64,000 nucleotides of DNA from NCBI GenBank assembly GCA_044892525.1, contig CM097885.1, positions 31,126,001 through 31,190,000 on the forward strand. The letters run 5' to 3'. The notes beneath the pieces are model-generated. The model did no database searches and was not told the origin of the DNA. It saw nothing but the letters and a program-made list of their open reading frames with translations. The DNA comes from Schmidtea polychroa. Taxonomy: Eukaryota. This document shows positions 1-64,000 of this stretch, one piece after another (the first letter of the stretch is position 1; every line of letters begins with the position of its first letter). A program made the position numbers and the translations under genes.

Positions 1-54
<54 letters not shown>

Positions 55-197
55 TTTATTCTCTATTCTCTATTCAATTTGTTGGACACCCCCCAAAGTT
101 TTGCAACACCTCCAACTGAAAATTTCTGCATAAAAGCCTGGAATCCCGGGTGCCACAGCATGCCTATCCCGGCACATATTTTGTTCCACTTCGAGCA

Positions 198-200
<3 letters not shown>
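1..200. mobile_element. Right part of a hAT-type MITE, same family as 1874-2341; left end outside the window
   Basis: 79-200 is near-identical to 2220-2341, ends in TIR CACTTCGAGCACTG; internal (TA)n at 1-52; followed by (TA)n at 201-233. Confidence 0.85.
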
Positions 201-237
<37 letters not shown>

Positions 238-571
238 GTCTTGTTTTAAAAATCAGATACCAAAATTGGACGCAGAAATACACCAATCATGCAAGCTCAT
301 TCAAAATGTTATATCAAATAAAATATTTATTCGATTTACTCTAATTTTATTTCTCCTCACTAAAACAGTCAACATTCTATTTAAGCAACCTTTTAATTTT
401 TTTATTCTATTTGTGTTTTCGGTTTTGGTTTCAGATTTTCCTAAATATTTCACTTAAAAAAAATTATTCTTTTACAGAAAGTAAAAAATTAATTTCCAAT
501 GATTATATTAATATGTTTTATTTATTTACATAATACCAGTCTGTATCCCTAGGTTATGAGTATGGCTGAAT

Positions 572-1745
572 ATGGTTAAAGTAAAAAAGTAATCCTGCAA
601 GAAAAAATAAACGTTTTAAATTATCTAGAAAGTGGTAAACAGATCAAAGAAGTGAAATTAAAATACGGTATTGATAAATGTGTATGGTCACGAATAAAAG
701 CCAATAAGAAAAACATTGATGAATTTGTGTAAAAAACTTATATCAGCCCATCAAAGATTAAAAACATGAAAAATCTACAATATCGTGATTTGGAAAATGA
801 ATTGTTTGCCTGATTTACTCGGGAACGAAATAAAGATAATGTGGTTACTAATTTTCTGATAAAAGAAAAGCTGTTGAAATTAGCAAGAGAATCAACGGGC
901 TCAACAACTTTAAAGCAAGTGATCTTTGGGTTACTAAATACAAAAAACAGTTTGGCATACGTACAGTATCACTACATGGCGAAAAGTTGAAGTGTGATGG
1001 TTCCATAGTACATGTGTTTTTGGAAAAATTTTCAAAATGATTGTTGAGGAAAGTTTATTGCCAGAACAAGTCTAGAATTGCGACGGAACTGCCTTATCCT
1101 ACAAAATGCTTTACAAAAACACCAATGTTCTATTGAGTGAAAGAGTAGCGCCAGGGTATAAAACAGCAAAGAAAAGGATAACAGTGATACCATGCACCAA
1201 TTCAACAGGTACACATAAATTGGAGTTATTATTCATTGGTAAATCACAAAGACTCTGGTTTTTCAAAAATTTCACAGGCTATCAAAAATGCCTGGCAAAG
1301 TACAATTGTTTTTAAACAATGGTTCTATGATTCATTCGTCCAGGGATATCGAAAACATTTTCTTTATACATTGGGCACCACAAATAAAATCACATGAATG
1401 AATTAAAAAAAAAAATTTGAGAGATGTGTGCCTTTTATTACTTGAATTATGAAATGAATTGTCCCAGGCTACGATAAAATCGTTCTTCAGTATACTATAC
1501 AGCTCATTGGACGATATTCGGTTTAACCTTCCACATAATCATACAATGCGAACACGTACCCGAAGAAGATGTCATTGCTAGGACAAATGGAGAAGTGGAA
1601 AATAAAATCAATGTGATTGATCAAATGGTCGTAGATGAAATCGATGAGCAGGATGTTGAACAAATCTGTAACCAAATACGAATTGAAAGCATCAATAATG
1701 TTATTGACTCTTCTAACGATTGAATAATTTTCCATTAAATGAAAT
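572..1745 (+). pseudogene. Degenerate pogo/Tigger-like (CENP-B HTH + DDE_1) transposase
   Basis: Broken frames read MVKVKKVILQEKINVLNYLESGK..., DLENELFA*F, DETAL-like motif, and ORF 1106-1315 APGYKTAKKRITVIPCTNSTGTHKLELLFIGKS typical of Tigger DDE_1; many stops and frameshifts; end approximate. Confidence 0.8.
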
Positions 1746-1873
1746 TTTAACTTTAAGTAACATGCAAGAAAGGACTATTCTGAAAAAATATGACAAAAAT
1801 GATCAGTGTGAACAGTGTCAATTTAAAGAATCTATAACAGTGTTAGGTTACTTAAATGGCTTATTGTACTTAC

Positions 1874-2047
1874 CAGTGCTCGAAGTGAGGCGGGATAGCC
1901 GGGATATTATCCCGGCATTGATTATGTAGGCGGAATTGCATCCCGGCACTTCATTTCATATAATCTATAGGTTTATCCCGGTACTTATTTCATTTTATAG
2001 GCACACAAATACTGCAATTAAGGTCACACATAGTACATCCATATATG

Positions 2048-2112
<65 letters not shown>

Positions 2113-2341
2113 TTTATTCTTTCTAAAATTATTTGACATCCCCCCCACATTAAAACAGGTACACCCCCTGAAACTTATGATTAAATGGGTGGACAACCCC
2201 CCCCCCCCCCCAAAAAAATATGTTGGACACCCCCCAAAGTTTTGCAACACCCCCAACTGAAAATTTCTGCATAAAAGCCTGGAATCCCGGGTGCCACAGC
2301 ATGCCTATCCCGGCACATATTTTGTTCCACTTCGAGCACTG
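1874..2341. mobile_element. Complete non-autonomous hAT MITE containing a (TA)n tract
   Basis: 14-bp TIR CAGTGCTCGAAGTG / CACTTCGAGCACTG; perfect 8-bp TSD GTACTTAC at 1866-1873 and 2342-2349. Confidence 0.93.
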
Positions 2342-3464
2342 GTACTTACCTATTAAACTGTTAAGTTATGTTAATGTTGTCGTTATGTTGGGTTACATTT
2401 TTATGTTCTGTTCTTATCTATTATATTAATTTCAAATAAATTAAAACATTTTTTAAATTAAACTAATTTATAATTTTCTCTTTATAACTTGCTCTCACTA
2501 AAATTCTATTTATGTAGTTTGAATGGTATTATTATAGTGTAGAAGTGTAAGACTTTCTCTCGTCACGAGAGTTAATTTATGGCTTATGTTATCCCCAAAG
2601 TATTTCCATTTGTAAAATCATTAAATAAACTTCCGACCAATTACAATAAAATTTTACAAAAATACTTACCTACCTACCTTTGAACCACTATTTCGAAATA
2701 ATCAACTTTTAAAATCAAATTTTTTCCACATGGTGGCTTAAATCAAATTTTGACTGCATTAAATTACCATATAATATCTTTTAATACTGTTAAAATATTA
2801 TTTTACTGTTTTCAAGTCGGTATCAAAAATAAAAAAATTAAATTTTTGTATATTTTGGTTTTTTGTCATTAAATTGCCAAAAAAATAAATATCATGCCGA
2901 TAAAATATTATTGTTCGATTTGGGTAATAGGAGATTTATCGTTAAACTCTTTACCCAATACTGAAAAAAAAGTATGTTATTAAAAGTATGTTATTAATGT
3001 TTAGCTATTTTGGTAACATGGTAAAAATTTTGATCAGACTTAGTTATAATATTTTTGCATAAAAGTCTTAAAACCTTAAATGAAACCTTAAATGAAAAGT
3101 TGTAGTTTCATTTATTGTTAAATTTACCGACTAGTAGGCAATGATACACGTCAGTTTTCAATGATTGAGTATTTTAAAAATTCCCTTAATACTGAATAAT
3201 GAAAAAAAATTTGAAAAATAATTTGTCTTACTGCATGAAAAATATTTGTGTTTAAGATATATTCATTAGTCGTTTACAAGTTTTCTAACGCAATAAATTT
3301 GAAAATAAAAGTTTACTATCCTGACTCCATTGTTATTGGTTAATTCCCAGATGCATAAGCAATATTATTGGGTGCGTTGCGCGTCACCAGGTTGTGCAAT
3401 GAATTTACCTTGCTAATAATCTTTAAATGTTTAATTAAATTTGCCTTAATTATTTTTTAATAAG

Positions 3465-3572
<108 letters not shown>

Positions 3573-4158
3573 AACTGAGGTTATATTTCCAATTTCATAT
3601 AAAAATGTGTGAATTGCTAATAGAAAAATTCTACTGTCCATATTTATTTATCTTTATCACTATTTACATTTTCATTTCTCAATTTTAACTTACAGATGAA
3701 TACCAAATTTTGAGCAACAATAAAAGTCATCTTCAATTTGTCGAACAGAAATTAAAAATGAGACCGCAAAGAAATAAAGTCAGACAGAAAAAAAATCTGT
3801 CTTTCGATTTATTTTAAACAAAACGGATACTTTTAATGTTTTAATGTGTTTTAATAGCTTAGTTTAAAATTTTTATTGCATTACTTGTAAATGAGTAATA
3901 TCGAAAAATAAATTTAAAAAAAAATCGAGATTCACAAAAAATAATAATTTTGATCCAACTAAATGAGCGGTCAATTTTGAATACTTTCAGAATTTTGTCG
4001 GATAATTTAACAAATATCCGGATGAAGAAACGAATAAAAATTTCAGTAATTTTTTGCATTAAATTCATAATAATAAATTTTAGCTTATTAATAATAAGTT
4101 TTAATTTAAATATTCAGAAATTAAAAAGTATTTCAGGTTTTTCAATTTTATGGTAATG

Positions 4159-4159
<1 letters not shown>

Positions 4160-4245
<86 letters not shown>

Positions 4246-4251
4246 TAATAA

Positions 4252-4321
<70 letters not shown>
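4160..4321. repeat. (AAT)n microsatellite
   Basis: Directly visible. Confidence 0.97.
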
Positions 4322-5595
4322 TTTAATTATGTTATTATTTTCAAAACATTTTATTGAATAAACGATCTTAACTTTTAAACATCATTTTAAAAATTTAATA
4401 AAAATTTTCAGTCATTGATTGAACGAGAAAACTAGTCAATTGCTTCTCTCCGTCATATTTGAAAGGTCTTAAACATAAAGATGAAGGTTCTAGTAATGTG
4501 AAGGTGTAAAATTTACTTAATTAATTTTGATAACATTTTCACATTTTAATTTATTAAATGTTACAAATTTGTTCAGAACTTGTGATGTCGTTCCATAATT
4601 GATGAGGTGTAAATGCTAATAGTCATTCGAATCTACTAAGCATTTAACGTTTTATGCATAACATTTAGATATTATTAGGATGTTGTTTAATGAATTTTCA
4701 AGGGAAAATAATAATTAATATGAGCAATTTTAAATTGATTTAAATAAAATCCAACATCAACATGAATATAAGTAAAGTATATATTGATACTTGGAACAAT
4801 TTCTAATGGTAGACTAATTTCGTCTTACTTGACTCTCATAAGTAACATGTAAAATATTCAATTAAACTAGTTTGCGATTGTCAGAGATATTTATTTATTT
4901 TATAATAACTGTACAAATGCTATATTCAATGCAACCATTTATATCATAATTATTTTGTAAAATTATTAAAATAATAAAACAGTATTTATTATTTAAGTTT
5001 TTCATCACAACAAATTAATTTTGAGAACATTATTTTCAATTTCAATAAAATTTCCAATTGCAATAATAACAATTAAAATTGAAAACGAGAAAAATAATTA
5101 ATAATTTTATTTTATTTAATTTTTAACTTTTTTTAAACTTTCTTTTTAAAAAGTTCTATTTTTTTAAATGTAATATTTCAACGAGCTCTGAATTATAATA
5201 ATTTGATAAATTATAATTTGGAATATAAATACCGTTATATGATGAGTGATTTAATATTTTATGAAATGTTGATTACAATTCGCCATTAAAATATTTCCTT
5301 TCCAAAGCATTTCCAAAAATTAATTAATTCAAATAAGCATGCACACCAGGGTCTTAAAATTAATATATTTATCAAAATATTTTTATAAATTATACAAGCA
5401 CTGATCCCAATGTTCAGTTATGATCCAGCACTGTGCTAGGACGTTTTTTGAACTATTGAATTATTGAAGTAAACCCTAAGATTCATGATCATATAAATTA
5501 TATATAAAAGGACTGAATACACATTTCATATCCATAAACATTTACAATAAATAATTAGATTTTGACAACTCGCATGTAACCATATGAGTTACATA

Positions 5596-5987
5596 TAGGG
5601 TGACCCCCTTAATTTTAAAATTCCCCACATATTTTTTCATAGAAACCCGGAGAATTTGAAAAAACACGGATAATTTTCACTAATTTTTATTCTCATTTTA
5701 TTCAAGATTATAATTGGATAAAGAATTTATTAAAATAAAAAAATTATTTATTAAATTTAAACGCATATTTTCGGCTTCCTAAAGCGTTTTCAATCAAATC
5801 TCATTGAGCATCCAACTGCAAAAATCTCCTTAAATACCCAACGGACCGAAATTAATGTATAATTTCAAATTTCTGATTTGAAATATTTTTATTCACTTTT
5901 AACGAACTACTATAAAAAACCGTAAGACCGGAGATACGTTGAAAATAACTGAGATCTCCGGGTAAAACCGGAAAGGTGGTCACTTTA
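5596..5987. mobile_element. Non-autonomous hAT MITE (TAGGGTGACC termini, Blackjack-like)
   Basis: Left TAGGGTGACC, right GGTCACTTTA (imperfect TIR); 8-bp TSD GTTACATA at 5588-5595 and 5988-5995; CCGG-rich subterminal motifs. Confidence 0.85.
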
Positions 5988-6985
5988 GTTACATATAACT
6001 CACATAAAAGCATTAAAAAAGAAGTTTGGCCTCAAAATAATTTTACCAATTTTTAATGCGGCAGTTAACGCGTAAATTGAGAAAAATGTCAAATGAAATG
6101 AAAATTGAAATTTGAAAGGATGCAAAATAAAACATGAAGTTAAATAAGAAAAGAGAAAAAGAAAGTTTGAATCAAAAGAGTAGTTTTTATTAACAATTTG
6201 TAAAGTCTTTTATTTTTTTGGTCATATTTGATTTGTTTTTATTTTTTCTCATATTTCTTTAATTTTCATTATGACAAAAAATCAAAATTTAATTTTCTAT
6301 GCAACACAACTTTTCAGCCTTGAATTTTCACAAGCATTGAGAGTTTGTCTTGCATAAAAAATTAATTTTTGATCTTTTCTCACTATCATAATAAAAGAAA
6401 TATAAAAAATTTTTACAAATTGTTTCCTTTTGTATAATTGGTAGTTTTCTACTCCTGGTCACCGATAATCAGTATTTTATATATTTTTAAAATATACTTC
6501 CAATCTGACAGTCACATTTAGCGCTGGTACGACGGATAGGCGAAACGGCTCATGCATAGGGCGTAGTATCTCAAGAGGCGCTGAAACAATGATAATTTTT
6601 TCTTAATAAAGTTTTCTGAAATTTTAGAGTTTTAACTATTCATTAATTATTTTTCTATAATTCAATAATTTTTAAAAATAAAAATTAATTTTTAATAATT
6701 GTAGGGGTAACTAGCTATCTTCGTTGCTCTTTTCAATAAAAATATTGTTACAAAATCATTCATTTATTATTTATTTTGTCAAAAACTGGTTAGGTTCTTA
6801 ATGTATATAATTTTCTTTGAAAGGGCGTAAATTTTGTTGATTGTCTAGGGCAGAAGTTTGGATTGTCACGTTGTATATAGATAATAAGTAATAAAAATTA
6901 CATTTTCATTAGTTAGTTTATAAAATATTATTATTACATTGTATAACTTAAAAAATCTTCTATGCATTGTTACAAATTCAAAATT

Positions 6986-7119
<134 letters not shown>

Positions 7120-7169
7120 ATAAAATTTGAAAGTTATAATTTCCTTGTAAAACTATAATGTTGTCTTAC

Positions 7170-7358
7170 TTGTGCAAGCTTGAGGATGTGTAACTGGTTT
7201 TGTTATATCACGGTAATGGAATGCAGCACATTCATCACAAGAATGACCCTCTGTATTGTGTTTGCATTCCAAACAAACCCCTCCATGTTGTCCTCGAGTT
7301 TGTTTGTACATGCCCATGCTGAACATGCATTTATCAGAATGGTTGTAACATTGGCATA
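7170..7358 (-). CDS. netrin: Netrin coding exon 2 (laminin-type EGF repeat 2); further exons not located
   Basis: TTTAG acceptor at 7359-7360 and GTAAGA donor at 7169; CQCYNHSDKCMFSMGMYKQTRGQHGGVCLECKHNTEGHSCDECAAFHYRDITKPVTHPQAC matches the netrin LE2 pattern (GGVCLxCxHNTxG...YYRDxxKPITHxxAC); phase joins exon 1. Confidence 0.88.
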
Positions 7359-7430
7359 CTAAATTATATGATGCCATAATATTTTCATGCAGATAAAATT
7401 TTTAAATGATTCTTTTTTTTAGTTACTTAC

Positions 7431-8493
7431 ATTTGCAGACGTTGGCATTTTGTCTAGTTGCTCTTTGCCATGGTCGATCAAGATAATTAGATTTGCATCT
7501 TTCGCATTCTTGACCTTCGGTGTTGTGGTGACAGTCACACTTGATTTCATCGTTATCATCTATCAAACATCGATTAGCATGACCATTGCATTTGCATCGT
7601 CCACCAACAGCAAGATCTGACAAACCAAAATGAACAATCGGCTCAGTTTTATGGTTGACAAAACTTGGTGGTGCTTGTGGAAGTGATTCGGTATGATAAT
7701 ATAATTCTTTCAACCTATATGAAGTCGATTTTTCCGGTGTAAATCTCATCAAACTTATTCTCAAATCTGTCATTGTCATCCATTCAACTAAATCTTGACT
7801 CCATGGAGGTCCAGAGGGTCGACCATAAATTGTGCTAAATGGTAACACAGTTTCTGCTTGTCCATAATCATTGTATCGTTCAGGGGCTTTTAATTCAACA
7901 CACAGAACTTCATGAATGTTTGCAGGAGTGATTTGAGAGTTCTGTTCATTTGTTGTTGGCATTTTAAATGCCCTATAGCAATCTTGAGAAAAAAACTGCC
8001 AAGGTTTCCATGAAACCCCAAAATCTAAGCTTTTGTAAATTGCTATTGAATCTGGAAGTGTTCCACAGATTTGCAATGCAATATAATAAACTTCGAAGCT
8101 TTTCTTTAATGATACGGTGATATTGACTTCGTTTTGACCAGAATTTTCCTGTAATGGCCCAGAAAACCAACATGTTTGATTTTTTGGAATGTGTCGATCA
8201 GTTATGTGTGATGGCGGATATGAACGATGTTTTGCGTCGCAAATACTACAATATTGTCTGGCTTCTGTGGTTGTTTTGTCATACCAATTCCGGCAAATCT
8301 GTTCCGGTCCATTAGTACCACAGGTACTTGTAGTTTCAGCTTTAACGTTTTCAATAATATTTGTAAAAGACGGTAAACACTGTTGAGGTCTCCCGTTTAA
8401 ATAGCATGGTGAAGACTGAGATTCAAAAATAACTTTAACAGAATGAATCCACACTGATAAATTTAGAATTGCGATCGTTCTTATAAAAATCAT
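7431..8493 (-). CDS. netrin: Netrin coding exon 1 (signal peptide, laminin N-terminal domain VI, LE1)
   Basis: ATG at 8493 with hydrophobic leader; PCY..GRPQQCLPSF, PDSIAIYKSLDFGVSWKPWQFFS, LSDLAVGGRCKCNGHANRC, CHHNTEGQECERCK..YLDRPWQRAT; GTAAGT donor at 7430, 72-bp intron. Confidence 0.92.
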
Positions 8494-8552
8494 AACCAAA
8501 AAGAATCTGTATTCTTGAAGATATTAATTTTCATCTTATATCTACTCCGGCT

Positions 8553-8588
8553 AGCCAATCATAATTCAACTATGCCACCAACCAATCA
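8553..8588. promoter_or_regulatory. Paired CCAAT boxes (NF-Y-like) upstream of the netrin ATG
   Basis: AGCCAATCA (CCAAT 8555-8559) and ACCAATCA (CCAAT 8582-8586), 27 bp apart, 60-95 bp from the ATG; motif match only. Confidence 0.35.
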
Positions 8589-11500
8589 AAATTTTATTAA
8601 AATATTTTCTTTTAATAGTAAAAAATTAAAGAAAAATTACAAATTTAATTAAAACTTAATTGTTTCTCATCAATTTAGTTTGATGAAACCCAGTAGTAAG
8701 GATTTCTGAAAGAAAAATTGAAAAAAAATGTTTCAAGTTAAGAATAGTAGAGGATAAATAAAATAACTTTATTAAGTTTTCTAAAATACCCTTTAGATAT
8801 TATTCATAAAAATGTCCATAAAAAGATTAATGGAATGATATCCAAAAGCGGAAAAGGATAAAGGGGGTAAATAACTACTTTGAAAACCCCAAATAATATT
8901 TATTTTTTATTTATGATTTTCATGTTTTACAGATTTTCTTCAATTTCAATTTGAAAGATTCATAAGAAATGGCATATTTACCAAAGTAGTTTTAAATCTT
9001 TAATTAAGTACAACATTTTATGATAAAATTCATTAAGTTGAACTGTTGCCAATATTCAACATGATGATCAATACTTGAAAGGATAGGTGGGGAATGTCTG
9101 CATCCCAAAGGGTAAAAAAAAAAAAGATTAGAATTAAGATTTATACAAATTAAAGATGAGCATTAGAACAGTCTTATCGAGAAATACTCGAATAATATTG
9201 TTATTTTATAGAAATATTGTTTTTGATTGGACAGTCATTTGCGTGAAAATAATACTTCAATTTTCTAAAATACGTTCCAATTACTCGTGTAATAAAGTAA
9301 AATCTGAAAAATTTCCACAATAAACATTTAAATTGTCGGTATCAGTCGGTGAAAAATATTTAACGCAATTTTGTATTTGAAGATGGTCGATTAATAAAAT
9401 TATAAAGAATATTCGCAATAAAAACATCAGAGAAACTCGTCATTCAGTCTGAATTGATCAAGTAAAAGCCGTAAAAAACACAAAAAAACGACTTGATAGA
9501 ATATTTACTGACAGAGCTTCGGTTATGATTCCAGTTTTTTTATTTCATGCTTGAATTCATTGTATCCGCTAATTAGCGATTTAGAAAATGAAAAATAGTA
9601 ACAAATGCCGATAAAAGACTTTTCAATTTTGACACCTCTGAGCCATAAATCATGAATGAATTTTCTGACAACACTTACAGAGAGGTGTGATTGGAAAAAG
9701 ATTTCTTTTTTTTCCCTGTCAATTCTCTAAAATTCGCGACAGATTTTTCCCGGTGACGTACGAACTGTTTTTGTAGAATATCTTGCGCAATGGAGAGGGA
9801 ATAATTTGGTTGAAAGTTATTTAAAATTCAGATGATTCAATTTGTTTTAATTGACAAACACTTTTTTATCAAATTTGAAATTGAAATATATATATATATA
9901 TTGAGAATGTGATTCATTTAAATTTAGGAAAATGAACTAAAATCATTTCATCGAATTGTCAAAAAAGAATATTATATTTTGTTAACATTTTATTTCATTT
10001 TTCTTGAGTAAATTAAACTCAAATTATCCTTGATTATATAGCAAATGCATTCATGAGTCAGAAATAAAGTAAAGCAAATCCCATGAGTTTTTAGTCCATT
10101 TTGGTTTCCTATTATTAAAAATCATTTGAAAAAATTTCACATTAAACAAAAAAACACCCGCGATTTCACATATTTTATTTTTTAACGAAATTGCATTTTA
10201 ACAAGTTATGCATATATTAGTGTGACCAACAATTTGACACCGGTTTGCAATGAATAAACGCATCTATAATACAGGTTGGTGTGTACACCAATTATAGATG
10301 ACTCATCATTTAATTTATAAGTTTATTTATGAGGATCGCAGATAATTGTTTTTTTATTAGACATTTTACTCTTATATGCTTATAAACTTAGATTTGTATA
10401 TTTAATTATTTTTATATTGACTTAGGATAAAATTTTTTTAACTGTACTTAACACAAATTTTCGGTTATACATTTAATAAATGTTATTAAGTCGAAATTTT
10501 GTGTTGAGTATAATTAGGAATTTTCGATCTATTCTGAATATGAAATTAACTGAATATCATCAAAAAACAGATCAAAAGAGACCAAAAAAATAAAAAAATA
10601 TTCATATAATGATATGGTATTATTGTGAATTCATATTAAACATTTTATTTTTATTTGATTATGTTAATTTTAAACTTTAACTATTTTTACATGTTTAATA
10701 ATTTTAACGAAATCTTGATTTAATATCAATTAAATTTTTGAATTTTTCATAACCAAATTATTAATAATTTAAAGAGGAAATTAACATTCAAATTCAAATA
10801 AAACATTAAATATTATTTGAACATTAATAAATGTCAAGGTCACACAAAGGGATGAAAAATACAAATATATCCAAATCTGTTTATTGTGAAAAATAAACAG
10901 AAAATAAAGCATTCTATGGTTATTTGGGATTAAATCTTTTTTTTAAGGTCAAATTAGCTGGCCACATATTACTTTGGCAACCACGCGATTAATTTAAGTA
11001 GGTAAATTTTAGGTCAAATTTACGAAGGTCGTATATAAATGACGTACGTCAATTTAAGGACACTTTAAGACCATTTTGAGGTCATCTTAAACTCAAATAA
11101 GGTAGGCAGTGCCATATTTATCACCAGGCTTATGACGGCAAAAGTAGGAATAGAAAATGTAAATAGTGACTGAGGAGTTAAAATTAAAATACTAAATTAA
11201 ATTAGTTCATGATTAAAATTTGTAAAATTTTAATTGAAACTTAAATTATTTTAAGATATTAAAATTGAAATGATAATTGAAATTTTAAAATAAAATAATC
11301 TTTAATAAAATTGAAATTCAAGTATGAATGCGATGGTATGTTGATATTTGGTTGAAATTAAAATTTAGAAAATGTCCCAAGAATATTTGTTTATATAATC
11401 AGATTTAATGAAATATAATTTTGGATTTAATAGTCTTAGTAATTTATTTTGATGACAGAAGAATTAAATGTTATAGCTTCTAACAGTGACAAAGAAAAGT

Positions 11501-12018
11501 AATTTTTTTCGAATTAAAATTTACAAAATTTGGGTTTTTCTTGTATTTTGTGGGGGTTAGTACAAAACCAAAAAAAATTATGTAGAAAAGGAAGGCTTAA
11601 CAATTATTGGTAAAATCAATAAATTTGACAAATTAGTCAAAACATTCTTGAAAAAATTGTATCTTGATTCAACTAAGAAGAATCTGAAATAAATCCTCAA
11701 AAGTTTCATAGTTCTCCCTGGAATTATAAAAGGTACGTCTATCGATAAATCTCAGAAATTCGACTATGTCCCGTGAACTTGGAAATATTTTCAACGTAAT
11801 TATTTACGACAGTGCATTGAAAATTCAAGATATATTGACGAGACTTTCAACTTTCCAAACTAGGTTTGAACGTATATCTTGAATATTTGTTTAAAAATAA
11901 AATATCTACAGTGAAATTTAAAATTCTGAATTATTTTCATTTCAACACATTAAATCAGAACGATAAAACATTAATTAAAATGAAACTATTTTTTAATATA
12001 ATTGATATTGATATTTAT

Positions 12019-12133
12019 AGTTATGATGTCTTCAACTTCTAAATTCATAAGATCAATAATAAATGCAGTTAAAATATATTTTTCAAAAAAACGCTAAAAA
12101 CAATATTATTAAAACAAACAACTTTCCATAACT
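12019..12133 (-). repeat. 3' LTR
   Basis: Direct repeat of 15333-15448, immediately after the polypurine tract. Confidence 0.93.
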
Positions 12134-12143
12134 CTCCCCTTCT

Positions 12144-12655
12144 TTAAGGAACTGCCCATCTCTTAAGCCATTCAATTCGTCTGAGTTTCTTTGTCGTCCA
12201 ATCACTCAATTCCACCTGGTGCTCTGACAAAAACTTTGATATGACAAAAGGACCTTCATACTGTAGTCCATCTTTGTCGCGATTTTGTGGTTCTTTCCGA
12301 ACTAATACTTTCTCCCCACCGTGAAACATCGATTCGTTCTCTTCTCTGTTTCCATCTCTTTCATTCGTTTAGCTGCTTTCTCACTGTTCTCTCTTACCAA
12401 TCTATGTATCTCAAATGTATCCAATGTCGTGTGAGGCAATGTTGAATGAAGGTTAATCTTCCTCCCAAAAACAATTTCAAATGGAGAAAATCCCGTCGCG
12501 CTCTGTTGTGTCACGTTGATACAAAATTCTACTCGAGGAAGTAACTCCGCCCAATTTCGCTCTCCTAGTCCACCTGCTAATGATGTTGCCAGCAAGTCTC
12601 TGACTGTCCGTATTGTTCTCTCAACTAAACCGTTAGATTGATGCTGATATGCTGA
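12144..12655 (-). pseudogene. Integrase C-terminal remnant, frameshifted
   Basis: SAYQHQSNGLVERTIRTVRDLL..NWAELLPRVEFCIN..QSATGFSPFEIVFG, then GEKVLVR..YEGPF (GPY/F motif) in another frame. Confidence 0.88.
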
Positions 12656-14190
12656 TACAAACTAGCGTCTGTATCCAGAATAAAGTTTCTATCCATTCTT
12701 GGGTAATCTAGAATTGGAGCTTCACACAACTTTGTTTTAAGTAATTCAAAACTATTGTTGCAATCTTCTGACCAATTAATCTTTTTCTCACAGCCGGATG
12801 TAGCTGCATGTAGAGGTTCCGCAATTTTCGCATAGTCTTTTATAAACTTCCTATAGTAATTGGTCATACCTAAAAAGGATCTTAATTGTTTAGCGCATAC
12901 TGTTATTTCTGCATCTTGAATCTCTTTAATCTTCTTGTCGTTCGTTTTTATCCCACTTGCACTTACAGTGTGCCCTAGGAATGTCAATTCTTCTTTATAC
13001 AGATTACATTTTTCTGGGTTAATTCTCAACCCCGCTAGTTGAATTCTTCTGAATACTTCCTCTAATCGGTTATTGTGTTCCTCTTTGTCTTTTCCATAGA
13101 CAAGAATGTCGTCGAGGTAGACAACAACACCCTTAAATAATATTCCATCCAACATTGAGTGTATCATTCTTTGAAACGTCGCAGGGGCGGTTGCTAGTCC
13201 AAAAGGAAGTCGGTTAAAACAAAACTGTCCTTGCCTTGTACTGAAAGCCGTGACCTCTTGAATTTCCTTCGCCATTCCAACTTGATAATATGCTTGACCT
13301 AGATCGATGGATGTGAAATATTTTGAATCTGCCAGACAATCCAGTAGAAATCGTGTATCTGGCATTGGAAAAGATATCTTTTCAGTGATCGCATTCAACC
13401 CTCTATAGTCGACACACATCCTTATTGATCCATCTTTCTTAGCCACAATCACTAGTGGCGCGTTCCATGCACTTTTGCATTTTCTAATAACTCTCGCTTC
13501 TAATAAGTTTGTGACAAGTTCGTCAAGCTTTTGTTCTAAATGCATTGGTTGTCTTCTTGGCTGTAACATTACAGGCCCACCTATTATATTCATTTCATGT
13601 TGAACAACTTTCGTAAACCCGAGATCAAACGTTGACGCCATAAAAATACCTTTGAACTTCCGTAGCAATATGTCTAACTGTTCATTCTTCCTGTCTCCAA
13701 GCATTAATAATGCTTTCTCTTCTCGTTGTGAGTCCACATATGTCCTCCCTACTTGTGATGCTTCAATATTGTCTACCTCTACCAGTCGAATACCAAATCT
13801 CTCCATTGTATCTACACCCCCAATGAAATCTGGACGTATATCTTTGACAACTATAACATTAATAATTCTTTTTTTCCCATTCCAATCAGCTTCTATCGTC
13901 ATTGCTCCTAACGGTCTTTCCATTCCCGTCGAAAATACTCCACAAAGAGAAATTGTGCTCTGCTTCAACCTCGGTTTCCCAATCTTTGTCCAACTTTTTT
14001 CACTCATAACTGATACTGACGCTCCAGAGTCCCAAAGCATGTCAATCGCCGTCATGTTTATTACAATCTTACTCCACTTTCTTCTGTCTGTCGTCTCATA
14101 CATCTTCTGCATCATGTCTTCATTTCGCTTCTTTCTACTGATTATTGTGTCGACCCCACTGACGAAATGAAAGCAATGGGATCGTCCTTG
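12625..14190 (-). CDS. pol: Gypsy pol (aspartic protease + reverse transcriptase + start of RNase H), truncated by deletion; expressed via -1 frameshift
   Basis: LWDSGASVS protease motif; RMCVDYRGLN, LPFGLATAPATFQ, YLDDIL RT motifs; FILDTDAS RNase H start, then a jump into integrase sequence. Confidence 0.9.
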   Translation of the reverse strand, partial: QGRSHCFHFVSGVDTIISRKKRNEDMMQKMYETTDRRKWSKIVINMTAIDMLWDSGASVSVMSEKSWTKIGKPRLKQSTISLCGVFSTGMERPLGAMTIEADWNGKKRIINVIVVKDIRPDFIGGVDTMERFGIRLVEVDNIEASQVGRTYVDSQREEKALLMLGDRKNEQLDILLRKFKGIFMASTFDLGFTKVVQHEMNIIGGPVMLQPRRQPMHLEQKLDELVTNLLEARVIRKCKSAWNAPLVIVAKKDGSIRMCVDYRGLNAITEKISFPMPDTRFLLDCLADSKYFTSIDLGQAYYQVGMAKEIQEVTAFSTRQGQFCFNRLPFGLATAPATFQRMIHSMLDGILFKGVVVYLDDILVYGKDKEEHNNRLEEVFRRIQLAGLRINPEKCNLYKEELTFLGHTVSASGIKTNDKKIKEIQDAEITVCAKQLRSFLGMTNYYRKFIKDYAKIAEPLHAATSGCEKKINWSEDCNNSFELLKTKLCEAPILDYPRMDRNFILDTDASLYQHISINLTV

Positions 14191-15362
14191 TTTTTTGGTT
14201 TATCCATTGATTTTTTTATCGTTTCTTCGTAATTACTGTAAAAATCTTCTGTGAAATCACCATTATTTCTTTCGTGATCTTCTTCGTAAATACATGCCAC
14301 TCTCTTCTGATATCCATTTCTATTTTTAAGCAAAAAACAATCTCTGAATCCATGACCTTGTTTTCCACAGATTAGACATTTGTCTTTCATAGGACATTCA
14401 AAACGCCGGTGCCCTTTTTCTCCACAACAAAAACACTGACCTGGTGTCAGTTTCACTGGATGAGGCGAATCTCTTCCTTTGCTGTTATTAAATAACCTTC
14501 TTGCAATATCTTTAAGCAATACTGTAGGTATTCTTCTCTCTGGTTCTCCTGTCTCATATCGTCCTCTATACCGCTCATTTTCATTCTTGTCTTCATTTAC
14601 AATTGGTACAAACCGACCATTACCAGGTCTATTCCTCTCATGATTAATCTCTCGGTGTTCGTCGCGTTGATGTGCAGTTGTCTTCACAATTGTTCTTTGG
14701 TCTCGTCTACCCTCGAATTTACCATTTTTCATCACTGATGCGTAAGAGTCTCTTCTTATGGCATCAATATTTAATTTATTGTCATTCGTCATCTCGATCT
14801 TCTCCTGAATTTTTACCATATCCCTGGCATCTTCAAAACTTGTCACTTTCCTTGATAAGAATATTTCTTTTACTCTATCGTCTTTCGCTCTGTTTGAAAT
14901 AATGTCTCGAACAAATACACTTTTAACTAAACTTCTTACTCGTATTTCGAAGACTTGGAATCTTTCATCTCTTTCTTGCTGAATTTGAGCTAGTTCCACA
15001 ATCTTGTTAGTAATGGTTTTCCTTACTGTAAAAGTTTCTATAAACCACTCTTTTGCCATTTCATCGGTCATCTTCGCTATTTTAGCCGCTTCCCATAACA
15101 TCGATGCCGCATCTGTCAACAAAAGATCCAATGCGTCTACTAGACTTTGATCTTCTATTCTCAGCCATTCCATAATATCCTTTAGCCAAAGTTCGGCTTC
15201 AGATCCAACTTTTCCGTCAAACTTTCTGACATTAAAATTTAGCATCTCACGTGCTTGTTTTGACAAGGAATCTAACATATTCTTGGTTCCTTTCTTTTTT
15301 CCTATCGCATTGATTTCCTTGGCGTGGTCGCCAGTTATGATGTCTTCAACTTCTAAATTCAT
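14142..15362 (-). CDS. gag: Gypsy gag with two CCHC zinc knuckles
   Basis: 406-aa ORF; CFCCGEKGHRRFEC and CLICGKQGHGFRDC. Confidence 0.9.
   Translation of the reverse strand: MNLEVEDIITGDHAKEINAIGKKKGTKNMLDSLSKQAREMLNFNVRKFDGKVGSEAELWLKDIMEWLRIEDQSLVDALDLLLTDAASMLWEAAKIAKMTDEMAKEWFIETFTVRKTITNKIVELAQIQQERDERFQVFEIRVRSLVKSVFVRDIISNRAKDDRVKEIFLSRKVTSFEDARDMVKIQEKIEMTNDNKLNIDAIRRDSYASVMKNGKFEGRRDQRTIVKTTAHQRDEHREINHERNRPGNGRFVPIVNEDKNENERYRGRYETGEPERRIPTVLLKDIARRLFNNSKGRDSPHPVKLTPGQCFCCGEKGHRRFECPMKDKCLICGKQGHGFRDCFLLKNRNGYQKRVACIYEEDHERNNGDFTEDFYSNYEETIKKSMDKPKNKDDPIAFISSVGSTQ
14151..14196 (-). promoter_or_regulatory. -1 programmed ribosomal frameshift signal (slippery heptamer + stem-loop)
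   Basis: A_AAA_AAC in the gag frame (14196-14190), 5-nt spacer, 11-bp stem CGAUCCCAUUG/CAGUGGGGUCG; the -1 frame is closed by TAA just upstream and open from here into pol. Confidence 0.8.
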
Positions 15363-15448
15363 AAGATCAATAATAAATGCAGTTAAAATATATTTTTCAA
15401 AAAAACGCTAAAAACAATATTATTAAAACAAACAACTTTTCCATAACA
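15333..15448 (-). repeat. 5' LTR
   Basis: Direct repeat of 12019-12133 (one extra T, different first base), abuts the PBS. Confidence 0.93.
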
Positions 15449-15751
15449 GTTCATTAATCAAATATTTATTGTTTGCTTTCTTTTGTAAATAATACCTTCT
15501 TGACATTTATAATGACAACTCACTGTTTTCAGTATTTGAGTTTACTGTTCATATCCATGCATATCCAATTTATGATGAAAAATTATATATTCTATATTGA
15601 TTCCTCTTGCTTCAAATATTTTGTTTTGTACAATTTCCGGAGCACAATTCAAAATATCATTTTTGATTTCTGGATAAATTTCATATATTTTATTAACAAG
15701 AATTTCTATTTGATAATCTGAACCTTTTTATTTCCATAGGTCACATTGAAA

Positions 15752-15960
15752 TTTGCGGCCTTCAAATGAGGCCGCAGTCAAAAAGTATTTCGTTTATATT
15801 TCGTTCTTTGTACTCGGCGGGATGCTTGTACAGTACGGTATATATACAATTCAGTAGTTACAAGCATTTTTATTTGTAAATCCTCAAAATTCATGGTTTT
15901 TTAATATAAATTAAGATTTATTTTGATAAGGCTCCGGAGGCCGCAGGTTCCCCACCTCTG
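15752..15960. mobile_element. hAT/Charlie-like terminal fragment
   Basis: GCGGCC subterminal motifs, end GGTTCCCCACCTCTG followed by ATCTAAAC (Charlie-type target); other end not found. Confidence 0.55.
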
Positions 15961-17254
15961 ATCTAAACATAAAAAAATATTAAATATGAAAATAGAATTT
16001 TTAACGATTCCCAAAAACTGAATCATTTTAAATAAAGTGATTGTTAAAGTTTATAATATTTATAGCTTTGATGGACCAACATTATTTCCAATTTTGATAA
16101 CAATTCAATAGTAATTATGAGATTTTTAACCAAGTGCGTCAATTTTCCAACTGAAAAATAAATATTCATACAACATTTTATAAGTTTCAAGCCAGGGAAT
16201 ATTTCTAGTTCAAATTTACATTTTGGTTTCCTTGACAAATATTGCAAGTTAGTTCTTTGTTTGATATCAATAGTAATTGAACATTATTGAAGAAGAGCAT
16301 ATCTTTATTATAATGTATGCTTTGAAGAGATTTCTTACAACCCATTATTCGACATTTCCCTGTCTTGAAAAATGATAAACTGGTTTAAATCATGTGCTCC
16401 TTTTTAGTATTTTTCATATTTAAGATTTGAAATAATGATAAGTTTTAGGTTTTATACAGGCACTGTTTCATATACACACATCTCTTATTTGATTTGAACA
16501 TTTATTCTAGCAACTAACAGATATCAAAAAGATATCAAAATCAAATATATTTTATTCGTGTCTACCTTCAGTATATTTAAACGAAGAATTCGGCCCAGAA
16601 TTATCGAGACGAGGAAAAGAAAGTATTCTAGACGAACTATACGAAAGTATTACCGAAAATACTTAATTAAGGTTTTTTCTTCTTGAATTTTAATAAAAGT
16701 TGAAAACTTTATTCGTTAGTTATATTTCATTCTTATTTTGTAATTATTTTAGTATTTTTACCAGTCAGGTTGGATAAAGCAATACATACAAGTATCCCGA
16801 CGGTCCCGCCACATATTTTTACTGGACACTCTTTCGGGCTCTACACATTCTCTTCACATACCAAGTTACAAAATAGTCGTGAAAACTTCACAAAATTAAC
16901 ATATCCTATAGCCATATCACTTTCACCAACCGACAAAGAACTAACGATTAATTAATAATAATAAGACCACAACAAGACCACGATAAATAATAAATAACTG
17001 ACAACTATAAGATAACCTAATAACATTCAAATTTCAAATTTCAAAAATATATTTTCACAATAAATTTTTCAATAAATAAAGGAATCACTTTTTTATTAAT
17101 ATACTATTCATTTATCTTAGTTTATTTTGAAATCAAAATTCATGATGCGATATTGATAATAATAAGTAGATTGATTGGAGCTCCCCAGGCCAGGAGCTCC
17201 CCCGGCCACATATACCCCCTCCCCCCCCGGGAAAATTTTTTTTTAAATAAAAAG

Positions 17255-18085
17255 TCAAGGTCATTTATTTATTTTTTTTTTAATTTAATTTTTTGTTTTA
17301 ATTAATTGGGCGGGCGGGCTCACACTTTTTTTTTTTTAATGTTCCTGCCAACAGATTTTATTGGACGATAGCTCATCTTAAAGCCCAATGCAAGACCTTT
17401 CGAATGAGCTATTGAAGGTATCATCATCATTAACATCGGCAAAGTTATTAACGTTTTCCCGAGACCATTTTTCAAGGTCATTTATTATTTTCAAGGTCAA
17501 ATTTTTAAATAAAAGGTCAAGGTCAAGGTCATTTATTTTCTCAAGGTCATTTATTATTTTCAAGGTCATTTATTTTTTCAAGGTCATTTAATTTTAATTA
17601 TGTGGCCGGGAGGGCTCACACTTTTTTTCATCCAAAAAATTAATGTTCCCACCAACAGATTTTATTGGACGATACCTTATTTTAAAGCTCTGTGCAAGAC
17701 CTTTCTAATGAGATATAGATTTCTATCATACAATGACTCATCACATTTTTAGAACAAAGACAATGACTCATTCGTTGTCTCATCATATTTTTAGAACGAT
17801 GACTCATCAAGGTCAAGGTCAAATTTTTAATAAAAGGTCAAGGTCATTTATTATTTTCAAGGTCATTTATTTTTTCAAGGTCATTTAATTTTTAAATAAA
17901 AGGTCAAGGTCAAATTTTTAAATAAAAGGTCAAGGTCAAATTTTTAAATAAAAGGTCCAGGTCCAGGTCATTTATTATTTTCAAGGTCATTTATTATTTT
18001 CAAGGTCATTTTATTTTTTCAAGGTCATTTATTTTTTCAAGGTAATTTAATTTTTCAAGGTCATTTATTTTTTCAAGGTCATTTA
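17255..18085 (+). repeat. Subterminal tandem array of TCAAGGTCA-containing units (about 18-19 bp)
   Basis: About 20 copies of TCAAGGTCA, most followed by TTTATT(A)TTTT. Confidence 0.9.
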
Positions 18086-18574
18086 TTATTATTATTATTA
18101 TAATTATTATTATTATTATTATTATATATAATCTATCCGACAAAATATTCTGTCCCACTATGGGTATTGCTCACCAGGGTACTACTCACACTCAACAAGT
18201 CTCAAAGGGTATAATATAATTATTATTAAATTCTGACCAACTTAAAACAATGAAGGGGTAGAACAAAAATATATTACGTTGCGATATTTTAAATTTAAAA
18301 ATATTTTAAAAACTTATTTTGACACTAAAGTTTAGTTAATTAACAAAGACATAATTATTGCACATACTTTGCATAAATATTATTATTTTTTAAATTTTCA
18401 ATATTTTCTTTTAAAGTATTAACATGCGCGGGAGTTATTATTATTATTATTATTATTATTGTTAATGAAAAATCTAAAATATGGTTTACACACACAACCC
18501 CTCAACCATTATTATTATTATCAATATTAAAAACCTAAAATATTTTCTACACACACACACACAACCCATTAAAC

Positions 18575-18670
<96 letters not shown>

Positions 18671-18784
18671 GTTAATGAAAAATCTAAAATATGGTTTACA
18701 CACACAACCCCTCAACCATTATTATTATTATCAATATTAAAAACCTAAAATATTTTCAACACACACACACACAACCCATTAAAC

Positions 18785-18834
<50 letters not shown>

Positions 18835-19124
18835 CATGTATTTTTAGAACGATGACTCATTCGATGACTCATACGATGACTCATAAATTATTATTATTTT
18901 CAAAAATATTATTAAGTGGTCTGGCGGGCTCCTGGTATTCGTTTGCTCAAAACTTAATGTTCCCACCAACAGATTTATCTACTGATATATAAATATTATT
19001 ATCATATATACTCTTATTCTATCCGACAAAATATTCTGTCCCCCTATGGGTAATGGTCACAAGGGTACTACTCACACTCAATATGTCGTAAATTATTATT
19101 ATTATTATTTCAAATACAAGTTCA

Positions 19125-19191
<67 letters not shown>

Positions 19192-19449
19192 GCAAATATT
19201 AGTCAAAAACATAAAAACACACACTCAACCAATTAACAATTATTATTATCAATATTATTATTATTGCAAATACTAGTCAAAAACTTAAAATTTTTTTTTT
19301 TACACACACACAACCCATTAACAATTATTATTATCAATATTAGTGAAAACCTAAAATATTTTCTACACACACACACAAAACCCATTAAACTTTATTATTA
19401 TCATTATTATTATTATAATTATTATTATTATTAGTGAAAAAACCTTAAA

Positions 19450-21067
19450 TAATTTTTACACACTAAGTTATGGGGTAGAGTATTATTATGTTTGCAGTAT
19501 TCTGTGTTTGCCTTCACAGGAAGTTGTCAATAAGGAGCGATAATTTTACACACACATTCTATATACACATACCTTGTTTAACATGGGTGTATATACTCCT
19601 AGTCTATCCGACAAAATATTCTGTCCCCCTATGGGTATTGCTCACAAAGGTACTACTCACATTCAATATATCGCAAGGGTATATTAATTAAGGTTAGTAA
19701 ATAAAACTTATCACACACACTATTTAAACGATAAAAATCAAGACAAGAGAGGACAAGGCAAAGTTTATGCGTTTAGTATTGCCAGGCCTAATGAGCAGTG
19801 ACCAAATATCTGTGCCTGAAAGACACGGTGGATATTTGTTCGCGTCCACAAGGGTCGTCTGTGCCTTCCCCAAGTGGGGTCAGAAGAACCTGGGCATTAT
19901 AGCTTTCCGTACGGAACATTACGCCTAGCATGGGTAGTCAACTACCAGTACATTCGAAACGTATAATTTCAAAATACATGCGTCATTGGCACTATAACCA
20001 AATTAATTAATGTTTTCACTAACACAAATATATATTTACAGAGGCCTCCCACTAGTTGGATTACAACCGCCCACCACGACGATCAGCTTGTAAATATATA
20101 TTAATTAAGGGATAAAGAGGACCCACCCAACCCTATTATATTTAATTTACAAATTTTTCTCGCTCTTCTGCTGGTATTCTATCTCAAAATTATCATCTCC
20201 ATCGGGCCATTTGGAATACATGTTGCAAATTGGACGTATTTCTTAGTCTCTGATGCGGTGTCAACTATCATTGCTAATATTTATATTGATTTAAAAGCAA
20301 TTAACTTACATTATCTAGCATTTTATCGTCACAGGCTTGATAAATTAGGCAACTGTTATTTGTGGTATACTTTTTCAATGTCATTTCCCACCATAAAACA
20401 CAGATACCTAAATATAAAATATATATATATATATATTTTAAAGAATTAATTCATGTCTTACATTAATAATAATATTCTTCAGGTAGTACTTTACAATATC
20501 TAATTGCTAAAACATCGGTTTTTCCCATTTTTCTTGACATTCGTTGAAAGTTTACATAATTTAAGTCTGATAATTCATGTTGAAGGACACCCACAATCAG
20601 CTAATTCATTTAAGAAATCCAGAACATAGCAATGTTTCACCATTTTGTCTGGTTCATTTTCTTCTATAATTCATGTTTTAATAAGAAATTTCTAAATCCA
20701 GAACATAAGTCATTTAGTGTTTCACCATTTTATCTGGTTCATCTTCTTCATAATTATATAATTCATTTTCTTCATTACTAAGTAAAATAATTAAAATATT
20801 GTAGTAAATTCTTTATTTACTTACTTTATGGATACTAAAACGAAAGAAATAAAGTTATATCAAAAGTATATTTAAATAATTTAAATTTAAATAATTTAAA
20901 TTTAGTTATTTAAAAATATTTAAACAATTTAGTTATTTAAGCATATTTAAACATTAACATTATTATATAGTATAATTTTATGTATTCTAAATTTATTAAT
21001 AAATATAGTATAATTTTATATAATTTTATGTACACTTATATATCCTTCATTTAATTTTTTAAATTCA
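19450..21067. repeat. Left inner arm of a near-identical ~1.6-kb inverted repeat
   Basis: Reverse complement of about 24397-26020; ORFs 19488-19691(+) and 25775-25978(-) are nearly the same peptide. Confidence 0.93.
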
Positions 21068-22092
21068 GTACCAATTGTGAGCAGTACCCATAGAGGGAGA
21101 AAATATCTTGTCGGATAAACTCAGAGTATATATAATAAAACGAATTAACAATAACTCCATCAAATTGAATCAGTCAAATTAACACAAATTTTGATAAAAA
21201 ATCTTATTCTAAAATGTTAAGAAGCGTAAAGTCGAAAGATAATTTTAATAACACCGAGATAAATTAACAATATTATTCTCAGGTGGTAAGAATCTTCATT
21301 AAAGTGAAATGAAATATTTAGTGTAAAATAGTAAATTTAATAATAATTGCTAATATTAAAGGACTTAATCAAAATTTAAAATATGAATTTATCATAATTA
21401 CTCTGTCAAATACCCTTCACGGTTTCTTATGTAAGAAAATAATCATTTGGGGATTAAATACTTTATTAAATAAAAGTTTATCGCATTATTAAAATATTTT
21501 AATTCGTGAGTAGCTCATATAATAGAAATAATTTTATTTATATATCCTCATCACTTATAGCCGCCGATTCTCGATTTCCCAATAATTATTATCATTTAAA
21601 TTCTCCGGGCAAATATTTCTTTTAAAATTGTATTAAATATTTTTTTATTAAAGTGAACGTTTTTATGAATTTTTATGAAATTTATGAATTTTATGAAATA
21701 ATTTTAAATAATTACAATTAATATATATCCATGCCACTTCTCTGTATGTTTTCATTGACCTTCCATAATCCAATAATGAATAATTCTAACACTTATTTTA
21801 ACCCCTTTGAAGTTTATTATAATTTTATGACAGAATAATAAATAATTTCCTCACTTTAATGAAGATTCTTACCACCTGAGAATAATATTGTTAATTTATC
21901 TCGGTGTTATTAAAATTATCTTTCGACTTTACGCTTCTTAACATTTTAGAATAAGATTTTTTATCAAAATTTGTGTTAATTTGACTGATTCAATTTGATG
22001 GAGTTATTGTTAATTCGTTTTATTATATATACTCTGAGTTTATCCGACAAGATATTTTCTCCCTCTATGGGTACTGCTCACAATTGGTACTG
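21066..22092. repeat. Nested inverted repeat, arms about 21066-21307 and 21851-22092
   Basis: CAGTACCAATTGTGAGCAG...CTTCATTAAAGTGA versus its near-exact reverse complement, about 540-bp spacer. Confidence 0.92.
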
Positions 22093-24396
22093 CTCGTAAG
22101 GGTACTGGTCGTAAAGGTACTGGTGTGTTTTAATGATTTTATTTAGGCAAATTTTTGGTTATTATTTAGCATTAAATTCATTGGTAATTTTTAGAGTTAG
22201 CGGGATTTTACTAACATTATTACTAACCTTTTTGTGAATAATTGAAAGAATATTTTGAAATTTAACGTTTTAGTGTTAATTCTAAGACAAATTTAATTAA
22301 TTTCTTGATAATTTGCTATATTTTATTGACTTGTTTTTAAATTTACTTTTAAATAAAAATTATTTTTAATGACAGTTAGGTTAATAATTAGAGTTTTTAC
22401 AATAATCAAGTGATTATTATTTTATTTTTGTAAAAATTATTGTAAAATATACTGAAATTTGTGATTTTGAAAGATATATCACGTTATAATTGCTATATAA
22501 TTAGTTGAATCGATGAAGAATTATGATCAATCAATATATTTCATCTCTAGTTAGGTATTTGATGGTAAATGTGGTGAAATATTTGTAGAAAATATTGATT
22601 TTAGTGAATTTTGATCTTTTAGTGGGCTCTTACTACATGAATTTAGATACTAAATTATTTCAATGGAAGGATGTCTGTAACAATTAAATAAAATTCATAT
22701 TTTGAAGAATTTTCTATGGATTTTAAGAGAATTGATATATTAAAGGTCTGATATATTAAAGTCGGTTGGTTAAGATGGTAATATATGTTTTTTAAGGGGG
22801 TGTTTAAAATGATAGAAATATTTGGTGAGGGATCGGTTAAGGTGGAAATGTTTGAAATCTCTATTTAAATCGACAATGTTCTTATTGGTAAAATTTTAAA
22901 GGGAAATAGTCAGTATTTAGCTATGAATTAATAATAGTTCCTGTGAAATTATATCGTTTTAGAGGTTTATTAGGTTGTGATGAATGTTATTGCACAGTAA
23001 TTTAGATTTATGTTTTAGAACCAGTTTTTTATTAATTATCCACTGTTTTATTAAGTCGTTTAGGGTTAATGATCAATTTACTTGGTTTTCACAATGAAAT
23101 ATTTGAAATCTTTAGAATTAATTGGGATTGATATCAAAGGTTATTGCTTTAAATTATTTACTTAAGAAGTTATTTTATTCATTGTGGGGACATCAGTGAC
23201 AAAACTTGAGAAATATTGACTTAAAAGTTGGAAATCAACAACAGCTAAAGAAAGTTGATCTTTATTGAAGGAATTTTATGATTTTAATTAGATTTCTAGA
23301 AATTAAATCGGTTGAATATTAAAGGTAAAATCTATTGAAGGAATATTATTATCGGATGGATAAATCTTTCAATGATATTTTGCTAAATTACCTTTGCTAA
23401 ATATTATTTTAAATGACTAAAAATAACAAAATTAACCAATATTCATAAATTTATCGCACAAAATATCCATGTTTTGGTTACTCAAACATCTTAAATTTCT
23501 CGCAAAGATATATTACGTCTAATGATCATCTAATTAAATTAGAAAATAATTGTTACTTTATAATATATATTTCTAACTAATAAGCCCCTTAATTGGATAA
23601 ATGATAACCATATTTCTATTATGACTCCTTTAATTATTTTTGCCTCAAACAAATTTACTCCAAATGATAAAGAATTTAAAATTATCAATGAATAAAGACC
23701 ATGTTTTCTCATATTATTAACTATTGTAACGAACATTAGATGAATAAATTAATTTTTGCTTTAAATGACTACAAAGTTAACCAATAAATTAGTCGCTTGA
23801 CATAAGTGTAAAGTTACATTTAAAATATTCACAAATTTCTGATTATCTTACCTAAGAATTTCTAAATGAATAATATACCCTTGTGACATGTTGATTGTGA
23901 CCAGTACCCTTGCTAGCAATACCCATAGGGGGACAGAATATTTTGTCAGATAAACTAGGAGTATATGGTCTTTATTGATATATCAAAATACTGTTATTTA
24001 TAAATCAACTAAAAATACTCAAAAATACTATATTATTTTACTGAATGATACCTTAAATGTTTTTAATATACATATTTCTAAAATAAATCAACAGTTCAAA
24101 CCAACAACATGTATGCAAGACCACCCATTGTTAATTTATTTCCAGTGTCACGTCCCTCAAAAATACCGTGAGTGTTTTACCAAAGCTGAGCTAAAAGAAA
24201 CTTTCCAGATAACAACTCACCTGAATGTTTTGAACAAAAATGAGCGAAATTGAGAACAAACGATTAGATGGCGATTAACTTCTGGCCACAACCCTAACAA
24301 CATGAAAATTAAGATTTTAATTATTGAATTCGTTTTTTTCTGTCTGGAAATACTAACAGAATATTTTTTAATTCAAAGAATCTTCATTATAAATTT

Positions 24397-26020
24397 TTGA
24401 ATTTAAAAAATTAAATGAAGGATATATAAGTGTACATAAAATTATATAAAATTATACTATATTTATTAATAAATTTAGAATACATAAAATTATACTATAT
24501 AATAATGTTAATGTTTAAATATGCTTAAATAACTAAATTGTTTAAATATTTTTAAATAACTAAATTTAAATTATTTAAATTTAAATTATTTAAATATACT
24601 TTTGATATAACTTTATTTCTTTCGTTTTAGTATCCATAAAGTAAGTAAATAAAGAATTTACTACAATATTTTAATTATTTTACTTAGTAATGAAGAAAAT
24701 GAATTATATAATTATGAAGAAGATGAACCAGATAAAATGGTGAAACACTAAATGACTTATGTTCTGGATTTAGAAATTTCTTATTAAAACATGAATTATA
24801 GATGAAAATGAACCAGACAAAATGGTGAAACATTGCTATGTTCTGGATTTCTTAAATGAATTAGCTGATTGTGGGTGTCCTTCAACATGAATTATCAGAC
24901 TTAAATTATGTAAACTTTCAACGAATGTCAAGAAAAATGGGAAAAACCGATGTTTTAGCAATTAGATATTGTAAAGTACTACCTGAAGAATATTATTATT
25001 AATGTAAGACATGAATTAATTCTTTAAAATATATATATATATATTATATTTAGGTATCTGTGTTTTATGGTGGGAAATGACATTGAAAAAGTATACCACA
25101 AATAACAGTTGCCTAATTTATCAAGCCTGTGACGATAAAATGCTAGATAATGTAAGTTAATTGCTTTTAAATCAATATAAATTTTAGCAATGATAGTTGA
25201 CACCGCATCAGAGACTAAGAAATATGTCCAATTTGCAAGATGTATTCCAAATGGCCCGATGGAGATGATAATTTTGAGATAGAATACCAGCAGAAGAGCG
25301 AGAAAAATTTGTAAATTAAATATAATAGGGTTGGGTGGGTCCTTTTTATCCCTTAATTAATATATATTTACAAGCTGATCGTCGTGGTGGGCGGTTGTAA
25401 TCCAACTAGTGGGAGGCCTCTGTAAATATATATTTGTGTTAGTGAAAACATTAATTAATTTGGTTATAGTGCCAATGACGCATGTATTTTGAAATTATAC
25501 GTTTCGAATGTACTGGTAGTTGACTACCCATGCTAGGCGTAATGTTCCGTACGGAAAGCTATAATGCCCAGGTTCTTCTGACCCCACTTGGGGAAGGCAC
25601 AGACGACCCTTGTGGACGCGAACAAATATCCACCGTGTCTTTCAGGCACAGATATTTGGTCACTGCTCATTAGGCCTGGCAATACTAAACGCATAAACTT
25701 TGCCTTGTCCTCTCTTGTCTTGATTTTTTTCGTTTAAATATTAAAGTATGTGTGATAGGTTTTATTTACTAACCTTAATTAATATACCCTTGCGATATGT
25801 TGAATGTGAGTAGTACCTTTGTGAGCAATACCCATAGGGGGACAGAATATTTTGTCGGATAGACTAGGAGTATATACACCCATGTTAAACAAGGTATGTG
25901 TATATAGAATGTGTGTGTAAAATTATCGCTCCTTATTGACAACTTCATGTAAAGGCAAACACAGAATATTGCAAACATATAATAATTCTCTACCCCATAA
26001 CTTAGTGTGTAAAAATTATT
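24397..26020. repeat. Right inner arm of the ~1.6-kb inverted repeat
   Basis: Reverse complement of about 19450-21067 with few substitutions. Confidence 0.93.
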
Positions 26021-26211
26021 TTAGGTTTTTGACTAATTATAATAATAATTATAATAATAATAATAATATTAATAATAATAATACTAATAATAATAAAGTT
26101 TAATGGGTTGTGTGTGTGTAAAAAATATTTTAGGTTTTTCGCTAATATTGATAATAATAATTGTTAATGGGTTGTGTGTGTGTGTAAAAATATTTTAGGT
26201 TTTTAATATTG

Positions 26212-26276
<65 letters not shown>

Positions 26277-26386
26277 GTTTAATGGGTCGTGTAAAAATAA
26301 TTTAGGTTTTTCACTAATATTTGCGTTAATAATAATAAAGTTTAATGGGTTGTGTATCTATGTGTAAAAAATATTTTAGGTTTTTC

Positions 26387-26463
<77 letters not shown>

Positions 26464-26780
26464 GTTTAATGAGTTGTATGTGTGTGTAAAAATATTTTAG
26501 GTTTTTAATATTTACAATAATAATTGTTAATGGGTTGTGCATGTGTGTGTGTGTAAAAAATATTTTAGGTTTTTCAATAATAATAATAACTCCCGCGCGT
26601 GTTACTTTGAAATAATAAGGTATGTGTATATAGAATGTGTGTGTGTGTGGGGACAGAATATCTTGTCGGATAAACTCGGATTATATAATAATAATAATTA
26701 TAATAATAATAATAATAATAATCAACGATTTAAACAAAAATAAATTAATATGTAATCGATAATTAAAACAAAAATTATTA

Positions 26781-27120
26781 GTTCTAAAATTAAGAGGCAC
26801 CATTCTAAAAATAAGAGGCGCCATTCTAAAAATATTAGGCATTGTTCTAAAAATATTAGGCACCATTCTAAAAATATTTGGCATCGTTCTAAAAATATTA
26901 GGCATCGTTCTGAAAATATGACGTAATCATTCTAAAAATATTAGGCATCATTCTAAAAATATTAGACATCGTTCTAAAAATATTAGGCATCGTTCTAAAA
27001 TTATGACGTAATCATTCTAAAAATATTAGGCATCATTCTAAAATATTAGACATCGTTCTAAAAGTATGAGGCATCGTTCTAAAAGTATGAGGCATCGTTC
27101 TAAAAATGTGATGAGTCATC
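26781..27120 (+). repeat. 21-bp minisatellite (TTCTAAAAATATTAGGCATCG-like), with a related cluster at 27480-27597
   Basis: Directly visible tandem units; gives the MPNIFRT repeat ORF. Confidence 0.9.
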
Positions 27121-27713
27121 GTATGATAAAAATCTATATCTCATTAGAAAGTTCTTGCACAGAGCTTTAAAATAAGCTATCGATCAATATAATATGTTGG
27201 CGGGAACATTAATCTTTGAGATGAAAAAAAGTAGGAGCCCGCTGGGCCAATTAATAATATTTTGACAAATAATAATAATTTAACTTTGAAAAGATGGTGG
27301 TCATTAAATGTTAATAACATTAAAACTATTAAAGATATATAAGATACCTATAGCACATCTTAAAGGTCCTGCACTGGGCTTTAAGATGAGGTATCGTCCA
27401 ATAAAATCTGTTGGCGGGAACATTAATCTTTGGGATGACAAAAAGTAGGAGCCCGCTGGGCCACTAATAATATGGCTTCGTTCTAAAAATATGTGGCGTC
27501 GATTACGTAATAGTTCTAAAAATATGTGGCATCGTTCTAAAAATATGTGGCATCGATTATGTAATAGTTCTAAAAATATGTGGCATCGTTCTAAAAAAAA
27601 ATTTTTTATCGGGGGGGTGGGGGAGGGGGTATGTGTCGCGGCGGGCTCCTGTTCTGGGGAGCCCCAATCCTACTACTATAATTCTAACAAATGTACGTGA
27701 TAATACACTATGG

Positions 27714-28620
27714 CAGTGGTTTCCAACCCGGGAGGCGCCAAAACTTTTGGGTAAAAAAATAATTTTCATACCATAATATCCACAAATATATAAAACTTCA
27801 TATTGTAACGAAACTGTAAAAATTCAGTGAATAAATACTTATTTTTATTTTTATTACATTTCTATACATACATTTAATTCATATATAAAAATTATCCGAA
27901 GAGGAAGATTTTAAAATTGGCGCCTTTGCAACGCTCTGTTTCGGTTTATATGTTCGATATGTTGCGGGAAATGATATTTTAGAAGATATATTATTTTGCA
28001 AACCCATTCCTGGAAAGACCACATCCATTGAAAATTTTAATAGACGGTTTTTTGAAGAAAACGAATGTCCGAACACAAAGCAGGTCTTCAAGCATTGGTG
28101 AAAAAAAGCACCACATGCTATCTGGACGCACTGTATTCTTCACAGAGCAGCTCTAGTGTCAAAAAATATGAGCGACTAACTGAACAACATTTTCACAAAA
28201 GTTATAAAAATTATAAACTACATTAAGAACAGTCCCTTGAGAGCTAGGCTGTTTGCAAAACTGTGTGTTGATATGGAAGCTAATTATATTTCACTTCTGC
28301 ATTATTGTGAAGTTCGCTGGCTATCTCGTGCAAAAGTCCTTCAAAGGGTGTTTGAACTCAAAGAAGAAATAGCAATCTTTTTCGAAGAAAGCCATCATGA
28401 AGAGGCACATTTGTGAACGAACGATAACTTTATTGTGAAACATGCCTATTTGGTTGAAAGTTTTGGAAATTAAGCGGTTTGAATAAATCAATGCAGGGAT
28501 CACAAATGCATCCACTTGTTCAAAAAGACAAAGTAAAAGCTTTCATTAAAAAGCTGAAGTTATGAAAATTAAATTTACAAAAGAATGAGTTAGAAATGTT
28601 TTCACTTTCAAAAGATTTCA
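27714..28620 (+). pseudogene. Degenerate hAT (Buster/Charlie; ZBED8/SCAND3-like) element with transposase relic
   Basis: Left end CAGTGGTTTCCAACC; translations DILFCKPIPGKTT, WTHCILHRAAL, INYIKNSPLRARLF, LLHYCEVRWLSRAKVLQRVFELKEEI with stops and frameshifts. Confidence 0.85.
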
Positions 28621-30156
28621 TTTATAGTAAGCCAGATTTCTATCTCACAAACGACTAATTCTCTTGCTTAAAATTAACGGTCTTCTGTCCCATTTCCCAC
28701 TCGATCGAGTGGAATTATCAAGTTAATCACTGATCTTGCGAATGAAAACTCTCAATTTCTAGTTTTAAACGTGAGGATTTCGTTGCATCAAACTTTTTTG
28801 CTCGCTATGAATGATCGATTATAATATGCCAGGTTATTGTGGAAATAGAGTTGATTATGTCCCTTCTATCCGTCTCGCTGGACATTCGTTCTATTCGATA
28901 TTACTCAAATCGGGCAATAACCATCATTTTATGTGTCTATGAACTCTATATGGATAAATGTATTACATGGTCAAACTATGAGTTTGTTCATTCTCTCGTC
29001 ATAAAGGTAAATCATAGCCGGCCGTTGTTCATCGTGTTATGCTCACATATCTTGCCGAACCCATCATTTTATGGCTTGCTCGCAATTTCATCGCATCTGA
29101 CATATCTGGATTCATAGTGGCTTGACTTACCTTAAGCTTGCGGGATTTCCAACCCTCTACATCATTTCTGTCCACTATCGAACGGGAATTTACCGGATTA
29201 ACGACAATCATCAGGTAAACTACCACAACATCCCGGGGTCCATATTATGTTTATAGTTTACTAGCTTGGTAATATTGTGTAAAGACCGTGGGTCGGAAAA
29301 TCTGTATATTTAAAAAGAAATTGATTCTGTATTACAATAATATAAAGTAAAAGAGCAGTATAAATTTTTATTAAACCATAATTAGTTCATAGTAACATTA
29401 AATCATGATAACATTACATGAAAAGAAAGTAAAGATAACTTATTGACTACAAAATTGTATAAAATTTTGGGCATAATAAATGTTCGTTGCATCTGACTAA
29501 AAGCATCTTCTTTATACCCTTATTTTGGTGTGGTAGTATATATGTAGGCTTTGACGCTTTTAAAATAATTCAAATTTTTTAAATTTAATTTTTCGTGTTT
29601 AAATTTTTAGTCAACTTGGAGCTGTGTTTTTGTGCCTTTTGGTCACAATTCCTCATTCAGGTTTTGGCTAGAATCAGTTTTTGTTCAACAAGTTTAAATT
29701 TTTCTTTTTAAATTTTTAAAAATTTCTTTTTAAATTTTTAAATTATAAACCTAAATGAACTTTGTGGTTTATAAAAACCAATTAAAGTGAAATTCGTCTT
29801 AATCATTTATTGTTTTTTCTCTTTATTTTCTCGAGAACTCTAGAGTAATAAAAGTGAATTCATTAGAGTTTATAGCATTAAATTTTAAATTGTCATTGTT
29901 CCTTCTAAAAAATAAAAACTTAAAATGATGTCATTCCATACAACATTTCATTGAAGCTATCTTGTATTATAGTTTTTTTAAACTATTATTATTAATAAAA
30001 TATAAAAGAAAAATTGTACAATTTAAATACCTTTTTGTTAACTCAATCTTTTCTTTAAATCAAATTTGTTCATGTTTGTCTATGTTTGGCTATGCATGTG
30101 CATATGTAATATTCTTTGCCTAGGGGCGCCAGGTTCCATTGCGCCGGCCCTGTATA

Positions 30157-30786
30157 CACCCAAATCTTTTTTTACACGGTAGATAGGTTTCAAAGAAATC
30201 CGAGTAAAAAAATCAGGAAGACATAGTAAAATTGAGGATGTGATCTACAGTTTTAGAAAACCGTGTAAGATGAAAAAAAAACTTTTTGGTATTTAAAATC
30301 GTGCAAATAAACTTATGAAAACACATATAATTATTCTAAAACATATTCGTATATATCTCATTCTCATTTTTATTAAAAAAGATAACAAATAAAATTTTCC
30401 ATAAGTACTTATAAAATATTTAAATTACAAATCAAGAGCTTACAAAAAAATTAAATTACAAAATCATTGGTATCATCATTACTTGATAATAACCGGGCAC
30501 GTTTATTACCAACAGGTGCAATATTGTTTTCATCGCTAGAATCTAACACATCTAATGAACTTGAATCCATTGAAGGCTCTTGTTCGGTAATAACGTCCTC
30601 TGATGTTGGCTTTATAATTATTAGGAAATCCGTTATCAGAGGCTGAATTTCGATGTAATCGTGAATTTTTTTAATTATAAAATTATTTTGAAATTCGTGT
30701 TAGATCGAATAAATCGTGCAAAAAATGAGTAATTGTTCTTTTTCTGGACCGTGTTATTTCGAAATCGTGTAAAAAAGAGTTGAGTG
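30157..30786. mobile_element. pogo/Tigger-like MITE
   Basis: TA|CACCCAAATCTTTTTTTACACG ... CGTGTAAAAAAGAGTTGAGTG|TA; imperfect TIR with TA TSD. Confidence 0.75.
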
Positions 30787-30829
30787 TATTCACCTTTGCT
30801 TCATCCTGGTCAATAAAACTACAAGCTAT

Positions 30830-31895
30830 CGCGGCCATGTCATGGACTAGATGATACCTATTCTGAAGGGAGAAAGTGACGTTCAACTGTGGATTCAGAA
30901 AGTAAAGCTAGTGGAAAATATTCAAAACTCGTGGAGTTGGAATCAATAATTCCTTTATAATTCTTTATAATTCCTCAATAATTCCAGCTTTTGAAGTATA
31001 TCAGCATTTGAGCGCGGAGGACCAGGACACACATTGAAAATCGAACATGCCATAATCGATGTCTATTCAATAGATATTTTTCAAGCATATGACCGATTCC
31101 GTGAAGGAAAGTGGTGCAATGAGCCAATCGATGTCTATTTGAATGATCTCAAAAACTTAGCATCTTTGACCAAGATAGATAACGAGGTCATACCTAAAAG
31201 CTCATTCGTCATGGGTTTTCCAGCAGTGTCGTCACAACAGTTACGATCCAATGCCAAGATTTAGCAGATGTCTCTTGTTGAGGTCTTGAAACAGTCCCGT
31301 GTTTTAGTAAACTGTGACAGTATGGAACTATGTTCGGCTGTCGTGGGAAAACAAGACAAGCAAAAGAAATGCTTGTATTGCGGAGAGAATGGCCCTCTAG
31401 AAGTACGTTGTTTCAAGAAACAAGGAATGAAGTGTTGGCTACGTGAGTAAGTAAAAAAAATAAAGTAAGTGAACAAAGGAAAAGTTCGTCCGGTAACTAA
31501 ATAAATATGTTAGTAGTCATACTGAATAAAGTGACGTATATGGTGAATAATTAAGGTGATGGCGAATGATGGACGAACAGGTTATGTTAATTAATCTTAA
31601 AAATGCCAATCTTCAGATCCATGTTGATGAAGACCTATGGGAGCACCGAAGGGTTAATCACAAAGGGGATGGATACTTTCTAACGAGACTCGGTTTTGGT
31701 TTAAATGTGGCTCCGAAAATAATGTCAACAATATTACGAAAGTTACTGAGTTTAAGAGAAGACATCAAGAAAGCAACGGATAGTTATGTTGATGACATTA
31801 TTGTCAACCAGTCAAAAATAAATGTCAATGAAGTAATTAACCATTTAGCAGCATACGGGCTAACTACAAAGAGTTTGATGATGCAAGACTGCTAG
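30830..31895 (+). pseudogene. Degenerate Gypsy-like gag/RT fragment; mirror copy at about 38520-39560 (-)
   Basis: Gag-like EPIDVYLNDLKNLA..SSFVMG, knuckle relic CLYCGENG, RT YFLTRLGFGLNVAPKIM..DSYVDDII. Confidence 0.8.
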
Positions 31896-32145
31896 GTCTC
31901 CAGCTTTAAACAAGTATTAACTGTCGTACGTGGCATAAACGTTTTTTAATTATAAAATTATTTTGGAAGTCGTGTTAGATCGAATAAATCGTGCAAAAAA
32001 GGAGTAATTGTTCTTTTTCTGGACCGTGTTATTTCGAAATTGTGTAAAAAAGAGTTGAGTGTATTCACCTTTGCTTCATTCTAATTTAAATTAATGTCAT
32101 CATTTTGATGCATTTAATAAATAAAAATGTTATTTATATTATTAA

Positions 32146-33866
32146 TAGGGCAACCCAAAAGTTGCAAAAAAAAGTTGCAAAAAAGCTTAAAAAGTTGCAA
32201 AAGTTGCAATAAAAGCTGACTATAAAATAATATTAAATTTTTTATTATTTACTACAAAATATAAATATAAAATCATTAAAGTAGAATTCCTTTGTAAACG
32301 GGAAAACAAGCAAAAATTCTTGATAATTCTTTGGTCTAATGTTTCGGATCAAATTGTTTTTATTCATCAACTGAATTGAAATAGCAGATAAAGTAATACG
32401 GAATATTATTTCCGTTATAATTCCTGTCCTCTCTTAACATTCTTTTCAGCATTGAAAAGCTCCTTTCCACGTCAATTGACGTTGGCTGGCAATTTTTTAA
32501 CTGAGAATATGTTGCTGGCGAAATTTTGTCGTTAGACAACTCCAAAATGTTGTTTAAGTCGTTTTTAAACATTCTTTCCTGAATATAAGATTTCAAATTA
32601 CAAGGGTCGTCTTTGAAGTCGAATTCATTTATTCTTTTAAATGCACTTTCAATTGAATGTTTTGAATCTTCAAGCTCATCAGCCAATACAACTAACCCCC
32701 TGTAACAATTAAATATTTCTTCCAACTCTTTTGTTATCGTTTCTTTAAAAATAGCCGTTTTCGCATTTTCGATCAATATTCCCTTTTGAGTTATTTCCTT
32801 GAAATGTAATTTTATTTCTGGCAGTATTTTAGAATAAATTAATGCAGCGCCAAGCCAACTTGACCATCGTGTTACAATAACATCTGGAATATTGCCTGCC
32901 TTAGAAAGAATTCTTTTATTTTCTTTATTTTTTGCCGTTATTGACTTAATCGCAGAAATCATATTATCAGCATCTTTGTAGTGAATTTTTAACCGCATTG
33001 CACAATTATGAATTAGGTGCGCAATACATTTAATTGAGAAAAGGTTTGGATGCACGATTTTTAAATGATCGGCTGCTTTTCGCATGTAGCTAGCATCGTC
33101 GCTTAACGATTGCAAAAATTGTTTACTTTCAATTTCAAGAATATCAAATGTTTCATTTATAATGTTGACTACAATTTGGTGGGTTATCGGAGCTTTCAGG
33201 TGTATTAAATTGGCCGCGTAAACAATTTTAGGAGATTCGATTGTTCCTATTAATACCATGGCGTATTTTTCTAAGTTGATTGAAGTTTCATCCACAACTA
33301 GAAATATTTCTTTGTTTTTGACATAATCTTTCAATTTATTCAAAACTGCTGGGTATGTATTTTGAATAATGTATCTTCGCATACTCGATTCAGATGGAAG
33401 TGGATAGGTCATGAAATTAAAGAGCCTTTTGAGACTATTATTTCGTAGTTTGTGAAGCGGCAGGTCGATTGATATTAACGCGGTTGTTAATATTTCAAGA
33501 AATTCCCTCTTCTTCACGCTTATAAAGTCTTGTTTAGCGGGTTCTTCGCTATTTAATTGGGATAATAAGGTGGAATGCTTAAGACTTCTTCGGTGCTTTT
33601 CAATCGTATATTTTCTTTTGTGGTCGACTGTTTTAGAACACAGATTGCAGTACAACTGATCGTTTGGGGCCATTACAAACTCCTTATTGTATAATGCACA
33701 GTATTTTCTAATGTTCGAATTATTTTTCATGGTAAAAAAAATTAAAAATCTATATATGAATATATAATTTTTAAATCAAAAAATCTATATATGAATATGT
33801 AATTTTTAAATCAAAAAATTTCCAAAAAAAGTCAAAAGTTGCAAAAAGTTGCAATGGGTTGCCCTA
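32146..33866 (-). mobile_element. Full-length compact hAT transposon (1721 bp)
   Basis: 11-bp TIR TAGGGCAACCC / GGGTTGCCCTA, AAGTTGCAA subterminal repeats, 8-bp TSD ATTATTAA (32138-32145, 33867-33874); empty site in the mirror arm near 38275-38295. Confidence 0.95.
32360..33730 (-). CDS. Intact hAT-family transposase (CGGBP1-like N-terminal C2H2 finger)
   Basis: 456 aa; LYCNLC...KHRRSLKH finger, VVDETS, SDDASYM, CIAH (CxxH), TRWSSW, PTSIDVERSFS. Confidence 0.88.
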   Translation of the reverse strand: MKNNSNIRKYCALYNKEFVMAPNDQLYCNLCSKTVDHKRKYTIEKHRRSLKHSTLLSQLNSEEPAKQDFISVKKREFLEILTTALISIDLPLHKLRNNSLKRLFNFMTYPLPSESSMRRYIIQNTYPAVLNKLKDYVKNKEIFLVVDETSINLEKYAMVLIGTIESPKIVYAANLIHLKAPITHQIVVNIINETFDILEIESKQFLQSLSDDASYMRKAADHLKIVHPNLFSIKCIAHLIHNCAMRLKIHYKDADNMISAIKSITAKNKENKRILSKAGNIPDVIVTRWSSWLGAALIYSKILPEIKLHFKEITQKGILIENAKTAIFKETITKELEEIFNCYRGLVVLADELEDSKHSIESAFKRINEFDFKDDPCNLKSYIQERMFKNDLNNILELSNDKISPATYSQLKNCQPTSIDVERSFSMLKRMLREDRNYNGNNIPYYFICYFNSVDE

Positions 33867-34710
33867 ATTATTAATTTATAAAACAATAAAATGATAATTT
33901 AAGCCTTTTGCAGCGAATAATGTTTTGAATGAAAAGATTTTCGACTATAAGATAGTCCTTGTCAATCTATTAATATAGTTCATCGATATTTTTTACAATA
34001 AATGTAACGCATTTATCTAACGAATAACTTTATGAAATTTTCGACAATGCACTTCGTTTTATCTCTTCAACGGATGGTTTTTATGTAAATATGTGGCGGC
34101 TGTGTAAGATGTAAGACTCAAAATGAAAAAAATATTAAAAAAATACTATTAATTTACCATGTTTGTGAGATCATGTAATATTTACACTGGAAATCCACAT
34201 TCAATTAGAAATTTCAATTTTCATTCAGATTTTGGCCAAGTTGCAAATTTATTTTTTCGGCATTTCTACAAATCAAATCTGTAACATTTGGTTATTATAT
34301 AATCAACAGTTGGTAAGTCAGGAACCCATTGCAAATCCTGTAGAATTATGGTAATGTTGATTGAGAACTTTATTTTTCAGTTGACTTTTTTAATGGATTT
34401 ATTTTTTTTTCTTATATATTCAATTAATATTTATTTACAGAGACATTTCTTATTGATGATTTTGGTTGCAATGAATCTCGTGTTGATGGAAGGCTCATCA
34501 CGTTGTAAGTTGTTAAATACATCATTACGCATTAATTATTTATTAGGTAATACACTTAGTCCTGAATTGTGTGGAGAATGTTGTCCATCAAAAAAATGTT
34601 ACTACGAACCCTATAAACGAGGAATCATGAAGTTTTACAATTTTGTATGCGCTTAACATGCAAAAACGAATTATCAGTTAATTTGAAATCATGATTTATT
34701 TTCAAATAAA

Positions 34711-35190
34711 TTAAAACTCAGACTTTTCTCCTAAGTTTGATAACCAGAATTTATTAAAGTCACTTAACATTAATGAGTTTTTTCTTCTAATGCATTCGTG
34801 CTCTATTGCCTTAAACTTCATGTATATAGCGTATATTTTCCAATATTTTGATAAATTTTCTGTCAATTCGGTTATAAATGACTGATATGATTCATTTTTA
34901 AAAGAGACAATAATAATTTGTGAATGGATTGGCCCATCTTTGGATATTGCCAAAACTAGAGAAATATTGGGATCTCTATTTGTTGGCAAATTACTATAAA
35001 TTCTATTGCCTATTCGTGATTTACCGAATCTCTTTTTCGTCCATGTATTGAAAGAGCATTTACCTTATTAAGTGTATGTATATTTCATATAAAATAATGA
35101 TGATGACATTATGCGTACACGTTCCTTGTTAACGATATATGTTCTTGTTAATCATTCGCTATCTTTGTTAACCAAGCACTGTCACTGTGC
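34711..35190 (-). pseudogene. Tc1/IS630-like transposase fragment; mirror copy at about 37070-37550 (+)
   Basis: TWTKKRFGKSRIG..PTNRGPNISLVLAISKDGPIHSQII resembles the region after the first catalytic D, as in the DD34E ORFs at 53833 and 57648. Confidence 0.6.
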
Positions 35191-35251
35191 ACAAAATGCA
35201 TTTCTTATGAAAATAATTAGTAGTGTGCGATATTTAGGGCACAAAAATAGA

Positions 35252-37009
35252 CAGTAAATATTAAATTTTTAGGCATTTATCTTGTAAGGAATTTCACCAT
35301 TAAAATTTTGTATGATACCAAAAATAATAAAATTAATTTATATATCGTTTTTTATTTACTTTATCTACTTTCATAGTACTTATTTTTAAACTCAATGTAC
35401 GACTTCCTAACATCAATTTCTTTAATATGCAACAAATTATCCAGTATTTTTAAATAATAATTTACAGATTCAATCCTAGATGCTTCCGATATATCACAAA
35501 GGATTTCATTGAGACAAAATAAGGATTCATCATAAATAGGATCATCTTTCACCACACAGTCTGAAGCAATTAAAATATCAAACAAAACTTCAGTTTCTTC
35601 TTTTTCTAAATCTGTATTCTAAAGCTTCCCTTTCATTTTTTCAAACTTTTCCCAACAATTCAAATACGTCCCAGGAAGAACCTTATTGATAGACTCTCTT
35701 ATCCAATAACATACGTCTAGCAATTTCAAGGAACTAAAACAAGATTTTATATCCGTACTATTATCAATTATCATATTTGTAACAAAGTTATTGACATATT
35801 CAGAATACTTAGACTTGATATCGTTAATTATGCCTAGATCTAGAGGCTGTAAGATTGATGTGTATTAGGTGGCAAAAATAACAGTTTCACGTTCGAAAAT
35901 ACACCAACCTCGTGGCCTTTAAAATTATCGCATAATATTAGGATTTTTCTATCCTGTATGATCATTTGGTCATTTAAATCGTTTATATATTTAAAAAAAA
36001 TATCTTTGGAAAGCCAAGAAGATGTGTTGTTAGCATATTTTAGGTTGTAATTATCTGGTTTCTCGTTTTTGAAAGCCATGGGGGGTTTCCTTTTCCTATG
36101 ATTAATGGTGTAATTTCATCGCCGTATTTATTAAAACATAATAAAAGCGTAATTCTTGTTTTATCGGTTTTAATACTTTTTCTGTCATCTTCATCCATCA
36201 GAATGCAACTTCTTCTACCAAAATTCTTGATATATAGACCAGTCTCATCTAAATTTTAAATATCTTTTTCGTCATAATATTTATTTATAGCTTCAAACTC
36301 CCAAAAAAATCAAGAATCTTGCCTGTCATAGCAGATTTTGCCTCTCCACAAAGGAATTTAAATGCCACATTGTATTTTATTTTCTAAAACCTCTTATAAA
36401 GTATGGTGTGATGTTCACACGGCAAAATGGTGTTATTGATTTATATTTTTTTGCCAATGATATCAAGTTCCCCATTAAAACATTGCCACCTGCATTTCGA
36501 ATCTGCCTGATACCATCATGCATGTATTGATCAATGTTCAATAGCTTGATTTCTCCTGCTTTACATAAATTAAAAGTATCCAATGTTGGATCATCACTTT
36601 CCAGGTTTAAAAGCTCCTGCGAAAATTTGATTGCTGTTCTAATAACTTTTTGTGATACATTAAGTTCTTTTTCGATATCACACAAAGCCTTTTTATCCTT
36701 TTTATATGTTTTGGCAATTTCTCTTTTTATTCTTTTGCTGTAAGTTTTACTTTTTTTCTTATTTAAGTTCATAATGAAGATTGCCTTAAATTTTTATTAA
36801 AAATTGATTTTTTATAGGTAAATATATACTCTGTTAAATTTTAAGTAAAATAATGCCTTAAAATTTTAACATGGCCTAAAATTTTATTATAAATCGCAGA
36901 AAAAAAAACGATATATAAATAAATTTTATTATTTTTGACATCATACAAAATTTTAATGGTGAAATTCCTTTCTTACAAAATAAATGCCTTAAAAATTTAA
37001 TATTTACTG
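35252..37009 (-). mobile_element. pogo/Tigger-like element at the centre of the inverted duplication
   Basis: Ends CAGTAAATATTAAATTTTTAGGCATT / AATGCCTTAAAAATTTAATATTTACTG with about 100 bp of inverted homology around a transposase relic. Confidence 0.7.
35361..36772 (-). pseudogene. Frameshifted pogo/Tigger (DDE_1) transposase
   Basis: HTH-like N-terminus, LCGEAKS, NLDETGLY, KTDKTRITLLLC, YANNTSSWL, RKILILCDNFKGH, LLFLPPNT across several frames. Confidence 0.85.
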
Positions 37010-40000
37010 TCTATTTTTGTGCCCTAAATATCGCACACTACTAATTATTTTCATAAGAAATGCATTTTGTGCACAGTGACAGTGCTTGGTTAACAAAGAT
37101 AGCGAATGATTAACAAGAACATATATCGTTAACAAGGAACGTGTACGCATAATGTCATCATCATTATTTTATATGAAATATACATACACTTAACAAGGTG
37201 AATGCTCTTTCAATACATGGACGAAAAAGAGATTCGGTAAATCACGAATAGGCAATCGAATTTATAGTAATTTGCCAACAAATAGAGGTCCCAATATTTC
37301 TCTAGTTTTGGCAATATCCAAAGATGGGCCAATCCATTCACAAATTATTATTGTCTCTTTTAAAAATGAATCATATCAGTCATTTATAACCGAATTGACA
37401 GAAAATTTATCAAAATATTGGAAAATATACGCTATATACATGAAGTTTAAGGCAATAGAGCACGAATGCATTAGAAGAAAAAACTCATTAATGTTAAGTG
37501 ACTTTAATAAATTCTGGTTATCAAACTTAGGAGAAAAGTCTGAGTTTTAATTTATTTGAAAATAAATCATGATTTCAAATTAACTGATAATTCGTTTTTG
37601 CATGTTAAGCGCATACAAAATTGTAAAACTTCATGATTCCTCGTTTATAGGGTTCGTAGTAACATTTTTTTGATGGACAACATTCTTCACACAATCCAGG
37701 ACTAAGTGTATTACCTAATAAATATTAATTGAATATATAAGAAAAAAAAATAAATCCATTAAAAAAAGTCAACTGAAAAATAAAGTTCTCAATCAACATT
37801 ACCATAATTCTACAGGATTTGCAATGGGTTCCTGACTTACCAACTGTTGATTATATAATAACCAAATGTTACAGATTTGATTTGTAGAAATGCCGAAAAA
37901 GTAAATTTGCAACTTATCCAAAATCTGAATGAAAATTGAAATTTCTAATTGAATGTGGATTTCCAGTGTAAATATTACATGATCTCACAAACATGGTAAA
38001 TTAATATTATTTTTTTAATATTTTTTTTAATTTTGAGTCTTACATCTTCCACAGCCGCCACATATTTACATAAAAACCATCCGTTGAAGAGATAAAACGA
38101 AGTGCATTGTCGAAAATTTCATAAAGTTATTCGTTAGATAAATGCATTACATTTAGTGTAAAAAATATCGATGAACTATATTAATAGATTGACAAGGACT
38201 ATCTTATAGTCGAAAATCTTTTCATTCAAAACATTATTCGCTGCAAAAGGCTTAAATTATCACTTTATTGTTTTATAATTTATAATATAAATAACATTTT
38301 TATTTATTAATTGCATCAAAACGATGACATTAATTTAAATTAGGATGAAGCAAAGTTGAATACACTCAACTCTTTTTTACACAATTTCGAAATAACACGG
38401 TCCAGAAAAAGAACAATTACTCATTTTTTGTACGATTTATTCGATCTAACACGAATTCCAAAATAATTTTATAATTAAAAAACGTTTATGCCACGCATGA
38501 CAGTTAATACTTGTTTAAAGCTGGAGACCTAGCAGTCTTGCATCATCAAACTCTTTGTAGTTAGCCCGTATGCTGCTAAATGGTTAATTACTTCATTGAC
38601 ATTTATTTTTGACTGGTTGACAATAATGTCATCAATATAACTATCCGTTGCTTTCTTGATGTCTTCTCTTAAACTCAGTACCTTCCGTAATATTGTTGAC
38701 ATTATTTGTAACTAACTAACTTTGTAACTAACAAAAACTCTTCGGTGCTCCCATAGGTCTTCATCAACATGGATCTGAAGATAGGCATTTTTAAGATCAA
38801 TTAACATAACCTGTTCGTATATCATTCGCCATCACCTTAATTAATCACCATATACGTCACTTTGTCCAGTATGACTACAAACATATTTATTTAGTTACAG
38901 GACGAACTTTTCCTTTGTTCACTTACTTTATTTTTTACTTACTCACGTAGCCAACACTTCATTCTTGCTTCTTGAAACAACGTACTTCTAGAGGGCCATT
39001 CTCTCCGCAATACAAGCATTTCTTTTGCTTGTCTTGTTTTCCCACGACAGCCGAACATAGTTCCATACTGTCACAGTTTACTAAAACACGGGACTGTTTC
39101 AAAACCTCAACAAGAGACATCTGCTAAATCTTGGCATTGGATCGTAACTGTTGTGACGACGCTGCTGGAAAACCCATGACGAATGAGCTCTTAAGTATGA
39201 CCTCGTTATCTATCTTGGTCAAAGATGCTAAGTTTTTGAGATCATTCAAATAGACATCGATTGGCTCATTGCACCACTTTCCTTCACGGAATCGGTCATA
39301 TGCTTGAAAAATATCTATCGAATAGACATCGATTAAGACATGTTCGATTTTCAATGTGTGTCCTGGTCCTCCGCGCTCAAATGCTGATATACTTCAAAAG
39401 CTGGATTTATTGAGGAATTATAAAGAATTATAAAGGAATTATTGATTCCAACTCCACGAGTTTTTGAATATTTGCTACTAGATTTACTTTCTGAATCCAG
39501 TTGAACGTCACTTTCTGCCTTCAGAATAGGTATCATGTTGTCCATGATATTGCCGCGATAGCTTGTAGTTTTATTGACCAAGAAGAAAAGAAACGTTTTT
39601 TAAATTCTATTTTATTCACAAATTCAGCATATTAAAACAAATTTAATTACGCAACGACATCAGTGATTTTGTTTGAATGTATGACAATTTTATTGGATTT
39701 TGAGTGAATGTACGTACTCAGATATTGAAATCCTTTCGTATGGCTACACTTTGGACGTTGAAACAATTATTCCTGAGAGTTTGCATGATTTTTTAAATGA
39801 ATTTTTGTTGGTCTTCAAAATAACGTGCCCACTGAGTTCAAAAGTTCAGAAGTTGATGCTCGATACATCATGTTCTTCATTTGAGACTTTTGAAGTTTTA
39901 TCGAATTGAGAATAAAAGTTATTTTTTAAATTTTTATTCAATGATTTCAAGATTTTTGAATTTTCACATATTACTTTTATAATTATTTGGAAATTTTTAA

Positions 40001-40238
40001 TTTATGAACCCCAACAAAATGGGTAATTTACGAAGATATAAAGGTATATAAAGGTAACAAAATTAAACCAGTAGAAAATGAATTAATCAAAATTTAACTA
40101 CTTACTATTTATCAGTAGAAAATGAATTAAGCAAATTTTATCTACTATTTATCTTTAGAAAATCAATTTTAACGAATAATTATGTAAAAATTATAAAATT
40201 AAGCCAATCAAAATAAATGAAATTTTATTTCAAAAAAT

Positions 40239-40687
40239 TTAATCAATAGGCATATCAGGATCAACAAATCGCCAAAGTTTGATCTGATAATCATCAGAAC
40301 CACTTGCTAATATAGCTCGTCCGTGCGTATTCGGTCTCCAAGAGCAACAATTAATATCTTCGTTGTGAGCATTGCGCAAAGTAGTGACCAATTCAACACT
40401 GACTCCGTTGTCAAGATTGCCTGATTGAACTGAATTGACATCATCGATACGGAATAAACAAATCGAGTTATCCGAGCCAGCTGTCGCCAGTAAATTCATA
40501 CAATCATGCCATGATAAATCAAAGATCACCCGTTCATGATAACCGTCGAGCACCGAAGCACAAATCCATTTAGTGTATTCTGTATTCATCGGCACCCATA
40601 AACGGATGGTTTTATCATCGCTACATGAAGCAAGAATGCTTCCATCATGATTAAATTCAGCAGTCCAAACAGTTGACAAATGGCCAG
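40239..40687 (-). CDS. CIAO1: CIAO1 exon 4 (last)
   Basis: AAG acceptor at 40688; TGHLSTVW..GSILASCSDDKTIRLW..GYHERVIFDLSW..NAHNEDINCCSW..LASGSDDYQIKLW; stop at 40239. Confidence 0.92.
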
Positions 40688-40735
40688 CTTTATATCGATA
40701 TTTATTATAACACTTATTGTCAACAATTTACTCAC

Positions 40736-40817
40736 TAAGACTGGCTTCTACTATCCAATCTTCCCCATCTTCCTTCATAATCTTTATTGTGTTGTCATAG
40801 CTACTTGACACAAGAAT
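40736..40817 (-). CDS. CIAO1: CIAO1 exon 3
   Basis: CAG acceptor, ILVSSSYDNTIKIMKEDGEDWIVEASL, GTGAGT donor; 48-bp intron follows. Confidence 0.9.
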
Positions 40818-41601
40818 CTGATTCAAAAAATTATTTATATAATGGCGAAATAGAGCTTAAAATCATTGAAAAAATCTCAGCATTAATTGGAGAACAGGCT
40901 GCATGGTTAAGTTAATAAATATGTCATATTAACTCGAAATTAAATTAAATTTTAACCAGCATTTAGATCAAGATCAGAATTTAATAAAAATCGTTTTAAT
41001 ATTCAAGTGGTAAAGCGCAGTTTTTGTTGTGGAATAAATTTTTATCGAGAAATTAACTCAGCTTAATAATTTTACAAAAATGCATTTGTTGATAACAATT
41101 AATAATCTTAAACAAGTAAATGACAATATAAGCCTTTTGCTGTAAAATATATATTGAATAAAATTTAAAAACTTTCGATTATTAAATATTTAAATACTTA
41201 AATAAACACGGTAAAGATTTTATTAATAAAAATCGCCATTCGTACATCTTTTTCACTATATATTTCGATAGCATCACTATCATCATCAGGTTACCTACAT
41301 TCACTACGGATGAATAATTATACTATATTGATAATATATAAACAAATTATAAAATCTATAAATTTTTTAAATTATAAATAACAATTTTAAACAATTATTT
41401 TTAAAATTAATTTTCAACAATCAATTATTTTAAACTTTTAAAATTATTTAAAAATTTTATTTTAATTATTTTTTTAATTATTTAACAACTATTATTCAAT
41501 ATACATCAACATACAAAAATTTAATTAAAAACATTCAACACACACGTATTCACTGCATTCTGCACATTGATTTTAGGATTAAAAGTTCTTATCAATAATG
41601 C

Positions 41602-41807
41602 TTCACATATCACACGCTCAAAACAATTATCATAATTTTTTGATAATATTTTAAAATCCGACATTCCTAATTCTCTCATACATAATTTATTATGATCTAT
41701 AATAAATCATTAGATCATAATAAAGTCTGTATGAGAGAATTAGGAATGTCGGATTTATTATAATATCAAAAAATTTTGATAATTGTTTTGAGCGTGTGAT
41801 ATGTGAA
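41602..41807. repeat. Inverted repeat (arms about 80 bp) in CIAO1 intron 2
   Basis: TTCACATATCACACGCTCAAAACAATTATC...CTCTCATACA versus its reverse complement at 41728-41807. Confidence 0.88.
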
Positions 41808-42435
41808 ACATAATTGAGATATAGAACCGCTAGTATCACATGTGATACAGAATTGCTCGTATCATATGTGACACATAATTGATACATAATTGCTCGTATC
41901 ACATATAATACATAATTGCTTGTATCGTACGTGACACATAATTGAGACATATAACTGCTTGTATCATATATGACACGTAATTGAGAGATATAATTGCTTG
42001 TATCATATATTATACATAATTGAGACAAATCACTGCTTGTATCATATATGATACATAATTGAGATATATAATAGCTTGTATCACATGTGACACATAATTG
42101 TGATATATAACTGCTTGTATCATATATGATACATAATTGAGACATATAATTGCTTGTATCATATATGATACATAATTGAGATATATAACAGCGTGTATCA
42201 TATGTGATACATAATTGAGACAAATCACTGCTTGTATCATATATGATACATAATTGAGATATATAACAGCGTGTATCATATGTGATACATAATTGAGACA
42301 AATCACTGCTTGTATCATATATGATACATAATTGAGACATATAAATGTTTGTATCACATATGATACATAATTGAGACATATAATAGCTTGTATCATATGT
42401 GATACATAAATGAGATATATAACTGCTTGTATGAG
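41800..42435. repeat. 39-bp minisatellite, about 16 units, in CIAO1 intron 2
   Basis: Unit TGATACATAATTGAGAYATATAACTGCTTGTATCATATR; explains the 13-aa repeat ORFs. Confidence 0.93.
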
Positions 42436-42488
42436 CATTTCATAGTTAATAGAATCATTTAATATTAATCAAATATTATTCTACTCAC

Positions 42489-42853
42489 GTCGATAATTGG
42501 ATGCCATTTTACTGATTTCACATCTTCGGTGTGTACAATAGTTTCCTGACAGTATGGAGAATTGATATCTTCAATTTCGAAAATTCGAACGGTTTTATCG
42601 CGAGCACAGCTGGCCAGATAATTTCCACTGGCTGACCAACTTACTGATTTGATTTCGTGTGAATGATCGGTGGGAAATTCTGTGGATTCGAACTCGAGTG
42701 GATCGCTGCAGACTATTTCTTCAATATATACAACGCCATCGAACCCACCAGAGGCTAAATAATTTCCACATGGAGACCAAGAGACACATCTGATTGTTCG
42801 AGTGTGTTTCCCATCCAGAACATTTATACAATTCCATTTCTGAGTTGAATTTG
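42489..42853 (-). CDS. CIAO1: CIAO1 exon 2
   Basis: CAG acceptor; [76 protein letters not shown] donor. Confidence 0.92.
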
Positions 42854-42905
42854 CTGATGAAAACCACGTAAATAATAATTATGTGATTTGTGAAATTAAG
42901 CCTAC

Positions 42906-43035
42906 AAAAAGACCATATTCGAACTGTTTTATCACCGCTACAAGATGCCAGAAGTGAACCATTAAAATTCCATGACAAATCCCATACACGATCGGTATGA
43001 CCACTAAGAGATTGAGTAAATTCAATGGTATCCAT
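42906..43035 (-). CDS. CIAO1: CIAO1 exon 1 (cytosolic Fe-S assembly WD40 protein)
   Basis: [43 protein letters not shown] donor at 42905, 52-bp intron, phases join. Confidence 0.92.
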
Positions 43036-44440
43036 TTGAGAAAAAATAACTAAAATAGAATATACTGGATAAAAAAATTTTTAAAAAATAAAATTATTTT
43101 TGAAAATAGATTATATAAATACATTTTCCAAATTTAACAACACTTACGATAAGAATTTATTTTGAAAATTAATTATTTAATTAATATTATTTAAACAAAT
43201 TTTAATTTAATTTGAATTTAAGCAATTAATTAAAGAATCATAACATAAATTAAAATTTGAGATGAAATATAACTATTACATTTCTTCATTATAAAGTGTA
43301 AAATATATTTCGAAGCATTTGCAAAGATTCATTGTAACAGTTCGATGTTTAATTTTATAGTGCAGAATGGATTTAATTAAACTTAAAACCTTTGAAATTA
43401 ATTAGGCAACAATTTTGTTCAACATGCGGAAACTAATATTCAAAAATTTGGTTTATTAATTTATAACACTCTTATAACCTGTTATATTTAACAATGTTCA
43501 TACTTCACTGTAAAATTTTTAATGTATTATAAGAACTTTTTTCCAATTTCACCACTGATTATTTTTTCATTTAATTTATTAAAAAGAGAATTTGAAGACT
43601 ACAAATCAGTAATATATCGATGTTTTTTGATACTCACAAATTTTCGGCACTGCCTTTTCAAGTAAATTTTGAATTCACTTGAAAAAGGGAGTTCCGAAAA
43701 TCAGAGTCGTAGCTAGGGAAAATTGCGCCGGGGCGAGATTGAAATTTGGCGCCCCTGGTACCAAAAGAATCCACCACTCCTATTTATTATTTACTTACAG
43801 GAATGGAATTGGTCTTGAAGAGTCAAATTAAGATGCAAAGCTATTAAAAGTACATGGTTCCCGCCGGCGGAGATGCAGATGCGCCTGAAACTCATTTCCC
43901 AGCTACAATTGCAGAGCGCATAAGATCAAGTCGAACTACTAGCTCTCCGCCTGAGGGTGAGGGAACTTGAGATCCGGGTACATCAACAGGAAATCGATCG
44001 AGATGTGATCGCCAAGATTCGACCTCTGACAGAATATCAGTCCGTATGCCGATGATGAATTAGGAGGGGTAGGGATGATAGCGTCGACTTATGAGAATGA
44101 ATTTCTAAACAATGAATATACTTTAGAATGTAATGAGATCGAGGTGGAGAATCGGAAGGTAGTCGACCACCTTAGTCATGACACATTTGACAGGTCACAA
44201 CGAAGAATTTTTTTACTATATTTTAGTATCTTGAATATATGCAATCTCTGTTTATCCGATGGATTCACTCAGTGGTTTGCACTCGGTATGAACATCACAT
44301 TTTAAAGAAATCTTTTTTAAAAATGGTTAGCAATTTGAATTTTAAAAGATATAGTCAAAATTCATTTTAAACAACATTTGAGTTATATTTTTACTTTTGT
44401 TTATATATAGCCTCTGCGAACAGAGCAAATAAATCTCAGT

Positions 44441-45286
44441 TTAAATAGAGTACAAATCATTGAAATGTGGCAAACGCCATAATTCTGGTTGAAATCTTTC
44501 TAAACTTTTAATAACCATTAAATTTTTATTAAAATTATGCAAAGATGGATCAGTTAAAGCATCTGGTATCCATACAACTTTCATTCCAGCTGCAAGGGCG
44601 GCATCTACACCGTCTGCAGTATCTTCAAACACCAAAATGTTAAAAGGTCCATTTGGTTTATTTTCAACAAACCTTGATGCTGCCAACTCATATATGTATG
44701 GATTAGGCTTGCATTGTCGAGCTTCAGGATCAGATCCATAGCATACAATATGGCTGAATTTGTCAAAAAGTAACTTGTGCTGATACTTTTTCATAATATA
44801 GTGTTCTTCTTTAAAATCGGTTACAACTGCCATGGGCATTTTATGATTTTGAAAATAGTTAAGCAAACGACTTACTGCGGGAAAGACTTCCTCAGTTTTT
44901 AAAAATTCTGGGCCCCATTTATCATAATCCTACATAAATTCTTTTTTAGAAATTGGCATTCCTAATTCTTTGATTACTATTTTAGGAATCCTTTCTATCC
45001 TTTTGTCTAGAAGCTTGAGTTTTACTGATAGAGGTATATGTATGTCATATGGAGAATATATTTTTTTAATCAGTTTATCCATAAACCGGTAATTATTTAA
45101 TATAACTCCATCTAAATCAAAAATAACATGAGTTATCGGAGCTTTGTATTGTTGTTCTGGTGTAAGTTCTTCTTTTTTCGGACTTTTATCCTTTTTAGAA
45201 CTTTTGTCGGTACTCTTCTTGGGACTTTTATCTTTACTTCCTTTTTTTGGACTCTTGTCTTTTTTTGGACTACTACTTTTAGGCAT
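44441..45286 (-). pseudogene. HDHD1: HDHD1/PUDP (Gs1-like) HAD phosphatase homologue with SPKK-rich N-terminus, interrupted by one in-frame TAG (44930-44932)
   Basis: ITHVIFDLDGV motif I, KPNPYIY motif III, FEDTADGV motif IV; the two listed ORFs share one frame: EFM*DYDKWGPEFLKTEEVFPAVSRLLNYF. Confidence 0.8.
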
Positions 45287-45375
45287 TATATAAAATTATT
45301 GATTTTCAATAAATATTATAATGATAAAATTAAAATACACTTGGCATGATCTTGTTAAAATCCTATAATATAGAG

Positions 45376-45633
45376 CAGTATTTTCCAAACCTTTCAGTTT
45401 TAGAGACGGATAGACAAATTTACAAATGCACCAAAGATTGATACCAATTTTATAAATTTTCTTTTTTTTTAAATGACTTCAAGTATATTATGAAATTTAT
45501 ATTTACATGCTTGCCTGGTCGATTTTATATGACGCTAACCTTTATATTCAGTTTCTTGACCCAAAGCGAATTCTGGGAATGTATGAATTACGAATGGGTG
45601 ACTGTTCCAGGACCACCGCTTTGGAAAATACAG
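45376..45633. mobile_element. Old hAT/Charlie-like MITE
   Basis: CAGTATTTTCCAAA ... TTTGGAAAATACAG; flanks ATATAGAG / ATATACTG (degenerate 8-bp TSD). Confidence 0.65.
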
Positions 45634-45795
45634 ATATACTGAATTTAATTTCAAATTACAGGTTGGATTATATTTTTTTTTGAAAATTTCTTTAAATTTT
45701 TTTTACAATGGTTAAATAATTTTGGAGTATAATTTGTAAATATTAAATTTTTTCAAAAATTCCGAGTCTTGTAAAAAAAATTATGAATATATACA

Positions 45796-45957
<162 letters not shown>

Positions 45958-46999
45958 CCTGTTAGAGACCCTTGGAGGCCCAGGTCTGACATCGTATGTG
46001 GCCACTAAATTTTTTGTTTTGTCTTTTGCTAGCACCACTTCCATAGGTCCTCTACATGTTTTAATTACCGCCTTAGTTTATTTATTTTTATTTATTATCA
46101 TTAATCAAAGCTAAACAAAAAAAATTACCCGTTTTCCCAATTTTATGTATATAGTTTAAAAGAATCCAATTATAGAGTTCAATTATTAAAAATATTAAAA
46201 CACTAACAACACTTTTAACTTTAAACTTTTAACATTATAATTTAATTATAATTAAACTTTTAGCTACTAATAAACTTTTATATAATAATTTGAACTCATG
46301 TAATAGCTCAAAGCCTAATATTCTGTAATAATTCTGTAATAATATTCTGTAATAAGTTATAGGCGGTAAATTATGTGAATTTTGCAATTGCGCAGCTATG
46401 ACGAGTAGAACTGGACATCAAGATAGGCTTGACCGAAAATACGGATGAAGAGCATCTGCATCGGCCGAACTCGTAGTGAAGGAAAGTATTGGAATCTTTC
46501 CAGCAACAAAATATCGAAGTGTCAGACTCAGTCAGATAGTATTATGGAGAACCACCACGGAAACACAAAATGAGCATAGCATTCATTGACTTTGGAAACT
46601 ATTTTAGTATAGATGTTTTGTTTTTAAATAAAATAATTTAGTTGATATTTAACTACTGAAATGGATGCTATTGCTTGTCGGTATACATGTTTTGTTTGGA
46701 CCTTGGATGGCACAGAGCACGTTAATAAATAGAGAATTTAATTAAATAATTAATTATAATATAGCAAAAATAATTAGCAGAGATCGCCCAACAACAGCCG
46801 TGAGCACCAAAGAGAAAACGTCCCGGTAAATCCGAACGGGCGCGGCTAAAGATAAGTCGAAAGATTTTGACATCAACTGACCCGCAATAATTAATGCGTG
46901 ATCTCGTGTTGCTTCGTGAATAAATTTCGTTATATATTCGAAGGGTTCATTAGTTATTCGTTAAGGGGTAAGATGATAATAGGAGCGGAAGCAAAAAGG

Positions 47000-47625
47000 G
47001 AAAGTGATCGCCACAACAGGAATTTAATGGAAAGACGGACACAGGCCTTCTATCGGCAGTCCATGGACTCGCTCGAGTGCCTGAAATTATAGTCTACAAA
47101 AAATGTCTTCAAAAGATTTAGAGCATTATGTAGGCCTACTGCATACAATTGTGAAAGGAATTGAATCAATTGACAATAACTTTGAGAGAAGTTCGAAAGT
47201 TGGCAAAGGATTGCTAAAGGACAACACATGCTACACTGAAATGCTCAATGATGCAAACGTTTTTGACATCCAGTGCCGCAAATACCCGCATATTCAAATC
47301 CTATTATTCAACAACCGTCAACACCAAGCAAAAGAATTAGATTCGTTGAAGGGTTAGATGACGAGGATCAACCTTCCTTCAATGATATTAATAAAGTTTT
47401 TAAAGCTAAAATATATTATTTTTATTTTATTTAACCTTCATTACGTATTTTATTTTAAAATTGAAACTGTTATATTTAGCCTAGTGCTACTGCGCAAATA
47501 ATTAATGATAGTGTAAACCAGTTTTAAGGTGTTTATATGTTGTAGCGAGTTGGAAAAAAGAAGTGACTCAAGTTGCGGCGGTGGTCTGGAACCATACTTG
47601 TCGTATTACCGAGGTATACGACAGG
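47000..47625 (+). mobile_element. 3' relic of a Tigger-like element
   Basis: ESIDNNFERSSKVGKGL..CYTEM resembles the Tigger transposase C-terminus; TIR-like CGTATTACCGAGGTATACGAC near 47605-47622. Confidence 0.5.
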
Positions 47626-48319
47626 CAGGAAAGTGTGCTAGACCAAGGACCAGATTTGACTTTTGTTTATCGGGTTCAATGTAATTAAATAATTTAGTTT
47701 AAATTCTTGTCATTAATATATGAAATGCCAAAGTCGGACGCGGCAATTTTAGCCATGACTCACAACTCAAAGAGGGCCTGAATAAAAGTCGGACACATAC
47801 CATCTAACAGCAGTCTTCGAACCCGTTCGAGGTACGCTCACTTTTCGCAAGTACTCACCCACTCGATACAGTTTCTACTAATGGGTATCAAGCGCTGCAT
47901 CATTCTTGTATTCTGGGTTACTCTGGAAACAGTTCGAAATGATAAAATGTGGATTACCTGTAACCCACCATTCTGAAGAATCTAAAAAATAATTTTAAAA
48001 TTTTGAAATGAAAGTATTAATTACTCTATTTTTGACAACTTGAAAGATTTCGAATTTTAAATAAATTGAAATATAATTGATAATATAATTTAAAATTTTA
48101 AAAATATATTTTTTTAAGAAAAACTAAAAAAAATTCTTTATAAAATTTTATAACTATATTTTTTCTATTTTACCCGATGATAAACTTTCGAAATATATAA
48201 AACGAAAAAATCAAATATTTATTTAATTTTTTATTAATTATTTTGAAAGAAAACCATTCGATATGATTATTTTTTCATTATATGAATATTTTGGTGAGTA
48301 AAATATAATCTCATAATTT

Positions 48320-48512
48320 AAAAAGTTAGTCATAAAAATAATAATCGCATATAAAATAAATAATATATAATAAGTTATTAGTGTAGTTTTATCTATATAT
48401 CTGTACAATATCTATACAATCTCGAAACCAAATATCATTGTGTATTTGATCCAACTTTATTATTTCCTTTTACTTCATTATTACATTTTACTAAACAATT
48501 CTTTTCCTGTAA
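48320..48512 (-). pseudogene. Degenerate duplicate of the 3' end of the adjacent kinase gene
   Basis: Aligns with 48940-49125 (TCATAAAAATAATAATCG..CAATCTCGAAACCARATATCATTGYGTATTTGATCCARCTTTATTATTTCC). Confidence 0.8.
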
Positions 48513-48904
48513 CACTTTGAAATCTAAAATAAGAATAATTTATGAAAAAAAGTTAAAAATATTAAAAATATTAAAATATTAAAAAAGTATTTTCGAATTC
48601 ATCATTCTAAGATATCGGCACCGTTCTGTAACTTTTGGGTGTCATGTGCAGACACGAAAAAATTTTTTTTAATTTTATTGCATTCAATTTTATTGATTTT
48701 AATTAAAATAAATAAAGCAATTTTTTTAGCCATTTTGCTGACAAATTCATTATTTTATTATTATTAAATTTTTTACAATATTTTAGTATATATTATATTA
48801 TATTATTCAAAATTAAGTAAGTCTAAAAAAAAGAAAAAAATTAAATAAAAAATTATTTTTATATAATGATTTGAAATTTATAATTTAAATCTTAGATTCT
48901 AAGA

Positions 48905-49828
48905 TCAGTAGGAAATATTTCTCAAAATATAAAAAGTTACAATCATAAAAATAATAATCGAAAATAAAATAAATAATATATAATTAGTTATTGGTGTAGT
49001 TTTATCTTTGATATCTATATTTATGCAATCTCGAAACCAGATATCATTGCGTATTTGATCCAGCTTTATTATTTCCTCTTGTTCATATGCAAGACATTTA
49101 CTAACCAATTCTTTTACTTGATCGGAACACATTGTAAAATTTAATTCTCGTAAGTAAACCCCATTTTCTAATCTAAACGGTGGACATCCTTTCATACATG
49201 TGTAAATGAGACTACCTATTGTGATTACAATACTTTTATTTACATCACATGTTTTTCTTTTTAACACCTCTGGGTTACAATACCCAATTGTTCCACATAA
49301 CATTCTGAATTCCGGATATTCATTTTCAATATCGTAAAGTGCATCTTCGTAATCAAGAATCTTTACTTGATATGTTGATTTATTAAGCATAATATTTTGA
49401 GGTTTAATATCCAGGTGATAAATGCCTTTTTTTGCTAATTTCTCAATGGCAATAATTACATTGTATATGATTTTCTTGATACATGCTTCATGGCGTTGCT
49501 CTATTAAAATGTATTTAAATAATTCAATCCATTCACCAGTCAAATGTTCCATTACAATTGAAAATTTGTTTTGACATCGGAAATGATCAATAATTTTTGG
49601 GCAGATTTTATCATCATTGATTAATTGATTAAAATGCATTTCAACAGGAATGAGAAATGGATATTTTGAATTTGAAATGAATAATCTAGTTTTTGATTTA
49701 TAAAAGCTTTTAATTACCACAGTTTTATTTGTAGCATTGCGCTTTGAATTATTTTCAGCAATGTAAACTATACTTTTATCTGATGAATTTAGAGTTTTAA
49801 TATATCTATATTTATCAGAATTAATCAT
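48905..49828 (-). CDS. Intronless divergent Ser/Thr kinase (PIM/CAMK-like) with C-terminal hydrophobic segment
   Basis: VVIK, IPVEMHF, YHLDIKPQNIML, KILDYE, CGTIGYCNPE; tail YILFILFSIIIFMIVTFYIL. Confidence 0.85.
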   Translation of the reverse strand: MINSDKYRYIKTLNSSDKSIVYIAENNSKRNATNKTVVIKSFYKSKTRLFISNSKYPFLIPVEMHFNQLINDDKICPKIIDHFRCQNKFSIVMEHLTGEWIELFKYILIEQRHEACIKKIIYNVIIAIEKLAKKGIYHLDIKPQNIMLNKSTYQVKILDYEDALYDIENEYPEFRMLCGTIGYCNPEVLKRKTCDVNKSIVITIGSLIYTCMKGCPPFRLENGVYLRELNFTMCSDQVKELVSKCLAYEQEEIIKLDQIRNDIWFRDCINIDIKDKTTPITNYILFILFSIIIFMIVTFYILRNISY

Positions 49829-50149
49829 TGTAATTTTTTGTTTTAATTATGTCTAATTTAATTTTTAAATAGTAGTATTTTATGAATATTCCCTATTTAT
49901 TTCTTTTATTATTGAATAAAATTAATAGAAATTATTAAATTATTATTTTAATGTCTTTTTTATCTTTTTTTTATCCTATCTAAATTTTCATTGTAACAAT
50001 TAATCAAACAAACTATTTGTTAATATTAATCTAAATTATTATTTTTTATACCAAAATTGAATATTCACTTTGTGTATACATATATAATGATTTATATAAT
50101 AATGAATTTTTGCAGATGGATTTTTTGATAAAAACTGTACCATGTAGAG

Positions 50150-52394
50150 CAGGGATGCACAAAGTGCAGCCCGCGGGCCACACGCGGCCCTTTAGAATAA
50201 TTTGTGCGGCCCTCGTGTATATTTAATATATTTATTTAAATATTTATATAAAAAATTTTCAGAAATTGCAGCACTAAAAAATAGATTTTCAGTTTTCACT
50301 AAAAAATTAGAAATGCAGCACTTTTTTATTACACTAAAAATTATTCTGCTGGGTGATTTCAAAATAATCGAAAATCTTGTATTTTGCGATATTACAGATT
50401 TGATATAAATTGCATAAATTTAATATAAATTGCATAAATTTAATATAAATTGCACAGATTTAATAAAAACTCTAACTACAAAGTATTTGTTTTGTATATT
50501 TGTTTGTACCAAGCTAGAATTCAAAAAATCTTCGCAACATAAATAGCTACTAGTTATAAATTTTATAATATAAAATTAAAAAATAACGCTTTCTAATTTT
50601 CTCTGGTGTGGTAATTACAATAAGTATGTAAGTTTTTATTTTATATATTTTTTAATTAACTAAGTTTTATAAATGCTACTTACTATTAGCCCTGCAACAG
50701 AATGACTTCAGTCAAACGAAAATTAGAATCCGAAAACAGGAAATTTAATAATTCTTGGACTGATAAATATTTTGTGTTCGAACACAATAATAAAGTTATA
50801 TGCTTGATTTGTCAAATAAAGATAAATTGTATGAAGGAGTTTAACATAAAGAGGCACCATACACATCCGGAATATGAGAATATTGTGGGCATATCACGGG
50901 AAGAAAAGATCAATTGCTTTAAACGTGGTATTACTGCTCAGCAGCAGATTTTTAAAAAATTACATAAAGAATCAGAAGTCGTTTCTGAAATTAGCTGCGA
51001 TTTGTAATTGTTGATCGCTAAAACAAGTCGGCCTTTCACTGAAGGAGAATTTATTAAACAGTGCTTATTAACAGTGGGAAAGAAATTTCTCCTGAAATAA
51101 CAAAAAAGGTTGAAAATATATCTTTGACCAGAACAACAGTTCAGCGTCATGTGGTTGAAATGGCTGATGACATCTTTGATCAGTTCAAAGAAAAAACTGA
51201 AGATATTAGATATTTTTCTCTGGCTGTTGATGAGTCAACCGATATTTCTTCAACGGCACAATTGATGATATTTTTCCGTGGTGTAACTAACAATTTTGAA
51301 ATTTATGAAGAATTATTGGCGGTTAGTTCATTAAAAGACCGTTCGACTGGAAGTGATTTGCTGACGAGTTTACTAAACGAATGTGAAAAAGCTGGCCTTG
51401 ATTTAAAAAAAAACTTGCTGGTATTACTACAGATGGTGCACCTTCCATGATTGGTGCAAACAATGGTATGGTATCATTGCTGAAGAATAGTCTTGGTAAT
51501 CGAAACTTAGAATTATTTCGGTTCCATTGCATTATACATCAACAAAATCTTTGTGGAAAAGACTTAGGATTCGATCATGTAATGAAGGTAGTCGTATCAG
51601 TAGTAAATTTCATAAAAAATAGAGGTCTCAACCACCGACAGTTCAAATCTTTTCTTGAAGAAATAGAAGCTGAGTACCATGACCTCATTTATTATTGTGA
51701 AGTCAGATGGTTAAGCCGCGGAAAAAGATTACAAAGATTTTCTGATTTGTTGGAAGAAATTGAAGTGTTCCTAAATGAAAAGCAAAAGCCTTTTCAAGAG
51801 CTTTCTAATGACAGGTGGCTTTGCGATTTTGCATTTCTTGTGGAAATAACCACGCATCTAAATATTCTCAATTTAAAGTTGCAGGGTAAAAATCAATTTA
51901 TTTCAGAAATGGCAAACCACGTGGAATCATTTGAAAACAAATTAACTTTATTCCAAAAAAATCTAACGGATAAAATTTTGCATCATTTTCCTACATGTCA
52001 AAAATATTTTCCGCGACACTCCGCGGATTATGATTTTTACGTAAGTAAAATTCAGTTACTGAAAAATGTTTTTGAATCAAGATTTGCTGATTTCAAAAAA
52101 TTGAAAACTGATTTCCAGCTATTTGCTGATCCGTTTTCAGTTAATATCGATGAAGTTAATCAAGATTAAAACTTGACATCAAATATTTTAAAAATTGTTA
52201 ATAAAAAACAATGTCATATTGCTCCAAAAAAAATTAAATTAATTATTTCAACTAAATTAAAATGCATTTTTTGTATATAGAAACCGGGTTATAATTTAAA
52301 ATTTTACAGATTAGGTGTTTTTTCTAAATGTGGCCCTCATAGAATGTATTATTAGAAAATGTGGCACCCATACTGAAAAGTCTGTGCATCCCTG
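50150..52394 (+). mobile_element. hAT (SPIN/GTF2IRD2-like) transposon, both ends intact
   Basis: TIR CAGGGATGCACA / TGTGCATCCCTG; perfect 8-bp TSD ATGTAGAG (50142-50149, 52395-52402). Confidence 0.95.
50702..52169 (+). pseudogene. Disrupted hAT transposase
   Basis: ICLIC..KEFNIKRH finger, FSLAVDESTDIS, TTDGAPSM, FHCIIHQQ, YCEVRWLSRG; one stop, two frameshifts, C-terminal dimerisation domain absent. Confidence 0.9.
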
Positions 52395-53832
52395 ATGTAG
52401 AGTGTTGTCAATAAAGCTTTACTGCTACTTGTGATTAAGTCAGGTTCAATATTACGGTTGATAGTATTGAAAGTCATCAATCAAGTATGGTTTTTTTATG
52501 TTTAAATAATAATTTTTATTAAAACACTTGAGTGTTGACTGTATTTTTCAAATAACGTTTATTCTACTTGTTGGGGTTGTTGATAAAATTAAATATTACC
52601 AATCATTGATCTGACTCCAATTGTGTCTTGATATATTAACATAAATAACAGGTTTCTGATGTTGCTAATATTTATTATCTATTACAATTACAATCGATTT
52701 GATTTCTGTTGACACAACTGTGCAACAGATTCACTACTCAAAATTGAAGGCGTAGGGCTTATTATAGCATACGGTTTGCAACAGCTCAATTCAGTTATCT
52801 TTAATATACCTCTCGGTTGATTTTATCCATTCTTTCCGATTTCCGTTCAAATATAATAAAAATAAAGTTAATGGGGATCCCTAGAAGAAATTAATTACAA
52901 AAAACTAAAATTAATTAAATAATTAATTAGCTAATCGAAAACCCGAGTCAATGGAAAACCCAAGCTAATGGGAGGTTCGAGCCAATGGAAAACCTGAACA
53001 GTGTAAGAGGACCCGAGAGATCAATTTAGTTAGGTAAAAGCAATCGAATTAACCGAAGAGTAATTAAATTCGGGTAGACTATCAATAAATGAATAAATTG
53101 CCCAAACCAACTAAGTCGGCAAGTGGAAACCCGGAGAAAAGTATCAAAAAGTACCACCACATGATATTACAGGGAGTAAAAAATAGGAGTAAAGGGGATT
53201 TAACTTAATGTTAAAGAAATCATTTTGAATCTAGCGTACCAGAAAGGACATCTCCCGTTGGAAGATTTATCCCTGCGTAAGATTCAGGTTGGAATTGAAA
53301 AGTGTGCAGAGTTATTGATAGTTATGTAAACGGAGATTGTTTCATTAAAGTGTGTAATAAAAGAAAGTGTAATTGTGATATTTTTGAATAAATATTATTA
53401 AATAGGGTTGTTTGATTTGCTTAATGAAAGGACACTAAGGAATCAGACAGTGGTACCGACTTGCACAAAAAACCGAAAACGATTATGAAACGCATTTACT
53501 GAACCGACTAATAGATTATAATTTGACGAATCATATCGTATTAGTGAAGACATGCTGTAATTATCATATCAAACAATTTGGTGAGGATAATAGAGATGCT
53601 ATTGATACGCTCTTTGTACGTATCAATAAGAACCTAGTGGTTTCTGAAAGCAGATCATTTTTAGGTGGTCCATCAAATAAATTTTATGGAGAAAATAATC
53701 AAATAGCTTTTAAACCAGATTTTTTAATTGAAATTTGAAAATGTGTACCCAAGATTTCGAAATAGCACCAAGTACAGCTCTATTTTCAGTATGGAAGATA
53801 ATAAGTGAGGAAATTATAAACAATGCTAGTAG

Positions 53833-54980
53833 ATGGATATGTCCCTTCCACACTATGTCCCATCCACATCAAATGGCCGATATTATGAATTTTCAGACGA
53901 ACCAAACATGGAAGAAACTGAAATTGATGGTGCGGATGTGCATGAGAATCGCGAATCTCCTATAAAGAAATCGTATGCCAAATCCACCCGGGACGTTAAA
54001 ATGGTGCTAATAAGCATGGTCACAGTGGACGGGAAAACAATAAGGGAAGCAGCATCTGCTTACAGAATTAATGAGAGCACCGCGAGAACGATAATAAACA
54101 ACTACAAGCGTAAAGGAACTTTTATTGTAGGAAAAAGAGGTGGTAACAATAAAACAAAAATTACTGATAATATACTAGACAGAATTGAATTTTTTGTGGA
54201 GAACCATAATCAAACTACTTTAAAAATAATAAAAAACAAACTTGAAGCCGAAGGAGTGTCTTTATCAACCACGTCTGTGTCTAAATGTCTTGAGAAGCTT
54301 CGTATTACATGTAAAATGGCTTCTCGTGAACTTGAACGAGTAAATTTACCAGAAACCATTGAAAAGAGACGACGATACGCATTGGATTTTGCCCGAAATG
54401 CTCCCGCGCTGAAAGAGAAATGCATTTTTATAGACGAATGTGGTTTTAATCTACATATTCGTCGAACTACCGCCCGCTCAAAAATTGGAACAAGGGCAAA
54501 TATCGTGATGCCAACAGTGAGAGGTCGAAATGTAACTGTTATTGCAGCAATGAATTCAAACAAAATTATTCATAGCCGCATTGTTGACGACAGTACTTGT
54601 ACAAGTTCAATATTCGGTGATTTTTTAATGAGATAATTGCGATTATTCAACGCGATGAGATTTACAATGGTGTATGGATAGTTTTAGATAATGCTCAAAT
54701 TCATAAAACTGATTATATACGAAACATCTTTACCGATACCGGATTTGTATTGAAATTTCTCTCACCCTATTCATACATGCTGAATCCCATCGAAAATGCA
54801 TGGAGTAAGTTGAAGAGTTTCGTCAAGAATATTTTATCATCGAATGTGGATAATGTAAATCTACGGGATATTATCTGTAATGGCTTGAACAATATTAACC
54901 CGGGTGATTGTTGTGGATATGTTATGCATATGATGAATAACATTTCAAAAGCAGTGGCAGGAGAGCGATTTAAAATTTGA
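53833..54980 (+). pseudogene. Tc1/IS630-superfamily DD34E transposase with a single 1-nt frameshift near 54628
   Basis: HTH region, IFIDECG, then VLDNAQIH-(34 aa between D and E)-LNPIE; restoring one A in TTTTTAATGAG joins the frames. Confidence 0.88.
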
Positions 54981-55047
54981 AAGATCATGTTTGATTAAAG
55001 TCGTCTTATTTGAAATATAAATTCACGTCTTTTACAGTTTTATAACT

Positions 55048-55180
55048 AGTGTCCAATTTAACTTTTAAAATGTCCAATTCAACTTTTAAAGTGTCCAATT
55101 CAACTTTTAAAGTGTCCAATTCAAATTCGAAAGTGTCTAATTTAAAATGGAAAGTGTCTAATTTAACGCGAAAATGCTAT
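55048..55180. repeat. 21-bp subterminal repeats (GTGTCCAATTCAACTTTTAAA), about 5 copies; likely right end of the DD34E element
   Basis: Directly visible after the transposase stop; matching left end not found. Confidence 0.75.
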
Positions 55181-55189
55181 AGATGCATT

Positions 55190-56874
55190 ACCAGAATTAA
55201 TTATCAAATACAATAATAAAATTCATAGATCAATAGGTGTTACACCAAAAGAATCTAGTGACAATCCTGATTTAATAAAGAAAATTACATGGGAAAATAA
55301 AAATGCTGATAATAATTTACAAGAAAAACAAAAATTTAAAATTGAAGACAGAGTTCGAATATTTAAATGGAAAAAATACATTTGAAAAAGGTGCAACACA
55401 TAAATGGAGTAGAGAAATTTTAAAATTTCAGAAATCAACAGCACAAAACCAATAACCTATAGAATTCAAGATACAAGTGGTGAGGAAATTCTAGGTAGAT
55501 TTTATCAAAACTAACTACAAACAACTATATTCTAGTAGTATTTAATTAAAATTTCTTTAAAAAATGACAATCGCTCTGGACGAAAAAATAAGAAGAATAA
55601 TATCATCAGGAAAATCAGAATCTGTTGAATACAATAAACAAAAGTATACCTTGGGAAAAAGAAAATTGAAAGAATTAGAGAAGTAGAAGCAAGGGAACAA
55701 GAAAATTCTGGTGGCATTCTTCCATTTGCAAAACGGTAAAGGAAGGACAACTAGATGAAGCTTCAAAAATTAAATTTTGGAGAAACAGGAACAACAACCA
55801 CAAGTCAAGGAACAATAAGAAAAAGGAATTTATTTAGATCTATATCAAGGTAAGTGTCTTTATTTAGATTCATATCAAGGCAAGATTATTTGTAATTATT
55901 TAAAATCCATAGACAAGGATAAAAAAAAATTATTTTAAAAAGGAGCCTTAAAGAAGCTAAAAATGACCATCTTCATGCTCCAATCCAAGGTTATGGAATA
56001 TTTATTTTACCATACAAAGTAATACATATATTATAAATAATATAATATTATTGGTTAAACATACAAGAAAAATTAATCCACCAGCCCCAAGTGAGCTTGG
56101 TTGAGAAAATTTAGAAACTACCGCGCCTGCCTCTTCGGGGCGTCAGTATATGTTGATTTTTTCAGTCTTTATATTTGAATAACTTGGACTTGCATGTTTT
56201 ATGTTTGTTTTAAAAAATTATACTTTAGTTTTGTACCTTTTTTAAAATTTTGATTTGTGAAATTTTGGAAAAGTTGTTTTTGGGACTTTTTTTTAAATTT
56301 GGGAAAAATAATTTTTGAGAATAATAAATTTGGGAAAATTTGAGAAATTTAATTTTGGGACTTTTTAAATTTTGGGGATTTTTTGATTTGGAAATATTTT
56401 ATAAATATTCCATGTGATTTTTTCTAGTAATTTGTTGATTTTTTTCCAAGTAATTTTATATACAAATTTCTAAGTTGTGTGACCTTAAAATTTTCAAATT
56501 TATCCAGGCATTTATATTTTTCAAAATTTTTTCTAAGTCAAGTGGTGTGACCTTTACTTTAAAGTACTTTCATTTTTTTAAAAAAAAATTTCTAAGTATT
56601 TTATTAAAGCTTTTGTTCATTGTCTTACTGTGTGTTGAAGAATATGATTTTATTTCTATAATATAAGATTTTCTATGTTTGATAATATATGAATGATGTT
56701 AAATTATGGTATTTGATGTTGATGTTAGAGACTTTGGAGCTCATTTCCATGGAAACTATTCATTTTTCTATATAATGATAATATTTCTTTATGTCCGTTA
56801 TAAAATTCCGAGTTAAAAATTTTTTTTTCCAGGGAGGTGGGGGTAGTGGCGTGGAAGGGACATATCCATCTACT
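55190..56874 (+). mobile_element. Degenerate Polinton/Maverick right-end relic (integrase C-terminus, small-ORF relics, terminus)
   Basis: KFKIEDRVRIFKWK..FEKGATHKWSREIF..KPITYRIQDTSGEEILGRFYQN (Maverick integrase tail), then GGILPF and GIYLDLYQGKCLYLDSYQG motifs; G-rich end finishing ...CATCTACT. Confidence 0.7.
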
Positions 56875-57013
56875 AATGCTTGATGTTAAAATTTAAATTG
56901 TTCAGTTTGTTTTTATTTACAAGGTTTTGCATTTCTATAATCACGTGTTTGCATTTCTATAATCACATAAAAAATAACTCAAAAAAATAAAGCAATTTCA
57001 ATAAATTATTTAT

Positions 57014-57800
57014 TCAGATAAACATCTCTTTCATTCTTGCTTTATCAAGCCATATTCTCATATTTCGGTAAAATCCTTGACATTGAATTGAATAATCATT
57101 ATCAGGAGAAAAATTCTGAGAAATACATTGTTCAAGAGAGATCTCGGGATTATTATTCTTAACAGAATAATATCTTGCTTTTATCATAGAAAAAAACTCT
57201 TCAATCTGATTTAGTTCTGGCGAATGAGAAGTTAAAAATTTGAAAGCTATTCCTTTTGCTCTAAAAGTTTTCTCTACTTCAGCTGCTTTGTGGATTCTAG
57301 CATGATCCATTATAAGTATCTTTCTCGGATTTAGTCTAAAATATGGAACTAGCTTATTCTCTACGAATTGAATGAATGAATTTGAACTAAATGAGCCTGT
57401 CCCCACTCTGATGCGATTAAACCACTTAAACTAATAGCACACATTAAACTTCGGTTAATTCCCCTATTTGCTGTCACATTGATATACGCAGGAGTGTTGA
57501 CACTGGAATAGCCATATTTTCGATAAGTATGTTGGCTAAATCCAGTTTCATCAAGAAATACAAGGTTTTCATCGGAAAATCGACAAATATCTGCAGCATA
57601 TATTGCTCGTTCATCAAGTCTCGCTGCTGTATTTCGTTCTCTGGGCACTAAACAAGCCTTTTCTTGTAATATTCATCTGTTTCATTTTTCTTGAAATTGT
57701 GGAGCTAGAAATATCAACGTCCAACTGTTAAGACACTTTTTGCTTTATTTCATCAATAATCAAGGAGCTGTTACAAGCAATAGAATTTGGTGGGTTACTG
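57014..57800 (-). pseudogene. Second Tc1/IS630 DD34E transposase, frameshifted and 5'-truncated
   Basis: VFLDETGF, IMDHARIH-(34 aa)-LNQIEEFF split over ORFs 57361-57648 and 57014-57406. Confidence 0.85.
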
Positions 57801-58384
57801 ATGATCAAATATTTTGCTCTTTAGTGCTGTTTCCAGCGTAACCCAGAATACAATTTATAGCTGACCACTTGATACCCGTTGAGCAATCAACGTTGGTACT
57901 GTATCAAGGGTTTGGGTACTAGCAAAAAGTGAGCACGTTTAACATACTATAATTGTCTAGCACCCACTGGGGTTCACGGACTACCGTTAGAAGGTTTATG
58001 TCCGCTTTACATGGTCCCTGTCGTCGGATAGTGCTCCCGATAACCTGTTAACGTGTCTTGTATTCTTCCACAATGTCAGCTCACCCCACCATTCGTATAA
58101 ATCATCATTATTCATGGGTCAATCTGTCCTACCTTACCTGAAGATGGGCCAACTTTTCCGTCTTCGTTGGATCTCCTTGCGTCTGACATCTAAATGAGAT
58201 TTGTTACCTAAAGTTGTCCATTGCTCTACTTAATTATGGTTTAAATGCTCATCGCGTCTGGTCCACTCTGTCAACCTATCCCGACAGGCTACTTAGACCG
58301 CCTTATCACACCATTCCACGAAAATTTGCAACTAGTCTAAATTTTAATCTTATATTAATTTAGCCTAAAACTAATATTCCATCG

Positions 58385-58518
58385 GAAAAATTAAAATTTT
58401 ATAATAAATTAAAGTAATAAATCTTTAACCCAAATTAATAAATTAAGTTAGTGAAAAATTAAAATTTTATAATAAATTAAAGTAATAAATCTTTAACTTA
58501 AATTAATAAATTAAGTTA
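58385..58518. repeat. Tandem duplication of about 68 bp
   Basis: GAAAAATTAAAATTTTATAATAAATTAAAGTAATAAATCTTTAAC..AAATTAATAAATTAAGTTA twice. Confidence 0.88.
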
Positions 58519-59629
58519 TATTATTAAATATTTGTTTTAAATGATGACGTGATAGTCATTTACTTATCACCCCAAAGCGGTGAATTTAAATTTTTATATT
58601 TATTTAGGAATTAAATTTTTAAGTAATTATGTATGAAATTGCCACTGTATGCGACCTCGCTGAGAAAGAAGCACTAGCATCGAACTTTGTTTTCGAAATG
58701 CTTGCTTCTTCCTCAGTTGCGGCAGTCAGCAGCGGCACAATCCACATTTATACTCTTTCAGTTTGGTAATTTATATTGTTACATTTATTTTCACTAATTT
58801 TTCAGGTACAAGTTAGCAGGAATTGTTCCCTTTTTTAGGTTCTGGTCACTCGCTGTGGCTATTTTAGTAGATAGTGGAGAGGCTTATTTTTAAATATTCG
58901 AACGGAAAGTTTACAACTGAAATCGATTTTAAACCCAAAATAGAAAGATTAGTCGGAGCACACAGGTATAAATTACTTAGTAAACTTTTCAGGAAAAGGT
59001 GAATTTCCATTCATTATTGGAATTCTATCGGCTCTCAAAACGAACAATTTGCACAATAAAAGTTCCTATTTTGTTTAGTTATTTTTTCTTTTTATTCATT
59101 CATTCTTATGCTTTCTTATTCTATTTATAATAATAATAATAACATTGATAGCAGTAATAATAATAATAGTAATAATAATAATAATGATGATAATAATAAT
59201 CGTAGTAATAATAATAACACTAAGGGTAATAATGAGAATAATAATACATGCAAAATTATAAAAAAAATTTTTAGGATTATAGGACGACTAGAATTAACCT
59301 TAATTCTTGTTATTATACAACTTGGGGTCTTTATGGGGAAAGGTGGTCATATTTTTATAAGGTTGTTTTATAAATCTATATATACATACACATATCCACA
59401 CCTATATATATATATATATATATATATACATACCTATATATGGATATAATTTAAATTAATAATATTGATGTCGTTTTCCGGGGGGGGGGTGTTACTAAAA
59501 ATAGATTTTAGTGATTTTCCGTAATTTTATTGGAAGATAGGGCCATTGAAGCTAAATTTAGAGATAGGGGAATCCCAAAATCAATAGTTTGGTTTATAAT
59601 TTTATTTTCATGAAATAAAGATAATTATT

Positions 59630-59635
59630 TTAATA

Positions 59636-59677
<42 letters not shown>

Positions 59678-59731
59678 TAATAGTAATAATAATAATGAGA
59701 GTGATAATGTTACTGGTAACAATACTAATAC

Positions 59732-59806
<75 letters not shown>

Positions 59807-59850
59807 GAATAAGAATAATAATAATAATATTAATAACGATAATAATAATA
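59630..59850. repeat. Imperfect (AAT)n tract; another at 59128-59246
   Basis: Directly visible. Confidence 0.92.
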
Positions 59851-59869
59851 AATATAAATTTATATTTGT

Positions 59870-61145
59870 ATAAGATTACCACATATGGGGGGAGGGGTCA
59901 TTTACGAAAATTTATGAATTTATATTTTTAAATGAACTATAATTTAACTGTCTATGAATATGATATAATTCAGTATACCTACGTAATAGTTAATGGCTAC
60001 ATGATTTGAGGGGGGTCGGTTAAATAAAAATACAAGTTATATTTTTAAAGGTAATATAAGTTGAACATATCTGAAAACAAATTAAATTAGTACTTTTGGG
60101 GTAATCCTTAATGACCATATGGTCTGAAGGGGGTCATTTATGAAAATGTACAATTTATAGTTTTAAATATAATATAAGTTAAATATATATTAAGATAGGC
60201 TAATTTAGTATATTTAGGTGGTAGTTGATGACTATATGGTTTGTAGGGGGGTCATTCATAAAAATTTACAATTTACATTTTTAAATATAATATAAGTTAA
60301 ATATGTATTAAAATAAGCTAATTTAGTATATTTAGGTGGTAGTTGATGACTATATGGTTTATGGGGGGGTCTTTAATGAAAAATTTTCAACTATGATTTT
60401 AAAAGTAATATAAGTTAAGTATATATATAAAATAGTCTAAGTTAATGCTTTAAGGGAGTGGTTAATGGTTATATGATTTAAGAGAAAGTTATTTATGGAA
60501 AAATTATAAATTATAGTTTTATAAATTTGGTATCTGTACATATATATGTTAATTTACATTGCTTTCGACTATTCGGTAACTTAGGGGGTAGTTAGGGAAA
60601 GTTTAATAATTTATAATTTTATGGATTTATTTTCAATTTATAAGTAAGTTAAATCAGCACTCTTGACATAAATTTGAGCTACCATACTACTTGAGGGAGG
60701 CATCTGTGAAAAAAGGTAAATCATACTTTTATAAGTTCTAATATGCTTATATATGCTTTATATTATTAACATTAGCCCCTTTTGGTTATGATATAACTTA
60801 GGGGGGGGGGTACTAATGAAAGATTACAAATTATACTTTATAAGTTCAAAATGTGCAATTATAGTTTGGAATATTTCTTTGAACATGTGTTTTGGCTATT
60901 ATACAGCCTGAGTGGGTATTTAGGGAAAATTTTATAAATTATAGTTTTGAGTTTATTATACATGTATGTATTTTAGATTAATATTTTTAACATTGATTTT
61001 GACTATTATACAATTTGAGGAAAAAAAAAATAAAAATTTTCTTAGAAAATTAAAATACATACTCAAGAGAATCTAGTATGTATATATAATTTATATTAAT
61101 AATCCTAAGGTTTTTCTTATTGCTACACCTCTTAGGGGTGGGACA
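59870..61145 (+). repeat. Degenerate satellite with ~105-120-bp period marked by G-runs
   Basis: G-run/TCATTTATGAAAA-like units near 59886, 60008, 60128, 60246, 60362, 60480, 60585, 60695, 60800, 60912, 61018, 61135. Confidence 0.8.
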
Positions 61146-62234
61146 GTTGTACTTGAAAGTCTATATTTTCCTTGGTTTTGATTTATGCTTCATGTTGAAA
61201 TAATATTTATGCTTGTAAGTTATCCATGTAGCCTTGTTTTGGTTATGATGGAGAACAATTTTAACGTAGATCTATTTTGTGGATCCCTATATCATATCTA
61301 GAGAAATTTATGCCTGTAAAATATCATTTCAACAACTTTTGAGTCGAATGAAAAGCACTTTTAGTGGAAAATTGTTTTTGTTATGAATCTATATATTGTA
61401 ATTACATAACATTTGTGTCGACAATTTACTTTTTATAGCTATTCAACTTAGTGTAGAATAATGTGAAGATGTTGCCCGAACTTATAAGTTATAGATATAA
61501 TATTAGTAGTTTATAGATAAAGAGACTTTGTCAATATGTCTACGGGAATTTGCGCATACCAAGACCATTACGATAGAGAAATTTAGTTTGCATCAAAATA
61601 GGTTATTTTGTGGGCATCTATAGATATTAGTTCGCTTACCAGTGCGATTGAGATTATATCATCTTAGGTCCTACTCATCGCATGAACTTTAGGTTGCAGT
61701 ATTCTTACAGGGAATAGTTCAGAATTTTTAAGTTTTTAATTGCCTTAAAAAGTTTTGCGCAGGGATCTCCCTGTTATTTTGAGTTAATTAGTTTCTTAGG
61801 TTCACCTCGACTTTATCGTTTAAGAGGGATTCGTTTAGAAATAACCAGCTACACTCACATGTTCTATTGTGTGAAATTTGAGTCAAGGGATATTCCCCGT
61901 TTATCAGTTCCTAATGTTGTGTGCAAAATAGTATAATTTAAGTGTTATTTTAGATATGTAAGTTAACGAAAAGGTCAATTTAATTAAAATTTACCTACTT
62001 TCCCGACTACACTGAGTACGGTACGATATGCCCTATTGTAATATGTATCCACAATTAGTTTCCCATAATTATTTCGTCCGCATAGTCCCTGTGACTATGC
62101 CAACTACCAAGAAGGATTTATACGCCCTACTCATGGTTAAACACCAATAGTTCGTGGCGACCTCTGGTTAAGATTATGATTTTAGTGCATGTAGGGTCGA
62201 GGACCCGAAATCGTTATGAACTGTGCATTCATAA

Positions 62235-63367
62235 ATGATAAAGTGCATAGGTGCAGGGTTGGCTGGGATCTCGCTTCAAAATCATTGATAACCGACGATC
62301 TCATTCAAATCTACACCTCTATAATTAAATAGAAATAATGAAAACAAAGTTTCAATAATAATAATTTATAATTCACAATGAAATCGTCCTTAATTACAAT
62401 CTCAGAAAAATCAAAATCAAAAATTTGGCATAAGAGTAAGCATTAGCATTTGCATTTTTTTTTGCTTAAAAAGTGACGAAATGTGTTAGTTTATATAGCC
62501 TCTGTTTGACGTGTAAGTATACATGCGTGCATTGATGCAGTAAAACAAATTCAGATTATTTTAATTCTCGAACATTCGATTTTTAATTTTTATCGATTTT
62601 GATGGCGATTTTTCAGTAAGAATTTTTGTTTTTATTTTTGAAATTTTATTTTCGAATTATTTTTTATTAAATTTGCCTCCATGATGGATTTCAGCATTTC
62701 CAGAACATTTCATGCTAAATTTAATCTATTTCTTATTTTTAAATTGTTTTTTATGATTTCTTTTCTAAAATATTTATTTTTTATAAATTTTATTGGGTCG
62801 TTTGGCCTTCTATTTTAGTTTAAAAAATAAATATTTTAGAAAAGAAATCATAAAAAACAATTTAAAAATAAGAAATAGATTAAATTTAGCATGGAATGTT
62901 CTGGAAATGCTGAAATCCATCATGGAGGCAAATTTAATAAAAAATAATTCAAAAACAAAATTCCAAAAATAAAAACAAAAATTCTTACTGAAAAATCGTC
63001 ATCAAAATCGATAAAAATTAAAATTCGAATGTTCGAGAATTAAAATAATCTGAATTTGTTTTACTGCATCAATGCACGCATGTATACTTACACGTCAAAC
63101 AGAGGCTATATAAACTAACACATTTCGTCACTTTTCAAGGAAAAAAATGCAAATGAATATTTTTACTCTTATGCCAAATTTTTGGTTTTGATTTTTCTGA
63201 GATTGTAGGTAAGGACGATTTCATTGTGAATTATAAATTATTATTATTGAAACCTTGTTTTCATTATTTCTTTTTAACTATAGAAATGTAGGTTTGAGTG
63301 AGATCGTCGGTTATCATTGATTTTGAAGCGAGATCCCAGCCAACCCTGTACCTATGCACTTTATCAT
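62235..63367. repeat. Foldback palindrome, arms about 550 bp, spacer about 36 bp (62784-62819)
   Basis: ATGATAAAGTGCATAGGTGCAGGGTTGGCTGGGATCTCGC... versus ...GCGAGATCCCAGCCAACCCTGTACCTATGCACTTTATCAT; arms differ by scattered substitutions. Confidence 0.93.
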
Positions 63368-64000
63368 CGATGAGTAAACAGCCCACAATGATTGCAGGCC
63401 ACTGCCTGGCACGCAATTATCAATATTATTGGTTTCTTTTTGTTCGGTCATCGGAGGTCGTCCACTTCATGGTTCTGCCATGGAGTTGAGTCGTTAAAAT
63501 CCCTCCGTTATGACTCTAGCTAGTTATTATAGGTCGACATTAAGGCTTGCCGTAGCGGACACAGTGTGGCCGTGTAAACAAGCACTCTTCCCGACTTTCA
63601 ATACATGAATAACTTACATAGTTAAAATCTACATCCAAAATCATCACAATACAATACACTAAGGTTAATAAACAAAGTAGATCTCAGACCTAAATTAATC
63701 ACAACTCTACAATTCACAATTAATGTAGACGGTTAAATATCATCAAGAACCAACTCTACCTATGCGTTTGTCGAATCTAGATTTATAAAAGTCTTAAATC
63801 AATTTTCTAGTAATAGTGTAAAGTAAAGATCTTTTAAAAATGATTGATTTAGTAGTGATAGTATTCATAAAGGTGTTCGACATGCGTATCAGCAAGACTT
63901 GGATTTTAAATTGAATAGACTCTAAACTAACTATAAAAATACAAATCGTAACCCACGAAAGTATAAATTATCCTCTCAATTTCATAAAAATATGAATTAT

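Follow-up and report, generated by a model that had tools for sequence, protein, structure and literature searches.

Introduction

Polinton/Maverick elements are described as generating 6-bp target-site duplications, a defining feature of the group, and as ending in a terminal motif of the form (AG)3 or (AGT)2 (PMC8097293). Their replication has been inferred from sequence and is modelled as passing through a racket-shaped single-stranded intermediate, in which the two ends pair and serve as origin (PMC4196379). Mavericks are reported to have expanded in Dugesia (10.64898/2025.12.11.693146). Our literature search found no paper on gene-less palindromic Polinton-type elements. Non-autonomous Polintons are catalogued as the 'N' elements of Repbase.

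Here we describe an element of 10513 bp (17165-27677) in a window of 64,000 nucleotides from the dugesiid planarian Schmidtea polychroa, the whole stretch of DNA that was analysed. We consider it probable that this locus represents one insertion, that of a gene-less fold-back element which is non-autonomous and depends on Polinton/Maverick enzymes.

Architecture of the element

The left end opens with AGTAG and CTACTACT closes the right end, as the original prediction of AGTAG/CTACT termini had it (Table 1). The ends are homologous and in register, agreeing at 11 of their 14 terminal bases, and form terminal inverted repeats of 82-86% identity; the right end carries the (AGT)2 motif, whereas the left reads AGTAGA and not (AGT)2. 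Both ends share the same order of blocks, namely terminus, U1 and U2, with left-hand U blocks of ~130-200 bp, a left U2 that is 85.9% identical to its right-hand partner, and a right-hand U1 variant that equals the loose-end consensus of 22 contigs from sequencing run X1. The left subterminal unit, TCAAGGTCA, is present in 20 perfect copies compared with one in the rest of the window, and the right subterminal unit is a 21-bp repeat present in 15.5 copies at 26781-27107. A different minisatellite had been predicted for each end, and the units do differ; they are not exclusive, however, as the right-hand unit TTTTAGAA also occurs three times at the left end. The end arrays of TCAAGGTCA, TGACTCA and TGACGTAA may represent nuclear-receptor, AP-1 and CRE-type sites, respectively.

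The overall architecture is that of one palindrome with a 518-bp central loop and a left arm that lacks a 2.3-kb block. The two halves align with one single gap of ~2.3 kb, and the palindrome covers nearly the full length of the element apart from this gap and the diverged ends. The original prediction of nested palindromes, with a second inverted repeat inside, is not borne out: the two stretches concerned (21066-21320 and 21839-22092) are part of the same palindrome, and the loss of 2.3 kb from the left arm creates a false appearance of nesting. Judging from the sequence, the difference is a loss from the left arm rather than a gain by the right, because the M module is whole on the right and truncated on the left, which rules out the latter. 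One ENA-derived protein call continues over position 24397/24398, just like the right arm.

The arms are long and internally repetitive. The left outer arm combines TGACTCA repeats with (ATT)n/(AC)n blocks that include a duplication of 210 bp, and exceeds the right outer arm by ~640 bp. Elsewhere in the window there is a second long interrupted palindrome (30800-39587), without AGTAG ends.

Table 1. Coordinates of features of the element and its insertion site within the window.
Feature	Position	Strand	Remarks
Left copy of candidate target-site duplication	17159..17164	+	ATAATA
Left terminus	17165..17246	+	Begins AGTAG; contains a short GC hairpin and a C run; 82.5% to right terminus
Left subterminal region	17255..18087	+	U blocks 17306-17460 and 17600-17800 among the 20 TCAAGGTCA repeats
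Left outer arm	18129..19435	+	Two ~90-bp M modules (18129, 19005), partial third U block
Left inner arm	19437..21067	+	M module at 19586
7SL/SRP RNA 5' (Alu-domain) look-alike, left copy	19989..20087	-	RF00017 at a sub-threshold 29.6 bits (gathering score 70); only ~47 bases confidently aligned
Deletion junction, left arm	21066..21067		2-bp CA microhomology; truncates an M module
Innermost left arm (the predicted nested repeat)	21066..21320	+	240/240 identical to 21853-22092
Unpaired loop, palindrome centre	21321..21838		518 bp; no other match within window
Innermost right arm	21839..22092	-	M module here continues intact beyond 22092
Block of right arm without left partner	22093..24397		2305 bp; M module at 23871-23966
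Right inner arm	24398..26031	-	Partner of left inner arm
7SL/SRP RNA 5' look-alike, right copy	25374..25420	+	E 6e-6 in a 501-base search
Right outer arm	26032..26730	-	(AAT)n/(GT)n blocks; truncated M module 26649-26687
Right subterminal region	26781..27597	-	21-bp and 54-bp repeats; U blocks 27090-27262 and 27324-27468
Right terminus	27592..27677	-	(AGT)2 start on minus strand
Right copy of candidate target-site duplication	27678..27683	+	ATAATT

Coding and RNA content

The longest of the 56 stop-to-stop frames of at least 50 aa encodes 121 aa and lies inside a minisatellite. Consistent with the prediction that no polB, integrase or capsid ORF would be recognisable, a Pfam search with 30 six-frame translations (stops read as X) returned no family above the cut-off, and flanking ORFs used as positive controls in the same search gave RT, DDE_3 and kinase matches. 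Specifically, there was no protein-primed PolB in the 30 frames, no RVE integrase among the frames or Pfam translations of the element, and no Pfam match to ATPase, protease or capsid genes, a search that heavily frameshifted relics could escape. Two candidate coding regions were rejected. A Helitron-helicase-like stretch (20221-20670, minus strand) had 0 matches among 1.84 billion representatives, and the sole cluster matching a 99-aa frame (23954-24250) is made up of four ENA gene calls, all unnamed, in which TGA is translated as W and a frameshift is crossed. These calls match the right part of the 22093-24397 block at 89-93% amino-acid identity, and we interpret them as further copies of this DNA rather than as a gene.

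Each arm carries one look-alike of the 7SL/SRP RNA head. The idea of a long structured RNA, running 359 bases from the SRP head to a T run, was discarded (fold z -0.76), as were PhrS and other Rfam matches, which have E values of 0.25 or worse and are attributed to chance. The search for tRNA genes found 0, the M module folds no better than shuffles (z 0.2-1.1), and when viral contigs were scanned with patterns for the M module and for the terminus, each gave 0 matches. The one metagenome match to a U block (L001) was also set aside as chance, because only 24 bases are alike, in unrelated DNA of 40% GC.

Identity between the arms

From the centre outward, the identity between the arms declines through 100%, 99.6%, 96.7% and 94% to 82-86% at the ends. 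The inner arms (19741-21067 and 24398-25720) differ by 5 substitutions in 1323 bases, and the left block at 19437-19740 is 96.7% identical to the right arm (p 2e-5 in comparison with the inner arm). At the outer ends there are 48 substitutions in 324 aligned bases from three non-repeat blocks (82.5-86.4% identity), as against 5 in 1563 for the inner part (Fisher p 1e-32). The original prediction was right that the outer ends are homologous and clearly diverged and that inner arms of ~1.6 kb are almost identical; its two-state contrast gives way to a gradient. The proposal that panhandle replication homogenised the interior is doubtful. If the ends pair and act as origin, as in the racket model, their similarity should equal or exceed that of the interior, and simple panhandle copying would be expected to equalise them, whereas here the ends are the least alike region.

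The unlike ends might instead be a fixed trait of the family, with no chimera involved, in the same Polinton-dependent element. A parent Polinton with imperfect ends would have had one interior doubled by copy-back while both ends were kept. Both end types are indeed abundant in the sequencing runs, the order of terminus, U1 and U2 is common to both ends, and the TIRs of Galileo are described as growing through the copying of internal sequence (PMC3573991). However, one copy-back should leave one identity step, and four or five levels are observed, such that we regard this explanation as unlikely. We favor a Polinton-dependent element in which recombination or template switching with a sister subfamily most likely supplied the outer part of one arm, and in which several such rounds could have left the steps of identity along the arm.

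Insertion site and representation in sequencing runs

The 6-bp sequences that flank the element match at 5 of 6 positions, and we grade the predicted near 6-bp duplication as probable. The chance of such a match is 2.4% (of the 53476 six-mers lying outside the element, 1272 agree with the left copy to the same degree), and the duplication is imperfect, lies in ATA-rich DNA and is accompanied by a perfect 3-bp ATA duplication. Other lengths give matches of 3/7, 1/8 and 7/9, the last because of the ATA period. These figures bear on the proposal that the locus is unrelated to Polintons and is an ordinary fold-back element derived from a cut-and-paste transposon of the Galileo, FB or Mutator-like type, with gene conversion between its arms having homogenised it on the chromosome. 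Gene-less, long, internally repetitive arms are typical of such elements, gene conversion could favor the centre, and the second interrupted palindrome of the window has no AGTAG ends. Yet the 7-bp and 8-bp duplications fit poorly, AGTAG/(AGT)2 termini agree with the motif of Mavericks, and no transposase relic was found in the 30 translated frames; we judge this origin very improbable.

The left junction is crossed by a contig of run X1 (record 8, 16951-17197) at a depth of 318, with neighbouring flank contigs at 290-318. A contig from another study (run X5, record 24, depth 33) covers 16972-17164, ends its match exactly at 17164 and continues for 54 letters; the record also contains 7 gap letters whose position within it is not given, and the overhang was compared by its length and first letter. 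The expected empty site, with 30 unique bases followed by a repeat at 27714, fits this overhang. A stop at 17164 is compatible with duplications of 4-7 bp, among which only 6 bp matches. The site is therefore probably empty in animals of the study that produced run X5. These comparisons draw on the listed part of the data, 32 of 14535 contig pieces and, for loose ends, 24 of 749, with none listed for the junction in run X3, and run X7 covered 9 of 30 bins.

Two insertions joined afterwards by ectopic recombination or inversion would also bring unlike ends together, the flanks then coming from different sites and the 5/6 match being chance. There is precedent in Galileo chimeras, reported with two diverged TIRs and non-matching flanks in 12 of 170 copies (PMC3573991), and the imperfect duplication represents one test at 2.4%. 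Against joining, the X5 overhang fits the right flank in length and first letter, and the left junction is present at flank depth in run X1; we consider it distinctly unlikely that the two ends entered separately.

In three of four runs, the summed depth over 17202-17268 exceeds the depth of single flank contigs by factors of hundreds to thousands, a figure that is not a copy number; a dip at 17269-17335, where reads are cut at repeats, was left out. The right-hand end type is also common in the runs. Run X1, from which the window itself may derive, holds 0.88 of 514 words sampled from 19450-24400, and at least half of these words are held by 6 of the 24 listed runs, from two studies (shares below 0.2 were left out). 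No RNA run among those listed holds the sampled words. Near-perfect inverted arms and microsatellites are difficult to assemble, and fold-back reads or collapsed repeats could in principle generate such a structure; an artefact of this kind is nonetheless hardly credible given the fixed differences between the arms, the unique loop, the unlike ends, the sampled words in these runs and the left junction in an X1 contig.

Discussion

The original prediction of a defective, satellite-like Polinton derivative agrees with an element that is gene-less and has Polinton-type termini, a probable 6-bp duplication, abundant ends and a probable empty site. Such an element would be moved by Polinton enzymes. 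The protein-primed polymerase of a helper Polinton would initiate copying from the AGTAG ends, the strand displaced in this way would fold back on itself, and the helper integrase would insert the folded DNA. That the element entered between 17164 and 27678 in one piece, with a 6-bp duplication, is shown in part by the junction data. As the ends are ~15% apart and the insertion looks recent, their mismatch would predate the insertion.

More tentatively, and with some doubt on our part, gene-less snap-back Polinton satellites may form a replicating, recombining population like that of defective interfering viral genomes. Outer arms would be swapped between subfamilies before integration, the helper polymerase and integrase would accept ends 15% apart, and the arms would be equalised from the loop outward and not from the ends. 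If so, the end arrays could be interchangeable host-factor cassettes, and this copy would preserve a natural record of Polinton DNA copying. The added value of this copy lies in its identity gradient and mismatched ends. Near-identical inner arms combined with unlike ends test the racket model, which predicts matching ends. Annotation that relies on genes would miss or mislabel such elements.

Comparison with known systems

MITEs are hundreds of bases long, and at 10.5 kb the element is too long to be one. With Polinton/Maverick elements it shares termini of the AG/AGT type that bear a short terminal repeat, a probable 6-bp duplication and long inverted ends (PMC8097293, PMC10748475, PMC4196379), as well as a host group with Maverick expansion. 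It differs from them in having no recognisable pPolB, integrase, ATPase, protease or capsid, in arms that make up almost the whole element, in ends that are only 82-86% alike, and in its length, which for Polintons is given as 13-25 kb (PMC10748475). Like non-autonomous Polintons, it has Polinton-type ends without a polymerase; the polB-less mobile polintons described from butterflies (10.1101/2025.02.07.637071) and Tlr1 (PMC5499653) keep genes, whereas this element is a gene-less palindrome.

The two-TIR and recombinant-TIR copies of Galileo, a Foldback-like Drosophila element, are likewise gene-less with long, internally repetitive inverted arms, and Galileo shows TIR extension as well as chimeras of two subfamilies of the kind proposed here (PMC3573991). 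It differs in its P-superfamily transposase, 7-bp duplication, TIRs of at most ~1.3 kb and chimeras with non-matching flanks (PMC3573991). Snap-back defective viral genomes, of which AAV provides a further example (PMC8235507), resemble the element in being near full-length palindromes that keep the replication ends and need a helper (PMC13506859). Unlike them, the Schmidtea element, whose helper and parent are hypothetical, is integrated, inherited and multi-copy, and its two ends are unlike.

The element is bounded by termini, alignable in register, that begin with AGTAG at 17165 and end with CTACTACT at 27677

The AGTAG-type termini and candidate near 6-bp target duplication of the original prediction were both recovered: ATAATA and ATAATT, the six-mers on either side, agree at 5 of 6 positions, and elsewhere in the window 1272 of 53476 six-mers (2.4%) match the left one equally well. 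The ATA period of the flank also produces a perfect 3-bp ATA match and one of 7/9, so the duplication by itself is modest evidence. Both ends have the block order terminus, U1, U2 (subterminal blocks of ~130-200 bp). Perfect copies of TCAAGGTCA number 20 in the left subterminal array against one in the remaining window, and the right array holds 20 TTTTAGAA-type units; the proposal of a different minisatellite at each end thus stands for the two arrays but not as an exclusive difference, as three TTTTAGAA-type units also lie at the left end. We take the subterminal repeats (17255-18087, 18849-18885 and 26919-27560) to look like host transcription-factor sites, TCAAGGTCA presumably resembling the NR5A/ERR type, TGACTCA AP-1, and TGACGTAA and TTACGTAA the CRE/PAR-bZIP type. 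A short GC hairpin ~13 bases inside both termini (17165-17260 and 27590-27677; z -1.8 and -2.7) is kept despite substitutions.

Filled and candidate empty sites occur in sequencing runs

Among 24 runs listed for 19450-24400, 20 (8 studies) contain part of this stretch and six (2 studies) half or more; the best, X1, contains 0.88 of it and may be the source of the window. Four runs were compared over 15460-17465, all data being contigs (32 of 14535 pieces listed; X7 covered 9 of 30 bins). One X1 contig (record 8, 16951-17197) crosses 17164/17165 at a depth of 318, like that of neighbouring flank contigs (290-318), and the left junction therefore exists; the pieces listed include no junction piece from X3. 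In X5, from another study, the first 200 letters of record 24 (depth 33 vs 18-31 in flank contigs) match 16972-17164, ending on the base just before AGTAG, and 54 further letters of unseen content follow; the record includes 7 gap letters at unspecified positions. With a duplication of 6 bp, an unoccupied site would be expected to run on for 30 unique bases to the hAT-like repeat at 27714, and the contig to break within 30 bases inside that repeat; the 54-letter overhang agrees with this. A stop at 17164 is compatible with duplications of 4-7 bp and incompatible with 0, 2, 3, 8 or 9; among lengths of 4-7 bp, only 6 bp matches both sides. Overhang length and stop position suggest that record 24 comes from an empty allele and that the duplication is of 6 bp. 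Set beside this, it seems unlikely that two insertions were joined to give the unlike ends.

Summed depth at 17202-17268, which is not a copy number, was 798777 in X1, 10117 in X3, 18432 in X5 and 0 in X7, and shows that the element terminus is very abundant. The loose-end consensus that 22 X1 contigs give at 17400 is the same as the right-end U1 variant of the window; both types of end are therefore common. The run data in part establish a single insertion, its polymorphism and its abundance.

The arms form one palindrome whose identity falls outward

Arm identity falls outward from the loop, the opposite of the usual TIR element: 240/240 next to the loop, then 5 substitutions in 1323 (99.6%), 10 in 304 (96.7%) and 10 in 172 (94.2%), the last in a microsatellite block where the alignment is less sure. 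Left and right ends are 85.9% (U2), 86.4% (U1) and 82.5% (terminus) identical, and substitutions differ sharply between outer and inner parts (48/324 vs 5/1563; p 1e-32), in agreement with the almost identical inner arms and clearly diverged ends of the original prediction.

Nested palindromes had also been proposed; instead, 19430-21340 aligned to the reverse complement of 21820-26060 with a single large gap, about 24399 to 22093, giving one palindrome centred on a unique 518-bp loop (21321-21838). On the left arm the mirrors of 24398 and 22092 are directly joined, and the dinucleotide CA is common to both sides of the join. The copy of M (a ~90-bp module) at 22026 continues intact beyond 22092, whereas the join truncates its mirror at 21067-21132; the 2.3-kb block was therefore lost from the left arm, and its addition to the right was rejected. 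P0121, one of four unnamed ENA gene calls that match 23877-24427 at 89-93% amino-acid identity, spans 24397/24398 like the right arm and was counted in support of left-arm loss. All four calls translate TGA as W and run through a frameshift; we therefore took them as other copies of element DNA and rejected a gene at 23877-24427. Four M modules carry GATAAAC and two GATAGAC ahead of a GAGTATAT-like tail; no gene follows.

Coordinates of modules, RNA-like segments and a neighbouring ORF
Feature	Position	Strand	Remark
M modules	18129, 19005, 19586, 21067, 22026, 23871, 25766, 26649		eight copies in the element
SRP RNA head, left arm	19989-20087	minus	Rfam
SRP RNA head, right arm	25374-25472	plus	Rfam
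DUF659 transposase-like ORF	32360-33775	minus	in ~1.7-kb element

The element lacks recognisable genes

Frames of at least 50 aa number 56, the longest being 121 aa. Translation of 17165-24420 and 25900-27677 in six frames, X standing for stops, matched no Pfam family past cut-off: one match (E 0.3) came from 18 frames searched at E up to 1 and none from 12 at E up to 0.01, 24420-25900 being covered solely via its mirror copy. Flanking ORFs in the same scan gave clear matches, so the scan worked, and the 30 frames bear out the predicted lack of a recognisable polB, integrase or capsid ORF. In both arms Rfam matched the 5' part of metazoan SRP RNA, scoring 29.6 bits (gathering score 70) with about 47 bases confidently aligned; folding analysis gave no support for a longer structured RNA from this head.

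The window consists of AT-rich animal DNA. Its netrin exon (7423-8523) shares 86% identity with Dugesia japonica netrin and 99% with one unnamed entry, the next matches being at most 53%, which places the host among the dugesiid planarians. A Gypsy remnant (gag, protease, RT; 12019-15447) is flanked by 115-bp direct repeats 99% alike. The fragments at ~15720-15975 and from 27714, one per flank, we take from their ends to be hAT-like; in the runs, the left fragment is very abundant. Another long interrupted palindrome, at 30800-39587, has arms 93-98% alike and no AGTAG ends; a ~1.7-kb element, itself bounded by short inverted ends, lies inside the left arm of this palindrome. Between WD40 exons, 41592-42464 holds a 226-bp self-palindrome, then a 39-bp satellite. 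A Tc1-like transposase ORF lies in 53828-57430, where one 14-mer beginning AGTAG occurs at both 53828 (plus) and 56874 (minus), probably unrelated to the element termini. A 118-bp satellite and further inverted-repeat structure occupy 59894-60521 and 62209-63393.

Discussion

The element is a real feature, a gene-less Polinton-type fold-back with a deletion in one arm and mixed ends; its architecture, deletion, gradient and lack of genes are direct observations on the one complete copy analysed. The Polinton family is defined by polymerase and integrase (PMC5499653, in part), both absent here, so the element is not a Polinton; it appears to behave as a non-autonomous derivative of Polinton type. 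A literature search on non-autonomous, palindromic or MITE-like Polintons, with most subscription journals and Repbase outside its scope, returned nothing on gene-less palindromic ones, and a term search of the comparative genome paper on Schmidtea (PMC11410931) found no Maverick, Polinton or palindrome in its main text. DNA/Maverick expansion is reported in a Dugesia preprint (10.64898/2025.12.11.693146, in part).

We infer that the element depends on Polintons. These make duplications of 6 bp and carry (AG)3 or (AGT)2 at their ends (PMC8097293, in part); their short terminal repeats serve protein priming, and their single-stranded intermediate is racket-shaped (PMC4196379, in part). A helper polymerase would copy the gene-less palindrome starting from its ends, the copied strand would fold back on itself, and a helper integrase would insert the folded copy. 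If the site is polymorphic, the ~15% end difference could not have accumulated in place. Adenovirus panhandles allow one end to be repaired from the other. The ends pair in the racket model (PMC4196379, in part), and fold-back copying alone therefore does not account for unlike ends around a uniform interior; the interior homogenisation by panhandle replication originally proposed is doubtful on this ground, and the gradient runs the opposite way. Pre-insertion recombination with sister subfamilies does account for both and is the most likely origin, and the several identity levels along the arm point to more than one exchange. A fixed asymmetry of the family, with the same Polinton-dependent element, is in our view an unlikely source of the unlike ends. 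The boldest reading, a population of satellites that recombine and become alike starting at the loop, is possible rather than probable. The copying proposed for the element resembles that of a snap-back defective genome (PMC13506859, in part), and Galileo is a precedent for TIR extension and two-subfamily chimeras, although Galileo chimeras lack matching flanks (PMC3573991, in part).
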